From the NCBI GenBank assembly GCA_913063225.1, contig CAJXYP010000009.1, forward strand, positions 27,719 to 91,718: a stretch of DNA of 64,000 nucleotides, written 5' to 3'. This document shows positions 1 through 64,000 of this stretch, piece after piece. The notes beneath the pieces are model-generated. The model searched no databases, was not told where the DNA came from, and was given only the letters and a program-made list of their open reading frames with translations. The DNA is from an uncultured Cellvibrionales bacterium. GTDB taxonomy: Bacteria; Pseudomonadota; Gammaproteobacteria; Pseudomonadales; GM7GCV1. Position 1 is the first letter of the stretch, and each line of letters begins with the position of its first letter. Both the position numbers and the translations under genes were made by a program.

Positions 1-79
1 GCAGGCGCTGCACTAAGTGTTGCTGCCCGACAATTTGACTGCTCATCCATTCTTCGAGCTTTTTAAATTCTTCTATCAA
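1..79 (-). CDS. Probable MoxR-family AAA+ ATPase, N-terminal fragment (runs off window start)
   Basis: Manual minus-strand translation from TTG at 79 (AGGAG upstream): MIEEFKKLEEWMSSQIVGQQHLVQRL, resembling the MoxR IVGQ-x-x-LVxRL start. Only 26 codons are visible. Confidence 0.5.
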   Translation of the reverse strand, partial: MIEEFKKLEEWMSSQIVGQQHLVQRL

Positions 80-96
80 AACCTATGGTCTCCTGT

Positions 97-173
97 TTCA
101 GATTGCCGCTTTCAAACTAGCACTTTTAAATTACTGCTCTCAAATTCCATTCTCGAAATCTACTCTTGGAATT
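97..173. repeat. Degenerate 13-14 bp tandem array (~6 units)
   Basis: ttcagattgccgct / ttcaaactagcact / tttaaattactgct / ctcaaattccatt / ctcgaaatctact / cttggaatt. Confidence 0.4.
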
Positions 174-224
174 CGGTATGGTATTTCTAAAAAATATGGC
201 TTCTGGTAAAAAATTCAACTGGGC

Positions 225-256
225 AAAAAACCAAGGATGAATTGAATCCTGGTTTT
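225..256 (-). terminator. Rho-independent terminator-like hairpin in the moxR/pyrD divergent intergenic region
   Basis: Minus strand AACCAGGAT-tcaattc-ATCCTTGGTT followed by a T tract. Confidence 0.5.
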
Positions 257-390
257 ATACGAAAAATTCAGTGATTTAGCTGTCCAGAAGGTGGTAATAA
301 TAACTATCTCTCCTCTCAATAGACATGGTTCTGGTAACAATAGTTCAGTAAGCTACCCGCCCAGATAAAAAGCATCATTCATGTCGCCTT

Positions 391-1401
391 ATGTATAGCC
401 TATTTCGTCCATTACTTTTTAGCCTAAATCCAGAGACAGCGCATTCGGTGAGCATGGCTTCTCTGGAAATGGCCTCCAAGTTGCGCATCACCAATGCGCT
501 CTACCCGGCAGTTAATAATCCAGTTGATTTAATGGGTTTGACCTTCCCCAATAGGGTAGGCCTGTCTGCGGGGCTTGATAAGAATGGCGATCATATTGAC
601 GCTTTGGGAAGCCTTGGATTTGGTTTTATCGAAGTGGGCACCGTCACGCCAAGGCCTCAACCGGGAAATCCGGCGCCAAGGATATTCAGGTTGCCAGCTG
701 CTAACGCCATAATTAATCGCATGGGCTTCAACAACTATGGGGTAGACCATTTAGTACAAAACGCTAAGTCCCGAAAATTTCCTGGCGTACTAGGCATCAA
801 TGTGGGAAAAAACTTTGATACGCCTCTGGAAAATGCAGCCGAAGACTATATTGCCTGCATTCGAGCGGCCTACGACCATGCTGATTATCTGACGGTAAAT
901 ATTTCCTCTCCGAATACGCCCGGACTTCGAGATTTACAGCGTGGAGATGATCTAGCCCAGTTAGCGCAAAGTTTAGTTACTGAGGTTCGGAAACTGGACC
1001 AGCAAAACAACAGGCAGGTACCGCTGACCGTGAAAATTGCGCCAGACCTGGAGCGAGATGAAATACTGACAATGGCTGACACTTTAGTTGCCGCTGGTGT
1101 TGACGGAGTTATTGCGACAAATACCACCCTGGATAAATCTGCGGTGGTAGGAATGAAGCACGGGCAGGAACAAGGCGGTCTGAGTGGAACGCCAGTTCGA
1201 GATCAATCTACATTGGTTATTCGAACCCTTAGTGAACACCTGCAAGGTGCTATGCCTATTATTGGTGTCGGCGGTATTGAAACCGCTGAGCACGCAGTAG
1301 AAAAAATTCAGGCTGGTGCGGATTTGGTGCAGGTCTACACCGGTTTCATTTATCGCGGGCCGGCGATGATTTCTGAAATCGCCAAAGCGCTCCCAAAATA
1401 A
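391..1401 (+). CDS. pyrD: Quinone-dependent dihydroorotate dehydrogenase (type 2)
   Basis: AGLDKNG, EVGTVTPRPQPGNP, INRMGFNN, NISSPNTPGLR, KIAPDL, GGLSG motifs. Confidence 0.97.
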   Translation: MYSLFRPLLFSLNPETAHSVSMASLEMASKLRITNALYPAVNNPVDLMGLTFPNRVGLSAGLDKNGDHIDALGSLGFGFIEVGTVTPRPQPGNPAPRIFRLPAANAIINRMGFNNYGVDHLVQNAKSRKFPGVLGINVGKNFDTPLENAAEDYIACIRAAYDHADYLTVNISSPNTPGLRDLQRGDDLAQLAQSLVTEVRKLDQQNNRQVPLTVKIAPDLERDEILTMADTLVAAGVDGVIATNTTLDKSAVVGMKHGQEQGGLSGTPVRDQSTLVIRTLSEHLQGAMPIIGVGGIETAEHAVEKIQAGADLVQVYTGFIYRGPAMISEIAKALPK

Positions 1402-1438
1402 CTCGCCAAAGCACTCTAAAAAGGTTAAACCTAAGTCT

Positions 1439-3634
1439 ATGCAATTCTTTCTGTCATGCGCCCGAGGGTTAGAACCCCTCGCTGAAAAAGAGCTTGAGTC
1501 CTTTGGTGCAAAGGATATCAAACCCACTGGTGCAGGTGTTTGGTTTGGCGATTCTCTTGAAGATGCCTACAGCGCTTGTTTGTGGAGTCGGGTGGGTAGC
1601 CGAGTATTACTGCCGCTTTTTGAATCTGATGCAACGCCAGATGCCATGTATGACGCAGCGGTTGCATTTGATTGGAGCCAACATATTCCTGCAGTGGTGT
1701 CGGAGAGCGGGCTCGAGAGTGATGCAGAAGGCTGTCGGCTAAAAATCGATTTCAGCGGCACCAACGCAGAAATACGAGATACCCGTTTCGGTGCTCTCAA
1801 AATGAAGGATGCCATTGCAGATTGGCATAGGCAAGCGGGTTTGGCGGAACCCATTATGGACAATGACCAACCGCAAATTGGTCTTTCTGTGCGTCTGGCA
1901 AAAAAACGTATTTCTGTTGCGCTGGATCTAACGGGTGAAGGGCTCCACCGTCGTGGTTACCGCGCCAGGCAGGGTATAGCTCCCTTGCGCGAATCTCTCG
2001 CGGCCGGGTTGCTAATTCGAGCGGGTTGGCCCGAAGCAGCTGCGCAGCAAAAAAATCTTATTGATCCAATGTGCGGAAGCGGCACATTGGTTATCGAGGC
2101 GGCCTTTATGGCAGCAGATCGCGCCCCGGGGCTCAAACGAGAGCATTGGGGCTTTGATGCATGGCCGGGCCATTCCGCGGACACCTGGCGATCAGTCTGG
2201 CTGGAAGCACAGCAGAGGTTTGAGACCGGTAGAGCACTCGTAAAAAGCGAGATCAAAGGTCTTGATATAGATACCCGAATTTTAAAAGTGGCTAGAGACA
2301 ATGCTTCCACCGCCGGGGTTCAGGATTTAGTCAGCTTTGACCGAGGCGATGTACGAGAGCTTTACCCTGATATGTCCGAAGGAACCGGGCTTGTGATAGC
2401 CAATCCGCCCTATGGTGAGCGCATGGGCGATAACCAGCAGGCTATTGATTTATATGACCAAATTGGTCGCCAGTTACGTGATAACTTTGTCGGCTGGCAG
2501 GCTGGTATCTTGGCACCGGATCCGCAGTTTGGGCGTGCGATGGGTATGCACAGCCATAAGCATTATCAGGTAATTAACGGAAAGCTGGATTGCCTGTTCT
2601 ACCTTTTTGATATCACCCCGGATGTTGAGATATCACAGTCCGCACCCTCAGCTCCATCAGAAGGCGCTCAGATGGTTGCTGCGCGCATACGCAAAAATAG
2701 AGCGCGGTCAAAATCATGGTTGGCACGATCGCAAATATCCAACTACCGAATATATGACGCGGATATACCCGAATACTCCGCTGCGGTAGACCACTACTCT
2801 ATCTTGCAAGAGGGAGAAGATCCTAGAAGCATTTTGGTAGTACAAGAATACGCGGCACCAGCAGAAATTGAAGAAGGTAAAACCAAGCATCGTTTCAACG
2901 AGCTCTGCACTGGTGTGAAGCTGGCCTTCAATTGCGAAGATGATCAGATCATTCGAAAAACGCGGCAGCGTCAAAAGGGCAGCTCCCAGTACCAGCGTGC
3001 AGAAGATATTGGATCATCCGAACAAATAGTTCATGAAGAGCAAATTCAGGCTCTGATAAATTTTGAGGATTATTTAGATACCGGTCTTTTTCTTGATCAC
3101 CGGCCAATACGCCGTTGGATTGCCGAAAATGCTAAAGGCAAAAGTTTTCTCAACTTGTTTTGCTATACCGCCGTGCCTAGTTTGCACGCCATCGCTGGAG
3201 GAGCAAAAGAGTCTCTAAGTTTGGATATGTCGAATACCTATTTGGACTGGGCAAGACGAAATTATCGACTCAATAGCACTGATGTTTGGAAACATACATT
3301 GAAAAGGGCTGATTGCATCGAATGGTTAAAGCTTGATGCAGATGAGACCGGTAAATTTGATCTGATTTTGTTGGACCCACCGACTTTCTCAAATTCGAAA
3401 AAGATGGAAGGAACTCTTGATATACAAAGAGATCAGCTTGATCTAATTAGTGGCGCGATGAATCGGCTTAGCAAAGGCGGTGTTTTGATATTTTCCAACA
3501 ATCACCGGCGTTTTAAACTGGACCCACAGGTATCTGAACAATTCGCAGTAGAGGATTTCCACAAGAAATCCCTAGATCCGGATTTTCAGCGCAATGCGCG
3601 TGTGCACCAGTGTTTTCTGATTCGACATGCCTGA
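1439..3634 (+). CDS. rlmKL: Bifunctional 23S rRNA m2G2445/m7G2069 methyltransferase
   Basis: THUMP region, LHRRGYR, DPMCGSGT, NPPYGER; second MTase domain with DYLDTGLFLDHR and DPPTFSNSKKM; follows pyrD. Confidence 0.95.
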   Translation: MQFFLSCARGLEPLAEKELESFGAKDIKPTGAGVWFGDSLEDAYSACLWSRVGSRVLLPLFESDATPDAMYDAAVAFDWSQHIPAVVSESGLESDAEGCRLKIDFSGTNAEIRDTRFGALKMKDAIADWHRQAGLAEPIMDNDQPQIGLSVRLAKKRISVALDLTGEGLHRRGYRARQGIAPLRESLAAGLLIRAGWPEAAAQQKNLIDPMCGSGTLVIEAAFMAADRAPGLKREHWGFDAWPGHSADTWRSVWLEAQQRFETGRALVKSEIKGLDIDTRILKVARDNASTAGVQDLVSFDRGDVRELYPDMSEGTGLVIANPPYGERMGDNQQAIDLYDQIGRQLRDNFVGWQAGILAPDPQFGRAMGMHSHKHYQVINGKLDCLFYLFDITPDVEISQSAPSAPSEGAQMVAARIRKNRARSKSWLARSQISNYRIYDADIPEYSAAVDHYSILQEGEDPRSILVVQEYAAPAEIEEGKTKHRFNELCTGVKLAFNCEDDQIIRKTRQRQKGSSQYQRAEDIGSSEQIVHEEQIQALINFEDYLDTGLFLDHRPIRRWIAENAKGKSFLNLFCYTAVPSLHAIAGGAKESLSLDMSNTYLDWARRNYRLNSTDVWKHTLKRADCIEWLKLDADETGKFDLILLDPPTFSNSKKMEGTLDIQRDQLDLISGAMNRLSKGGVLIFSNNHRRFKLDPQVSEQFAVEDFHKKSLDPDFQRNARVHQCFLIRHA

Positions 3635-3654
3635 TTCGTCATGCAAGGTTCGGC

Positions 3655-3894
3655 ATGGGTAACAGTAAAATAATTCTCTACACAGGACCTGGCTGCAGGC
3701 TATGTAGCGATGCAGAGAATTTGTTGTTTCAAGCTGGATTGTCGGTCTCACAAATCGAAAAAGTGGATGTCACTTCCAGCCTTGATCTGAAAAAGCAATA
3801 TGGGCTAAAAATTCCGGTACTGAAAAACCAGGGTTCTGGGCAGGAGCTGTTCTGGCCCTTTGAATTTGAAGACTTAGGGGTTTTTCTGACCTAA
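3655..3894 (+). CDS. Glutaredoxin-like protein (DUF836 type)
   Basis: LYTGPGCRLC (CxxC), YGLKIPVL, LFWPF; ATG at 3655 preferred over the ORF-track start inside rlmKL. Confidence 0.8.
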   Translation: MGNSKIILYTGPGCRLCSDAENLLFQAGLSVSQIEKVDVTSSLDLKKQYGLKIPVLKNQGSGQELFWPFEFEDLGVFLT

Positions 3895-4680
3895 ATTGAA
3901 AAAGGCTCGAGCATTGGCGGTGCTCAATTGGGAAACTTGCTCTTGTTCAATGGCATAACATTCCGCAATTTTTTGAATTACCCAGGTTAAGTAAGCGGGT
4001 TCATTTCTACGTGATTTTGGTTTGGGCGTCATATTTCTGGGCAGTAAAAAGGGCGCATCCGTTTCCACCATAATGCGGTCCAATGGGATATTGGGCACCA
4101 ATGCGGCCAGTTCCGCGCCGCGCCTTTCATCGCACACCCAGCCGGTAATGCCTATATGTAAATCTAAATCCAAATAGGCGAACAGAGCAGTTTTGTCACT
4201 GGTAAAACAATGGATAACTGCTTTTTCAAATTGGTCTCGATGACTGTGGAGAATATCAATTTGCGTATTGAAGGCATCTCGCTCATGAAGAAACAGCGGC
4301 AGCCCGGTGCTCGCGGCTAATTCTAATTGTCCTTCGAAGGCCTTAATCTGCATATCTCGCGGGCTGTAGTCACGATTGAAATCCAGCCCGGTTTCACCCA
4401 CGGCAACCACACTCGGGTGCTTTAACAATTCAGCTAGTTGATTGGCGACTCCCTGATTCCAGTCTTTCGCGTCGTGGGGATGCAGACCCGCGGTGCTAAA
4501 TAGTTTTTCTGGATATTGCGTGGAAAAGGATTCGCAGATGTGCACAGATGCTTTACTGGATTGCAGATCGGTTCCGGTAAGGACCATGGCTTGCATATCA
4601 GTGGCAAAAGCTTTTTCTAATACCCGCTCAAGATCAGTTTTGAACTGGTCATTGGTTAGGTTTACGCCAATATCTATCAT
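3874..4680 (-). CDS. tatD: TatD-family deoxyribonuclease
   Basis: MIDIGVNLT, AGLHPH, AVGETGLDFNR, FLHERDA, HCFT, ETDAPFL. Confidence 0.93.
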   Translation of the reverse strand: MIDIGVNLTNDQFKTDLERVLEKAFATDMQAMVLTGTDLQSSKASVHICESFSTQYPEKLFSTAGLHPHDAKDWNQGVANQLAELLKHPSVVAVGETGLDFNRDYSPRDMQIKAFEGQLELAASTGLPLFLHERDAFNTQIDILHSHRDQFEKAVIHCFTSDKTALFAYLDLDLHIGITGWVCDERRGAELAALVPNIPLDRIMVETDAPFLLPRNMTPKPKSRRNEPAYLTWVIQKIAECYAIEQEQVSQLSTANARAFFNLGQKNP

Positions 4681-4685
4681 TGCCG

Positions 4686-6698
4686 CTAAGGAGAGCCGGG
4701 CAAGAATAGCGCTGAATCCAAGTCTTCTAACGGAGAGCTTTGGTCGATTTTTGCACCGTAGATAACCGCAAAGGCCATCAGGTTTTGAACGTAGTTTTTA
4801 GTCTCTTCAAAGGGGATGGTTTCCACCCAAACATCTAGGGGAAGCTCGTCACGGCCATTTCTAAGCCAGCCTTTTACCCGGCTAATACCGGCGTTATAGG
4901 CAGCTGATGCATAAATCGGATTTTGTTCCAGCTGAAGGTATGCTTGCTGCAGATAACTGCCGCCCAATCGGGTGTTGTAATCGGGGTCAGACAGTAGATC
5001 CTGATCGTATCTTATGCCCACTCGCCTAGCCTCTTGTCGGGCGGTCCCGGGCATTAGCTGCATCAATCCTCTTGCCCCTGCGCCAGAACTAATATCCCGT
5101 GCAAAAGCGCTTTCCTGTCGGGATAGCGCATATAGCCAAGCTAAGGGTAGATCGAATTCCGTCGCAACGTTTTGATAGGCTTCTAAATAGGGCATGGGAA
5201 AGCGTAATTCAAGATAATCCCAGCTCTTTGCCGTGATCGTCGCGCGAATAGACAGGTAGTCCAAATTTTCGGAGGCGGCCCACTCGGCTGCGGCAAGTAA
5301 TTCAGCCGTATCGAGCTCGTCGTTGGCGTGCTGCCAGGTGAGACGAGAATTATTAAAGTATTCCACTCGCTCTAACTCGCCCGCTCTCTGCCAAGCCTTG
5401 ATTTGATTCTCTGAAATTTCCAGGCTTGGCTCAGCAGTTCTCTCGTTTAAGCTGAAGGCACTGTCCTCGAGCAAGCTCGCTAGAAAGCCATAGTAGTCCC
5501 GACGATCTCGAATTTTATCGTAATACTGTGAACCGCTTAGACCAATCTGATTCATAGATCGGCCGCGCCAGTAGGTCCATCGAATTTCTTCTTGCTGCAG
5601 GCTGGGCATAAGATCCAACCAGTCTAATAAAGCTTGCCAGTCGGTTTCAGCGAGGGCGACAAGTGCGCCATCTTCAAAGGCTTGCTCAGACAGAAGTGTG
5701 CGGTTGGCGACAGCGAACGCATAGAGGTCGTCAATGCGGCCAGAATCAATCAGTTGCTCGACTAGTCCTTCAACGCTGTAAGTAAGATCTTCTTGAGTGA
5801 ATATTGATGCATCTCGGTAAGCCGGCCAAATAGCGAGCGCAGATGACATATCCTTTGCTGCTAAGTTAAGTAATCCCTGAGCGATTACCGAAGAGTAGCT
5901 GGTTCCTCCACCGAGGAAGGAATCGACATTTTCAATAATCTCCGGTTGAGATCGGATAGTTTGGTATGCCCGCAGACGTAGCTCGATTGCGTCATCTCGG
6001 ATCAGGTTGGCCAGGTAGTTGGAAAATCGAACCTCGCCTTCTCGACGCGCCAAAATATATCTCTGCCAGATATATTCTTCGCTGAATAAATCCGAACGAC
6101 GCCAGCGATCAAAGGTGTAATCACACTGATCTGGTTGAGATGCGCCAACCAGCCACATTTCTTTGGCACCGGCATAAGCTTCTTGAATGCGATCCAATCG
6201 GTAGAGCGCCTCAATAAAATAGCACTGCTGAATTTTGTTGCCCGTTCCGGGAATAAAATTGTCCACATAGCCCTGATAATTACGATCAGATCTCAGGGTA
6301 TAGAGCCAGTTCAGGCGTAACTTCTCCGACAGCCATGTGCCGGAATACTGGTCAATAAAATTGAGAATTTGTTCGTCATCTACCCGGTTTGCACGAGCGA
6401 TTAATAGGCTCATCTCCAAATAGGGCGCTAAAGGATAGTCGGCGCTGATGAGTTGGTCGTGCAGATCTTCAGCGATTGAATAACGTCCGCGGCTAGTTGC
6501 TTGTTGGCCTTCTAAAAAAACCTCCCGAAGCTGCTCGAGGTCTGCTTCAGAAGTAACCATTGGTTGGGTCAACAAGTTAGGACTGATTAGCAGGATACTG
6601 CAGACTAAAAGCCTTCGGATATTACTCAATTCAAATATTCTGTATAGATTTGCATGGACGGCTAATTTACTCTGACGGACTTCGTGCAAGCAAGCCAA
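4686..6698 (-). CDS. slt: Soluble lytic murein transglycosylase (Slt70 type); true start probably somewhat downstream
   Basis: Helical N-domain; SLT motifs RQESAF, GARGLMQLMP, AAYNAG, ETIPFEETKNYVQ. Confidence 0.9.
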   Translation of the reverse strand: MACLHEVRQSKLAVHANLYRIFELSNIRRLLVCSILLISPNLLTQPMVTSEADLEQLREVFLEGQQATSRGRYSIAEDLHDQLISADYPLAPYLEMSLLIARANRVDDEQILNFIDQYSGTWLSEKLRLNWLYTLRSDRNYQGYVDNFIPGTGNKIQQCYFIEALYRLDRIQEAYAGAKEMWLVGASQPDQCDYTFDRWRRSDLFSEEYIWQRYILARREGEVRFSNYLANLIRDDAIELRLRAYQTIRSQPEIIENVDSFLGGGTSYSSVIAQGLLNLAAKDMSSALAIWPAYRDASIFTQEDLTYSVEGLVEQLIDSGRIDDLYAFAVANRTLLSEQAFEDGALVALAETDWQALLDWLDLMPSLQQEEIRWTYWRGRSMNQIGLSGSQYYDKIRDRRDYYGFLASLLEDSAFSLNERTAEPSLEISENQIKAWQRAGELERVEYFNNSRLTWQHANDELDTAELLAAAEWAASENLDYLSIRATITAKSWDYLELRFPMPYLEAYQNVATEFDLPLAWLYALSRQESAFARDISSGAGARGLMQLMPGTARQEARRVGIRYDQDLLSDPDYNTRLGGSYLQQAYLQLEQNPIYASAAYNAGISRVKGWLRNGRDELPLDVWVETIPFEETKNYVQNLMAFAVIYGAKIDQSSPLEDLDSALFLPGSP

Positions 6699-6716
6699 TA
6701 TACAAGGCTTAACTTT

Positions 6717-7169
6717 ATGGTGTGGATTGTTCTGATAGCGAGCCTGATGTTTCTCTACGGTTCTTTTTTGATGGTTCTACCGAGTCAGCGGCAGCGCCAT
6801 ATTGCGCGGTTGCGTGAGTACGCCATTCAGCAGGGCTTGGAAGTTCGATTGGTGTCCCGCTTAAAACTGCCGGAAGAACTTTCCAGACCGGACATGGCTT
6901 GCTTGCTAACATCTCGCGATGCTGATGTTGATGCAGTGGGAAGCAGCTTTAAAAACCCTGAGACCGGCAAGGTTCGTTGCTACGGAGTGTTTGCTACAAA
7001 GGAACCTCAGGTCGCAAGTCTGTTCGCAAAACTTCCCATCGGCGCAGAAGCCTTGATTTCCAGTGAGACATTCGTAGGAGTCTGCTGGGACGAGAGAGGC
7101 GATCAGGAAAGCGTGGATATTATTGGAGCAGAATTGCCCGCAATTCTGAGCCTCACATCTAACCTTTAA
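6717..7169 (+). CDS. Hypothetical protein with N-terminal transmembrane helix
   Basis: Hydrophobic N-terminus MVWIVLIASLMFLYGSFLMVLP, then PSQRQRHIARLR; ATG 6717 avoids overlap with slt. Confidence 0.65.
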   Translation: MVWIVLIASLMFLYGSFLMVLPSQRQRHIARLREYAIQQGLEVRLVSRLKLPEELSRPDMACLLTSRDADVDAVGSSFKNPETGKVRCYGVFATKEPQVASLFAKLPIGAEALISSETFVGVCWDERGDQESVDIIGAELPAILSLTSNL

Positions 7170-7303
7170 ATATGATGTTTAACTATTTTTAGACATTTTT
7201 CTTTACATCCGCAAAATCCCCATGCATTAATAAAAAAGGAAATCACTTTTATATACCTCAGAAAAAATTGAGGCCAACCTCTAATAAGGCTGTATCTATA
7301 TTT

Positions 7304-9928
7304 ATGAGCAAATCGCTCGTTATTGTCGAATCACCGGCAAAAGCTAAAACAATTAATAAGTATCTCGGTGACGACTTTGTCGTTAAATCTAGTGTAGGTC
7401 ATATTCGAGATTTGCCGACTGGCGGATCTAGTTCGACTACCACTCCAGCGCAACGTGCCAAAGAAGCGGCCAAAACCCGCAAGCTATCGCCACAGAAAAA
7501 GGCAATACATAAAATCAAGAAAGCGCGGGAGCAGTTAGTAAGGCGCATGGGTGTAGACCCGGATCACGACTGGGCAGCCCGTTACGAAATACTGCCGGGT
7601 AAAGAGAAAGTAGTATCTGACCTTCGCAAGGCGGCCGAAGGTGCACCTACTATCTACCTAGCGACGGATTTGGATCGCGAGGGAGAGGCCATTGCTTGGC
7701 ATTTGCGCGAAGCTATTGGCGGTGATGACGCTAGGTATCGTCGCGTTGTCTTTAATGAAATTACCAAAAAAGCAATTGATGAAGCTTTTTTAAAGCCCGG
7801 CGAACTCAATATTGATCGTGTAAACGCTCAGCAAGCGCGCCGGTTTTTGGATAGAGTTGTTGGTTTTATGCTTTCTCCTCTTTTGTGGAAGAAAGTAGCT
7901 CGCGGCTTATCCGCTGGCCGGGTGCAGTCCGTAGCTGTAAAGCTAATCGTCGATCGCGAAAAAGAAATTCGTGCCTTTATACCCGACGAATATTGGACCC
8001 TGCACGCTGATCTTCTAGCTCAAATTGCTGATGAAGCCCTCCGCTTTGAAGTGGTTCAGAAAGACGGCAAAAAATTCCGCCCGGTTTCCGAAAGCGAAAC
8101 GCAGCTATCGGTGGATATGCTCGCCGGACAATCCTTCAAAATTACCAACCGGGAAGATAAGCCCTCTTCATCGAAACCTTCAGCGCCCTTTATAACCTCT
8201 ACGCTCCAGCAAGCTGCGAGTACTAGACTGGGATACAGCGTTAAGAAAACTATGACGATGGCACAGCGGCTATATGAAGCTGGGCACATTACCTATATGC
8301 GAACGGATTCGACCTTTTTGGGTGCGGATTCTGTTGCCGAGTGTCGTCAACTGATAGAGAAAGATTTCGGGTCAGACTACTTGCCCGATGAGCCTATGCG
8401 ATATTCCAGTCGAGATGGCGCTCAGGAGGCTCACGAGGCGATTCGACCCAGTCAGCCTAGCCGGTATGCCGCCACCCTGATTGAGATGGAAACAGACGCA
8501 CGCAGGCTCTATGAATTAATTTGGCAGCAATTTGTTGCTTGCCAGATGGTTCCCGCTGAATTTTTAGTGACTCGTGTGGAAGTAGAAATCGCCGGTCACA
8601 AACTACGTATCAATGGTCGGGTGGTTAAATTCGCCGGTTACCACAAAGTGCTGCCACCAGCCGGTAGTAAAGAAGAAGACAGAAGCCTTCCGGATATGCA
8701 GATCGGGCAAATATTAAACCTTGAAAAACTTGATCCGGTTCAACATTTCACCAAACCACCGGCTCGTTTTAGTGAAGCCGCTTTGGTTAAAGAACTTGAA
8801 AAGTGCGGCATTGGCCGACCTTCAACCTATGCCAGCATTATTTCTACTATCCAGGATCGCGGTTACGTCCGATTGGATAAGCGTCGTTTTTACGCTGAGA
8901 AGATGGGCGAGATTGTTTCTGAACGGCTAACCGAAAACTTTGCCGATCTTATGGACTATTCCTTCACCGCTCGCATGGAACAGTCCCTAGATAAGATCGC
9001 TGAAGGTGAGCTCGATTGGAAACAAACCCTAAGCGTTTTTTATAAGGGCTTTGCTAAGCAGTTAGAGCAGGCAGATGCAGATATGCGTCTAAACGAAGCT
9101 ACGGATACAGATATAGCTTGCGATAATTGCGGTCGCCATATGATGGTTCGCACGGGCACTACCGGTGTATTCCTTGGTTGTTCAGGTTATGCGTTGCCGC
9201 CAGCCGAGCGCTGTAAAAAGACCATGAATTTGGCTCCAGGTGACGAGGCCGTAGAAGCTGATGCGGATGACGAAGCTGAATCCCGCCAACTGAAAGACAA
9301 GCACCGCTGTAGCAAATGCAATACTGCTATGGATAGTTATCTGGTCGACGAAACTCGAAAACTACATGTCTGTGGTAACAATCCCGACTGCGATGGTTTT
9401 GAAGTGGAAACCGGAACATTCAAAATTAAAGGCTACGAAGGCCCCAGCCTTGACTGTGACAAATGTGGTCACGAGATGCAGCTCAAAACCGGGCGTTTTG
9501 GCAAGTACTTTGGTTGCACCAGCGAAGACTGTAAAAATACCCGTAAGTTATTGCGTAGTGGGCAAGCCGCGCCTCCCAAAATGGACCCTGTACCCATGCC
9601 GGAACTGCGCTGCGACAAAGTCGATGATCACTACTTACTGCGAGACGGAGCAAGTGGATTGTTTTTGGCCGCAAGCCAATATCCTCGGCATCGAGAGACT
9701 CGGGCTCCATTGCTTAAAGAACTGCTGGCCCATCGCGAAGAAGTGGACCCAAAATATGAATACCTGATGAGCGCTCCTCAGGTTGCACCGGACAATAACG
9801 AAGTAGTTATTCGCTTTGATAAAAAGGTAGGCCAGTCATATGTTCGCGGTGAAAAAGCGGGTAAAGCCGCTGCCTGGAGAGCTGACTATATCGACAACAA
9901 GTGGGTCGAAAAAAAGAGTGGTAAATAA
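7304..9928 (+). CDS. topA: DNA topoisomerase I
   Basis: [43 protein letters not shown] (catalytic Tyr), C-terminal Zn ribbons; start at ATG 7304. Confidence 0.98.
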
Positions 9929-10424
9929 CTCTTTTCGCAGCCTGGTGAATGCGCATTTGCGCAAGGCAACCGCGCTGTTAGAGCACTGCAAACTGATACA
10001 GCAGGAACAGGGTTCTCGATTGACACAGGATGCATTAGTTGAGAGCAGCTTATTCCAGCTACACCTGACGCTTATGAATTTTCTGCGAGAGATTGCAGAA
10101 AATTATCAGGTCGGCAAGGCCGAGAATATTTTTTGTACCGCTGATCTTGCCGCTGCGTTGCAGCAAATCGACAAACAGCCTGCAGAACTTACTGAGATAC
10201 AAACCTCGGAACAGGAAGGCTGGTTGTCAGAGCTAAAGGCTGCCTATACGGCAGTTATTTCTGGTGAGTCTTCTAACAAGAGTTCCGCAGCGATTCAGCC
10301 CGCGGGAATGATCCAAACAAAACAGCTTGGCAATGAAACGTTAAATATTACGAGAGCCGAAGACTGGCTAAACAAAACAAGGGAACTCATCGAACGTCAG
10401 CGAGAGATGATGGTGGAATGCTGA
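9840..10424 (+). CDS. Conserved hypothetical protein downstream of topA (DUF6586-like); start uncertain, probably near 9918
   Basis: Helical protein with FLREIAENY and C-terminal RQREMMVEC; typical position between topA and lexA. Confidence 0.65.
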
Positions 10425-10425
10425 T

Positions 10426-10677
10426 ATGACAGAAATTTACGAAATTATTGAAACCTCTGAAGGCGAATATTCCCTGCGCAGAGAAGATACCAATGAAACG
10501 CCTTTGGTAACCATTAGCTTCTCTTCGGAGGCACAGAAATTTCTAAATGATGGTACTGGCGAGATTGCCAAAACCATGATTGAAGCGGGTATTCGCCAGG
10601 TTAAAGCTATGATGGAGCAGGGTATGGAAAGCGATGATTCAGAAAAGAAACAGGAACTAAAGCCAATAGTACATTAG
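10426..10677 (+). CDS. Small acidic conserved hypothetical protein
   Basis: 83-aa ORF starting 1 nt after the previous stop; EIIE..GEYSLRR..PLVTISFS. Confidence 0.7.
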   Translation: MTEIYEIIETSEGEYSLRREDTNETPLVTISFSSEAQKFLNDGTGEIAKTMIEAGIRQVKAMMEQGMESDDSEKKQELKPIVH

Positions 10678-10687
10678 AGTTTCCCGC

Positions 10688-11293
10688 TCAGCACTGTCGT
10701 ATAACCCCAACAGCGCGACCTTCAACGTTTACTTCAACATCACCAGAATGCAATTCGATAGGATCGTAATCGTCGTTCTCGGCAATTAGTTGAATATGGT
10801 CTGGTCCAATTCGATTCCAACGCTTAAGCGTCACATCTTCATTGATGCGAACCACAACAATATCGCCTTGGTTTGCGATAGGGGTTTTATTCACGGCAAC
10901 CAAATCGCCATCGTGAATGCCGATATTGATCATACTGTCACCCTGTACGCGCAATAAATAATCCGGAGCAGGGTGGAATAGGTTCGGGTCTAGATTTATT
11001 CTTTTTTCTACGTTTTCCACTGCTAGCACCGGAGAACCCGCCGCTACACGTCCAATAACAGCGAGACCATCGTTGGCCGCTTCCGCCGGCAATCGAATGC
11101 CACGGGAAGTTCCCGGGATTAGTTCAATAGCACCTTTGCGCGCCAACGCTTTTAAATGATCTTCAGCTGCATTGGCAGAACGAAAGCCGAGGGCTTTTGC
11201 AATATCGGCCCTGGTTGGAGGCATGCCTGATTCGATAATGTATTCGCGAATATAAGCGAGAACTTCAGATTGACGAGCAGTTAAATTTTTCAT
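10688..11293 (-). CDS. lexA: SOS repressor LexA
   Basis: LTARQSEV, PPTRADIA..LGFRSANAAEDHLKAL, VAAG cleavage site, GDSM (Ser), VTLKR (Lys). Confidence 0.97.
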   Translation of the reverse strand: MKNLTARQSEVLAYIREYIIESGMPPTRADIAKALGFRSANAAEDHLKALARKGAIELIPGTSRGIRLPAEAANDGLAVIGRVAAGSPVLAVENVEKRINLDPNLFHPAPDYLLRVQGDSMINIGIHDGDLVAVNKTPIANQGDIVVVRINEDVTLKRWNRIGPDHIQLIAENDDYDPIELHSGDVEVNVEGRAVGVIRQC

Positions 11294-11295
11294 GA

Positions 11296-11311
11296 CTGTG
11301 ATTATATACAG
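11296..11311. promoter_or_regulatory. SOS box (LexA operator) overlapping the lexA -10 element
   Basis: CTGT-GATTATAT-ACAG matches CTGT-N8-ACAG; 2 nt from the lexA ATG; contains TATAAT on the minus strand. Confidence 0.92.
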
Positions 11312-11338
11312 TATTCCATGAAAAACGATAGCGCTATT

Positions 11339-12703
11339 TTAGTCTTGCTCTAAAACCTGCTGACTCTCGAGACGGTCCAGCATTTTGTTAACTAGCCAGA
11401 AAGCAAAAACAGCCGCAATAACATTGCCGAGAACTGATCCTGCGAATAGACCTGGGATATCTGCCAGCAATCCGCCAATATAGGCGCAGGGTAAAACCAA
11501 TAGAAACAGTCTAACCAGGCTGACTATTAAGGTTTTACTCGATTCGTGTGCGGCATTAAACGCAGTGGCGATAACAATCACAATCGCATAAAAAGCGGCG
11601 CCCGCCGGCATAATTAGCAAATACTGCTTAGCCACAAGCAGTACGTCCGGGTCTGCGCTAAATATTCTACTTACCAAAGGCGCGCTTATGGCCAAGACCA
11701 GATAGCCTACAAACTGAACCAGTAGGACAAATTTCAAACTGAGGTTTAGTGCTTCACGGGCTCGAGTCACATTTCCGGCGCCAATGTTTTGCGCCATAAA
11801 GGGCGACAAAGTAGAGGTCATCGCAAAGGCAAGTATCATCGCGAATGCTTCAATACGACCACCGGCGCCGAAACCGGCGACCGCGGTCTCGCCGTAACGT
11901 GCGACCAGGGCAGTAAGAAACAATATGGTGATTGGCGTAAGCATATTTGCCAGAGAGATTGGCGAGCCAATGCGAATTACCTTGCCCCAGGTGTCCTTAA
12001 CTTCTTTGGCTGTTGGCGGTTTAAATGTTAGTAGTTTTTCGCGATGGCCCAACAACCATAGAGCTATTACAAAGCCAATGGCCCAAGAGATAGCTGATGC
12101 GTATGCAGCTCCAGCTACGCCTAATTCCGGAAATGGCCCGATTCCAAAAATAAGAAAAGGATCTAGTATCGCGTTAACGACGCCGCTGCTCATCATCAGA
12201 ATACTGGGCCACTTGGTATCACCCGTAGCGCGAATAGCCGCGTTGCCGGTCATGGGAATAACCAGCAAGCCTACGCTCAGGTACCAAATAACCATGTATT
12301 CATGAATAAATGGCAGCGTATTTTCTGTCGCCCCAAGGGCGATGAATAGTGGGTCAATGGTTAGTACACCCAGGCCAGCAACAATTACCACAATTAAGGT
12401 GCTAAACCACAGTGCATCGGTGCAAACGCGCTGAGCGGTTTGCATCTGCTGCCGTCCAATAACCTGAGCGAGAATTACCGAGGTGGCAATGCCCAGGCCA
12501 ATAGACAGATTCATAATGGTGAAGGTGACAGGGAAGGTAAAACTTATCGCCGCCAGTTCATCGGTTCCCATCAGGCTGATAAAGAAAGTGTCTACCGCAC
12601 CAAACATCATCATGGAGAAGATGGCCAAAATCATAGGGCCGGTCATACGAACTAGAGTGTCTTTGATCGGGCCGTGCAAGATATCTTCTGATGTAACGCG
12701 CAT
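11339..12703 (-). CDS. MATE-family efflux transporter
   Basis: ~12 hydrophobic segments; VDTFFISLMG, ATGDTKWP, NAILDPFLIFG..PELGVAGAA. Confidence 0.93.
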   Translation of the reverse strand: MRVTSEDILHGPIKDTLVRMTGPMILAIFSMMMFGAVDTFFISLMGTDELAAISFTFPVTFTIMNLSIGLGIATSVILAQVIGRQQMQTAQRVCTDALWFSTLIVVIVAGLGVLTIDPLFIALGATENTLPFIHEYMVIWYLSVGLLVIPMTGNAAIRATGDTKWPSILMMSSGVVNAILDPFLIFGIGPFPELGVAGAAYASAISWAIGFVIALWLLGHREKLLTFKPPTAKEVKDTWGKVIRIGSPISLANMLTPITILFLTALVARYGETAVAGFGAGGRIEAFAMILAFAMTSTLSPFMAQNIGAGNVTRAREALNLSLKFVLLVQFVGYLVLAISAPLVSRIFSADPDVLLVAKQYLLIMPAGAAFYAIVIVIATAFNAAHESSKTLIVSLVRLFLLVLPCAYIGGLLADIPGLFAGSVLGNVIAAVFAFWLVNKMLDRLESQQVLEQD

Positions 12704-12707
12704 GTTT

Positions 12708-12974
12708 AGAGCCTGTTAGTACTTATTGAATAACCACTGCTGGAGGTCATTTTTTTACCCAGCGAGGCAGAAGAAGCGCGATGTATTGAATATACTTGAG
12801 CGACTAATAACGGTGCTGGGTGAAAAATGGCTCCAGCCCTTCGGGTAGCGGCTAAAAAAGCACCACTCCGTGTTAATCGTCGCTTATTTGGAACTACCAA
12901 ACTGCTTTCCTCTCGCCGTGATTGGCGCTTTTTTAGTCACTACAGTGACTATTCAATAAGGCCTAACAGGCCCT
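12708..12974. mobile_element. Non-autonomous MITE-like element, 267 bp, ~31-bp imperfect terminal inverted repeats and two internal stem arms
   Basis: Left GAGCCTGTTAGTACTTATTGAATAACCACTG vs reverse complement of the right end GGGCCTGTTAGGCCTTATTGAATAGTCACTG; internal pairs 12740-12763/12815-12836 and 12845-12865/12923-12943 joined by CCCTTCGGG. Confidence 0.75.
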
Positions 12975-13087
12975 GCTTTATTATTGCTGAGAAGATTAGA
13001 TTTTGAATCGATCGAAACTAAGGCGATTTCCCCAGTAATTCCGGAACCGGTTTACAATCTCGCCCGAGCAAATTTAACCGCACAGAC

Positions 13088-13741
13088 ATGACGCCAGAAA
13101 GATACCACAAAATTCGCCAGACACTGGAGCTACGACAGCCCGACTTAACACTTCTTACGGATCAGGTGGAGAAAGGCAACAATATAGCTGCCATGCGCAG
13201 AAGCTGTGATGCCTTTGCTGTGGGTGAGATGCACGCCGTGGTGGCCGAAGATTATCTCCCTCGGCGACATGCGGGCATTACTGCCGGCACACACAAGCGG
13301 GTGCGACTATTTCACCACAAGACTCTGCAGCAGCCTATTACCGAATTGCGAGCTCGCGGCATGAGAATAGTAGCGACGGATTTGAGTGATCAGGCGGTGG
13401 ACTATCAGGAATACGATTTCACCCAACCAACGGCGATTCTGATGGGCTCGGAACTATTTGGCGTAAGTGACGAGGCACGCCAATTCGCCGACGATTTTAT
13501 TCATATTCCCATGCGTGGTTTAGTGGAATCGCTAAATGTTTCTGTGGCGTTTGCCCTGATCCTTTCGGAAGCCTGCCGGCAGAGACAAAAAGCGGGTATG
13601 TTTGATAGTCCCAGATTGACCAAACAAGAAATTGATCAACTGGCATTCGAGTGGGGTTACCCCAGACTAAAGACCCACTATCAGGGTAAAGGTTTGCCCT
13701 ATCCTGAACTAGATGATGAAGGGCAAATTATTACACAGTAG
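13088..13741 (+). CDS. trmH: tRNA (guanosine-18-2'-O)-methyltransferase
   Basis: MTPERY..RQPDLT, RSCDA, MGSELFGVS, IPMRGLVESLNVSVA, FEWGYP. Confidence 0.92.
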   Translation: MTPERYHKIRQTLELRQPDLTLLTDQVEKGNNIAAMRRSCDAFAVGEMHAVVAEDYLPRRHAGITAGTHKRVRLFHHKTLQQPITELRARGMRIVATDLSDQAVDYQEYDFTQPTAILMGSELFGVSDEARQFADDFIHIPMRGLVESLNVSVAFALILSEACRQRQKAGMFDSPRLTKQEIDQLAFEWGYPRLKTHYQGKGLPYPELDDEGQIITQ

Positions 13742-13762
13742 ACTAGATCAGCGCGGTGCTAC

Positions 13763-14746
13763 TTAGTTAGAAACTAACCTCATACTTAAGTCGGCATCTC
13801 TTATCGCAGTAGTTGATCCATCAGCCTGCTGGATTTGTAAAACGCCCTGGTCATCTACGCCTCCGCAAGTGCCGCGAATTTCATCGGTAGTTTGGCTGAA
13901 TAGCCTAACTTCTTCGCCTATATATAAACCGCGTGAATTCCAGGCCTCTTTGAAGGGCCCGAATCCCTGTTTTTCAAATTGCGGTAACAGGTCGATAAAG
14001 CCTTCGGTAATAAGCGCTGCCAGCTGATTGCGATCAACGGTATGCCCTAGCGCTTGAAGGTCGATCCAATCCTGATCTATAGCAGCCCTTTCATTCTCCA
14101 AAATATGATGATTGATGCCTACTCCGACGACTAAATCGCAAGCGCCACTGGCCTCTCCTTTAGCGGATACCAGCAGGCCACCAAGTTTTTTGTTGTTTAG
14201 GTAAATATCGTTTGGCCACTTAATTTTTACATGGGCAACGCCGCATATTTCCAATGCCTCAGCAACTACCAAACCCGACAATAAACTGACTGCAGATAAT
14301 GAACTTGGCCAGTTGGAAAAGCGCCAAGCCAGAGAAAACATAAGGTTCCGATAGGCCGTACTGTGCCACTGGCGTTCGCGGCGTCCACGTCCGGCAAGCT
14401 GTGCCTCGGATACACAGACAACCGCTTGGTCCTGATGGAATTCCTGATCCAAAAGCCACTGATTTGTGGACTCGATTTGTTGATGGATGTGGATCTTCAC
14501 CAACTGATCAAGGTGCTTTTCATCGATGTAAGCTTCGATGGATTGGCGATTGAGGAGAATTACTCCTTCATCCAATCGATATCCCTTTCCGGCCACAGAG
14601 ATTAGCGGAAGACCTTTTTCTCGAAGGCTAGCCATATGTTTAGAAACAGCAACTCTGGAAATACCGAGTTCTTGGCCGAGCTTGTCGCCCCCATGGAATC
14701 CTGGGGTGCTCAATTGTTTGAGCAGGAATTTTTCTGTATCGGACAT
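13763..14746 (-). CDS. birA: Bifunctional biotin ligase / biotin operon repressor (class II, with wHTH)
   Basis: N-terminal HTH LGISRVAVSKH, STN, QLAGRGRR, KWPND, KKLGGLL. Confidence 0.95.
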   Translation of the reverse strand: MSDTEKFLLKQLSTPGFHGGDKLGQELGISRVAVSKHMASLREKGLPLISVAGKGYRLDEGVILLNRQSIEAYIDEKHLDQLVKIHIHQQIESTNQWLLDQEFHQDQAVVCVSEAQLAGRGRRERQWHSTAYRNLMFSLAWRFSNWPSSLSAVSLLSGLVVAEALEICGVAHVKIKWPNDIYLNNKKLGGLLVSAKGEASGACDLVVGVGINHHILENERAAIDQDWIDLQALGHTVDRNQLAALITEGFIDLLPQFEKQGFGPFKEAWNSRGLYIGEEVRLFSQTTDEIRGTCGGVDDQGVLQIQQADGSTTAIRDADLSMRLVSN

Positions 14747-14856
14747 TTAGTTTTTTTGGCTTGGCCATGGAGTTAGTGGGTTGCAGCCTAGCGTGGATTG
14801 TGATGATTTTGTGAGTTTTCTTGGTTGGCTCATGCCTACGGCGGGTGTTGATTAAC

Positions 14857-14898
14857 ACTTAACCATTTCCACTGCCGTGGCAGCGGAAATGGTTAAGT
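14857..14898. repeat. 42-bp palindrome; short member of a dispersed repeat family
   Basis: ACTTAACCATTTCCACTGCC-GT-GGCAGCGGAAATGGTTAAGT (1 mismatch); matches the termini of the 33332-33589 element. Confidence 0.8.
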
Positions 14899-14975
14899 CG
14901 AGTGAATTACCATCAGTAAATTGAGAAACAAGTTACCCAAAAATTAGCGTCAACATGTGACGACAAAAAACAAGT

Positions 14976-15008
14976 CTGTTAACCTATCGACCAAGTTTCG
15001 GTTAACAG
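14976..15008. promoter_or_regulatory. BirA operator (bioO)
   Basis: CTGTTAACC-N15-GGTTAACAG inverted repeat 10 nt upstream of bioB; fits the proteobacterial TGTaAACC-N14..16-GGTTtACA consensus. Confidence 0.85.
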
Positions 15009-15018
15009 GTTACCTCCA

Positions 15019-16005
15019 ATGCCTTCGGCAAACCCGGTCCAATATATACAACCCATAAACCGCCATCAGTGGGGCCAGGCGGAAGTGGCTGATCTCTTCG
15101 CTCAACCCTTTATGGATCTGGTGTTTCAAGCGCAACAGGTACACCGCGAAAACTTTGAACCTAATCAGGTGCAATTGAGCACTTTGATTAGTATTAAAAC
15201 GGGAGCCTGCCCGGAAGATTGTGCCTATTGTCCGCAAAGCGCGCATTACGACACCGATCTGGAGAAAGAGAAGCTCCTACCCATTGCCGAAATATTGGAA
15301 GCCGCACAGAAAGCGGTTGATGCGGGTGCTACCCGATTTTGCATGGGCGCTGCCTGGCGTAATCCTTCTGATAGAGAGCTCCCACAAGTTTTGGCTACTA
15401 TTAGCGCGGTCAAGGAACTTGGTCTGGAAACCTGTGCCACGCTCGGCATGTTAAAACCTGAACAAGCGCATTTGCTTGCCGAAGCCGGTTTGGATTACTA
15501 CAACCATAATCTGGATACCTCTGAGAAATATTACGATCAAATTATTACTACCCGTACTTATCAAAACCGCTTAGATACGCTTCAATCGGTTCGCGATGCA
15601 GGTATGAATGTGTGTGCCGGTGGTATTGTTGGCATGGGTGAAGATGAGTCAGATCGAATTGGTCTTCTGAGAACCTTAGCTAACTTGCCAACCGCTCCGG
15701 AAAGCGTGCCGATCAATATGTTGGTGAAGGTACCCGGCACTCCACTAGAAGATGTGGCTGATCTAGACGACTTTGATTTTATTCGAACCATCGCCGTTGC
15801 CAGAATTCTTATGCCGCAATCGTATGTTCGGCTTTCTGCCGGTCGCCACGAGATGAATGATCAAATGCAGGCGCTTTGCTTTATGGCCGGCGCCAATTCG
15901 ATTTTCTATGGTGAGGAACTGCTTACCACGGAGAACGCTAGCAGCGATCACGACCGGCAATTATTTGATCGTTTAGGAATTAGCGCCGAAAAGGCGCAGC
16001 GTTAA
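15019..16005 (+). CDS. bioB: Biotin synthase
   Basis: Radical [34 protein letters not shown]. Confidence 0.98.
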
Positions 16006-16015
16006 TCGCTCCCTA

Positions 16016-17188
16016 ATGAATTGGCACCAGCAGCTTTCTTTAAGTTTGGAGCAAGCCGAATCCGATCATCTGCGCAGGTCCAGAAACCTATTGGACGGGC
16101 CTCAGGGGCCGAAAGTTCAGATTGACGGAGCTGAGCTCAGCAACTTCTGTAGCAACGATTATCTAGGCTTTGCAAGCCACCCCAAGATTAAAAAGGCGGT
16201 TATAGATGCGGCCAAAGAGTGGGGCGTCGGAAGTGGTTCATCGCATCTGGTTTGCGGACATCAGGGTCTGACAGAAAGCTTTGAACAGGATTTTGCCGCC
16301 TTTGTTGGTGCTGAGTCTGCGTTGCTTTTCTCAACCGGCTATATGGCAAACTTTGCCGTTCTTAATAGTTTTGTTGATCGCGACGCTCTGATTTTCCAAG
16401 ACAAATTCAACCATGCATCCCTGATTGATGCTGGTCGCTTGAGCCGCGCGGGCTTTAACCGATACCAACATGGCGACATGAATTACCTCGAGCAACAGCT
16501 CAAAGCAGCTGGCGAGAAACCGACTTTGGTGGCAACTGATGCGGTGTTTAGCATGGACGGAGATTTGGCTCCCCTTGAGCAGCTATCAGAGTTCTCTATG
16601 CGCTATGACGCACTAACTTATTTTGATGACGCTCATGGGTTTGGCGTACTTGGCAATCAGGGCAGGGGTAGTCTAAATTCCGTTGGCCTTGCTCCAACGG
16701 GGAATCGACTATTATTGGCCACTCTGGGCAAAGCGCTCGGCTCATTCGGCGCAGTAGTTGCGGGTGATAAGGTTTTTACCGACACGCTAATTCAAAAAGC
16801 ACGGCCCTATATTTACACAACCGCACTTCCGCCTACGGTAGTTGCCGCTAGCTCAGCGGCTTTGGGTCTAATGCAAGAAGAAGATTGGCGGTTCCAGCAT
16901 CTGCATAGCCTAATAAAAATATTCCGGAATTCCGTTGCTACCTTAGGCTTACATCTAATGGACTCGCAAACGGCGATTCAGCCTATTTTGGTTGGCGACA
17001 ATCAAGCTGCTTTAGATTGTTCCAACAAGCTTAAGGACCTGGGTTTTTTGGTAACCGCAATTCGCCCGCCAACGGTGCCGAATGGCACCGCTAGACTGCG
17101 TATTACGCTTTCGGCGGCGCATACCGAGGCCGATGTAGCAAGTTTGGTAGAGGCTCTGAAACAGCTACAAAAGAGTGACTTATTGTGA
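16016..17188 (+). CDS. bioF: 8-amino-7-oxononanoate synthase
   Basis: FCSNDYLG, NHASLIDA, FSMDGD, DDAHGFG, TLGKALG (PLP Lys), AIRPPTVP. Confidence 0.96.
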   Translation: MNWHQQLSLSLEQAESDHLRRSRNLLDGPQGPKVQIDGAELSNFCSNDYLGFASHPKIKKAVIDAAKEWGVGSGSSHLVCGHQGLTESFEQDFAAFVGAESALLFSTGYMANFAVLNSFVDRDALIFQDKFNHASLIDAGRLSRAGFNRYQHGDMNYLEQQLKAAGEKPTLVATDAVFSMDGDLAPLEQLSEFSMRYDALTYFDDAHGFGVLGNQGRGSLNSVGLAPTGNRLLLATLGKALGSFGAVVAGDKVFTDTLIQKARPYIYTTALPPTVVAASSAALGLMQEEDWRFQHLHSLIKIFRNSVATLGLHLMDSQTAIQPILVGDNQAALDCSNKLKDLGFLVTAIRPPTVPNGTARLRITLSAAHTEADVASLVEALKQLQKSDLL

Positions 17189-17967
17189 GCACCCCACAGG
17201 ATGCGGATCTGGTATTGCTGCACGGCTGGGGCACTCATTCCGGAGTTTGGGGTCAGGTGCGAAGCCAGCTAGATGCACAGAGCCTAGCCTTAGATTTTCC
17301 CGGCTATGGCACGCAGATCAAGCGCAAGTTTCCTGCTGATATTGATGTTCTTGCTCGCGATGTCCTTGATAGGGCTCCAGAGGTGGCAATTTGGGGTGGT
17401 TGGTCTCTGGGAGGAATGGTGGCATTGCGGGCCGCGACAATCGCTCCAGAGCGCGTCCGAGGCTTAATGTTGGTATGCAGCACTCCTAAGTTTGTTGCTT
17501 CTTCTGACTGGTCTGCAGGAACAGATATCGAGGTATTTGAGTCGTTTGCAGAAAGCTTAACCAAAGACTATGCGCGCAATTTGCGACGATTTTTATTGTT
17601 ACAGGCGGGAGACAGTAAGAGGGCTCGCCAATTCAGCGTTCCGATACGAGAAATAATTGAATCGGCGCCGCAGCCAAGCACTGAAACCCTGAATAATGGA
17701 TTAGCGCTGCTTAAGAATCTCGACATGCGTGAGCAGCTGGGTAAATTGGATATTCCCCTGCGATTAATATCCGGGCAAAAAGATCGAATTTGTCATCCGG
17801 ACGCTTCTAAGTGGTTCGCCGGCAAATTAGGCGGGCGGCATACTAAATTACCGTCGGGCCACGGGCCATTGTTGTCGCATCCGCAAGCATTGGCTGAAGA
17901 CCTTACCGCCTTGCTAAATGAGGTAATGGCACCCGCTGCCGGTAGAGCTTCTGCGACCCATAAATGA
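17185..17967 (+). CDS. bioH: Pimeloyl-ACP methyl ester carboxylesterase
   Basis: LVLLHGWG, GWSLGG nucleophile motif, GHGPLLSHP; operon position. Confidence 0.9.
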   Translation: MSTPQDADLVLLHGWGTHSGVWGQVRSQLDAQSLALDFPGYGTQIKRKFPADIDVLARDVLDRAPEVAIWGGWSLGGMVALRAATIAPERVRGLMLVCSTPKFVASSDWSAGTDIEVFESFAESLTKDYARNLRRFLLLQAGDSKRARQFSVPIREIIESAPQPSTETLNNGLALLKNLDMREQLGKLDIPLRLISGQKDRICHPDASKWFAGKLGGRHTKLPSGHGPLLSHPQALAEDLTALLNEVMAPAAGRASATHK

Positions 17968-18767
17968 TGCAGATAGATAAGGTACAAGTAGCCCGACAAT
18001 TTAGCCGTGCGGCGGCCGAATACCATAGTGCCTCACAAGTTCAGAATGATATGGCTTGTGAATTATTAACGCGTATTCCAGAACAGATGATTAGGCCCGC
18101 AAATATTCTAGATCTAGGCTGTGGTAGCGGTTTTTTGACCGGCTGTTTAATAAATAGATTCAGTGATGCGCAAGTTGTGGGGCTAGATATAGCGTCGGGA
18201 ATGCTGACGGCATCAACCTCCTATTTTGCTAAATCTTTAGCGCAGACCAGTTCTTCGCCTTTTTTGATTCAGGGAGATATGGAGTCATTACCCATTGCTT
18301 CACATTCTTTCGAACTTGTGGTCTCGAACGCCGCTTTGCAGTGGACCAATTATGCGGCCTCTATCGCGGAGGTTGAAAGAGTCCTGGTGCCTGGTGGTTT
18401 CGCGGTAATGGCCACTTTTGTAGAGGGTACTTTGGCCGAGTGGCGCAGAGCTTTGCAAAGTGCAGGCCTAAATCTGGTCCACGAAATGCTCGATCAAGAA
18501 TATTTGGAGATGACCGCTAAGCGAACTGGTTTTGAAATACTTGCTAGTGAGTCCATGGTGCATAGGCTTGCGCATACGGATATCGCAGATCTAATCAAGA
18601 GCACTAAGCGTATGGGCGCAACCAACGCGCTAAAAAATCGCAGCCGGGGGCTTATGGGGCGGGGAACATACGCGTCCTTGGTACAAGCCATTGAATTGGA
18701 ATACCCCCGCACCGAATATTATTCCAATTACCGAAGCGGCTATTTGGTGCTAAGGAAATCCGCATGA
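17964..18767 (+). CDS. bioC: Malonyl-ACP O-methyltransferase
   Basis: KVQVARQFSRAA, ILDLGCGSG, SNAALQW. Confidence 0.9.
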   Translation: MMQIDKVQVARQFSRAAAEYHSASQVQNDMACELLTRIPEQMIRPANILDLGCGSGFLTGCLINRFSDAQVVGLDIASGMLTASTSYFAKSLAQTSSSPFLIQGDMESLPIASHSFELVVSNAALQWTNYAASIAEVERVLVPGGFAVMATFVEGTLAEWRRALQSAGLNLVHEMLDQEYLEMTAKRTGFEILASESMVHRLAHTDIADLIKSTKRMGATNALKNRSRGLMGRGTYASLVQAIELEYPRTEYYSNYRSGYLVLRKSA

Positions 18768-19447
18768 AATTGGCTATCGACCCAGGTATCAATCAAACCA
18801 GTAACCTATCTGGGGAATTGCCAAGGCAGTTCTTTATAGCGGGCACGGATACCGATGTGGGTAAAACCTATGTATCACTAGAGCTAATACGATTCTTGGT
18901 CGAGAGCGGTGATCGAGTAGGTGTTATGAAACCGGTTTCTGCTGGATGTGAGTTGGTTGCAGGGCAGTGGCAGAACGCCGACGCATTGGCGCTAATGGAA
19001 GCTAGCAACCTGCAGCAATCCTATGCTGAAGTGAACCCCTATGCCTTTGAGTCGCCGGTTTCTCCGCATATTGCTGCCAAGATTTCCGCTACAACTATAG
19101 ACCTAAATCTTCTGTTGCAGACATTTGAGAAAATCAAAGCGCGTTCAGATTCGGTTTTGATTGAGGGCGCGGGTGGTTGGCTCGCTCCCATAAGCGAAAC
19201 CCAGAGCATGGCGGATATAGCCATAAAGTTAGATATTCCCGTGGTACTCGTAGTTGGCATTAAATTGGGTTGTTTAAATCACGCACAGCTTACGGCTCGG
19301 GCAATTAAAGACTCCGGCTTATCTCTTACTGGCTGGATCGCAAATGAGCTGGATCCGGAAATGTCCTATCCGGATGAAAATATCAAATGCTTAGCAGATC
19401 GGATAGATGCACCGCTAATTGCTCATATATCGCACAAAAATAATTGA
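18764..19447 (+). CDS. bioD: Dethiobiotin synthetase
   Basis: GTDTDVGKT, MKPVSAG, IEGAGG, KLGCLNHAQLT. Confidence 0.95.
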   Translation: MKLAIDPGINQTSNLSGELPRQFFIAGTDTDVGKTYVSLELIRFLVESGDRVGVMKPVSAGCELVAGQWQNADALALMEASNLQQSYAEVNPYAFESPVSPHIAAKISATTIDLNLLLQTFEKIKARSDSVLIEGAGGWLAPISETQSMADIAIKLDIPVVLVVGIKLGCLNHAQLTARAIKDSGLSLTGWIANELDPEMSYPDENIKCLADRIDAPLIAHISHKNN

Positions 19448-19531
19448 TTTTTGTAGTTTAGCTTGTTGGCTATTGGCAGTTTCCTGCATACACTGGTCCG
19501 AAATAAAAAAAGATACTGCCTAAAACCGTGA

Positions 19532-20647
19532 GTGGACAAATGGATCCGGGTGCGCAGCGCACCTGAAGCAGCAAGAAATGCGGCGTTGTACGAAAAGATT
19601 TCAGGCTTACTCAGTCTGGGTGCGGCTATCTGCTTTTTGGTACGTTTACAAATTGCCCCGGTATCAGATACCACTACCATTGCTTCGTCTTTGGTGTGCG
19701 TCATTATTTTTATCGTCTATATCTGCATCAAGCGGCAGTGGGCGGCGCACTTTTCTGGCGTGTTACTGGTAATGGCCTGGGTGGCCTCTCTGCTGCTAGT
19801 GGCAGCCCTTAAGGACGGCAGCAACAGCCCAGTAATGGTATTGGCGCCAATCACCCCATTAATGGCCGCCATTCTAAGGGGCAAGGATTGGGGTTGGTAT
19901 TCCTCGATCGTTATAGTTCTGGCGATATTCATATTTGGTGCATTGGAAGAGCGTGGTTACTACGCCGATGCTTCGTCTTTATATGCTCACCTCGAATTAG
20001 ATCTTTATGAATTTTGGTTGATATTAGCGGTATTGATTGGTGCTTTAATCGGGCATCACCTGGCCACAGAAAATACTCGTCTTAGTGAAACACTTCGACA
20101 CCATGCGCGAGTGGATTTCCTTACCGGTATACCAAACCGCATGTCGATTAATGAAGCGCTTAATAACGCCGCCAGAGAGTCCAAACGCAATACCAATTGG
20201 ATGTCGGTGATGATGATTGATATCGATAATTTCAAGATCTACAACGACGTCAATGGCCACGCCGCTGGAGATAAGGTACTGCGGCAAGTAGCGCAAGCCT
20301 TTAAAGATGTGCTCAATCGCCCCTATGATTTTGTTGGCCGCTATGGCGGTGAGGAGTTTTCGGTCATCTTGCCCAAGACTGATCCAGAGGGGGCTCGGTT
20401 TGTGGCGGAGCGATTGCGTTTAGCGGTAGAAAAACTAAAAATACCCTATCGAGCCAGCAAAAAAGAAGAGGTGATAACCGTTACAGTGGGTTTGGCATCT
20501 GCTCCCGGGGCCTTGGATGGTCGTGGCGATAAATTGATTAAAGAGGCCGATTCAGCGCTATATACCGGTAAAGAGTACGGGCGCAATCGAGTAATTCCGA
20601 CGGTCTTAGATCAGGCAGGCAATCTATCTACGGGAGGGCCTGATTAG
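19532..20647 (+). CDS. Membrane-bound diguanylate cyclase
   Basis: ~5-6 TM helices, then DFLTGIPNR, DIDNFKIYND, I-site RPYD and intact GGEEF. Confidence 0.92.
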   Translation: MDKWIRVRSAPEAARNAALYEKISGLLSLGAAICFLVRLQIAPVSDTTTIASSLVCVIIFIVYICIKRQWAAHFSGVLLVMAWVASLLLVAALKDGSNSPVMVLAPITPLMAAILRGKDWGWYSSIVIVLAIFIFGALEERGYYADASSLYAHLELDLYEFWLILAVLIGALIGHHLATENTRLSETLRHHARVDFLTGIPNRMSINEALNNAARESKRNTNWMSVMMIDIDNFKIYNDVNGHAAGDKVLRQVAQAFKDVLNRPYDFVGRYGGEEFSVILPKTDPEGARFVAERLRLAVEKLKIPYRASKKEEVITVTVGLASAPGALDGRGDKLIKEADSALYTGKEYGRNRVIPTVLDQAGNLSTGGPD

Positions 20648-20676
20648 CCCAAGCGTCCTAGTCTGGATTGATAGGT

Positions 20677-21282
20677 TTAATCGAGATTGCTAGCAGAAAC
20701 ATTGAGGTCTTTGATTAGGCCGTTCTGCAAGCTATATACCCATCCATGCACACTAATCTGTTGGCCGCTGTCGGCAGCTTCCTTCAGATATTGGTTTTGT
20801 AATAGCGTGGTCACCTGATCTTCAACGTTCATTTCGCAGACTCGATTGACCCAGTCTTTCTGGTTATCAAAATCTGACTGTAGGCATTTTTTGTCTAAGG
20901 CGAGCGCACGTATGGGCGAGACCCAGTCCCTTAGGGGGCCATCAGTACTGCGCGTCAGCGCAGCGCCAACGCCACCGCAATCGTGGTGACCACAGACAAT
21001 AATATGCTTAACCTTCAGAGAGAGAACCGCGAATTGCACAACCGCAAGGATGTTGCGGTCGGTATTTTCAACTCGGTTTGATACGTTGCGGTGAACAAAT
21101 ACTTCGCCCGGAGCAAGTCCAGTTATAACGTTTGCCGGAACGCGACTGTCAGAGCAGCCTATCCATAAATATTTGGGACGCTGCTGCGCAGCCAATCGTT
21201 CAAAGAATTTCGAATCTTCCTGTTGGATCTTGCCTGCCCAGCGCGCATTGTTATCCAGTAGATCACTAATAGAATCTGACAT
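20677..21282 (-). CDS. can: Beta-class carbonic anhydrase
   Basis: WIGCSDSRVP, GEVFVHRNV, CGHHDCGG zinc ligands. Confidence 0.95.
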   Translation of the reverse strand: MSDSISDLLDNNARWAGKIQQEDSKFFERLAAQQRPKYLWIGCSDSRVPANVITGLAPGEVFVHRNVSNRVENTDRNILAVVQFAVLSLKVKHIIVCGHHDCGGVGAALTRSTDGPLRDWVSPIRALALDKKCLQSDFDNQKDWVNRVCEMNVEDQVTTLLQNQYLKEAADSGQQISVHGWVYSLQNGLIKDLNVSASNLD

Positions 21283-21365
21283 AGGTAACTTTATCCCCCT
21301 AATTTGGGACGGATTGTAAGGTAATTGTTGTCTGGTATCAGCAGCAATCTACATCTAAAAGCCAC

Positions 21366-21394
21366 AAAAAAGGCCGGCAATATGCCGACCTTTT
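21366..21394 (-). terminator. Rho-independent terminator after the carboxylase gene
   Basis: Minus strand AAAAGGTCGGCA-tat-TGCCGGCC-TTTTTT. Confidence 0.8.
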
Positions 21395-21415
21395 ATAGCG
21401 GGGGTATCTACAGGG

Positions 21416-24400
21416 TTAGCTAGGACGAACCACAAAAAGTAAATCGCCGGAATTAACCTGAGCTCCATTGGCTTGATTAAGGCGAACCACCTCATAGTTT
21501 TGATCCGCCTGAAACAATTCTCCTGCGCCAATAACGCTGGAAAGCGAAATCTGGGAAAACAGCTTCATCGCTTCTATCTGGCAGAGCGCCGAAGACAGGT
21601 TGATCTGACTGCCAATTTCGACATACTCGGGATCGTTCGGAGAGGGCGTTGAATAATAAATACCGGTCATTGGCGCCAGAACCTTAAGCTCGTTGGTGCC
21701 TTCGATACGCAGGGAGTCGAGACTGGTAGCAGCGGTGTCTACCCCGGTATAGGCCATTTCCACGATCAATTTATCACTATTCAAGCTCTTCAGGAATTTC
21801 GGTAGATAGCCTGTGTCGTACTTACCCTTCACAAAAGTTGGGTCAACCAATATTCGTTTCAATAAAGGGATATTGGTACAAACGCCCTTAATGCTAACTT
21901 CTGCCAATACCTCTAATAGTTTTGCGATAGCGTCGTTGCGGTCTTTCCCGTGCACAATAAGTTGCGCGATCATGCTGTCATAGAAAGGAGAAATGGTTTT
22001 CCCCTCGTCGACTGCAGATATGATTTCTATATCATCTCTCTCGGGGAATCGGCACTCGGTAACCAATCCTGGAGTGGGAATAAAGTCGAATTCACCTTCA
22101 TCATTTAGCTTGGCTTTCTCGGCAGTAATTCTCGCCTCAATCGAAAAGCCATTGTCGCCAATTTTCAAATCGGCAATAGAGCCGCCTTCGGCAATATTAA
22201 ACTGCTGCTCGACAATCTGAACACCAGAGGTCCACTCGGTGACAGGATGTTCTACCTGTAAGCGAGTATTCATTTCCATAAAGTAAATGGTTTTGTTTTT
22301 TAGATCGTAGATAAACTCAACGGTACCAGCGCCAATATAATCTACCGCATCAGCCAGTTTTCTTGCGCTACTAAAAGCTCTTTTGGCTAGGGCTGCGGTC
22401 AACATAGTAGAACCAGATTCTTCCAGTACCTTTTGATTATTGCGCTGAACAGTACAGTCTCTCAAGCCTATAATTTGCGTATTTCCGTGGCTGTCTCGAA
22501 GAATTTGAATCTCAATATGACGCATAGATTCAACAAATTTCTCCAAATACAGATCGCCATTTCCAAAAGCAGATTTAGCCTCAGCAAAAACCCGATTAAA
22601 TGCAGTCTTTACTTCCGAAGCTTCACGAACTATTTGAATACCCTTACCGCCACCGCCGTGAACCGCTTTTAGCAATACCGGATAACCGATTTCATCCGCC
22701 ACTTTCGCGGCGACACTTGCGGTAGCAAGAATGCCGTGGCTGCCGGGTACAACCGGCACGTCGTTAGCCATGGCCGTATGGATAGCAGTGGACTTGTTGC
22801 CCATCTGGTCCATGCTCTGTGCACGAGGGCCCAAAAAGTTGAGTCCTCTAGCGCGACACAAACGCGCAAATCCAGCATTTTCAGACAGGAAACCAATGCC
22901 TGGGTGTAATGAATCGGCGCCTTGGCGCGCAGCGATAGCTAACACGGAATGAGCGTTCAAATAGCTCTCATCTGGCGTTTGTCCACCGAGACACACAAGC
23001 TCATCATTTTCGTCCAGCATGCTCGCTGGTGCCGAATCCATATCCGGATCCGATTGCACCAGTAATACGCGTTTGCCTAATTTTTTAGCAACGCGGATAA
23101 GTTTAGTAGCCGTACAACCGCGAGCGTGGATCAAAACGGTTTCTATGGGGCGCATAAGATCACGCGCTTGCGCTGGTTCCGGAATATCGGCAGCAGCCTG
23201 AGTATCTACTCGACCCGCCAGAGTCTTCTCTAGCACGTCTTCAATAGATTCTTTTGGTACTGCAATGTCAGGATCAATTTTGCGCAGCTGGGCATCTAAG
23301 TCATCAGCAAAGGGATGTTTCACAATGCCGTGCATCGCCCCTTCGTTTTTCACCAAGTAGTTAGACACGGTGCACATAGAGGGCAAGAAAGAGGGCACTA
23401 CCACTCGACCCGCGAAGGGTAAGTCAGTGCCACTCAGGTAATAGGTTTGCACCAATGGGTGAGTCACAAAGCTTGCCTGTGAACCACCGGTACAGTCACC
23501 GAAGCCAAATACGATTACCGGCAATCCGGTTTCGCAAACGAAGCGTGTGATGCGGTCATTAACAATGGCCATGGAGAAAAGTGCATTTGCGCCTTCTTTG
23601 GTTTGCATTCCGCCGGATGAAACAAAACAAACTAAAGGTAAGTTCTGCTGAGCACAGGTAACCATTAGGTCACACATTTTTTCAGCACTGGCCATATCAA
23701 AGGCGCCAGCCTGGAATGAGACATTGGAGATAACCGTACCTACTCGAGGCGAACCTTCAATGTTCAGGTTGCCGATGCCGGAAATTACGCCACAGGGCGT
23801 AACCTTATTGTTGAGGGCTTTTTCAATGGAAATCCGGAATCCGGGAAAAGACACCGGGTTTGCCGTCATTAGATCAGCGTTGGTTTCCTCAAAGTTTGAG
23901 AAGAACTTCTCCTGAAATGCCTTTGCCGTAGTAACTTTTTTACGCTTGAGCGTATCCAGGGTTTTTTGAACTAGTAGATCACGATAAGCGATATTTAGCT
24001 GGTTCCAGAAATCCTTGCGCTTGCCAATGCGAACCGGGTTTATTTCGCCCTGATAGGTCTTGCCTTGAAGTTGCGAATTTAAATATTCGGGTACCAGCTC
24101 TTCAAAGAAGAAGGTGATTAGCACTAATAGCGCATCAGACAGCCGTGGAAAAATAACGCGCTTCCATTCCTCTACTTCTTTAAGGAAATCACCGCGGCGT
24201 CTATAACCAACAAAGCTGTTTAACCAGCGGGCAAATTGGCCAGATTTTATTTCGGCAGAAGCGGAGTTATCCATAGAGGCAACGTGTGCCGTGGCGTTTT
24301 CAATCGAGCTATCCAGAATACGCTTCAATGATTCAGCGCTTAGGGTATGGAACTCTCTAGTTTCTGCGGCGATTTCGCCAAAGTTGCTAACGATGCTGTC

Positions 24401-25963
24401 GTAGAGCGCATTGAAAATCAGAATGTTTTCGAACTGAGATAGAAAATGCGCCTTCAGATCTGAATTGAAAATAATTTCTGAAATGGTGAGATCTGTTTCG
24501 GCTATCTCGTAGATCTTAGAATTACCACCTTCAGAATCTTTAACCAACTGAGATAGTTTGACGAAGTTAAATTCACAATCCGCTTTCCAGCGGTTGTACA
24601 AGTACAGCGTGGTGCGAAAACAAAGTTTTTGCCGCGCATCTTCGAAATTTTTCTGCGGGTCACCTAACAGCAGGGTAGTAAATCGACCACGCTCTGCAGA
24701 TAGTTCGTTGCGTTTTTCTTTGTAAGATTTCCAGGCTCTAAACAGGTCGTCCTGATATATAAGTTTTTCCGGATCACTGTTCCAGCGCTCGAACCCTTCT
24801 TCCCGGGCCTTTTGCGTTCTGTCGCTTAGGTCACCTTTGGGGATTTCTTGTTTCGATAAACGGCCATAGGCATCGGTCGTGGAAGACATAATCCGTGTAC
24901 GCATAGTCAAGTAGCGTTGATGACGGCATGCGTGAGCAAAGATATTTGGATATTCAGTCGGGAAATCTTCCACATGGAAGTTGGCGACTTTTTGCAATTT
25001 GGTGAAGTTCTCATCCGGGTGCAGAAATCGCTGCACCTGAGTTATATAGTCTTCTGAAATATCGCCCTGGGCGCCGACCATATCAACACAGATGTTTTCA
25101 ATGGCATTGATGCCAGTGAGGATAGCGCTGACCAGCGGCTCTATGCCTATGCTAGAGTCAGCCGGAGCCCAATCGATAATTCCGTCGAGCACGCCGCGGT
25201 GGTTTAGCTCGGCGGGACTAATGCCAACATAGCGAGCGCTTTCCTGCCAGGACAAATTGTATTGGCGAGCAATGCTAGCAAGGCCCTTAGGCTGAATAGT
25301 ATTGAAAACCCCGGTCCGGACCGAGAGAAGAATATTGGTAGCCGCTAGTGGTATAGCTCCGCCGGAATACCCAAGACCATAAACGATGCCTACGGTTGGA
25401 ACATGTGTATTGGTCATTTCGGCAATCAGGCGCGAAATAGCGTGCGCCTGATTGTTTTCATTCGCTTCGGCACTGGCGTCTGCTCCCGGTGTATCCATAA
25501 AGGTAACAATGGGAATATTGCGGCGATTAAATATTCGTACCAGGCGAGCGGCTTCCAGATGGTGTTCTGGTTTCCACACGCCATTGCCAACGCTGCGGTT
25601 TTGCGCAATAACGCCAATACGCCGGCTGCCATGAACAGAATCTACGGCAATTTCCACGGCGTAGAGGGGGCCCATATCAACTTCGTTATAGGTCTTGCCG
25701 TTGATCATGCGCACGACATTGCGTGCGCTTACCATGGTATTTGATTCCGCGGGTTCTAGAACCCGGGCGATGTAATCATCTACGGACAAGTTCTTTAGAA
25801 TATCCAGCTCTTTGGCAACGGATTTCTCGGACATTAAGCCCTGAATTTTTCCTTCCCAATTAAATGGGCGCGTGCCCGATCCAACTTTAAAATCTCGCAC
25901 TTTTTGCTCAACAGTAGTGAACAGGCTGTCTTTTGCGGCCGATGCTTTGTTTGTTGCCGGCAT
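21416..25963 (-). CDS. Single-chain multidomain biotin-dependent acyl-CoA carboxylase (AccA-like CT, helical region, AccD-like CT, biotin carboxylase, BCCP)
   Basis: aa ~115-265 IPIVTFMDTPGA / GYSGGA (AccA-like); aa ~690-860 FQAGAFD / SSGGMQTKEG / CTGGSQASF / FAGRVV (AccD-like); aa ~940-1400 HPGIGFLSENA, KAVHGGGGKGI, RHIEIQ, EMNTRLQVEHPVTE (AccC-like); C-terminal APMTGIYYSTPSP..IEAMKL (AccB-like). Confidence 0.9.
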   Translation of the reverse strand: MPATNKASAAKDSLFTTVEQKVRDFKVGSGTRPFNWEGKIQGLMSEKSVAKELDILKNLSVDDYIARVLEPAESNTMVSARNVVRMINGKTYNEVDMGPLYAVEIAVDSVHGSRRIGVIAQNRSVGNGVWKPEHHLEAARLVRIFNRRNIPIVTFMDTPGADASAEANENNQAHAISRLIAEMTNTHVPTVGIVYGLGYSGGAIPLAATNILLSVRTGVFNTIQPKGLASIARQYNLSWQESARYVGISPAELNHRGVLDGIIDWAPADSSIGIEPLVSAILTGINAIENICVDMVGAQGDISEDYITQVQRFLHPDENFTKLQKVANFHVEDFPTEYPNIFAHACRHQRYLTMRTRIMSSTTDAYGRLSKQEIPKGDLSDRTQKAREEGFERWNSDPEKLIYQDDLFRAWKSYKEKRNELSAERGRFTTLLLGDPQKNFEDARQKLCFRTTLYLYNRWKADCEFNFVKLSQLVKDSEGGNSKIYEIAETDLTISEIIFNSDLKAHFLSQFENILIFNALYDSIVSNFGEIAAETREFHTLSAESLKRILDSSIENATAHVASMDNSASAEIKSGQFARWLNSFVGYRRRGDFLKEVEEWKRVIFPRLSDALLVLITFFFEELVPEYLNSQLQGKTYQGEINPVRIGKRKDFWNQLNIAYRDLLVQKTLDTLKRKKVTTAKAFQEKFFSNFEETNADLMTANPVSFPGFRISIEKALNNKVTPCGVISGIGNLNIEGSPRVGTVISNVSFQAGAFDMASAEKMCDLMVTCAQQNLPLVCFVSSGGMQTKEGANALFSMAIVNDRITRFVCETGLPVIVFGFGDCTGGSQASFVTHPLVQTYYLSGTDLPFAGRVVVPSFLPSMCTVSNYLVKNEGAMHGIVKHPFADDLDAQLRKIDPDIAVPKESIEDVLEKTLAGRVDTQAAADIPEPAQARDLMRPIETVLIHARGCTATKLIRVAKKLGKRVLLVQSDPDMDSAPASMLDENDELVCLGGQTPDESYLNAHSVLAIAARQGADSLHPGIGFLSENAGFARLCRARGLNFLGPRAQSMDQMGNKSTAIHTAMANDVPVVPGSHGILATASVAAKVADEIGYPVLLKAVHGGGGKGIQIVREASEVKTAFNRVFAEAKSAFGNGDLYLEKFVESMRHIEIQILRDSHGNTQIIGLRDCTVQRNNQKVLEESGSTMLTAALAKRAFSSARKLADAVDYIGAGTVEFIYDLKNKTIYFMEMNTRLQVEHPVTEWTSGVQIVEQQFNIAEGGSIADLKIGDNGFSIEARITAEKAKLNDEGEFDFIPTPGLVTECRFPERDDIEIISAVDEGKTISPFYDSMIAQLIVHGKDRNDAIAKLLEVLAEVSIKGVCTNIPLLKRILVDPTFVKGKYDTGYLPKFLKSLNSDKLIVEMAYTGVDTAATSLDSLRIEGTNELKVLAPMTGIYYSTPSPNDPEYVEIGSQINLSSALCQIEAMKLFSQISLSSVIGAGELFQADQNYEVVRLNQANGAQVNSGDLLFVVRPS

Positions 25964-26323
25964 AACTGGTTTTTCTCCGTACTTTTTGGGAAATAACGTG
26001 TACCGCTTGGGAAGCGGTCAATTATCTATCTTATAGGGTATGCAGTATCAGGCTCAGTGCGCCAACTGTCTAGTTTTAGCGGGCAAGATTGCTCTAGTGT
26101 TGACGGCAAATAGACGACTATCTCTGAGCCGCGTTCCCGATCGCCATTATAAGTCCATTTTCAGTCTATTTCGGATACAAAAGATGGGTGCCCCATAGGC
26201 AAAAACTATACCCCTTTTCCTGTACAAGCCTGTGCTTGTCCGGTGCATAAGTTGTGCATAGATTTCATTGGTCACGCCAGCAGTGGTTTTGCGCGGTAGT
26301 GAGACACCCCGGTTACCCCCAAT

Positions 26324-26370
26324 ACACAAGATATAGTGCCAAATTGAAATAATTTATCTATATATGGTGT
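26324..26370 (+). promoter_or_regulatory. Tandem NrdR boxes
   Basis: ACACAAGATATAGTGC (26324-26339) and TATCTATATATGGTGT (26355-26370), 31 bp apart, matching acaCwAtATaTwGtgt upstream of an RNR gene. Confidence 0.88.
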
Positions 26371-26437
26371 TTTTAACTTGTGTGAAGCCGCAAGTTGAAT
26401 CAGTATATCGGACTCGAAAAACGTCTTATATGGGGAA

Positions 26438-28588
26438 ATGATGGGAGAAGTAGCCAAGGTTCTGAAGCGCAGTTCAGAGATTGAAATGCAGTCGACTTCG
26501 CTTGATATATGGGACAAAAAGTATCGTCTTAAAGATAGAGCCGGTGAACCGATTGATCGAGACATCGCCGATACCTTTAAGCGTGTCGCTACGGCGCTTT
26601 CCGGGGTGGAAAAAACCAAAGCCAAACAAAAACAGTGGTACGAACGCTTTTTGTGGGCTTTAGATAATGGTGCACTTCCCGCTGGCCGCATTATTTCTAA
26701 TGCCGGTGCTCAAGCATACAAGCCTGCGACCTCAACCATTAACTGTACGGTTTCAGGAACCATTTCTGATTCCATGCACGAAATTCTCGACAAAAATTAC
26801 GAAGCGGGCATGACCCTAAAGGCGGGCTGTGGCATCGGTTACGAATTTTCGACGTTGCGCCCCAAAGGTGCTTACGTCTCTGGCGCCGGAGCCTATACCT
26901 CTGGGCCACTGTCCTTTATGGATATCTACGACAAAATGTGTTTTACCGTGTCTTCTGCCGGTGGTCGTCGTGGTGCTCAAATGGCGACTTTTGATATTAA
27001 CCATCCAGATGTGATGGACTTTATTCGTGCCAAGCGCGAAGACGGTCGGTTACGCCAGTTCAATTTATCCCTGCTTATAACCACCGAATTTATTGAAGCG
27101 GTTAAAAATGATGGGGATTGGTGTTTGAGCTTCCCGGTTTCGCAAAAAGAAGCGGACGAAGCAGGTCTGGATTTGAACGATCCAGCGCAAGTGGTATGGC
27201 GGTCTTTCCCCGCGACCAAAGACTATATAACCAACGATACGGGCATGGTTGCTTGCCGCATCTACAGCACTATTCGTGCCCAGCGTTTGTGGGACGTAAT
27301 TATGTCTTCCACCTATGACTTTGCTGAGCCCGGTTTTATCTTGATCGACAAAGTTAATGAGATGAACAATAACTGGTGGATCGAAGACATTCGGGCCACT
27401 AACCCCTGTGGTGAGCAGCCTTTGCCGCCCTACGGAAGCTGCCTACTCGGCTCGGTGAATTTGACCAGGTTGGTGCTGGATCCCTTTACTGAGAATGCCC
27501 GATTTGACTGGGAAAGATATCGCGAAGTGGTAGCAGTATTTACCCGCATGTTGGATAACGTTGTTGAAATCAATGGCTTGCCTTTAGATAAGCAGCGCCA
27601 TGAGATTGAATCCAAGCGTCGTCATGGCATGGGCTTTTTGGGCTTAGGATCTACGATGACTATGCTCGGCATGAGCTATGGCGATGACAAATCCGTAGAT
27701 TTCACCGATCAGATTGCCCGTGAAATGGCGGTTGTCGGCTGGCAACAAGCACTAGAGCTTACCGAAGAAAAAGGTGCCGCTCCGGTAATGAGTGATGAAT
27801 TCGAAGTTACCTCAGCCATGCTGGCCGCTCGCCCGGAAATGACAAAAGACGGTATTAAAGTTGGTGATAAAGTAGCCGGTAAAGTCCTGCACGCTCGCTA
27901 TAGCCGCTACATGCAGCAGATTGCAGAAATTGAACCTGAGCTCGTTGACCAGTTGGCAGAGAAGGGGGCTCGGTTTAGTCACCATAGCTCAATTGCGCCA
28001 ACGGGTACCATCTCACTATCTCTCTCAAATAACGCCAGCAACGGCATTGAGCCAAGCTTTGCACATCACTATTCTCGCAATGTGATTCGAGAGGGGCGTA
28101 AGACCAAAGAGAAAGTAGATGTATTTTCTTTTGAACTGTTGGCCTATCGAACCTTGGTAAATACCAAAGCCATGCCCACTAGCCAAGACGAAGGTGAAAA
28201 GTTGCCGGACTATTTTGTGGTTTCTGACAACATCACGCCTAAGCAACACGTAGATATTCAGGCGGCGGCGCAAAAGTGGGTAGATTCTTCTATCTCAAAA
28301 ACTGCCAACGTACCCACCGATCACCCCTACGAAGATTTCAAGGATATATACCTCTATGCGCACGAGAAAGGTCTCAAAGGTTGTACGACATTCCGCTTTA
28401 ACCCAGAGGCGTTCCAGGGTGTTCTTGTTAAAGAAGAAGATCTTGAAAACACCCTATACGAATTCACCCTCGAAGATGGCTCCACGATAGAGCTCAAGGG
28501 TAACGAAATGGTCGATTACGACGGAGAAACTCACACAGCTGCCAACCTCTTTGATGCGCTGAAAGAAGGTTACTACGGCAAATTCTAA
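26438..28588 (+). CDS. nrdJa: Adenosylcobalamin-dependent (class II) ribonucleotide reductase, large chain
   Basis: PAGRIISNAG, STINCTV, GGRRGAQM, ATNPCGEQ thiyl-radical Cys, IAPTGTISL; lacks the C-terminal Cys-containing domain. Confidence 0.93.
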   Translation: MMGEVAKVLKRSSEIEMQSTSLDIWDKKYRLKDRAGEPIDRDIADTFKRVATALSGVEKTKAKQKQWYERFLWALDNGALPAGRIISNAGAQAYKPATSTINCTVSGTISDSMHEILDKNYEAGMTLKAGCGIGYEFSTLRPKGAYVSGAGAYTSGPLSFMDIYDKMCFTVSSAGGRRGAQMATFDINHPDVMDFIRAKREDGRLRQFNLSLLITTEFIEAVKNDGDWCLSFPVSQKEADEAGLDLNDPAQVVWRSFPATKDYITNDTGMVACRIYSTIRAQRLWDVIMSSTYDFAEPGFILIDKVNEMNNNWWIEDIRATNPCGEQPLPPYGSCLLGSVNLTRLVLDPFTENARFDWERYREVVAVFTRMLDNVVEINGLPLDKQRHEIESKRRHGMGFLGLGSTMTMLGMSYGDDKSVDFTDQIAREMAVVGWQQALELTEEKGAAPVMSDEFEVTSAMLAARPEMTKDGIKVGDKVAGKVLHARYSRYMQQIAEIEPELVDQLAEKGARFSHHSSIAPTGTISLSLSNNASNGIEPSFAHHYSRNVIREGRKTKEKVDVFSFELLAYRTLVNTKAMPTSQDEGEKLPDYFVVSDNITPKQHVDIQAAAQKWVDSSISKTANVPTDHPYEDFKDIYLYAHEKGLKGCTTFRFNPEAFQGVLVKEEDLENTLYEFTLEDGSTIELKGNEMVDYDGETHTAANLFDALKEGYYGKF

Positions 28589-28589
28589 T

Positions 28590-28711
28590 ATGACTTCGCC
28601 AGTTCTCGTCATGCGTCGTTGTGTCGTTTTGCTCACATCCTCATTACCAGCATTGGTAACTGCGGTGTTCGCAAAACTCACGCCTAGCCAGACAAAAACT
28701 GGCTGTGTCAT
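28590..28711. repeat. ERIC-like 122-bp long-hairpin element between nrdJa and nrdJb
   Basis: Ends ATGACTTCGCCAGTTCTCGTC / GACAAAAACTGGCTGTGTCAT pair imperfectly; nested TTTTGC/GCAAAA and TTACCA/TGGTAA stems. Confidence 0.65.
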
Positions 28712-28753
28712 CTATCCAGCGGCTATATCCTGGGGAAATAAGGTACAAAAATT

Positions 28754-29470
28754 ATGACAGTCAAGTTAGATAAGAAAATTGTTAGCTACAAAGTAGTAGA
28801 TAAAAAAGCGGCTGCCACTGCGGCAGCGGCAGCGATTGCAGCAGAAGTTGAAAGCGCGAAAAACAATGTTGTGCATATGCACGAGTCTTTTGAGCGCCCG
28901 GAGCGATTGATAGGTTCTACCTACAAAGTTAAAACGCCTATGTCTGAGCATGCCATGTATATCACTATCAATGATGTGCTGCTAAACGAAGACACAGAAC
29001 ATGAATCGCGACGTCCATTTGAGGTTTTTATAAACTCAAAGAATATGGAACATTTTCAATGGGTTGTAGCGCTAACTCGTCTAATATCTGCGGTATTCCG
29101 CAAAGGTGGGGATGCTACTTTCCTGGTAGAAGAGCTTAAAGCAGTATTTGATCCTAAGGGCGGCTACTTCAAAAAAGGCGGTGTCTTCATGCCGTCGATT
29201 GTTGCCGAGATAGGGTTCGCTATCGAAGATCATATGAAGCACATTGGTCTAATCGACAACGGCCTGGATGAACATCAGAAAAAATTCATTGAAGACAAGC
29301 GCAAAGAATACGAAGTTGGTGTTCCGGCAGCGGCAGCAGCGAGTGCTGAAGCTGAAGATGCGAGCTATCCACCGAGCTCGACCCTGTGTATGAAATGCAG
29401 TACCAAAGCAGTGGTACTCATGGATGGTTGTATGACTTGTTTATGTTGTGGGGATTCTAAATGTGGCTAG
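28754..29470 (+). CDS. nrdJb: Class II RNR small chain (TSCPD domain plus C-terminal Cys cluster)
   Basis: RPERLIGSTYKVKTP, RPFEVFINSKN, CMKC..DGCMTCLCCGDSKCG. Confidence 0.92.
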   Translation: MTVKLDKKIVSYKVVDKKAAATAAAAAIAAEVESAKNNVVHMHESFERPERLIGSTYKVKTPMSEHAMYITINDVLLNEDTEHESRRPFEVFINSKNMEHFQWVVALTRLISAVFRKGGDATFLVEELKAVFDPKGGYFKKGGVFMPSIVAEIGFAIEDHMKHIGLIDNGLDEHQKKFIEDKRKEYEVGVPAAAAASAEAEDASYPPSSTLCMKCSTKAVVLMDGCMTCLCCGDSKCG

Positions 29471-29493
29471 ATTTTCTAATCTAGGTTGCACCT

Positions 29494-29520
29494 AAAAGGG
29501 CGCTATATGCGTCCTTTTTT
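29494..29520 (+). terminator. Rho-independent terminator after nrdJb
   Basis: AAAAGGGCGC-tatat-GCGTCC-TTTTTT. Confidence 0.8.
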
Positions 29521-29580
29521 AATCTATATATTTAGTTAGTTCACTACAGTGCTGTATGTACTGCTGGTTAATACATACTT

Positions 29581-29694
29581 TTATCTATTTCCGCTCCCGT
29601 GGCAATGGAAATAGTTATATTTGAATCAAAATTAGCAGAATGCTGAATCTCAAAATAGATTTAACCTAGTGCCCATGGCAATGGAGATATCTAA
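29581..29694. repeat. Two degenerate copies of the dispersed palindromic repeat
   Basis: TTATCTATTTCCGCTCCCGTGGCAATGGAAATAGTTAT (29581-29618) and TTAACCTAGTGCCCATGGCAATGGAGATATCTAA (29661-29694). Confidence 0.6.
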
Positions 29695-29708
29695 GGTTTA
29701 CCCGGATC

Positions 29709-30521
29709 TCAATCAGCGAGATCAATAATAACCGGACAATGATCTGATGGCTTCTCCATCCCCCTAATCTCATGATCAATGGTCACAGACTTCGCCTTAG
29801 GCAAAAGGCTATCCGTAACCATAATGCTATCGATACGTAGGCCGCGCTTGGGATCGTCATCAAAACCCTTGCTGCGATAATCAAACCAGCTCATAACATC
29901 AGATACGTCTGGATTGAGGTATCGGTAAGTGTCTGTAAGACCCCAGTTTTCAATGGCCTGCAGCCATTCCCGCTCTTCCGGAAGAAAGCTACATTTACCG
30001 GTTTGCAGCCAACGCTTTTGGTTCTTCTCGCCAATACCAATATCCAGATTCGTTGCTGATATATTGATATCGCCCATCACAATAACCTGGTCGCCAGGAT
30101 CATGATTGGCTTTCAAATGCTCAAGAAGGTCAGCATAGAACTTTCGTTTGTAGGGGAACTTGGTCGGGTGGTCGCGGCTTTCTCCCTGGGGGAAATAGCC
30201 GTTGTAGATTGTTAGGTTGCCGCCGGCGTAGGGAACGTCTATGCCAACAAGGCGCTTCTGAGACTCCTCGGTGTCGTGAGGGTAGCCTTTCTGTGGATTA
30301 GCTAAGCCCTTGCGTGACATGAGGGCAACGCCGTAATGGCCTTTTTGGCCGTGATAGAGCGTTTCGTAGCCAAGTTCATTAGGTATTTCTATGGGAAACA
30401 TATCGTCGTGCACTTTAGTTTCCTGCAAGCCGATAACGTCCGGTTGATGTTTTTCAACAAGGGCGGCCATCTGATGTGGCCGTGCCCGTAATCCGTTGAC
30501 ATTGAAACTGACGACTTTCAT
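29709..30521 (-). CDS. xthA: Exodeoxyribonuclease III
   Basis: [48 protein letters not shown]. Confidence 0.96.
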
Positions 30522-30592
30522 ACCTGTTACTCAATAGTTTGCGCGAAGAATGATTTTACAGAATTTGTCTTGCTTAGTGCTGATTCAAAGGC

Positions 30593-30826
30593 TTAGTTTG
30601 CAGATTCAGACTGGAGTCGCTCAACGAGCCAGACTTTAATTATTGACTGGCGAGTAACACCAATGCGAGCAGCCTCTCGATCAAGAGAATCAACTACCCA
30701 CAAAGGGAAATCTACATTAATGCGTTTTTGATCTCGGTTAGTACGACGCATAGATGAAACATCGAGATCATCAATGATGTCTTCTTTGCCTTGATCAAAC
30801 TTTTTTTCGAAGTCTTTAGCTTTCAT
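30593..30826 (-). CDS. BrnA/CopG-like ribbon-helix-helix antitoxin
   Basis: MKAKDFEKKFDQG..KRINVDFP..SLDREAARIGVTRQSIIKVW; overlaps the toxin stop. Confidence 0.85.
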   Translation of the reverse strand: MKAKDFEKKFDQGKEDIIDDLDVSSMRRTNRDQKRINVDFPLWVVDSLDREAARIGVTRQSIIKVWLVERLQSESAN

Positions 30827-31079
30827 ATAGATCTACCTCTTTCTTTCGTGCACGCCGGACAGAGATTAAGCGAATTAGTCCATTTCGGTAGGTTATTACC
30901 GCAGACCAATGTTTCTCTTTGATTCGTCCGATTATCAGAAACCTTGTTTCATCTTCCGAATTGGCCTGAATTTCGAGCAAGTCTGGGTCATTCCAAATCT
31001 CTTGGCTGCTACGGAAATTGAATCCGTGTTTCTCAAAGTTCGCTTGGCTCTTGCCGTCATCATATTCGAATCCATTCAT
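30816..31079 (-). CDS. brnT: BrnT-family ribonuclease toxin
   Basis: FEYDDGKSQANFEKHGFNF..ETRFLIIG..IRLISVRRAR. Confidence 0.9.
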   Translation of the reverse strand: MNGFEYDDGKSQANFEKHGFNFRSSQEIWNDPDLLEIQANSEDETRFLIIGRIKEKHWSAVITYRNGLIRLISVRRARKKEVDLYES

Positions 31080-31114
31080 GAGTACAAAATATACCCTTAT
31101 TACTCACTCGGCAA
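31080..31114 (-). promoter_or_regulatory. Putative sigma70 promoter and inverted-repeat operator of the TA operon
   Basis: Minus strand TTGCCG-17 nt-TATTTT-6 nt-ATG; GAGTA..TACTC inverted repeat at 31080-31105. Confidence 0.5.
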
Positions 31115-31136
31115 GACAGACTTAATATTGAACCAT

Positions 31137-31164
31137 AAAAAAAGGAGCCATATAGGCTCCTTTT
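31137..31164 (-). terminator. Rho-independent terminator after the DUF6644-like pair
   Basis: Minus strand AAAAGGAGCC-tatat-GGCTCC-TTTTTTT. Confidence 0.82.
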
Positions 31165-31188
31165 CACAGTTAGAAAACTAACTTCTTT

Positions 31189-31674
31189 TTAGCCGGTTCC
31201 AAGATAAGGAATCAGTCGACCAAAGATAATAATGAAGATCCACATTACCAGTGATACGCCGCCAACAACGCGAGCAATTGTAGGTGGGTTTCCATATTGG
31301 TCCCACTCGTTCCAGGTGGGTTGCAGCTTGAAGGTAAAGAACAAAGCGTTCAATCCAGCCAAGAGCAGCAAAACCATTTTGATCTGAAAGCTGATGTTCG
31401 GCGCATAGCGGAAAGGGTCGCCGCAGAAGAACATAATTCCGGTGATCAGGTTTAGAGAAAAACCTATAAGTGCGATATTGATTAGTGTGTGAGTCGCTTT
31501 AATCGGCATTTTCTTTAAAAATCCAATAAGGCGTAAATCTGTAATGGCGATAGCGCCAAACAGAATGGTCATGCCGAAAAAGTGAACCGTTTCAGCTATA
31601 GGCCAGCTCCATGCCCAACCGAACATAATGCCGGCGACCCATGAATCTTGAAGAGATAAAAGTATTGATTCCAT
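31189..31674 (-). CDS. 4-TM membrane protein, DUF6644-like
   Basis: WPIAETVHFFG..DLRLIG..TGIMFF..FQIKMVL..GRLIPY. Confidence 0.75.
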   Translation of the reverse strand: MESILLSLQDSWVAGIMFGWAWSWPIAETVHFFGMTILFGAIAITDLRLIGFLKKMPIKATHTLINIALIGFSLNLITGIMFFCGDPFRYAPNISFQIKMVLLLLAGLNALFFTFKLQPTWNEWDQYGNPPTIARVVGGVSLVMWIFIIIFGRLIPYLGTG

Positions 31675-31686
31675 TGCTAGGCCCCT

Positions 31687-32160
31687 TTATAAATATGCGA
31701 TGAAGCGACCGCCGATCATGCCGATCGACCATCCAACAAAAGAAATAATTGCGAAGGCTTTGAGCTTTGATGAAGCCTCGTCCAACGTATCCCAGCTGTT
31801 GCCAGCCAGTCTGAATTCTTTTTGGACCAGAATCATGGTTACTACACCAACTACAATGCCGCCGATCTTAAGCAAGAAGGGTACGTTTGTGACATACCAG
31901 CTGGCTTGAAGCGTAAACAGTGAAAATCCCGAAATGGTGTTGATGGCAAAGCCGAACCAGGCAAAAGCAAATATTTTGCTCATTGACCCAATCGGTACGC
32001 CTTTCATAACGCCCAGAAAACGAAGGTTCATCATAAAGACGAGCCCCACAACAATTGCTAGGCCAACTGAATGGATGGTTAGCATGATTGGATAGCCCCA
32101 AATCGAGGCGCCGACCCAATCGGCTAAAGCAGTCGATTCAAGCCAATATAAAAGAGCCAT
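31687..32160 (-). CDS. 4-TM membrane protein, DUF6644-like (paralog of the neighbour)
   Basis: WLESTALA..YPIMLTIHSVG..NLRFLG..SGFSLF..FLLK..GRFIAY. Confidence 0.75.
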   Translation of the reverse strand: MALLYWLESTALADWVGASIWGYPIMLTIHSVGLAIVVGLVFMMNLRFLGVMKGVPIGSMSKIFAFAWFGFAINTISGFSLFTLQASWYVTNVPFLLKIGGIVVGVVTMILVQKEFRLAGNSWDTLDEASSKLKAFAIISFVGWSIGMIGGRFIAYL

Positions 32161-32418
32161 AGGTATTCCCCTAAAAAAATTAAGACAGTGCGCCGGTTAG
32201 AATATTTTTATTTACTACCGCGGCCGACGGCGCGAATAATGCCAAATTTAGCTTTCAAAATCAATGAAATATAAGGCTTTCCAGCCGGTTTCGTTTGATT
32301 TAGGTCAAGCCAGAACGGCGTACATTCAATCCGGATGAGACGAGTGAGTGGGTAAAGATAAGTAAACGTTTAAGAGCCTTGTTAGCGCAGTGTGGAGACA
32401 CTGCACCAGGTCCAAAAA

Positions 32419-33165
32419 TTACCCGGCTTTCCCCTGATTAGCGACCTCGGCCATTAACTTTTCGAGCTGCTCAGGTTCGCAGAGATACTTCTTACTGATA
32501 GGCCTGAGGTTATCGTCTAGCTCGTAGGCTATAGGTAATCCGGTGGGGATATTGAGCTTCAGGATTGCTTCGTCACTCATATCGTCAAGGTACTTAATAA
32601 GAGCGCGCAGACTGTTTCCGTGAGCTACCACCAAAATGCTTTTACCGCTTCGCAAATCCGGAACGATCTGGTCATGCCAGCAGGGAAGTACTCTCTCAAC
32701 CGTATCCTTTAGACACTCAGAGCGAGGTATGGCAAGCGGGTCCAACTCAGGATAGCGCTCCAGATAAGCCAAGTGACGCTCGTCATTGTCTTCTAACGCG
32801 GGAGGCGGCACATCGTAGCTACGGCGCCAGATTAATACCTGGTCTTCACCGTGTTCAGCGGCAGTTTCGGCTTTATTTAAACCCTGCAAGGCGCCGTAGT
32901 GTCGTTCGTTTAAGCGCCAGTTACGGTGCACGGGTATTTGCATCAGATTCATTTCATCCAATACAGACCAAAGCGTACGAATAGCGCGTTTCAGAACCGA
33001 TGTGTAGCACACATCAAACTTATAACCTTCGCTTAGCAGCCGTTGCCCCGCATCGGCAGCTTCGGTGAGGCCCTTATCCGTGAGGTCAATGTCATACCAG
33101 CCGGTAAAACGGTTATCGAGATTCCATTGGCTTTGGCCATGACGAATAAGAACAAGTTGAGGCAC
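32419..33165 (-). CDS. gpmA: 2,3-bisphosphoglycerate-dependent phosphoglycerate mutase
   Basis: [38 protein letters not shown]. Confidence 0.97.
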
Positions 33166-33331
33166 TGGATAATCCTGATATGCGGGATGGGGTGGGGATT
33201 TTACATTGGAGACCTAAATCATGCGAGGCGACTTTTCGACAACCGGTATTGTCGGAGTAGGTTTAGCGTAACCAGAGAAGGTTGGTTTTCGATTACACCC
33301 AATTGTGTTGTATTTTGTATTAATGTATTTC

Positions 33332-33589
33332 TTAACCATTTCCGCTGCCACAGGGCGTTCTTTTCTTTGCTTGCCCACAAATTCGCAGAAAATGCAGGAG
33401 CAATTTTCTGGAGATCTAACTGCTATCTCCCAACCTAGACCGGGGTGCCTTTTCTTTTGGTTCGTTTCGCTGACCAGCACCGTCCTTGGCGCTGGGCCTT
33501 CGGCCGGTCTAAAGTCCGCCCAAATTTGTTCCGGCAAATTTGTGGGCACGCAAAGAAAAGAACGCCCCCATGGCAATGGAAAAGGCTAA
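33332..33589. mobile_element. MITE-like element, 258 bp, ~52-bp imperfect terminal inverted repeats
   Basis: Left TTAACCATTTCCGCTGCCACAGGGCGTTCTTTTCTTTGCTTGCCCACAAATT vs reverse complement of the right end TTAGCCTTTTCCATTGCCATGGGGGCGTTCTTTTCTTTGCGTGCCCACAAATT. Confidence 0.75.
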
Positions 33590-33660
33590 ATAATACGAAT
33601 TTATTGTTCGTAAATACCCAGCTATCAGGTGCTCACAAGAGCACGCTTAAGTCCCAATGA

Positions 33661-35832
33661 CTATTGAGCCGCCAACGTCTTGCGTCCTTTAAGAAGATCC
33701 AAAAAATCAGCAAAAATATTCGCCGTTTCATTCAGCAAAGCTTCAGAAAGATCCGGATCGTTACTATCCTCTTCGACAGCGTCGGACCCATCAAAATCTA
33801 TATCCTCCGTAGTCACGGAAGCAATTTCTTCTGATTCAGATTCAGGGTCCTCTAATGGAATACCCTTAGCAACCTTCCAGGTGTTTAGCAGATCTTCGTC
33901 TCGGGCTTCCCAGTAGTCGCGGTCGGTTTCGCGCTCATCCAAATTAAGCGAAATGGTCTTTCGGCCGCGGCGTTCATCGCTGGCGTCCAAAACACCCATC
34001 AAATAGATCAGGTCAGGATCAGTCTCCAACCGTTGCTCATGCAAGGCTACCAAATAAGGATAATGTGGTGAGTAGTCTTCGTAGGTTCGGTGCGGAATAC
34101 CGCCAATTTCGTCCCATACCAGAGGGTTTTCATAAGAGCTTTCGCCTATGTCGTCTTCATCGTAAAAGCCAGGTAAAAAGATATCTGGCACTACGCCTTT
34201 GTGCTGGGTGCTTTCGCCGGTTATGCGATAGAACTTAGATTCAGTCAGTTTGATTTGACCTTCAGGTAAATCTTGTACGGTTTGAACCGTACCTTTACCA
34301 AAGCTTCGCGATCCAATAATTACTCCACGGTTGTAGTCTTGAATAGCCCCGGCAAAAATTTCAGAAGCAGATGCACTAAGGCGATCGATCAATACCATCA
34401 ATGGGCCGGTATATTCCTGGCGGCTGCGAGCTCTTTGGTCACGATAAACATTGTTCTCAGAATCGCGGATTTGAACCACAGGGCCCGGGTCAACAAATAG
34501 ATCCGTCAGGGTGGCAGATTCGAGCAGAGAACCACCGCCGTTATTGCGCAGATCAATAATTACTGCATCAACTTCCTGCTCCTGGAAATCTCGCAGGATC
34601 TTTCGCGTATCGTTAGTGGTGCTGCGGTAATCAGGGTCTCGATTACGCAGCGCTTCAAAATCTAAATAGAAAGAAGGGATATCGATAACGCCAATACTGT
34701 AGCTTTCAATCCCTGTACCAACTTCAATAATCTCGCCTTTAGCGGCATTCTCTTCCAGCTTAACTTCGTCGCGCACTATAGTGATTACTGTGCGCTCTTC
34801 GCTCATTTCATCAGCATCCGCAGGTATAACCTTTAAGCGAACGGTGGATCCTTTTTCACCACGAATTCTGTCAACGACCTCATCAAGCCTCCAGCCGACA
34901 ATATCAATAAAGTCGCATTCCAAGCCTTCGCCAATTTCAACAATGCGGTCAGCCGCTGCTAGCTCGCCATTCAAGTCGGCCGGCCCGCCTGGGACCACGC
35001 TAATCACCTCAGTGAACTCTTCTTGAGTAGACAGCACCGCGCCAATGCCTTGCAGCGACAGCGACATATTTATATTGAAGTTTTCTGATTCTCGTGGAGA
35101 GAAATAATCGGTATGGGGGTCGTAAAGACGGGTTAGGGCATTGAAATAATATTCAGCGACATTACGAGCATTCTGCTGGCGCAGGTTGTTCTGTTGGGTG
35201 TGGTACCGGCGAATAAGCGCTTCGCGGGCTTCAGAATCTTCTTGGTCACTTAACTCCAGATTGAGCATGCCCAAGGTAAGAGTTTGTAGCCAAAGCTGTC
35301 CGGCTGCATCTGCATCTGTTGGCCAATCGATATCGTCCCTGTCGACAGGCAATGTCTCATCGGTGCTGTAATCAAATACAAATTCAGGATCTTCCAATCG
35401 AGATAAAGTAATTTCGATTTGAGCCAGGGCACGGTCACGGTAGCGGTCGTAAATTTCTTTGGCCGCATACATATCGCCTTCTTCGGCTAGATCATCTAGC
35501 TGGTCAGAATACTTTTGCCGAAACTCCTGAACATCCGATTGCAACAAATAAGCATGAGCGGGGTCCAGATTCTGCAGATACTTTTCAAGCCAGAGCTTAG
35601 AAAGTGCATCATCAATCTCTATTTCGGCAAACGCCTGATTCGAAAGCACCTCTAATATTGCTCGCTGCGTAACGCCTTGGGCACGTTCAAACTCAATGGG
35701 CTGAATCTCAGACACCGAGTTAACAATGGGAGCAGGACATTCTTCAACTGCATAAAGGGCAACAGGAAAAATTGAAACAAGAACTAACAAAGGGGCAGAT
35801 ACCAGACGGCGCACGCTATATTTAGAAAACAT
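33661..35832 (-). CDS. prc: Carboxy-terminal processing protease (Tsp/Prc)
   Basis: Signal peptide, DPHTDYFSP, PDZ GIGAVL, DLRNNGGG, SASASEIFAGA, SFGKGTVQ. Confidence 0.95.
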   Translation of the reverse strand: MFSKYSVRRLVSAPLLVLVSIFPVALYAVEECPAPIVNSVSEIQPIEFERAQGVTQRAILEVLSNQAFAEIEIDDALSKLWLEKYLQNLDPAHAYLLQSDVQEFRQKYSDQLDDLAEEGDMYAAKEIYDRYRDRALAQIEITLSRLEDPEFVFDYSTDETLPVDRDDIDWPTDADAAGQLWLQTLTLGMLNLELSDQEDSEAREALIRRYHTQQNNLRQQNARNVAEYYFNALTRLYDPHTDYFSPRESENFNINMSLSLQGIGAVLSTQEEFTEVISVVPGGPADLNGELAAADRIVEIGEGLECDFIDIVGWRLDEVVDRIRGEKGSTVRLKVIPADADEMSEERTVITIVRDEVKLEENAAKGEIIEVGTGIESYSIGVIDIPSFYLDFEALRNRDPDYRSTTNDTRKILRDFQEQEVDAVIIDLRNNGGGSLLESATLTDLFVDPGPVVQIRDSENNVYRDQRARSRQEYTGPLMVLIDRLSASASEIFAGAIQDYNRGVIIGSRSFGKGTVQTVQDLPEGQIKLTESKFYRITGESTQHKGVVPDIFLPGFYDEDDIGESSYENPLVWDEIGGIPHRTYEDYSPHYPYLVALHEQRLETDPDLIYLMGVLDASDERRGRKTISLNLDERETDRDYWEARDEDLLNTWKVAKGIPLEDPESESEEIASVTTEDIDFDGSDAVEEDSNDPDLSEALLNETANIFADFLDLLKGRKTLAAQ

Positions 35833-35981
35833 TAAAACTCACTATTTAGTAGTAATAAATCGTCAGACATAATGTAGCCAAGAGAGTTCGGCAGTGCAAA
35901 TAACGAATTGTTAAGGACTGTATTTTTTTGCGGCTAGACCGCAGAGATTGGTCTCGATTTGGTTGCCAAAAGTAAAGAGCC

Positions 35982-36014
35982 AAAAGAACGCCGCGTGGCA
36001 GCAGAAATGGCTAA
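35982..36014. repeat. Isolated right-end copy of the dispersed repeat family
   Basis: AAAAGAACGCCGCGTGGCAGCAGAAATGGCTAA vs AAAAGAACGCCCCCATGGCAATGGAAAAGGCTAA at the right end of 33332-33589. Confidence 0.65.
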
Positions 36015-36083
36015 AAATAACCTTCTATCAACAGAAGCGGTTTGCCGTCCAAATATAAGAAAATAAGATTTATGGCGCGGAAT

Positions 36084-36920
36084 CTATTCCAAAGATTCCC
36101 AAAACACAAATGCTATGGCCAGTCCAACACTAACATAATGATCAGTTTCAAAAAGCGGACTATCCCGATTTTCAATCCCCGACAAGTTGTCATAACGCAC
36201 ATAACCCTTTAACCACCAATTATCGATACGGCGATCCAAGCCAACCTTAAAAAACGCACCGCTATAACCGCTCGACGCTTCAAATTCTGCGCGTTCGGCA
36301 GTCGCATCTAGGGCAGACACGCCATAAAGGTATTGATGATAATCCGCATCGCCAAATACAAAGCCACCATCAAACTTAAAATTAGTACCGTTCCAGAGAT
36401 CTCGGTGCTTATAGGTGAGTTTCGGATTTGCCAGTATTCCCACATGGCTAATATTGGGCGCATCTACAGCAAATACGCCGCGAACGGGGAATCTGGCTAG
36501 CCAGCCATGGTCGAGATCGTCTCCCGAGATGTTAACCTCGAGAGAAGGGCCGAGCTCAAAAGTGGGGTCTAAAGGCTCCATACCAACGCGAAGAGGGTTT
36601 TTTTTACTGTCCTCGGTATAAGAAGCGTCGGCGCTAATCGCCAGCTCTATACGGTCGGAAGAAAATATCTTTCCCTTAGCGCTGTCACGGTCCAGTTCAA
36701 TAAAATCGCCTCGATATACAACGTAAGGGAAGGGCAATGCATTAGTTTGGTGCTCAGTAGAACCCCGGTAATCGCGTAGAGATTGAACCGCGATGCCCGC
36801 GCCTAGCGCGATTTTTGGCTCAAACACTGCCGCATCTTCTTGCGCCGACACCGCAGCGCATACTAGAAGAATAGATAAACAGGCTAGGTATTGCGTAAAA
36901 CGGTAATTCAATTCAGGCAC
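36084..36920 (-). CDS. MipA/OmpV-family outer membrane protein
   Basis: Signal peptide; LGAG..DYRGS..LPFPYVVYRG; R.GM..LDPTFELGP; beta-strand pattern. Confidence 0.8.
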   Translation of the reverse strand: MPELNYRFTQYLACLSILLVCAAVSAQEDAAVFEPKIALGAGIAVQSLRDYRGSTEHQTNALPFPYVVYRGDFIELDRDSAKGKIFSSDRIELAISADASYTEDSKKNPLRVGMEPLDPTFELGPSLEVNISGDDLDHGWLARFPVRGVFAVDAPNISHVGILANPKLTYKHRDLWNGTNFKFDGGFVFGDADYHQYLYGVSALDATAERAEFEASSGYSGAFFKVGLDRRIDNWWLKGYVRYDNLSGIENRDSPLFETDHYVSVGLAIAFVFWESLE

Positions 36921-37032
36921 TCCGTGCTTAAGTACTAAGCAGTAGCTATTTCAATTTTGGATATTATTCTGGCTTGGTCAAAGCCGGGCAGTAGCTTACC
37001 ATTCTGCCCTTACTAAATTCTTTAGTTCTTTT

Positions 37033-37869
37033 ATGTTCTTCATGCACCAATTTGTTAACGACCACCGATCTCAGCTTTCAAAGCTATGGCCATCGGTATT
37101 GCTGATGCTTGCTTCGTGCTTGGCTTCGTCCGGGGTGCATGCAGAGCACAGCTACCATTTCCACTGGGGTAAAATTCCAGTTGCAAGCTTTAGCCTTGCG
37201 CTACCGGACGCAGACAGTCAGATAATTAAGCTAGAGGGCAGGACTGTGGGTTTTGTCGGGGCGATATTCAGCTACGACGGAGTCATTCAATCGGACTACA
37301 GCGATTTAAACAGCGTAAATTTTCAGATTAGCGGTATTGATAATGGTTTTTCTGAACGCCGCGAAATAAATTTTTATTCAGATCGTCCCGCGGAAATCGT
37401 AGATTTTTTAGATGATGAGCAAGAGCAACCAGCGACTGAGATTGTTGAATCCATGGGTATTACCGTGGACCCGTTGCGGGTGGTCTTTGCTCTGTTATCT
37501 GGATCAAGAACTGAATCAAAAGTTGGGACAACAACTGAAACATTATCCGCGCGCGACCGCTGCAACGGCGAGTATTCGGTTTTTGATGGCAAGCGGCATT
37601 ATCGGTTAAAGCTTGAAGCGGCAGAGGACGAAACGCTTAAAGCGGATCGAGGCTGGGGCTACACAGGGCAAGCGTTTCGGTGCGATATACTGGTTGTCTC
37701 TTTGGAGGCCACAAGCGGGGAAGAGCAGAACCCCTGGTATGAAGATGATACGGATACGCGATCGCTTTGGTTGGCTGAAATCGATGAACAGCTGACGCTG
37801 GTTCGAATATCAATGCCGGGGCCTATTGGCCGGGTAACCGGGCGTCTGGAAATGCTTAAAGAGCTTTAA
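37033..37869 (+). CDS. Secreted protein, DUF3108-like
   Basis: Signal peptide; YHFHWGKIPVA, VDPL, C..VFDGKRHY..C, SLWLA motifs. Confidence 0.65.
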   Translation: MFFMHQFVNDHRSQLSKLWPSVLLMLASCLASSGVHAEHSYHFHWGKIPVASFSLALPDADSQIIKLEGRTVGFVGAIFSYDGVIQSDYSDLNSVNFQISGIDNGFSERREINFYSDRPAEIVDFLDDEQEQPATEIVESMGITVDPLRVVFALLSGSRTESKVGTTTETLSARDRCNGEYSVFDGKRHYRLKLEAAEDETLKADRGWGYTGQAFRCDILVVSLEATSGEEQNPWYEDDTDTRSLWLAEIDEQLTLVRISMPGPIGRVTGRLEMLKEL

Positions 37870-38091
37870 TGATGGAGACCGATAGGTTGTTGTAAATGTT
37901 GGTTTTTGTGAACTATTTCACATGTCTATCTTTCTTGAGTATTATTTTTGTCCGATTTGGGAAGTGCGGAGTATTTCAGGGGTGTAGGCTATCATTACAA
38001 AAATACACAATTTCTACTTACTTTTAGTTGGTAGAGCCCATATAATCTAGGCTCGGACGAGTTTTCAGTAAGGATTAAACAGGAATTAGCA

Positions 38092-38397
38092 ATGCATACT
38101 TTTACAAAAAGAATAAATTCAGGCTTTGCTGCGATGGTTTTCGCGGTGATACTTTCTAGTAACGCCTTCGCGCAGGCACCCGTTGCCGCTGCGCCTGCTG
38201 GCACGGTTACTATTGTAGGAGCGACAATGTCAGTCGCATCAGCAATCGCGGTTGGAATAGTTTCCTTAGTTGTTGTTGGTGCTCTTGTTCAGGTGGTTGA
38301 CGAAGATGACAATGTGCTCGTAGTCACTCCTCCTGCGCCTACGCCTACGACTACGACTACTCCAAGTACGAGTAGCACAACTACAACCGGAACCTAG
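38092..38397 (+). CDS. Small membrane protein with Thr-rich tail (GfcA/YjbE-like)
   Basis: Signal peptide (AFA), one TM segment, C-terminal PTPTTTTTPSTSSTTTTGT; heads the gfcD-containing locus. Confidence 0.7.
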   Translation: MHTFTKRINSGFAAMVFAVILSSNAFAQAPVAAAPAGTVTIVGATMSVASAIAVGIVSLVVVGALVQVVDEDDNVLVVTPPAPTPTTTTTPSTSSTTTTGT

Positions 38398-38414
38398 GTT
38401 TTTAGTAGGTTAAT

Positions 38415-38441
38415 AAAAAGGCGGCATTTGCCGCCTTTTTT
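38415..38441 (+). terminator. Rho-independent terminator after the gfcA-like gene
   Basis: AAAAAGGCGGCA-tt-TGCCGCC-TTTTTT. Confidence 0.85.
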
Positions 38442-38472
38442 GATGTGTATTATTGGCAGAGCCCCCTAACCG

Positions 38473-40521
38473 ATGCATTCATTATTGTCACGCTGTGTTA
38501 TTTTCCTGTGGTTAGTGGTAGCTACTTCAGCGCTGCTAGCTGCTGATTTGGGGACCACTGGGTTGATTGATACTCCCACCGCCCGAATGCGTCCAGATGG
38601 TGAATTTTCTGCCGTTATAAGCAAGCAGCCACTGGTTGATATCTATTCCCTGAATTACCAAGCCACCCCTTGGTTAGAAACTACATTTCGGTATTCTGTT
38701 TTTGATTTTGGTCTTTATGATCGCAGTTACGAAGTTAAATTACGTCTGATGAAAGAGCGCGAGTTAATGCCAGAAATATCTGTTGGCGTCCGGGATATAT
38801 TGGGTACCGGGGTTTTTGGCGCAGAATATCTCGTCGCTAACAAGACTTTTGGGCCGCTAGATCTTTCTCTGGGGATTGGCTGGGGACGCTTAGCGCATCG
38901 TGCTGCCTTCTCTAATCCGTTGGCGCAACTTGCTGACCGATTTTCCGAAAGAGATCCAGATGTTGGGAAAGGTGGCACAGTTCAGGTAGATTCTTTTTTT
39001 GCAGGTCCAGATGTGGGTGTATTCGGCGGCTTATCCTATGATTTAAGTGAGTACAACCTTCGGTTGCTGGCCGAATATAATTCTGATAACTATAGCCGTG
39101 CGCGCTCAACTGGCTCTGTTGAAGACCCCTCGCCAATTAGTTACGGCGTTGAGTGGGAAGTTTTGCCCGGTATCAAGTTGGGAAGCAGTCATCAGTTTGG
39201 CGAGCAGTGGGCATTTAGTATTGAGTCCAGTCTAGATTCAATATTCACTCCCGAACCTTACGCAATCATGCCCTTTATCTCTTCGGGAGAGCTTGTTACA
39301 GGGCCATACGGCCTAAATCTGAACAGCTGGTATGACCGGCTTCTATACGATGTTGAGCGTTCCGGATTGCGTTTACACGAAGCCAAAAGAAGTGCGGATC
39401 AATCGGAAGTATCACTAGTTATTTCTAATAGCGATTATCCTCTGATGGCGGACGCTATCAAGCGTGCACTTGTTCTAGCAGAATTACATTTGCCGGTTTC
39501 CTACCGATCATTAAGCTTGGTAATAAATGAAAATGGAATCCACCCAATAACTATCAATTACAGCCGTCAAAGAACCGCTGAAGGTTGGGTACAGCAAGGT
39601 GCGTCAAGCATTGATCTGCTCGCAGGGCGAGAATTAGATAGTCCGCAAAATCTCACTGGTTTTACAGCCAGAAAGTTGGCTTTCTCGGCAGATATTGGAA
39701 CTAGATTTCAATTTTTTGACCCGGACAATCGACTAGGCTACCAAATAAATTTGGAGCTTGGTGCGTCTTCATACCTTGGTTGGGGGTGGAACCTTTATTC
39801 CCTATATGTTCTTGATATAGACAATAGCTTTGGTGAGATTACAAGGGGGTCGGATTCTGTTCTTCCTCATGTTCGATCAGACGTCGCGCGATATTTGCTA
39901 GAGGCTCCAAGTGGACTGGAAGCGCTTTACTTGGATCGACAAGATAATTTTTCCAGTGAGGTATTTTACCGCCTCTATGCTGGCGTGCTGGAAGAGATGT
40001 ATAGCGGCGCTGGAGCGGAGGTGCTTTATCAGCCCTTTCGCTCTCGATTAGCCTACGGCTTTAGCGCAAATTGGGTTAAGCAAAGAGACTATGATAAATC
40101 CTTTAATTATCTGGATTACACTACGACTACTGCCTTTGCCAGCGTTTATTGGGCCACTCCGTTCTATAACTATGATATAGCAGTACACGCAGGTCGGTTT
40201 CTCGCGAAAGACTTAGGAGCGAAATTTGAAATTCGCCGAACTATGGATAATGGATGGTCGATTGGGGTATGGGCGACACTTACCGATGTCCCCTTCGAAG
40301 ACTTTGGCGAGGGAAGTTTTGATAAGGGCATGTACTTGAAAATTCCACTACAGGGCTTGCGAGCTGATGCCAACACACGGTCAGCTTATAACACCGCACT
40401 TAGATCAACTCAAAGAGATGGTGGCCAGATGCTAGAGAATTTTAGCGGCAGGCTTTGGCACGATCTGCGCGCCACAAGGTATGACGCGCTAGATAATAAT
40501 CGAAGCCGGATGGCTCCCTAG
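38473..40521 (+). CDS. YjbH/GfcD-family outer membrane beta-barrel (group 4 capsule)
   Basis: GTTGLIDTPTARM, PWLETTFRY, RDILGTG, AGVLEEMYSG, GRFLAKDLG, FGEGSFDKG. Confidence 0.9.
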   Translation: MHSLLSRCVIFLWLVVATSALLAADLGTTGLIDTPTARMRPDGEFSAVISKQPLVDIYSLNYQATPWLETTFRYSVFDFGLYDRSYEVKLRLMKERELMPEISVGVRDILGTGVFGAEYLVANKTFGPLDLSLGIGWGRLAHRAAFSNPLAQLADRFSERDPDVGKGGTVQVDSFFAGPDVGVFGGLSYDLSEYNLRLLAEYNSDNYSRARSTGSVEDPSPISYGVEWEVLPGIKLGSSHQFGEQWAFSIESSLDSIFTPEPYAIMPFISSGELVTGPYGLNLNSWYDRLLYDVERSGLRLHEAKRSADQSEVSLVISNSDYPLMADAIKRALVLAELHLPVSYRSLSLVINENGIHPITINYSRQRTAEGWVQQGASSIDLLAGRELDSPQNLTGFTARKLAFSADIGTRFQFFDPDNRLGYQINLELGASSYLGWGWNLYSLYVLDIDNSFGEITRGSDSVLPHVRSDVARYLLEAPSGLEALYLDRQDNFSSEVFYRLYAGVLEEMYSGAGAEVLYQPFRSRLAYGFSANWVKQRDYDKSFNYLDYTTTTAFASVYWATPFYNYDIAVHAGRFLAKDLGAKFEIRRTMDNGWSIGVWATLTDVPFEDFGEGSFDKGMYLKIPLQGLRADANTRSAYNTALRSTQRDGGQMLENFSGRLWHDLRATRYDALDNNRSRMAP

Positions 40522-40524
40522 TTC

Positions 40525-41064
40525 ATGCCTTTTCTCCGCAACATTGCCTTGCTACTAGTGACCACGCTTTTATTTGGCTGTTCTTTCCACTCTCGACAAT
40601 TGCAGGCGATTCAACAATTGGTATTGAGGGAGCCGGACCCTCTCGAGGAATTTGCCTGGACAGCGAGCTGGAATGGAAATCAACATAGGCTTTACGCGAT
40701 AGCTGTTTCGGAGAATCAAACGCTTTTTGCTTTCGACAGTTATTATCTGCTCAATATTGAGAGTGGGTATCTGCAAGACGTTCAGGGGTTTTTGCCCAAT
40801 GAGGATGCAGGGCGCATTGAGCTGCAAGGAGAAGAGTTACTGTACTTTGTGAACGATCGATTGGTGGCACGGCATCAATGTGACCCTTGGGTGCAAAAAG
40901 AAACCTACCAGGGTGGAACTCAACATTCTCAGAATTGCAATGGCCGTGAACCTTATATCAACACAATTGATTTGGATTCAAATGGATTAACTTCTCGACT
41001 AAGTTTTCTGATGCATCCAGAATACCCATCTATAATACTAATGCCGAGCAATAGCGGCAACTAA
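40525..41064 (+). CDS. Lipoprotein, possibly GfcB/YjbF-like
   Basis: Lipobox LLFGC; family suggested by position only. Confidence 0.55.
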   Translation: MPFLRNIALLLVTTLLFGCSFHSRQLQAIQQLVLREPDPLEEFAWTASWNGNQHRLYAIAVSENQTLFAFDSYYLLNIESGYLQDVQGFLPNEDAGRIELQGEELLYFVNDRLVARHQCDPWVQKETYQGGTQHSQNCNGREPYINTIDLDSNGLTSRLSFLMHPEYPSIILMPSNSGN

Positions 41065-41091
41065 AGATACTGACCGCCGAAGACTAAATAA

Positions 41092-43707
41092 ATGAACAGA
41101 AAAAAAGAAATACAATCCAGTTTATCGCTAAAAATATTGGTGCTCATGGTTATGGCGGGACTATCGAGCCAAGCTTTGGCGCAGAGTATTGACGATATTA
41201 CGCCCGAACAAATAGCTCAGTTCTCTGCGTTGCCTGCATCGCTTCAGCAGCAGTTGGCCGGGCAGCTGGGCGTTGACCTTAGTGCTCTGCAAGCTTTGTC
41301 TGCTGGAGGAGAAGTAAATCAGGCACCTGCGGTGGGGCAACCGGGTGAACCCCTTGTGCCGTATGAGGCCGATGAACCCCTAGAATTGGCTGAAGCGCTT
41401 GTTGAAGAAGCGGCGTCGGAGTTGGTTCGTTATGGTTTAACGCTTTTTGATAGAGAGGTTTCTACCTTTGCGCCGGTAGATAATGCGCCTGTCCCCAGTG
41501 ACTATGTGGTTGGGCCAGGAGATTCCTTTAATGTATTGCTATTTGGTGCGGATAACCAAAGTCTGCTTCTCTCAGTGGATCGTGAAGGCGTTATTAATTT
41601 CCCCCGGTTAGGGGCAATCTCAGTAGCGGGTTTAACCTTTGCTGAATCTAAACGCCTTATTGAAACCAGAGTAAATGAACAACTTATTGGGGTTGATGCG
41701 GTTATCAGTGCCGGCCGCCTTCGCGCTATCAATGTATTTATGGCGGGCGAAGTAAAGACTCCTGGGGCTTATTCCGTATCTGGATTAACTACAGTTACTC
41801 AGGCGTTGTTTGTTGCCGGTGGAGTATCAAATATAGGTACACTCAGGAATGTTCAAGTACTGCGCCAAAATGAAGTAATAGCGACGTTTGATGCTTACGA
41901 TTTGCTGCTGCGCGGAGACGCTTCTCAAGATATCCGTCTTCAATCGGGAGATGTGGTATTTGTGCCACCTTTATCCACCGTGGTTTCTATTGACGGAGCG
42001 GTTAGAAGGCCCGCAAAATACGAACTAATTGCAGGGCAATCCGTCACGGACCTTGTTGAAATGGCGGGTCGCTTCGAAACCAATGCCTATATCAAGATGG
42101 TCACCCTGAAGCGCTTTGATCGCAATGATGCTTTGCCGAAACTGATTAATCTCGACTTAACGTCAGCTGAAGACAACGCCCTTAGTTTACTCGACGGTGA
42201 TTACATACAAATTCCTGTTGCCGGAGAGACTTTCTCCAACAACATTCAGATTAAGGGCGCAGTGATTCGTCCAGGGACCTATGCGTATGAAGAAGGTATG
42301 CGTATTTCTGACCTGTTGCCAAGCGTGGATAGTCATTTGAATTTTGACGCTGATCTCAACTATGCCTTGCTTGTTTCGATTAAAAATGAACGGCTAGACA
42401 TAGAAGTCACCAGCTTTGACTTGGGCAGAGCCATAACTAATCCGGGCTCGGAATGGGATCCCATGTTGAGTTCTCGAGACGAAATTCTCGTGTTTGATCT
42501 CACTGAGGTTTCGAAAGAAGTCGTGGCAGGAGTGCAACCAGATTTATCTAATCAAGGAGACGAGACTCCGGTGGCCATAACGATCGGGGAAAATACCGCC
42601 TTGGCCGCAGCTCAAATTCAAGAGGCATCTAATCGACGAGAGCTTTTAGCTCCGGTAATTACTAAACTTCGGCTGCAGTCCCGCGAAAACGAGCCCGTGC
42701 AAATTGTTTTCGTAAGTGGTGCTGTGAAAGCTCCCGGAGAATACCCGCTAAAACCCGGAGATCGACTATCGCTTCTTTTAACCGCAGCTGGAGGGTTGAG
42801 GGGCGATGCTTTCCTTAATGAGGCAGAGTTGCGCAGGGTTATGGTTGATAATCAAGGCTTTGCAGATATCGAGATTACTGCTGTTGATTTAACGCTAAGA
42901 CTTACCGACGATCAGCATAATCCCATTCTGGCAAGTCGAGACCATATCTTTGTGCGTGCGATACCAGAATGGACACCCAGTCGCAGTGTAGATATAACGG
43001 GAGAAGTTCGCTTTCCTGGAACCTACCAAATCGGCCCGCGAGAGACCATTAGAGATGTAATTACGCGCGCCGGCGGGCTTACTAATATTGCCTTTGCTGC
43101 GGGGGCGATATTTACAAGAGAAAGCGCTAGAGACCTGCAGCATGCGCAACTTGTAACTTACGTCGATGATATTAGAAAGACTATTGCCGCAAAGTCACTC
43201 ACCTTAGAAGCGCAAAGTGCCGACATTCAAGAGCTGGAATCCATAGTTAGTTTGTTGATAAATAAAGAGCCTCTTGGTCGCCTTATCATCGATTTTCCAG
43301 CCATTTTTGCCGGTAATACGGTATCTGATATCGTGATACAAGATGGCGATAGTATAGAAATTCCAAGGGTGAGCAACACGATATCGGTAATAGGGGAAGT
43401 TCGTCGAGAAGGTGTCTATCGATATCAAGATAGCCTGACCTTAGATGATTGTTTAGAGCTAAGTGCCGGAACGACCGTTCGAGCGGACGAAGACGCGATT
43501 TACGTAATCAAGGCTGACGGGTCGGTAGATACCCTGCAGAATAATTTGTTTAGCTTTAGTGGTCCGAGCAACTCGTTAAGCCCTGGCGATACAATAGTGA
43601 TTCCGGTTAATTCTCAATACCGAGATACTATTTCCTATTGGAGTACCGTCACCGGAATTATCTATCAGACTGGTATTGCCGCTGCGACAGCTATCGCGTT
43701 ATTTTAG
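41092..43707 (+). CDS. Large polysaccharide export protein with multiple SLBB domains (OtnA/WbfF/KpsD-like)
   Basis: Signal peptide; Poly_export DYVVGPGD; repeated V.GEV..PG.Y SLBB units; C-terminal amphipathic helix. Confidence 0.9.
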   Translation: MNRKKEIQSSLSLKILVLMVMAGLSSQALAQSIDDITPEQIAQFSALPASLQQQLAGQLGVDLSALQALSAGGEVNQAPAVGQPGEPLVPYEADEPLELAEALVEEAASELVRYGLTLFDREVSTFAPVDNAPVPSDYVVGPGDSFNVLLFGADNQSLLLSVDREGVINFPRLGAISVAGLTFAESKRLIETRVNEQLIGVDAVISAGRLRAINVFMAGEVKTPGAYSVSGLTTVTQALFVAGGVSNIGTLRNVQVLRQNEVIATFDAYDLLLRGDASQDIRLQSGDVVFVPPLSTVVSIDGAVRRPAKYELIAGQSVTDLVEMAGRFETNAYIKMVTLKRFDRNDALPKLINLDLTSAEDNALSLLDGDYIQIPVAGETFSNNIQIKGAVIRPGTYAYEEGMRISDLLPSVDSHLNFDADLNYALLVSIKNERLDIEVTSFDLGRAITNPGSEWDPMLSSRDEILVFDLTEVSKEVVAGVQPDLSNQGDETPVAITIGENTALAAAQIQEASNRRELLAPVITKLRLQSRENEPVQIVFVSGAVKAPGEYPLKPGDRLSLLLTAAGGLRGDAFLNEAELRRVMVDNQGFADIEITAVDLTLRLTDDQHNPILASRDHIFVRAIPEWTPSRSVDITGEVRFPGTYQIGPRETIRDVITRAGGLTNIAFAAGAIFTRESARDLQHAQLVTYVDDIRKTIAAKSLTLEAQSADIQELESIVSLLINKEPLGRLIIDFPAIFAGNTVSDIVIQDGDSIEIPRVSNTISVIGEVRREGVYRYQDSLTLDDCLELSAGTTVRADEDAIYVIKADGSVDTLQNNLFSFSGPSNSLSPGDTIVIPVNSQYRDTISYWSTVTGIIYQTGIAAATAIALF

Positions 43708-43725
43708 CTAGATATTTGACATTTT

Positions 43726-44829
43726 ATGAACTTTACATCTGTCACCTCGGCCACTACGAATAGCCTCTTTAAAGGGCTAATCTTAGTAGTCTTGTGCGCA
43801 GTTATTGCGGGAATATCTGGAATTCTGACGGTTCTTTTAATGTTTTGGTTAACCCGTCAAAAAATCGCCCAAGACTGCCATGAAAAACACGGGATTTCTC
43901 ATCAATCGGCGTCCCGGCTAGGTGGAGTGGCTGTAGGCTTTTGTGCGTTTTGTATCTATTGGGTATCGGGGGAAATGCAGCTGCCGTTAGAGCGTGTTGA
44001 GGCTACATTTTTTTCGAATCTAACAATCTACGCCCTGCTAATTGGTGCAATTGGATTCTGTGATGATATTTATGGTCATATCTCGGCAAAGGTGAGAATT
44101 CTTGTAACGACACTAATCTTTGCTGCCTGCTTGATTATAAATCCGGGATATATTCCGACGGATATTGGAATTCCTATTATTGATACCGCACTGGATATTT
44201 GGCCTATCGCTTTTGTACTTTGTTTGGTGGCGTGCATTGGAATGTTGAACGCAACTAATATGGCGGATGGTGCGAACGGTTTAATGCCCCTGGTTTTTAT
44301 GGGCACTTTTTATGGATGTGCACTAATCACGGGTGAGCTGATTTATTTTGCATTGTCCATTGGTTTAATGGTCTTTAGTCTTTTTAATGTGCTTTCAGGA
44401 AGGCTATTTTTAGGGGATGTAGGTTCCTATGGGCTTGGAGCGATGGCCGTGCTTGGCGCAATAAAAATAATGAGCGAAACTGAAGCAGAGGTTTGGCTCT
44501 TCCTGTGTCTTGGCGCCTATCCGACTATCGAATTCTTTGTAAGTGTATCCAGAAGAAAACTGGCGGGCAGATCTCTGTTTTCTGCAGATAGTGACCATAT
44601 GCATAACAGGCTTTATGCATACATCCGACGATTCTTAAAATCTCCATTGGTAGCAAACTCAGTCTCTGGATTAACTATTGGTCTTGCTTCAACAGGTGTT
44701 AGCGTTCTTCTGCTTAGCCAATGGGACACCAACGCTAACTACTGGGCTCTACTTTTTGCGGCGCAGATTAGTGTGTACCTCTTAGCGTTCTATTTACTTC
44801 CATCCAATGAAGTGGCTGCCAGTGAATAG
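43726..44829 (+). CDS. wecA: MraY/WecA-family undecaprenyl-phosphate GlcNAc-1-P transferase
   Basis: RLGGVA, GFCDD, NATNMADGANGL, FLGDVGSY, DSDHMH. Confidence 0.82.
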   Translation: MNFTSVTSATTNSLFKGLILVVLCAVIAGISGILTVLLMFWLTRQKIAQDCHEKHGISHQSASRLGGVAVGFCAFCIYWVSGEMQLPLERVEATFFSNLTIYALLIGAIGFCDDIYGHISAKVRILVTTLIFAACLIINPGYIPTDIGIPIIDTALDIWPIAFVLCLVACIGMLNATNMADGANGLMPLVFMGTFYGCALITGELIYFALSIGLMVFSLFNVLSGRLFLGDVGSYGLGAMAVLGAIKIMSETEAEVWLFLCLGAYPTIEFFVSVSRRKLAGRSLFSADSDHMHNRLYAYIRRFLKSPLVANSVSGLTIGLASTGVSVLLLSQWDTNANYWALLFAAQISVYLLAFYLLPSNEVAASE

Positions 44830-44936
44830 CAAAACACCCAAATTGGTCGTCGCGGCAACCCATATAACTTCGGCCCTAAATAATGCCCCAAGAACCTAAT
44901 AGAGCAGCCGAATACCCTGAGTCGATGTCGAACCAG
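44791..44936 (+). repeat. Direct repeat copy 1 (wecA 3' end, intergenic, wzz 5' stub)
   Basis: 146 bp, 7 mismatches to 46571-46716 by manual alignment. Confidence 0.93.
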
Positions 44937-45041
44937 TGCCTGCAGATCAAGCAGCGCAAGCCATAAAATAAACATCCCTGTAATCATGACTCAACACATG
45001 GTTTCGGGCGAGAGTAATCATTTGGTACCAGAGGCCTTAAA

Positions 45042-46523
45042 ATGAAGTGCATAGTGAGCAGGTTTTTTGTTGTAGCAGTCATAACCGCCGTTATCCTGTC
45101 TCCCGTCAAATTATCTGCAGAACCCTGGGTAGATACCCGTGATCCCTGGATGCGGGCGGATATTGAATACCTATCTAAAATTGGGTTGATCCAGGTCCCG
45201 ATCAACACCTGGCCGCTGATGTGGTCGGCTATCCTGGACGATTTGGAGCGCGCCGATCTTCAGGGCCATCCCCAGCGAGCAGTAACCAGCTATGAAAGGC
45301 TAATGGTTGCTGGAAGCAGGGCCACGAAAGTCAATCGACCCCAACAGAGTCTGCAGCTAGCGGCTGCCACTGATTCCCAACTGTTCCGCCACTTTGGCGA
45401 TAGCGCCAGAGACAAGGCGCAACTGACACTGGGCCTTCATGGTTTAACTCGGCACTTCGCCTACAATATCGAGGTCAGCAAAGTGCAAAACCCCTGGGAT
45501 GGGGACAGCACACATTTTGACAATAGCTATCTGGCCGCGGTGTGGGGCAACTGGGTGGTGGCTGTGGGCAATATACAGCGCTGGTGGGGCCCGAGTTGGA
45601 CCAGCAGCCTAATACTCTCCAATAACGCGCGACCCACCCCTAGTCTGATGCTGCAGAGAAATTATTCCGAGGCCTCTGAACTGCCAGCGCTAAAATACCT
45701 AGGTCCCTGGACCCTCAGTGTCTTTGCCTCGAAATTGGATGATGACCGCCATATTAGCGGTGCCAAACTGCTGGGGATGAGTTTGGGGTTTAAACCCAGA
45801 TCAGATCTGGAGATTAACCTGCGGCGCACCGCCCAGTGGGGTGGGGAGGGCAGACCCGAGAGTTTTGATAATCTACTTAAATTGCTGACCGGCAATGCGG
45901 ACAACTGTGATACGGCTGAATGCAGGCTCGATGAGCCCGGAAATCAACTAGCGGCCATAGATTTTAGCTGGCAGATGCCGATGTTCGAAGCAACCCTGTA
46001 TGGGCAACATCTGGGGGAAGATGAAGCCGGTTATATGCCATCGAGAAGTTCCCAGCAGTGGGGCATTAAAAGACCGATTGCCGGGCAGGGTGCCAGCGGT
46101 ACTCTATTCCTAGAATTTGACGATACCACCACGGCTTACAAACGGCGATACAACATTCTCTATGACCATAGCATCTATAAAACCGGCTATCGCTACCGCG
46201 GCAGAGCTCTGGGCGCCACCTGGGACAATGATTCCAAGATAACTAGTGTGGGTTTTGTCGGCCAATTGGTTAATGGCGATCAGCTTGATATTCGCTACAG
46301 TCGTGGTGAGATCAATATGGACAGTCTCAATGGCGCGCCAAGCAGGCACAGCATTACTACAACCGGGGGTGAGGTGAGTCGGCTCTCTGCCAAATGGCGG
46401 CGATCTTTTACCTGGGGTGATGTCCAATTTGCAAGTTACCATGGAGACCGTCTGCTGGATGAATACGGCCGGCAAACTAAAAAATTTAGCATAGAGGCAT
46501 CGGTTAATTACAAGTTGTACTAA
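45042..46523 (+). CDS. wzi: Capsule assembly outer membrane protein Wzi
   Basis: RADIEYL..TWPLMW, QRWWGPSW..SLILSNNARP, RTAQWGGEGRP, NQLAAID, GEDEAG. Confidence 0.9.
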   Translation: MKCIVSRFFVVAVITAVILSPVKLSAEPWVDTRDPWMRADIEYLSKIGLIQVPINTWPLMWSAILDDLERADLQGHPQRAVTSYERLMVAGSRATKVNRPQQSLQLAAATDSQLFRHFGDSARDKAQLTLGLHGLTRHFAYNIEVSKVQNPWDGDSTHFDNSYLAAVWGNWVVAVGNIQRWWGPSWTSSLILSNNARPTPSLMLQRNYSEASELPALKYLGPWTLSVFASKLDDDRHISGAKLLGMSLGFKPRSDLEINLRRTAQWGGEGRPESFDNLLKLLTGNADNCDTAECRLDEPGNQLAAIDFSWQMPMFEATLYGQHLGEDEAGYMPSRSSQQWGIKRPIAGQGASGTLFLEFDDTTTAYKRRYNILYDHSIYKTGYRYRGRALGATWDNDSKITSVGFVGQLVNGDQLDIRYSRGEINMDSLNGAPSRHSITTTGGEVSRLSAKWRRSFTWGDVQFASYHGDRLLDEYGRQTKKFSIEASVNYKLY

Positions 46524-46570
46524 ATCGGAGGATGCTCCTCGCTTGCCTCAGATAACAGAGGCCTGCACAC

Positions 46571-46716
46571 TACCTACTTCCATCCAATGAAATGGCTGCC
46601 AGTGAATAGCAAAACACCCAAATTGGTCGTCGCGGCAACCCATATAACTTCGGTCCTAAATAATGTCCCAAGAACCTAATAGAGCACCCGAATACCCTGA
46701 GTCGATATCGAACCAG
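46571..46716 (+). repeat. Direct repeat copy 2 (orphan wecA 3' end plus functional wzz start)
   Basis: Same sequence as 44791-44936 at an offset of 1780 bp. Confidence 0.93.
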
Positions 46717-47646
46717 CGACCATACTACGAAGACGAAATTGATCTCCGTGAACTCTTTATGGTTCTCTGGAAAGACAAGTTATGGATTGTCGGAATTACC
46801 TTCTGTGCAGCGATCATATCTGTTGCAGTAGCTCTTTGGCTGCCGAATATCTACCGAGCAGAGGTACTTCTTGCGGCAGACGAAGAGGGTGGTGGTGGCC
46901 TTGCAAGCTTGGCTGGACAATATGGCGGGTTGGCCAGCCTGGCTGGCATATCCCTTCCTGCGGGTGGATCGAGCGAAAAAGCCATAGGCCTTGCAAAACT
47001 GCAATCGCGACAGTTTTTAGCGGGCTTTGTGGAAAGGCACGATATTCTTCCGGAGTTGATGGCAGCTGAATCATTCGATTGGAATACGGAAGAATTAAGT
47101 TACGACAAAAAAATCTATGATGTGGATGAGCAAATTTGGACCCGCAAGGTAAGAGCCCCATTGGAGTCGAAGCCATCTGCGCAAGAATCCTTAGTTGAAT
47201 TCCGAGAAATTTTAGCGGTTTCAGAAGATAATGAAACGGGATTTGTCACCATTTCAGTTGAGCATCTTTCTCCCATAGTCGCTCAGCAATGGGTAACTTG
47301 GATGGTTAATGATGTGAACGAAGAAATGATGTTGGACGCCACTGCCGAGGCTCAGCAATCGATCGACTATTTAACGGATCAGCTCAAAAACACCCAGGTT
47401 GTTGCGCTGGAAGAAGTGTTTTACTCGCTTATAGAAGAGCAGACGAAAACCATTATGCTGGCAAATTCCCGCCCAGAGTATCTATTCAAAACTATTGATC
47501 CGGCCGTTGCGCCCGAAGAAAGATTCAGTCCCAATCGCGCGTTAATCTGTGTATTGGGAACGCTTTTGGGAGGCATGTTAAGCGTATTAGGGGTATTGAT
47601 TTTGCACTACGTATTCAAGCCTGAAGGGGCGGTCCAGCGAAGTTGA
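46663..47646 (+). CDS. wzz: Wzz/OtnB-like polysaccharide chain-length regulator
   Basis: EDEIDLRELF..LW, two TM helices, LASLAGISL, IDPAVAPE..SPNRALI. Confidence 0.9.
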   Translation: MSQEPNRAPEYPESISNQRPYYEDEIDLRELFMVLWKDKLWIVGITFCAAIISVAVALWLPNIYRAEVLLAADEEGGGGLASLAGQYGGLASLAGISLPAGGSSEKAIGLAKLQSRQFLAGFVERHDILPELMAAESFDWNTEELSYDKKIYDVDEQIWTRKVRAPLESKPSAQESLVEFREILAVSEDNETGFVTISVEHLSPIVAQQWVTWMVNDVNEEMMLDATAEAQQSIDYLTDQLKNTQVVALEEVFYSLIEEQTKTIMLANSRPEYLFKTIDPAVAPEERFSPNRALICVLGTLLGGMLSVLGVLILHYVFKPEGAVQRS

Positions 47647-48128
47647 ATATCCAGTGGATCGCGGTTATGACCAAGGCGCGACAAGAGCGCAAGGCGGTCA
47701 CGAATCTGCAAGATCAAGGCTTTAGTGTCTACCTGCCCAGCACGCCAAGGCGTGACCCATTTGGCGAGGCGCTTGGCCTTGAGCCGCTATTTCCCGGCTA
47801 CTGTTTTTGCGCTGCACACACTGAGCAGCCCATCTCGCCACTGAGATCCACTCCGGGCGTTTTGTCTGTGGTGCGTTTTGGCCAGCAGATTGCCTACATC
47901 GACGCGCTAGCAATCGACCGCATAAGACTGGCAGAATCCTATTTGGCCGAAAATCCCACAGAGGGTTCTATTCAGGCCGGCGACAAGGTGAGGATAGTGG
48001 ATGGCCCACTGGCAGGGCTGGAAGGGTTAGCTTCGAACACCGGTCAAAAGCGAATCGAGGTGTTGATTGAGATGCTGGGTCAGCACCAGCGGTTGCGATG
48101 TGACCGGGATCAAATAGTCAAAGCCTGA
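47643..48128 (+). CDS. rfaH: RfaH-type transcription antiterminator
   Basis: WIAVMTKARQE, EPLFPGY, LRSTPGV..VRFG, KOW GDKVRIVDGPLAGLEG. Confidence 0.85.
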   Translation: MNIQWIAVMTKARQERKAVTNLQDQGFSVYLPSTPRRDPFGEALGLEPLFPGYCFCAAHTEQPISPLRSTPGVLSVVRFGQQIAYIDALAIDRIRLAESYLAENPTEGSIQAGDKVRIVDGPLAGLEGLASNTGQKRIEVLIEMLGQHQRLRCDRDQIVKA

Positions 48129-48191
48129 TTTCCCCAAAGGCCGAAGCCTTCGCTGAAGCCATCAAACCAGCATAAGAAACTGCCTGTGGGC

Positions 48192-48235
48192 TTGATAATT
48201 CGCTGTAATTAAGTAGTATGTTCACTGCTTGAACA
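48192..48235 (+). promoter_or_regulatory. Putative sigma70 promoter with overlapping palindromic operator
   Basis: TTGATA-16 nt-TAGTAT, then TGTTCA-CTGCT-TGAACA (48219-48235) upstream of the MarR-EPS gene. Confidence 0.6.
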
Positions 48236-48280
48236 GCCTTCTGTGTCTATGGCTTCAAGGAACTAGCGGGAGTTTTCCCT

Positions 48281-48291
48281 GCGGTAGCCTG
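48281..48291 (+). promoter_or_regulatory. ops element (RfaH loading site)
   Basis: GCGGTAGCCTG vs consensus GGCGGTAGnnTG; in the leader of the polysaccharide operon, just after rfaH. Confidence 0.7.
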
Positions 48292-48305
48292 CCCGAATTA
48301 AACCT

Positions 48306-48641
48306 ATGACCGATATCGAACTTCAATACCAAGCCCTTAAACAGCTGCAACGTAACCCAAAGCTCACTCAGCGCCAGCTGGCCGAGATCTTGGGCGTGAG
48401 CTTAGGTAAAACCAACTACTTGGTTAAATCTCTGCTGGATGTGGGCTGGTTAAAGCTCGAAAACTTCAGAAAATCAGATAACAAGATGGGATATATATAT
48501 CTGCTGACCCCCATGGGTATAGCGGAAAAGGCGGCGATTACGCGGCGATTTTTGGAGAGAAAACGATCTGAATACGAGCGATTGGTGCTCGAGATTGAGG
48601 CGCTCGAGAGCGAAGTTTCTGCGCCCGAGGCTCAAAAATGA
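48306..48641 (+). CDS. EPS-associated MarR-family transcriptional regulator
   Basis: NPKLTQRQLAEILGVSLGKTNY..ENFRKSDNK..YLLTPMG..K..RFL.RK..EYE. Confidence 0.9.
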   Translation: MTDIELQYQALKQLQRNPKLTQRQLAEILGVSLGKTNYLVKSLLDVGWLKLENFRKSDNKMGYIYLLTPMGIAEKAAITRRFLERKRSEYERLVLEIEALESEVSAPEAQK

Positions 48642-48776
48642 CAAAGCCGTTGCAGAGATCGCTTACCGGATTGCACGGTAAGGCTTGCGCCCGATAATGG
48701 CTCTTATCGCGTGCTATCACCTTTTTTATCGAGATAAATATGTCTCGATACTAACTAACAGAAGTAATGCAAATTT

Positions 48777-48929
48777 ATGTGCGGGATTGTAGGTGTGGTC
48801 GCAGAGCGGCCGATCATAGAGATCTTAATTGAAGGCTTAAAGCGCCTAGAGCACTGCGGCTATTATTCGGCAAGTAGCGTGGCAGTTTTTCACCGAGAAA
48901 ACTTGTCTCAGTTGCTGGTCGTAAACTAA
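48777..48929 (+). pseudogene. glmS: Truncated, decayed glmS 5' fragment (50 codons)
   Basis: [37 protein letters not shown].. then stop; the invariant LEYRGYDSAG motif is degraded. Confidence 0.85.
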
Positions 48930-48932
48930 TTC

Positions 48933-50255
48933 ATGAGAATTTCGATTAAGGTTAAGAACTCAGCCTTAAATATGGTAGGCGGCGCTCTGCCTGGTCTTAT
49001 AGGATTGGTGGCTCTTCCCGAAATTCTCGCAGAGCATGGAGACGTCTTTCTGGGCATTTATATGCTACAGATAGCACTACTTTTCGTGCTTAGCCTAACA
49101 GACCTGGGTGTTTCGAGAGCAATGATGCTTGTTAAATTCGACGAGCAAGTTAATCCAGGCGCAATGATTGGGCCTCCATTTGCTGTAGCAAAGGCACTGG
49201 TATTTAAGTTGTCTATTTGGTCAGCATTAGTTGTCGGGCTGATAAATGTCCTTTTTCTATCACAGTCTAATCAAAATGATATTGCCGTAGCTAACTTTGC
49301 ATTAATAATGGCTGGCCTTATATCATTAAATACACTTCCACATAGAGGTGTTCTGGAGCTCGAGGGGCGATTCCTGCTACTGAATGTGATTAGAGGGCTC
49401 AGTGCATGCGTCATCTATGTTGCGCCTCTTATGTTCGACAAAAATACAAGTGATTTATTCTTAAAGACTGCCCTCGTTATACTGTGTGCTCGGATAGTGA
49501 CTTACCAAGCTTATCGCGTTGTCACGTTAGGCCAATCAAAAATTTATAGTAGCGATATGATTTTAGAGCTAAAGGGGGTCATGTTTAGCAGAGCTAAGTG
49601 GGTTGGCTTGACTAATATTTTGTCATTGGGCCTCACATTTGTAGATCGCTATATCGTTGCTGTGGTTGTATCAGTGGGAGCAGTTGCTAGCTACACGCTT
49701 GCAACAGAGCTTAGCACCAAGGTTTGGCTGATTACAGGGGCTGTAATGTCTGCAGTCAATCCTGGTATCGCAAGCAATTACTTTTCCAAACTCAATCCTG
49801 GTGATTCGATGATTCGAATAGAAAAGTGGATTGTATATTTTAGTATCATTTTCCCAGTGATCCTATTTATTTTAAACTCTCAAAGGCTCGTTGAATTATG
49901 GCTGAAGGATAGTCTGGCAGAGAGTGTCGGGTATATTGCTGTAATTCTTTTGGTTGGAATTTCAGTAAATTCACTGTCACAGCTAAATTTCACCTTACTC
50001 CAATTGGCTGGTCGTGAAAAAGTTGGAGCATACCTTCAGATTTATGGTTTTTTTGGGTTGGTGGTGATGGCGTCGATTCTAGGGTTTACATATGGAGTTG
50101 TCGGAGTAGCCTGTGCATTTTCACTTCGGTTGATTTTAGATGCGCTAGCAGTCTCTTACCTGGTTAGCCTTGAAAAGAGTATTAAGAAGCCCATTTCTAT
50201 ATATGAATTGATGTTTGTTGTATTTTCTTTAAGCACATTGGTGGTCACATTATGA
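48933..50255 (+). CDS. wzx: Wzx flippase
   Basis: KNSALN start, DLGVSRA, VDRYIV, ~12 TM segments. Confidence 0.85.
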   Translation: MRISIKVKNSALNMVGGALPGLIGLVALPEILAEHGDVFLGIYMLQIALLFVLSLTDLGVSRAMMLVKFDEQVNPGAMIGPPFAVAKALVFKLSIWSALVVGLINVLFLSQSNQNDIAVANFALIMAGLISLNTLPHRGVLELEGRFLLLNVIRGLSACVIYVAPLMFDKNTSDLFLKTALVILCARIVTYQAYRVVTLGQSKIYSSDMILELKGVMFSRAKWVGLTNILSLGLTFVDRYIVAVVVSVGAVASYTLATELSTKVWLITGAVMSAVNPGIASNYFSKLNPGDSMIRIEKWIVYFSIIFPVILFILNSQRLVELWLKDSLAESVGYIAVILLVGISVNSLSQLNFTLLQLAGREKVGAYLQIYGFFGLVVMASILGFTYGVVGVACAFSLRLILDALAVSYLVSLEKSIKKPISIYELMFVVFSLSTLVVTL

Positions 50256-51049
50256 ATAGTTGTAATTTTAAAAATTTAAAAGTAAGTGAGGAGCAGCAGA
50301 ATTCTTACTCTTCAGCTAGCCCGTTCCCCCATATATTTATTGACGATTTTTTAACGAACGATCGTTATTCTGAGTTGGCTGAGCAATTTCCTGGTGTGAC
50401 TGATACTACTTGGTACAAGTTCCGATCTGCGATGGAGAACAATAAGCGAAATAGTACTGATCTAGAATCCTTGCCAAGCTGTTTCCAGGAGGTCATGAGA
50501 GATTTTAATGGTTCTGAGTTCATAAAGTATTTAGAGGAGATGACAGGTATTACAGGATTGATTCCAGATCCTGAATTTCTTGGAGGAGGGCTACATAAAA
50601 CTGGAATTGGGGGTAAGTTAGGCATGCATATAGACTATAATTTACACCCTACTCTAAAGCTTGATAGACGCCTAAATGCAATTCTATATTTGAATGATTA
50701 TTGGGAGGACTCCTGGGGCGGAAGTTTAGAGCTCTGGAATGAGAATGTCACAGAATGTGTTACGAAAATCTCTAATAAAGGTAATCGATTGGTCATCTTT
50801 AATACGGACGAGAGAAGTTGGCATGGTCATCCCAATCCACTTGCATGTCCTGAAGACGTTTATAGGCACTCAATCGCATTTTATTATTACACTGAAGGGC
50901 GGCCAGCGAATGAAATTGCTCCTGAGCACAATACAATTTTCAAACTTCGTTCTGGGGAGGTTTTAAAACATACAGTTTATGATCGGTTATTGGTGCTAAT
51001 ACCTTCGTTTGTGAGAAATTTTTTACGTAAAGTTAAAGGAATGCTGTAA
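50252..51049 (+). CDS. 2OG-Fe(II) oxygenase (prolyl-hydroxylase-like)
   Basis: PFPHIFIDDFL, GGGLH, HID (HxD), RRLNAILYLN..WGGSLELW, SWHG, RHSIA. Confidence 0.88.
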   Translation: MNSCNFKNLKVSEEQQNSYSSASPFPHIFIDDFLTNDRYSELAEQFPGVTDTTWYKFRSAMENNKRNSTDLESLPSCFQEVMRDFNGSEFIKYLEEMTGITGLIPDPEFLGGGLHKTGIGGKLGMHIDYNLHPTLKLDRRLNAILYLNDYWEDSWGGSLELWNENVTECVTKISNKGNRLVIFNTDERSWHGHPNPLACPEDVYRHSIAFYYYTEGRPANEIAPEHNTIFKLRSGEVLKHTVYDRLLVLIPSFVRNFLRKVKGML

Positions 51050-51948
51050 TTAGATCGAGAGCCAAGGTTACACTGATTACTCCAACATACAATCAATGCG
51101 AGTTTTTACCAGCAACCATTGACTCTGTTTTGGCTCAAACTTATCGTAATATTGACTATGTTGTTGTTGATGACGGGTCGATCGATGATACATCCAAAGT
51201 GCTCTCAGAATACCAGGATGCACTAACAGTTAAATCTCAAGAGAATATTGGTCAGGTCCGGACCCTTAACAATGAATGGCTTAACAGTGATGCTGAATTT
51301 TTTGCCTATTTAAGTTCTGATGATTTACTAGATCCAAGAGCGGTGGAGGTATGTGTTACTTACTTACAGTCGCATCCTACCTGTGTATGTGTATTTCCAA
51401 ATGCAGACCTTATCAATTCTCATGGTAAGGTAATAAAAAAAGGTGTTTGCAGAGAGTTTGTGCTGGAAAAGACAATAGTCGAGCAAGAATGCTATATTGG
51501 GCCAGGTGCAGTATTTCGTAGAGATGCATTTTTGCGAGTAGGACCTTGGAACCCTCTATTAAAGCTTGCTCCTGACCGTGAGTTTTGGATTAGATTGAGT
51601 CAGGCAGGTTCAGTTGATTTTATTAAAGAAACTTTTGCGCAGTATCGAATGCACAGTGGCTCGCTGTCTTTTGCCGACAAGAGTGCCGAGACTGCGATGG
51701 AGTACATAAGTGTACTCGATGATCTGTTTTTAAGTTCAGGGCATTCTATTTCGCACTTAAAGCAGCCATCCTACCAAGCGGCATATTTGTTGGTTGCACG
51801 CAATTGCTTTTTGGGAGGAGAGACTCGAAGAGGTTTTAATTATATATTGAAAAGTATGAAGCTTGGCATTGGTTTTTTGTTTTTTAAGAAAATTTTGTCA
51901 CTCCTTAGAGTTCTTACAGCTCGACTATATTGGAAATTAAAAGCTTAA
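51049..51948 (+). CDS. GT2 glycosyltransferase; probable non-canonical ATT start at 51049
   Basis: In-frame KVTLITPTYN..IDSVLAQTY upstream of the ORF-track start; VVDDGS, LSSDD, APDREFW. Confidence 0.85.
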   Translation: MRSRAKVTLITPTYNQCEFLPATIDSVLAQTYRNIDYVVVDDGSIDDTSKVLSEYQDALTVKSQENIGQVRTLNNEWLNSDAEFFAYLSSDDLLDPRAVEVCVTYLQSHPTCVCVFPNADLINSHGKVIKKGVCREFVLEKTIVEQECYIGPGAVFRRDAFLRVGPWNPLLKLAPDREFWIRLSQAGSVDFIKETFAQYRMHSGSLSFADKSAETAMEYISVLDDLFLSSGHSISHLKQPSYQAAYLLVARNCFLGGETRRGFNYILKSMKLGIGFLFFKKILSLLRVLTARLYWKLKA

Positions 51949-53255
51949 TGGAACAGCCTTCAAGTACCTCCAAGATGTCAAAAAAAAAGTGGTTTTTCCC
52001 ACTTATAATGTTTCAAGCATATCTTTCGCTCACTGTAGTTTTATATTTTTATGGGCCGTGGCCTTGGCCGACCAGCGATCCGTTTCGTCTAGGTGTCTTC
52101 CTGCTTTTATCGCAGATTTTCATCTTTGTCGGGTATGTTGGCAGTTATAGTCACTTTAAAAAGCGCAACAACAATTTAATCGGTTCATCCGTTGGGAATG
52201 CGCTGAACGCTCAGCGTCTAAGTATGATTGTAACAGGGGTTTTTATAGCACCAACTGCTCTTTCCCGGTCAGGAAGCTTTATCCCTGACATGATCTCAGG
52301 AATACTGTCTTCAGGACAGGTATACAATGAGTTCCAAGCCGTTAGCGGTTCATTTGTTATTGTGGAATATGGTCGCATCGTTTTTGCTCCACTTTTAGTA
52401 GCTTTTTTCCCATTAACCATTTTCTTCTGGAAAGATTTAAGTAGGTTAAACAAGCTTTTATCGACTACTTTAATTTTCTACTGGTTATCCATATACATTG
52501 CATCAGGGACATCTAAGGGTTTAGCAGATTTTATTATTACATTCCCGTTCCTGTTAGTTGTGCGCCGATTTTGGATGCCACCAAAATCCCTAGCTTGGAA
52601 AAAGCCTCTAGCCGGACTAATAGTAATATTTTTAGCTTTTCTAATGTTTTTTGGCGAGGGTCAGAAGGGCAGAGAGGGTGGCGTTGGAGAAAATGGTGTG
52701 TTTAATGATGGGGCTGATCTAATTACGAGTGATCGCTTTTCAGGTTTGAGCGCGGTTTTAGGGGATAATCAACTAGTTATTTACGAATCTTTAACGAGAT
52801 ATGTCGTCCAAGGATATTATGCACTTGATATGGCTTTTGATATAGAAAGCAGACATACCGGATTCTTGGGGCATTCGATGTTCCTGTCTGCACAAGGGAA
52901 TACAGTGACCGGCTCAACGTATTTTACTGATAACTCTGTTCCTGGTGTTTTAGAACAGGAAACAGGGTACGGAATGTACTCTCTTTGGCATTCTATATAT
53001 GTTTGGCTAATGTCCGATTTTGGATATTTCGGGACTCTGCTTTGTATGATGGTTTTTGGATATTCACTAGCGATTTTTTGGATTGAGTCGATGTTTAGAC
53101 CTTCAATGTTTAGTTTAGCTGGACTTTATCTATTAGTTATCTTGTTTTTTTATATACCTGCAAATAATCAAATTTTTCAAAATGGCGAGTCAACTATGGC
53201 ATTTCTCTTTATTGGAGTTATTTTTGTATTGAAAAAAATTCAGAGAAAAATATAG
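51930..53255 (+). CDS. wzy: Probable Wzy O-unit polymerase
   Basis: ~10-11 TM segments with a large periplasmic loop, SDFGYFG near the C-terminus; cluster context. Confidence 0.65.
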   Translation: MEIKSLMEQPSSTSKMSKKKWFFPLIMFQAYLSLTVVLYFYGPWPWPTSDPFRLGVFLLLSQIFIFVGYVGSYSHFKKRNNNLIGSSVGNALNAQRLSMIVTGVFIAPTALSRSGSFIPDMISGILSSGQVYNEFQAVSGSFVIVEYGRIVFAPLLVAFFPLTIFFWKDLSRLNKLLSTTLIFYWLSIYIASGTSKGLADFIITFPFLLVVRRFWMPPKSLAWKKPLAGLIVIFLAFLMFFGEGQKGREGGVGENGVFNDGADLITSDRFSGLSAVLGDNQLVIYESLTRYVVQGYYALDMAFDIESRHTGFLGHSMFLSAQGNTVTGSTYFTDNSVPGVLEQETGYGMYSLWHSIYVWLMSDFGYFGTLLCMMVFGYSLAIFWIESMFRPSMFSLAGLYLLVILFFYIPANNQIFQNGESTMAFLFIGVIFVLKKIQRKI

Positions 53256-53287
53256 AAAGATAACTGGGGCAAGGAGCATAGGATACT

Positions 53288-54112
53288 ATGAATAAAAAGT
53301 TGGTGAATTTAATCCGGGAAAAATTGGAATCTGAAAGTCTCACCTTGTCAGAGAAATTTCAAGAATCATCTCGCCATGTAGGAGTGCGATATGTGGCGAT
53401 TGATGATTTACTACCCATCGAGCTTTGTAATGAAATATATTTAAAATTTCCGAAAGTTGACAAAATGCGATTCATGTCGTCTTTCAGAGAGCAAAAATAT
53501 ACTAGCAAAAACTTTGATGAATTCGACCCTATTTTAGCCGAAATAACTTTCGCACTTCAAGATCCCGAGGTTGTAAGGTTGATAGAGACTATAACGGGTA
53601 TCGAGGATCAGTCGGCGGACCCTTCTCTGTATGCTGGCGGTTTAAGCGCCATGACTAAGGATAATTTTTTAGGCCCTCATATTGATAATTCCCATGATGG
53701 TAATAGACAGCTTTATAGAACCCTTAATTTACTCTTCTACGTTACCCCAGATTGGGATGTTGAGTATGGCGGAAATCTACAGCTGTGGGACCAAAAGGTT
53801 AAAAATAATGTCACCATACATAGTAAATTTAACCGTCTCGTGCTGATGGAAACAACGCCCACGTCATGGCACTCTGTCAGTCGAGTTGAAAGCGCGCGCG
53901 CTCGTTACTGCGTCTCAAATTATTATTTTTCAGCTCAATCTCCTACAGGAAGAGAGTACTCCAACGTCACAAGTTTCAGTGCTTTACCGTCGCAGCGATT
54001 ACTTAGGATATGGTCAAAGTTAGATTCGTTTGCTCGTCAAATGGTGAGGTCTTTTAAACCTGGCGGTGTTGGTAAAAAGGATATATTTGAGAGCTCAAAA
54101 ATTGGAAAGTAG
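53288..54112 (+). CDS. 2OG-Fe(II) oxygenase (second copy)
   Basis: IDDLLP, DPSLYAGGLS, PHIDNSH, RTLNLLFY, GGNLQLWD, SWHSV, RYCVSNYY. Confidence 0.88.
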   Translation: MNKKLVNLIREKLESESLTLSEKFQESSRHVGVRYVAIDDLLPIELCNEIYLKFPKVDKMRFMSSFREQKYTSKNFDEFDPILAEITFALQDPEVVRLIETITGIEDQSADPSLYAGGLSAMTKDNFLGPHIDNSHDGNRQLYRTLNLLFYVTPDWDVEYGGNLQLWDQKVKNNVTIHSKFNRLVLMETTPTSWHSVSRVESARARYCVSNYYFSAQSPTGREYSNVTSFSALPSQRLLRIWSKLDSFARQMVRSFKPGGVGKKDIFESSKIGK

Positions 54113-54286
54113 AGTCATTTTTTATGCTCCAAATTAGATGTTGGTTTCGCAATTCCTCACCCAAATAGTCTGATTAAAGGCTAGTCGAAAGTGATTGCTC
54201 TCTACCGACGCCATTGCTCTGGTGCCTTAGCAGAGATGATGTAGTTTTTAAATTGGGAAGTTTTTAGTTAACTATCACGGAAGTAA

Positions 54287-55375
54287 TTGATCTTGGTACA
54301 CAAAAATAGAAAGGTTTTGTTGAACTCGTTTGGCGTTCATGCTGGTGGAGGACTGGTGCTCCTTAAAGAATTGATGTGTGAGCTTCGAGGCTATATCGAT
54401 GTTGCGCTGCTCGATGGGCGCATTAAGCACCTATTCGATGAGTTCGATCAGGGGTCTAAATTAATCTTTGTCCAGCCGTCATTAATAACTCGAGTTCTAA
54501 ATTTTTGGAAGTTAGCAAGTAGATGTGAAAAAGGTCAGGTTTTGTTTTGTTTTAATTCTCTTCCGCCTTGGAGAAAGTGCTGTGGTTATGTGATAACTTA
54601 TGTGCATGCTCCACATTTTGCCAATATCCATATTGGTGTGAAATATCAATTCAAAGCACGTTTGAGACATTTGCTTGAACGGTGCTGGTTTAAATTATTT
54701 TCGCAAAATGTGGATGAGATATGGGTCCAAACTGCGTCTATGTCGTCCGCGATGAAGAGTCAGTTCCCAGGTATGAAGATTAGGCAAGTGCCGTTTGTCG
54801 ATGATCATTTAAATAAAATTTTAAGCCAAAATGATCGTCAGATTACACCCCTCCCTTCTGGAAAAAGTGATCAGCAGTATAAATTCTTTTATCCAGCTGA
54901 TGGAGTGGGCCATAAGAACCATGTTGCCTTACTTAAGGCATGGGAGCTTCTCTCTCAGAGAGGTTTTTCTCCTGTTCTCACGCTTACGTTGAGTAATTTT
55001 GAATATGACAGGCTTGTGAACGAAAGCGGAATTATAATCGCTAAGAATTTAAATATAAAGAATGTTGGTCATATCAGTAGGAGCGGCGTGTTAAATATAT
55101 TAAGTTCTAGTTCAGCTCTTATTTTCCCTTCATTAGCAGAAACCCTAGGAATTCCTTTGTTGGAGGCCACTGCCCTAGGCGTGCCTATTGTTGCATCAGA
55201 ATTTGATTACGTAAGAGACATTGCGAGTCCTATCGAAACATTTAATCCACACTCACCAGTATCAATTGCCGATGCAGTGCAAAGATTTGTGGGTTTTGAA
55301 AGAGCATTGGATACGAAGTTTTTTTCTGCCAAAGATTTTGTTGAGGAAATTCTTAATGTCAATGAACAGTTCTAA
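54287..55375 (+). CDS. GT4 glycosyltransferase
   Basis: VHAGGG, FFYPA..HKNH, FPSLAETLGIPLLEA. Confidence 0.85.
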   Translation: MILVHKNRKVLLNSFGVHAGGGLVLLKELMCELRGYIDVALLDGRIKHLFDEFDQGSKLIFVQPSLITRVLNFWKLASRCEKGQVLFCFNSLPPWRKCCGYVITYVHAPHFANIHIGVKYQFKARLRHLLERCWFKLFSQNVDEIWVQTASMSSAMKSQFPGMKIRQVPFVDDHLNKILSQNDRQITPLPSGKSDQQYKFFYPADGVGHKNHVALLKAWELLSQRGFSPVLTLTLSNFEYDRLVNESGIIIAKNLNIKNVGHISRSGVLNILSSSSALIFPSLAETLGIPLLEATALGVPIVASEFDYVRDIASPIETFNPHSPVSIADAVQRFVGFERALDTKFFSAKDFVEEILNVNEQF

Positions 55376-55417
55376 TAACAAATTCATTTCATGGTCATTA
55401 GTTAAAGGATCGTATCG

Positions 55418-56296
55418 GTGGAAATTTTGAATAGAAGTAATAAGCATGTCTTAGTTTTAGGTGCCTCTGGAATGTTGGGTAATGCGGTGACTCGGTACTT
55501 TTTCCAGGAGACCGATTTCCTGGTAACGGGGGCGGTGCGCTCAAAAGACAGCATAGGTCTTTTCCCGCAAAACTTGCAGGAACATATCGTTTGGGGGGTT
55601 GATGTTGACTATTTTGATACTGTGCGTGGATTTATCAAGGAACAGCAGCCAGATATTGTTATTAACTGTGTCGGGCTGGTGAAGCAATTATCGGATGCGA
55701 ACGACCCTCTCATAGCGTTGCCTATTAATTCACTTTTTCCTCACATTTTGGCGCGATGTTGTGCTGAGTTTGGTGCTCGGGTAATTCATATGAGCACAGA
55801 TTGTGTATTTAGTGGTTCCAAGGGTGGATATTTAGACAATGACATTCCGGACGCTCACGATTTATATGGAGTGAGTAAGCGCCTTGGCGAGGTCGATTAT
55901 CCCAATGCGGTAACTCTTCGCACGTCTATAATTGGCCATGAACTCGATGGGAATCGTAGCCTGATCGATTGGTTTCTTTCTCAAGAGGGGAGTGTTAAAG
56001 GCTTTAGTGAGGCTGTTTTTTCTGGTCTGCCAACTGTAGAAATAGCTCGTATAATTAAGGATTATGTAATTCCAAATAAAGAGCTTCGAGGTCTATACCA
56101 TGTGTCAGCGGAGCCAATTAACAAATATGACCTACTGTCCTTAGTTGCGGATATTTACGGCCATAATACTAAAATAATCAAAGATACCTATTTCAAAATT
56201 GATCGTTCGCTTGATTCTTCTCGATTTCGGGCTGTTACAGGTTTTAAGCCAGATCCGTGGCATGAAATGATAATTACGATGAAAAATTTCGGTTAA
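55418..56296 (+). CDS. RmlD-like NAD(P)-dependent sugar-nucleotide reductase (QnlA/WbvR-like)
   Basis: LVLGASGMLG, INCVGLVKQ, STDCVFSG, YGVSK, LRTSIIG. Confidence 0.82.
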   Translation: MEILNRSNKHVLVLGASGMLGNAVTRYFFQETDFLVTGAVRSKDSIGLFPQNLQEHIVWGVDVDYFDTVRGFIKEQQPDIVINCVGLVKQLSDANDPLIALPINSLFPHILARCCAEFGARVIHMSTDCVFSGSKGGYLDNDIPDAHDLYGVSKRLGEVDYPNAVTLRTSIIGHELDGNRSLIDWFLSQEGSVKGFSEAVFSGLPTVEIARIIKDYVIPNKELRGLYHVSAEPINKYDLLSLVADIYGHNTKIIKDTYFKIDRSLDSSRFRAVTGFKPDPWHEMIITMKNFG

Positions 56297-56317
56297 TTTT
56301 ACTATAGGAAATTAATA

Positions 56318-57328
56318 ATGTTTAAAGATAAGGTTTTGATGATAACGGGTGGAACAGGATCGTTTGGTAATGCTGTTCTTCGTCGATTTTTGGATTCTGA
56401 TTTTGCAGAAATCCGCATCTTTAGCCGAGATGAGCTAAAGCAAGAAAATATGCGAATATCGATAAATAATCCCAAGGTAAAGTTTTATATTGGAGATGTA
56501 CGTAATTACCAGTCAGTCTTCGATGCTATGAATGGGGTAGACTATGTTTTTCATGCCGCGGCTCTTAAGCAGGTGCCTTCCTGTGAGTTCTATCCCATGG
56601 AAGCAATCCGCACGAATTGCTTAGGCGCTGACAATGTTATGTCTGCTGCCATAGCTTGTGGCGTGGAGAGAGTTGTTGTGCTTAGTACAGATAAAGCTGT
56701 ATACCCCATCAACGCGATGGGTATGTCCAAAGCTATGATGGAAAGACTTATGGTTGCCAAAGCGCGAATGCGACGACCAGGTGAGACAGTCCTATGCGCC
56801 ACAAGATATGGCAACGTTATGGCCTCGCGAGGTTCGGTTATCCCTCTTTTTATTGATCAGATGAAAAAAAACAAAACGCTCACGGTGACAGATCCGAGTA
56901 TGACGAGGTTTCTAATGTCATTAGATGACTCTGTGGATCTGGTTATTCATGCATTTAAAAATGCTGATCAGGGCGATATTTTCGTGCAAAAGGCTCCGGC
57001 ATCTACCGTTCAGGATCTGGCGCAGGCTTTAAAGGAATTATTCCGTTCAGATTCAGACATAAAAATAATTGGGACCCGTCATGGTGAAAAGCTGTATGAG
57101 TCCTTGCTCTCTAGAGAAGAAATGGCAAAAGCAGAGGATATGGAGCGTTACTATCGGGTGCCCATAGATGGACGAGACCTAAATTACAATAAATTTTTCG
57201 TTGACGGCGCGGCGAGCGTATCTTGCGCCGATGACTATACTTCGCATAATACTACACGGCTCGATGTTTCGGGAGTTAAGGAGTTGTTAATGAAGCTCCC
57301 TTTAATCAGGAGTGCCCTAAATGCTTAA
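56318..57328 (+). CDS. fnlA: UDP-GlcNAc 4,6-dehydratase/5-epimerase (FnlA/WbjB/CapE type)
   Basis: ITGGTGSFG, FSRDELKQ, HAAALKQVPSCEFYP, STDKAVYPINAMG, RYGNVMASRGSV. Confidence 0.9.
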   Translation: MFKDKVLMITGGTGSFGNAVLRRFLDSDFAEIRIFSRDELKQENMRISINNPKVKFYIGDVRNYQSVFDAMNGVDYVFHAAALKQVPSCEFYPMEAIRTNCLGADNVMSAAIACGVERVVVLSTDKAVYPINAMGMSKAMMERLMVAKARMRRPGETVLCATRYGNVMASRGSVIPLFIDQMKKNKTLTVTDPSMTRFLMSLDDSVDLVIHAFKNADQGDIFVQKAPASTVQDLAQALKELFRSDSDIKIIGTRHGEKLYESLLSREEMAKAEDMERYYRVPIDGRDLNYNKFFVDGAASVSCADDYTSHNTTRLDVSGVKELLMKLPLIRSALNA

Positions 57329-58460
57329 AGTAATGACTATAGTGGGTACACGGCCAGAAATCATCAGGCTCTCGAGAACTGTTAGTAAGTTAGATCAGTT
57401 TTGTGAGCATGTTCTAGTTCATACGGGTCAAAATTATGACTACGAACTCAATGAAGTTTTCTTCAGTGACTTAGGGATTCGAAAGCCTGACATATTTTTA
57501 GAGGCCGCCGGCAAAAATGCCGCAGAAACAATTGGGCAGGTCATTATTGCAGCTGACCAAGCCATGGAAGATTTCAAGCCTGATGCTCTATTACTACTTG
57601 GCGACACTAACAGTAGTTTGTCTGCTATTCCTGCTAAACGTAGAAAAATTCCCATATTTCATATGGAAGCCGGTAATCGTTGCTTTGATTTCCGTGTGCC
57701 AGAGGAAATCAATCGTAGGATAGTTGATCATACTGCTGACATAAATTTGACATACAGTGAAATTGCTAGAGATTATCTTCTAAGGGAAGGACTTCCCCCA
57801 GACCAAGTGATAAAAACTGGTAGTCCCATGCGCGAGGTTCTTGACTATTATGCTTCGGAAATAGATTGCTCAGATATCATTAACAAGCTAGGTTTAGTTC
57901 CTCACCAATATTTTATAGTAAGTTCGCATCGTGAAGAAAATGTAGATTCACCTGAAAATCTTATTAGACTAGTCAACATATTAAATGATTTAGCTACGCG
58001 CTATCAAAGTCCTATTATATTTTCCACCCATCCTCGCACTCGAAAGCGGCTTGAGAGTCTTGGTGTGGAGACAAACCCGTTGATACAGTTTCTAAAGCCA
58101 TTTGGATTTTTTGATTATATAAAGCTTCAGGTGGAATCTAGATACGTACTTTCAGATAGTGGCACCATCACAGAGGAATCCTCGATACTCAATTTCCCAG
58201 CGTTAAATATACGTGAGGTTCACGAACGCCCTGAAGGTTTTGAGGAAGCTTCGGTAATAATGGTTGGGTTAAATTTAGATACCGTTATTCAAGCATTAAA
58301 TGTTCTGGATTCACAGCCAAGAGGAGCTTCTCGATTATTGAGACTAGTGGATGATTATGCCCCCCAAAATGTTTCTGACAAGGTGCTGCGGATTATTTTG
58401 AGCTACACCGATTTTGTCAATAGAAAGGTTTGGCACAAATTGGACAAGGGTGGTTTATAA
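57321..58460 (+). CDS. UDP-2-acetamido-2,6-dideoxy-L-hexose 2-epimerase (FnlC/WbjD or QnlB type)
   Basis: GTRPEIIRLS, HTGQNYDYEL, LGDTNS, HMEAGNR, SDSGTITEE. Confidence 0.88.
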   Translation: MLKVMTIVGTRPEIIRLSRTVSKLDQFCEHVLVHTGQNYDYELNEVFFSDLGIRKPDIFLEAAGKNAAETIGQVIIAADQAMEDFKPDALLLLGDTNSSLSAIPAKRRKIPIFHMEAGNRCFDFRVPEEINRRIVDHTADINLTYSEIARDYLLREGLPPDQVIKTGSPMREVLDYYASEIDCSDIINKLGLVPHQYFIVSSHREENVDSPENLIRLVNILNDLATRYQSPIIFSTHPRTRKRLESLGVETNPLIQFLKPFGFFDYIKLQVESRYVLSDSGTITEESSILNFPALNIREVHERPEGFEEASVIMVGLNLDTVIQALNVLDSQPRGASRLLRLVDDYAPQNVSDKVLRIILSYTDFVNRKVWHKLDKGGL

Positions 58461-58466
58461 AGCTCT

Positions 58467-59660
58467 ATGCGGATCGCCATTGTTGCAGACGCTTATCCTC
58501 CGATGCAGAGTTCTGCAGCTGTTATGTTGCAAGACATAGCTATTGAGTTTCGCGCCCAGGGTCATGAGCCGGTTGTCATTATCCCTGCTCCCGATATAAG
58601 GGATTCGGTTGTTAGATCGATCATCAAGGGCATAGAGGTTCTTCGAGTGCCGTGCCCACCAACAAAAGACATAAATTATTTTCAGCGGACCCTTTGTGAA
58701 CTTTATATGCCGTTCGCAATGAAGCGACGCTTAAATAAAAGTGGCTTTTTATCAATCAAGTTGGATGGAATAGTTTGGTATTCACCCTCTATCTTTCACG
58801 GGCCATTGATAAGGGCTCTTAAGAAATCCCATCATTGCAAAAGTTACCTTGTATTAAGAGATATTTTTCCTGAGTGGGCCGCAGATTTGGGTATTATGCG
58901 AAGAGGGCTTCCTTACCGCTTTTTTAAGGTTATCGAGAGATTGCAGTATTCAGTGGCTGATACGATTGGCGTACAAACTCCTGCGAACTTGCAGTATTTT
59001 CATAGAAATCAATCTATTGCTCCTTGCCAGGTTGAGGTGCTTCATAATTGGTTATCAGTATCAGAGTCAAAGGAATGCACTATCTCTTTGAGTGACTGTT
59101 CATTAGCAGGTAGAAAGTTATTTGTATATGCAGGGAATATGGGTAAGGCGCAAGATATTGCACCTTTTTTTAAAGTTATTGCAACTTTAGACCAATCAAG
59201 AGACGACATAGGCTTCGTATTTGTCGGCAGAGGAAGTGAAGTTGAGTCACTTAGTGCCGAGATATTCGATCGAAATTTGAGTAATGTTCTTATCTTTGAT
59301 GAAATACAGCACAGTGAAATACCGGGTCTTTATGCGCAGTGTGATTTTGGCATGGTGTTTCTAGACTCTCGGCACAAAACTCATAATATCCCTGGTAAGT
59401 TTATTTCGTACATGCATTGTGGACTGCCGGTTTTGGCCTGTATCAACGAAGGTAATGACCTTTTTGATATTATTAATTCCGAAAGTCTAGGTCTTGCATT
59501 TTTTGGTGTCGATGCTGAAAGAGTCGTTTTGGCAGTTTTGGAAATGGTGGACGATCCAAATTACGTTACTCAAATACCAGATAACTGTCGAATTTTAGCA
59601 AAAGAAAAATACTCTTCGAAGATTGCTGTTAAGCAGATTGCAGCTTCTTTAGTGCAATGA
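58467..59660 (+). CDS. GT4 glycosyltransferase, WbuB-like
   Basis: YSPSIF, LRDIFPEWA, YAGNMGKAQ, NIPGKF; follows the fnl/qnl genes. Confidence 0.82.
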   Translation: MRIAIVADAYPPMQSSAAVMLQDIAIEFRAQGHEPVVIIPAPDIRDSVVRSIIKGIEVLRVPCPPTKDINYFQRTLCELYMPFAMKRRLNKSGFLSIKLDGIVWYSPSIFHGPLIRALKKSHHCKSYLVLRDIFPEWAADLGIMRRGLPYRFFKVIERLQYSVADTIGVQTPANLQYFHRNQSIAPCQVEVLHNWLSVSESKECTISLSDCSLAGRKLFVYAGNMGKAQDIAPFFKVIATLDQSRDDIGFVFVGRGSEVESLSAEIFDRNLSNVLIFDEIQHSEIPGLYAQCDFGMVFLDSRHKTHNIPGKFISYMHCGLPVLACINEGNDLFDIINSESLGLAFFGVDAERVVLAVLEMVDDPNYVTQIPDNCRILAKEKYSSKIAVKQIAASLVQ

Positions 59661-60193
59661 TCATGGACGTTTTTTCAAGCAAATATCTTAATACTCTTAT
59701 CTCAGAGGCAGGAGTATCCGATAGAAAAAGGCAACATCGAAATATTCATCGTTCTTTTGACGAAAAGTGTCAACGACTGATTAATGCAATTGGTGTTGAC
59801 AGCTATATCGCTCCACATAGGCATCGTTTAGATCCCAAAAGTGAGTGTTTGATTGCAGTAAGAGGACTTTTCGCTGCTGTAATCTTTTCGGACAAAGGTA
59901 CTGTCGAGAAAATTGATTTTTTTGGCACAGAAAAATTTAAGAATTTAAGCGTTGGATTAGAATTACCCCCCGAAGTGTGGCATACGGTTGTTGCACTTAC
60001 GCAGGGCTCGATACTTTGTGAGGTCAAAGAAGGACCGTTTGATCCAAAAAAGGCAAAAGAGTTTGCTCCTTGGGCGCCTTCGGAAGGATCGGCTGATGCG
60101 CAAGATTACTTTGATCAATTAAGAGCCTTATGTAAGCAGAGGCTACTAGAAAGTTCGGACGAGCGTACTTTTGAAACTTATTCGATAGCTTAA
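59657..60193 (+). CDS. wbuC: WbuC-family cupin
   Basis: RKRQHRNIH..CQRLINA..YIAPHRH..WHTVV..EVKEGPF..APWAP. Confidence 0.85.
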   Translation: MIMDVFSSKYLNTLISEAGVSDRKRQHRNIHRSFDEKCQRLINAIGVDSYIAPHRHRLDPKSECLIAVRGLFAAVIFSDKGTVEKIDFFGTEKFKNLSVGLELPPEVWHTVVALTQGSILCEVKEGPFDPKKAKEFAPWAPSEGSADAQDYFDQLRALCKQRLLESSDERTFETYSIA

Positions 60194-61053
60194 TATATCC
60201 AGTTTCTAAGATATTTTATGGCCGTCGAATCCGTCTGCCATCCTCCTCTCAACATAATCTTTTCCAATGGCTCACCTTGCTCTAATAGATCAAGTGCAGC
60301 GCCCACCCTAAATGAATGGCCGCTGAGTGGTTGTTCATTTGGCCCAGATTTTAATTCTTTCTGTAGCGTCTTTAGTATTGTGCTGATACTTGCTGGGTTT
60401 AGGTTATTTCCAATATGCCCGTGTTTGTTAATGGATCTTAGGATGCTTCCCTCATCGCCAACTATCTCTTTCCATGTTTCTAATAAGTTAAGCAACTCCT
60501 CGCTTATAGGTAAAACCTTACCTGTTCCAAATTGATCGGTTTTTGAGAAGTTAAGTCTGATAATAGGTTTACCGTTTGGTGCTTGGTCTAAATCTTCAAA
60601 CTTAAAGATGCAGAGTTCGGATCTTCGCCGCATTGTTTCGTAGCCGAGTCTTAATAGGACTTTATTCCTTAAACCCCTAATGCTCTTATCGCAGTTATTG
60701 AGCAGTTGGTTGAGTAAGCTTTTGGTGAGTGGCGTAGCTTGCTGCTGTGCCCATCCAATTTTTCTATGCATTCGCTTAAGGGCCAGTATCACTTCCGGCT
60801 GTTTGGTGGGGTCATGATTTTTTGATAGCTTTAGTACTGTGCCGAGGCTATTGATACGCCTGCGGATGGTAGCACTTTTGTTGTTTTCACTGAGGTAGTC
60901 CACGTACATTGCCATAGTCTCTGCTGTGGCGGGAATTGGTTCTTGGTTATTTTGTAGGCACCAGTTTTGGTATTGGATAAAGTCTGATCTGTAGGCCCTG
61001 ATGGTATTTTGTGCAAAGGCGCCATCAAATTTGGCTAAGATATCGTCAATCAT
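60190..61053 (-). CDS. Cre-like tyrosine recombinase/resolvase (start revised to 61053)
   Basis: AQNTIRAYRSD N-domain; catalytic R (MRRSEL), K (SKTDQ), HSFR, GGW, KY; GGAG upstream of ATG 61053. Confidence 0.9.
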   Translation of the reverse strand: MIDDILAKFDGAFAQNTIRAYRSDFIQYQNWCLQNNQEPIPATAETMAMYVDYLSENNKSATIRRRINSLGTVLKLSKNHDPTKQPEVILALKRMHRKIGWAQQQATPLTKSLLNQLLNNCDKSIRGLRNKVLLRLGYETMRRRSELCIFKFEDLDQAPNGKPIIRLNFSKTDQFGTGKVLPISEELLNLLETWKEIVGDEGSILRSINKHGHIGNNLNPASISTILKTLQKELKSGPNEQPLSGHSFRVGAALDLLEQGEPLEKIMLRGGWQTDSTAIKYLRNWIY

Positions 61054-61120
61054 GTTATTCTCCATAAAAGGAAATTTAAGCGCTTTAAATGGAATAATAT
61101 ACACCATAAATGGATAATAA

Positions 61121-61378
61121 ATGATTTCTGCTGAACAAATCAAGGCTTCTCGTGCATTAATTGGCTGGAGTGCTGCTGAATTGGCAAAACGAAGCTCTGT
61201 TGGCGCTACAACGTTGAGGCGGTATGAGATGATTGGAGGGGTTCCAAGTGCTAATTTGTCGGTATTGATGAAGCTAAAATCTACGTTAGAAGCAGCCGGC
61301 ATCGAATTCACTGGTGACCCTTTAGTTAATCCTGGGGTTGTCCTGCACCTAAAACGCGACGCCGACCGGGCAAGTTAA
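61121..61378 (+). CDS. Xre-family HTH regulator
   Basis: QIKASRALIGWSAAELA..TLRRYE..LEAAGIEF; divergent from the recombinase. Confidence 0.85.
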   Translation: MISAEQIKASRALIGWSAAELAKRSSVGATTLRRYEMIGGVPSANLSVLMKLKSTLEAAGIEFTGDPLVNPGVVLHLKRDADRAS

Positions 61379-61432
61379 TTGTTGTCAATACCTTAAAGTG
61401 TAATTTTCGCCGATCTTATAGTCATAACGGAG

Positions 61433-62017
61433 GTGTTTATATTGAAGAGTTCAGTCAAATCTATTACCACTTTGCTGCCCACACCTAGGCTTCTCCCTAA
61501 TGAGTCTGAGGCAGAATTTCAATCAAGCCTACAGGGCTTACTCTCTGAGCTTGAAATCCCATCTCCGCTTAATATTGCTCTGGTGATCCAACTAAATGAG
61601 TGTCTTTGGTGGATTAAACGGCATACGGTCGATAAGGAGCTCTTGTTGCATGAGTCAATGGCTGGAATATTAACCAGGTCTGCTGAATTTCCTCAATCCT
61701 ATGATAATCGCCGGGTTTCCATGGCTCTTGAGGGTTTCCTTGCTGGTAATGCAAGTGAGGAGGATGAACAATGGATTGACGAGTTGTTAAACCGTGCCGA
61801 GTTGACCGTGTCTGATCTTCGGGCACGTGGTTTTAAGGGCGCGTATAAACACATTAAAATGGCGGATGATCTAATTCATCGCCAGTATCAGACCATGCGA
61901 CATCTACAGAAGAGTATTGACTCGGTGGATTTTAAGTCCAGATTGATTAAACGCATGGACCTTGAGTTGGCCGTGCTTGAAAATAACGCCCTGGCTATCG
62001 ATGCCAATCCCTCCTAA
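61433..62017 (+). CDS. Hypothetical helical protein
   Basis: 194-aa ORF, GTG start; LLPNES..F..L..P..LV..LW..KR pattern. Confidence 0.65.
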   Translation: MFILKSSVKSITTLLPTPRLLPNESEAEFQSSLQGLLSELEIPSPLNIALVIQLNECLWWIKRHTVDKELLLHESMAGILTRSAEFPQSYDNRRVSMALEGFLAGNASEEDEQWIDELLNRAELTVSDLRARGFKGAYKHIKMADDLIHRQYQTMRHLQKSIDSVDFKSRLIKRMDLELAVLENNALAIDANPS

Positions 62018-62522
62018 AACCCATACCAACCGTCGCAATGCGCAGCGATCAACAGGCCCTACAAGCACCGAGGGTAAGTTAGTTAGCAGCCAAAATTCCC
62101 GTAAGCATGGCCTAAGTAGTGCCCCCGACTTTGAATCGTCGCTTGAGTATCAGACGCTTGTCGATCTCATCGCGGAGGAGGGGTTCTCTGCCTTTGCCTG
62201 TGCCGATATTGCCGCGGGACTTCTCAATTATCGACGTGTGATGGATGCCTATTACGATACCTATACCAGCCCCGAGCCGGTCAATGAGTTTATGCGTGAT
62301 ATGAACGTGAAGGCTTCGATCCCTATCTTCAGAGAGCTACTCAGTCCGTCGGGCAGTGAGCCCCAAGATGTGCGCGACATGGCAGCTTTTTTTGCGAGCA
62401 TGCAAAGACAGGAGCGGCGCAAGGGTGGGCCGGTATCCCGTCGCTCTGCGGACACCCACAAGCTGATACGCTACCAGCGCAACGGCATCGCTCGGTTATC
62501 GAGAGCGGTTCGCCAAGGCTAG
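62001..62522 (+). CDS. Hypothetical protein with NRRNAQRSTGP..EGK..SSQN..KHGL motif
   Basis: Recognisable motif of an uncharacterised mobile-element-associated family; ATG 62001 overlaps the end of the previous ORF. Confidence 0.7.
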   Translation: MPIPPKTHTNRRNAQRSTGPTSTEGKLVSSQNSRKHGLSSAPDFESSLEYQTLVDLIAEEGFSAFACADIAAGLLNYRRVMDAYYDTYTSPEPVNEFMRDMNVKASIPIFRELLSPSGSEPQDVRDMAAFFASMQRQERRKGGPVSRRSADTHKLIRYQRNGIARLSRAVRQG

Positions 62523-62720
62523 ACTAAAAAAATAACAAAACGAAGCCAAATCCCAATCCCAATCGTGGCCTGCGATAAATGCCTTTATCAAGCTTAAAGT
62601 GATTTATTTTTTGGTCACGGAATATATTCCCCATTCCACCGTCTTCTCAATCTTTTTTTCTACTGAAACCTACTTTACCGTGACTGAATTGATTTTCATG
62701 TAAGTGTTTTTTATTTGTTA

Positions 62721-63011
62721 TTATTTCTTGCAGAATGCCTCAAAATTCTTTGCCGCATTCTCAGACAACTCCGAATAAAACAATGCTGCAGCATATGACT
62801 TTTCAGATTCTTCCTCGTTTCCTGCTATTCTCTCTTTGTCTGCAGTTTTTAATACTTCTCCAGACGTATATAAGAAAAATTCTGCGGCTTCACTGACTTT
62901 TTTACAGTCTTCAGTCTTCCAAAATCCTATATCGGACTCTTCAACATCGGAATATCCTGAGAGGGGAATAAGTAAAATTAATAGACAGAAGAAACAGGTA
63001 AATTTATTCAA
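62721..63011 (-). CDS. Small secreted helical protein with two Cys in the mature part
   Basis: Signal-peptide-like N-terminus, acidic helical body, C..C. Confidence 0.6.
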   Translation of the reverse strand: MNKFTCFFCLLILLIPLSGYSDVEESDIGFWKTEDCKKVSEAAEFFLYTSGEVLKTADKERIAGNEEESEKSYAAALFYSELSENAAKNFEAFCKK

Positions 63012-63084
63012 GATGTAGCCCTAGTACCGGAAAGTTTAGATTAGCACACTAGCACAGACGACATAAAAATATTACTAGGTCTGA

Positions 63085-63430
63085 CTAGCCAAAATAGTGG
63101 TATTCGAGAGATATCTTGGACATCTTGATTGGGTATTGGTGGTTTCTTGACTCTTCTACTCTAGAATCTCGTTGATTCTTTCTCTTCAAAACTGAATGAA
63201 CTGATTGAGGTAACTACTTGTTACCTCTTTGAGTAGGAATACCCCATTCATTCATCTTCCTACTTATCCTTCTGTACCCCAATCCTCCCATATCATGAAG
63301 AAATGTAATAACTGATGGATTACTTCTTGTTTCTTAGAGTATGTTTGGTGATGTGTGAGGTTGTTTGATTGACCCTCGATGGTGAATTCTAGGTGTGGGA
63401 TTGTTCCTTGAAGAACCCCACTACCCAAAA
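63085..63430 (-). pseudogene. Recombinase-domain (large serine recombinase DNA-binding-like) pseudogene, alanine-free
   Basis: Reconstructed ..PHLEFTIEGQSNNLTHHQTYSKKQEVIHQL/ITFLHDMGGLGYRRISRKMNEWGIPTQRGNK*LPQSVHSVLKRK..; 1-nt frameshift near 63309 and TAG at 63214-63216 where Trp is expected. Confidence 0.65.
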
Positions 63431-64000
63431 CTATTCCACTGTTACCGACTTCGCCAAATTCCTCGGCTGATCCACATCCGTACCCTTAACCAGCGCGATG
63501 TGGTAAGCGAGTAACTGCAATGGAATGGAATAAACTATAGGCTCCAAAAGCTCAGGTACATGCGGCATCGGGATTACGTGAATCGTTTGATCACTACTAA
63601 ATCCGGCATCAGAATCAGCAAATACATAAAGTTGCCCGCCTCTGGCTTTGACCTCCTCAAGGTTTGATTTCAGCTTTTCCAAAAGTTTGTTGGATGGAGC
63701 TACTGCGATAACCGGCATGTTTTCGTCTACAAGGGCCAGTGGTCCGTGTTTAAGCTCCCCTGATGGATAAGCTTCAGCATGAATATAGGAAATCTCTTTT
63801 AGCTTTAAAGCTGCTTCCATAGCAACTGGGTAGTGCACACCCCGACCTAAAAATAGTGCATGGTCCTTATCCGCAAATTTTAGGCTAGTCCGCTCAATAA
63901 TTGGTTCGATACTAAGTACTTGCCGGCAAAGCTTATTTAGCTGTCCAAACAATTTAACCGGTTTAATTTTTTCGTCTGATATTCCTTTTGCCTGCATCAT
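63431..64000 (-). CDS. glmS: Glutamine--fructose-6-phosphate aminotransferase, C-terminal part (enters from window end)
   Basis: [43 protein letters not shown]. Confidence 0.96.

Follow-up and report, generated by a model that had tools for sequence, protein, structure and literature searches.

The window analysed here, a stretch of 64,000 nucleotides, carries a gene, accS, whose product is with high confidence (a probability of about 93%) the orthologue of Shewanella oneidensis AccS and the only acetyl-CoA carboxylase of the cell, providing malonyl-CoA for type II fatty-acid synthesis. The architecture is already known, and the protein is an ordinary further member of the AccS group. By analogy with its homologue, we infer that it would be enzymatically active, accept acetyl-CoA as substrate and form a dimer.

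Domain architecture of the accS product

The minus-strand translation of 21416..25963 gives 1515 residues without a stop codon; on the plus strand the same interval is interrupted by many stops. The single 1515-residue reading frame reported in the earlier note, which gave no strand, therefore exists and lies on the minus strand. The gene and its parts are as follows.

21416..25963, minus strand: accS, predicted 1515-aa single-chain acetyl-CoA carboxylase, stop codon included (ORF list and translation; alignment with 9kkm_A)
25094..25756, minus strand: CT-alpha-like (AccA-like) carboxyltransferase, about aa 70-290 (Pfam, NCBIfam, PDB AccA chains)
23897..25093, minus strand: central region, about aa 291-689, all-helical in the model (AF2 model, 9kkm_A superposition, homologue conservation)
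23264..23896, minus strand: CT-beta-like (AccD-like) carboxyltransferase, about aa 690-900, without zinc ribbon (TIGR00515, PDB AccD chains)
21785..23146, minus strand: biotin carboxylase (BC) domain, aa 940-1393, with E1238 in MNTRLQVEHP (Pfam, NCBIfam accC)
21419..21739, minus strand: BCCP domain, aa 1409-1515, with biotin-attachment residue K1467, codon 21563-21565 (TIGR00531, EAMKL)

Pfam and NCBIfam scans give the order CT-alpha-like, helical region of about 400 residues, CT-beta-like, biotin carboxylase and BCCP, and agree within about 20 residues with the domain positions proposed beforehand. The AccA-type nature of the N-terminal region was confirmed by Pfam ACCA (aa 127-264, E 1.5e-27) and NCBIfam AccA_sub (aa 118-288), and PDB AccA chains match this domain with E 5.9e-18 to 2.7e-15. 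Pfam Carboxyl_trans recognizes two stretches of the protein (E 6.8e-23), one of which is aa 70-231. The central region has no Pfam or NCBIfam match between about aa 291 and 689; it is modelled as helices from 275 to 687, mostly with pLDDT 70-90, and contains many residues that are invariant among 14 homologues.

The accD model TIGR00515 aligns to aa 690-883 (E 9.9e-12) through profile positions 71-265 only, leaving the zinc-ribbon part unmatched, and the PDB AccD chains 2f9i_B and 9m70_A match with E 4.6e-12 and 1.1e-8, respectively. The absence of a Cys4 zinc ribbon, as the earlier note had claimed, is borne out by this profile start and by the lack of any CxxC motif in the whole 1515-aa protein. 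In the BC domain, Biotin_carb_N (940-1051), CPSase_L_D2 (1057-1263) and Biotin_carb_C (1276-1388) were found by Pfam, and NCBIfam accC covers aa 941-1392 (E 1.7e-135; the accC models span E 1e-135 to 1e-146). The BCCP model TIGR00531 matches aa 1409-1473 (E 1.8e-13), with EAMKL at aa 1464-1468 and its lysine at K1467; A1465, M1466, K1467 and E1238 are invariant in the 14 homologues. The domains are nevertheless divergent, since Biotin_lipoyl matches weakly (1428-1473, E 0.0039, 17.4 bits against a Pfam cut-off of 22.1 bits) and every NCBIfam acc match falls under its equivalog cut-off.

Comparison with Shewanella AccS and other carboxylases

A phmmer search of the PDB returned 9kkm_A/9w4a, "Acetyl-CoA carboxylase multifunctional enzyme AccADCB", with 1633.8 bits (query 10-1514, chain 15-1514). 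PDB 9KKM/9W4A is the S. oneidensis holoenzyme dimer, solved by cryo-EM, and 9kkm_A is the mutant E1238A. The two proteins are similar in length (1515 and 1517 aa), have the same domain order and are collinear over residues 10-1514. The catalytic Glu1238 aligns where 9kkm_A has the mutant alanine and EAMKL pairs with EAMKM, which shows the C-terminal parts to be aligned in register. An AF2 model of residues 1-935 (pLDDT 73.9, moderate confidence) found 9kkm_A as its top Foldseek match (E 4e-67, TMq 0.88, rmsd 3.4, 923 columns), the runners-up being AccA chains with TMq 0.22.

The enzyme is named AccS in papers from 2016, 2023 and 2024. S. oneidensis AccS is SO_0840 and replaces AccABCD (PMC4793157), as AccS appears to do in the present organism. 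It is biotinylated in vivo (PMC10470608), and a genetic study described a biotinylated band of ~170 kDa and the rescue of the growth defect of low AccS by E. coli accA+accD+accBC (PMC11602165). The earlier statement that no characterised enzyme with such an architecture was known is thus refuted; a family with the same order has been named (PMC4793157), studied (PMC11602165) and solved (9KKM/9W4A), the very finding that the earlier note had listed as counting against its proposal.

Differences from the Shewanella system were also observed. Identity is only about 50% over residues 2-1514 with the loci of Shewanella abyssi and S. algicola (L012, L015), and 45% in the structural alignment of residues 1-935. 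A full-length AccB is retained in S. oneidensis (PMC4793157), whereas in the present genome only its N-terminal 56 codons are left, and unlike in Shewanella accS here has a carbonic anhydrase, the bio operon and birA as its neighbours. A divergent AccR (LysR) activator of accS characterizes the Shewanella locus rather than the enzyme family; a LysR gene divergent from accS was present only at loci L012, L015 and L127. AccR is absent beside accS in the window, and its best match in the genome is 28% identical and located on another contig, so that the regulation of accS differs from that in Shewanella.

The heteromeric AccABCD of the E. coli type shares its four catalytic modules with AccS, and presumably also the two half-reactions. 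The BC domain of AccS matches E. coli BC (1bnc) with 318 bits, and its CT halves match AccA and AccD chains. The heteromeric enzyme, however, consists of four chains with a zinc ribbon in AccD, whereas AccS is one chain with none and has the insert of ~400 helical residues between the CT halves. The N-terminal domain of AccB lies outside the AccS chain, as the match to the BCCP profile does not start until position 63-64.

Single-chain BC-BCCP-CT carboxylases include eukaryotic ACC, bacterial LCC (PDB 5fif, the CT domain of "a single-chain bacterial carboxylase") and the Saccharopolyspora multidomain ACC (PMC6491548). They resemble AccS in having all activities on one polypeptide with a tethered BCCP. 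In eukaryotic ACC and LCC the order is BC, BCCP, (central), CT, with the beta-like half before the alpha-like; AccS is reversed, with CT first and BC-BCCP last, and its CT halves are permuted, alpha-like then beta-like. This reversal of the CT halves, already noticed in the earlier reading of the sequence, is confirmed by PccB, whose C-terminal half corresponds to AccS 71-230 and N-terminal half to 720-831. The differing domain order of AccS has been remarked previously (PMC11602165).

Replacement of the four-subunit enzyme

In the draft genome (32 contigs, 96.8% complete), family-model searches found no separate accA, accB, accC or accD. The accA, accD, accC and BCCP models match only AccS above noise, which supports the earlier suggestion that the fused enzyme replaces accABCD. 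Besides AccS, the accC model hit the two halves of a 1076-aa frame, inferred from its size to be carbamoyl-phosphate synthase, and gave one match with E 3.5e-4. A fabD gene is present, above its cut-off.

This study also covered 201 genomes (111 genera) of the order. Of these, 29 (20 genera) have AccS; at the level of the class, it was found in 5 of 400 genomes. All of the 23 genomes in which accA is missing carry AccS (three of them recognized by elimination), and each of the 172 AccS-negative genomes has accA. AccS and accA coexist in six of the 29 AccS-positive genomes, which shows that the canonical enzyme is not replaced in every case; four of these six have only a divergent accA copy, 35-39% identical. 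Four other genomes of the same family were sampled; all have AccS and none has accA, including the one-contig genome G489. Whole families, and single species within a genus, have switched from accA to AccS, and the pattern makes a clean comparative case that a four-subunit enzyme can give way to a one-chain one. The spread across 20 of the 111 genera is wider than the "small number of genera" given in PMC11602165.

Based on the domains and the homologue, BirA would attach biotin to K1467 of the C-terminal BCCP, and the BC domain (940-1393, catalytic E1238) would carboxylate it using ATP and bicarbonate. The BCCP would then swing to a CT site between the AccA-like (~70-290) and AccD-like (~690-900) domains, where the carboxyl group would pass to acetyl-CoA. 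The helical region of ~400 residues (about 275-687) may both join and scaffold the CT halves. Like the Shewanella holoenzyme solved by cryo-EM, the protein probably works as a homodimer, an arrangement that would restore an alpha2beta2 CT together with a BC dimer.

It seems improbable that AccS is instead a carboxylase for another acyl-CoA (propionyl-CoA or longer chains) or some other substrate and not the housekeeping enzyme. Such a role would fit the distance of its CT domains from AccA and AccD (E 1e-11 to 1e-32, below equivalog cut-offs) and the six genomes with both AccS and accA; the divergent accA in four of them may be a paralogue in another role. Against it, AccS is the only BC-containing carboxylase and the only CT in the present genome, whose fabD needs malonyl-CoA, AccS presence and accA absence are complementary across the 201 genomes, and E. 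coli accABCD substitutes for low AccS in Shewanella (PMC11602165).

Even less probable is an accessory AccS, with a canonical accABCD hidden in the ~3% of this 32-contig draft that is unassembled. E. coli has its acc genes at three separate sites (PMC11602165), which means that several loci would have to be missing at once, and the four relatives from the same family, one of them in a single contig, argue against it. Moreover, the region between aroQ and prmA, the accBC site, is present in the assembly and has kept no more than a 56-codon ORF for the N-terminal domain of AccB, indicating that accBC was deleted and not merely left unassembled.

An assembly chimera or misjoined gene set, for which no supporting point was found, can be rejected, as the best 120 database relatives, from independent sources, are every one 1477-1536 aa long with coverage of 96-100%, residues 10-1514 align collinearly with the solved 1517-aa chain (9kkm_A), and the GC content around accS (0.476-0.478) is the same as in its flanks.

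As a compact natural one-gene bacterial acetyl-CoA carboxylase, AccS is of practical interest for malonyl-CoA supply in engineered strains.

Neighbouring genes and the AccB N-terminal ORF

Three further features of the window, and one located elsewhere in the same genome, relate to biotin or bicarbonate metabolism or to AccB.

20677..21282, minus strand: beta-class carbonic anhydrase (Pfam Pro_CA, E 1.6e-49)
13763..14746, minus strand: birA, biotin protein ligase with N-terminal HTH (Pfam BPL_LplA_LipB, HTH_11, BPL_C)
15019..19447, plus strand: biotin synthesis operon (Radical_SAM+BATS; Aminotran_1_2; alpha/beta hydrolase; methyltransferase; AAA_26)
Contig C19, locus L008, 1447-1614, minus strand: AccB-N ORF, 56 codons, between aroQ and prmA

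The carbonic anhydrase gene is on the same strand as accS, 133 nt downstream. It adjoins accS in three of five genomes of the family and at none of 15 loci outside it; a role in bicarbonate supply is possible, with a linkage that is only local. The birA gene is divergent from the bio operon, and BirA is likely to be both ligase and repressor. The putative names bioB-bioF-bioH-bioC-bioD were inferred for the operon genes from their Pfam families and order.

The AccB-N mini-ORF is the sole open lead beside the known enzyme. The usual layout of its site is aroQ-accB-accC-prmA, of which only the ORF remains between aroQ and prmA in this genome. The same truncated accB occurs between these genes in a congeneric species and, independently, in another family, and the accB locus ranges by degrees from intact, through loss of accC and an N-terminal stub, to nothing. 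When the first 36 codons were compared with those of a relative whose AccS is 71% identical, 13 were identical, 22 differed only synonymously and one was nonsynonymous. We propose that the ORF is a maintained microprotein under purifying selection, rather than debris. Residues 1-68 of E. coli AccB are sufficient to repress accBC, and an oligomerising motif has been modelled for the first ~30 (bioRxiv 10.1101/2024.05.28.596234). A tentative suggestion, rather doubtful at present, is that AccS-type bacteria retain AccB-N as a free peptide with a regulatory or assembly function that concerns either the single-chain enzyme or the prmA operon.

Domain order and the Shewanella counterpart

The open reading frame proposed in the earlier note was recovered from the ORF list and by translation as a stop-free frame of 1515 residues on the minus strand; a plus-strand reading of 21416-25963 meets stops throughout, and the gene is therefore placed on the minus strand. 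The carboxyltransferase (CT), biotin carboxylase (BC) and biotin-carrier (BCCP) domains that the earlier note had assigned to it were all located by Pfam, NCBIfam and the EAMKL motif where they had been placed.

Window feature and domains of its product (residue numbers of the 1515-aa protein)
21416-25963, minus strand, accS, encoding the single-chain acetyl-CoA carboxylase AccS (AccADCB)
Residues 118-288, AccA_sub (NCBIfam)
Residues 127-264, ACCA (Pfam)
Two stretches, Carboxyl_trans (Pfam)
Residues 690-883, accD (NCBIfam), matching profile positions 71-265 only
Residues 940-1051, Biotin_carb_N (Pfam)
Residues 941-1392, accC (NCBIfam)
Residues 1057-1263, CPSase_L_D2 (Pfam)
Residues 1276-1388, Biotin_carb_C (Pfam)
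Residues 1409-1473, BCCP (NCBIfam)
Residues 1428-1473, Biotin_lipoyl (Pfam, sub-threshold)

EAMKL occupies residues 1464-1468, its lysine being K1467, and no CxxC motif occurs anywhere in the 1515 residues. The stretch from about 275 to 687, which carries no Pfam family, is wholly helical in the predicted model.

The earlier note knew of no characterised enzyme with this architecture, a statement that proved wrong, since a Shewanella homologue has been named, studied genetically and solved structurally. Searching PDB sequences with phmmer gave a sole full-length match, a 1517-aa chain in entries 9KKM and 9W4A named 'Acetyl-CoA carboxylase multifunctional enzyme AccADCB', which aligns over residues 15-1514 with AccS 10-1514 (1633.8 bits). 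Residues 1-935 were modelled from a 14-sequence alignment (mean pLDDT 73.9, pTM 0.66), and the top Foldseek match of this model in the PDB was again 9kkm_A (E 4e-67, TMq 0.88, 923 columns, 45% identity), followed by AccA chains at TMq 0.22. The helical stretch falls within the superposition, and the last 365 residues, aligned separately, are in register with the same chain. According to its title, 9kkm_A is a cryo-EM structure of the acetyl-CoA carboxyltransferase holoenzyme dimer of Shewanella oneidensis, mutant E1238A (released 2025-11-19); E1238 of AccS, within MNTRLQVEHP, corresponds to the alanine of the deposited mutant chain, and EAMKL pairs with EAMKM. The window AccS is thus a further member of an already known enzyme type. 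EMD-62392/9KKM is cited in a methods preprint, and a primary paper for 9KKM/9W4A was not found in the literature searched.

The genetics come from S. oneidensis. In PMC11602165 (2024), accS is described as a multiple-domain ACCase with a domain order unlike that of eukaryotic ACC, its product as a biotinylated band near 170 kDa, and the LysR protein AccR as its activator, encoded divergently from accS; growth of the accR mutant was restored by accS or by E. coli accA+accD+accBC. SO0840 (AccS) is given as one of two naturally biotinylated proteins in PMC10470608, and single-chain ACCs of Shewanella and other gammaproteobacteria are mentioned in PMC12362589. According to PMC4793157, AccABCD homologues were not detected in S. 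oneidensis, which keeps an extra AccB gene (SO_0511). The accADCB of Berkiella was set aside, as it denotes four genes in the Berkiella paper.

In PccB-type chains, AccS 71-230 finds its counterpart in the C-terminal half (1vrg 287-450) and AccS 720-831 in the N-terminal half (3n6r_B 89-195). The CT halves are thus permuted with respect to single-chain CTs. The BC domain scored 374.6 bits against Staphylococcus BC (2vpq) and 318.3 against E. coli BC (1bnc), and on these bit scores it does not appear especially close to E. coli AccC.

AccS in place of the separate subunits

The proposal that a fused ACC stands in place of accABCD is supported for the own genome (G000; 2.26 Mb, 32 contigs, 96.81% complete), where separate acc genes are absent and fabD was found above the cut-off, its presence implying that malonyl-CoA is needed. 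The accA and accD models matched the AccS ORF only. Matches to the accC model were the AccS ORF, a 1076-aa frame matched in two parts, which from its size would be a carbamoyl-phosphate synthase, and one match at E 3.5e-4; those to the BCCP model were the AccS ORF, the oxaloacetate decarboxylase alpha subunit OadA (its gene adjoining that of OadB), two further weak matches and a 38-residue N-terminal piece, taken up below with the AccB stub.

Across the order, 201 sampled genomes were searched with AccS residues 1-935 as query (E <= 1e-30) and with an accA model (E <= 1e-40). AccS is present in 29 genomes (20 of 111 genera), and accA in 178. All of the 23 genomes lacking accA are AccS-positive, 20 of them read directly and three (G575, G576 and G580) inferred by elimination; accA is present in every one of the 172 AccS-negative genomes. 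Genomes with AccS but without accA are spread over seven families, and since relatives among them are non-independent, the comparison does not amount to a statistical test. Both states occur in one genus, with AccS and no accA in G436, and accA and no AccS in G483 and G527. Within the family of the own genome, AccS is present and accA missing in all five genomes. In the class sample, AccS was found in five of 400 genomes, the own genome included.

Six order genomes carry AccS together with accA (G403, G446, G486, G493, G534 and G572). Four of these, G446, G493, G534 and G572, belong to one family and have, beside accA, only a divergent AccS-like gene of about 1505-1547 aa that is 35-39% identical to residues 1-935 and may be a paralogue with another substrate.

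The best 120 relatives in a database clustered at 90% identity are 1477-1536 aa long and 59-94% identical, at 96-100% query coverage. The 1273 database matches do not give the size of the family, since a threshold of E 0.001 can also admit BC-containing proteins from elsewhere. A 50%-identity library yielded 90 representatives for residues 1-935 at E <= 1e-30, about 16 of which, as counted from the listing, reach at least 1400 aa, the remainder being mostly short and fragment-like. Scanning contigs with a BC motif gave at least 80 loci among the matches listed, including five full-length AccS and one partial; the remaining 74 would, by appearance, be accC genes or acc clusters from other phyla.

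Longer forms were also observed in several families (loci L109-L116 and L128-L132, from G427, G449, G450, G426, G007 and others), in which the open frame is 1600-1666 aa long and an insertion sits near residue 478-490, within the central helical region. AccS-type genes occur as well on contigs binned to other phyla. On L016 (6001-10438), from a MAG labelled Desulfuromonadales, the gene breaks near residue 730-766, leaving one ORF of 792 aa and another of 732 aa; this could be a genuine split, or else the result of a frameshift or of faulty sequencing; L017, from a MAG labelled Acidobacteria, holds residues 903-1514 only, ahead of the contig end.

A short AccB-like frame between aroQ and prmA

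The interval between aroQ and prmA is the usual position of accB-accC in gammaproteobacteria. In the own genome it holds, outside the window, a remnant of accB.

L008 1447-1614 (contig C19), minus strand, AccB N-terminal mini-ORF of 56 codons

It is flanked by the class II dehydroquinase gene (aroQ) on one side and prmA on the other. Over roughly its first 35 residues it aligns to the start of full-length AccB; its stop falls within the would-be linker. Stubs of 55 aa between aroQ and prmA in G443 (same genus), of 59 aa at a contig end in G569, and of 63 aa in G436 (another family, the flanking ORFs taken as aroQ and prmA by size and position) were also found. Intact accBC would be present in G486 and G238, where an accC-like ORF comes directly after accB. 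In G450 a full-length accB is kept, the preceding ORF ends aroQ-like and a 300-aa ORF follows at the place of accC, so that accB would appear retained and accC lost. In G489, G531, G427 and G449 aroQ abuts prmA with no stub, and no stub ORF was found in the roughly 190 nt between the two genes in G454.

Between G000 and G569, whose AccS proteins are 71% identical, 13 of the first 36 stub codons are identical, 22 differ synonymously only and one is nonsynonymous; the 22 against one is a clear signal pointing, at codon level, to purifying selection. The G443 stub has diverged further, with 14 of 36 codons nonsynonymous. Possibly the stub is kept as a microprotein. The preprint 10.1101/2024.05.28.596234 reports that in E. 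coli residues 1-68 of AccB suffice to repress accBC, that activity is nearly abolished without the first 58 residues, and that the first 30 or so were modelled as an oligomerising motif. A predicted complex of the AccS BC domain (936-1400) with the 56-aa peptide gave a score of 0.00 (mark 0.32), which speaks neither for nor against binding. As the stub is absent from two genomes of the same family, AccS cannot require it.

Surroundings of accS

Window features near accS
13763-14746, minus strand, birA with HTH, adjoining the bio operon
15019-19447, divergent from birA, bioB-bioF-bioH-bioC-bioD-like operon
19532-20647, GGDEF gene
20677-21282, accS strand, beta-carbonic anhydrase, 133 nt downstream of accS

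The carbonic anhydrase was rejected as a conserved operon partner: it adjoins accS in three of five family genomes, in one of these convergently on the opposite strand, and never does so at the 15 loci from beyond the family, a patchy adjacency treated as local synteny. Genes for a ribonucleotide reductase large subunit and a TSCPD-domain protein (Pfam) lie divergently upstream of accS in all five family genomes. Only at the two Shewanella loci and in G436 does an AccR-like LysR gene stand in divergent orientation to accS. AccR-type regulation was likewise rejected for the window, which has no LysR gene adjacent to accS, the best match in the own genome being 28% identical and on another contig. 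Over 20400-26500, 10 promoter and nine terminator sites were predicted against 8.8 and 6.9 in shuffles; the scan does not rise above shuffles and has no bearing on whether accS and the carbonic anhydrase form an operon.

Genes for biotin synthesis and use are clustered within 13763-21282, where no bioA was seen; in G443 a birA homologue lies directly beside carbonic anhydrase and accS.

Further along the window, 48900-60200 has a GC content of 0.40-0.42, compared with about 0.47 elsewhere, and a strong GC skew. It probably represents an island for a variable O-antigen or capsule, since it carries a one-strand set of surface-polysaccharide genes, among them those for family 1 and 2 glycosyltransferases, two 2OG-Fe(II) oxygenases, a UDP-GlcNAc 2-epimerase, and enzymes of the Polysacc_synt_2 and RmlD-like types.
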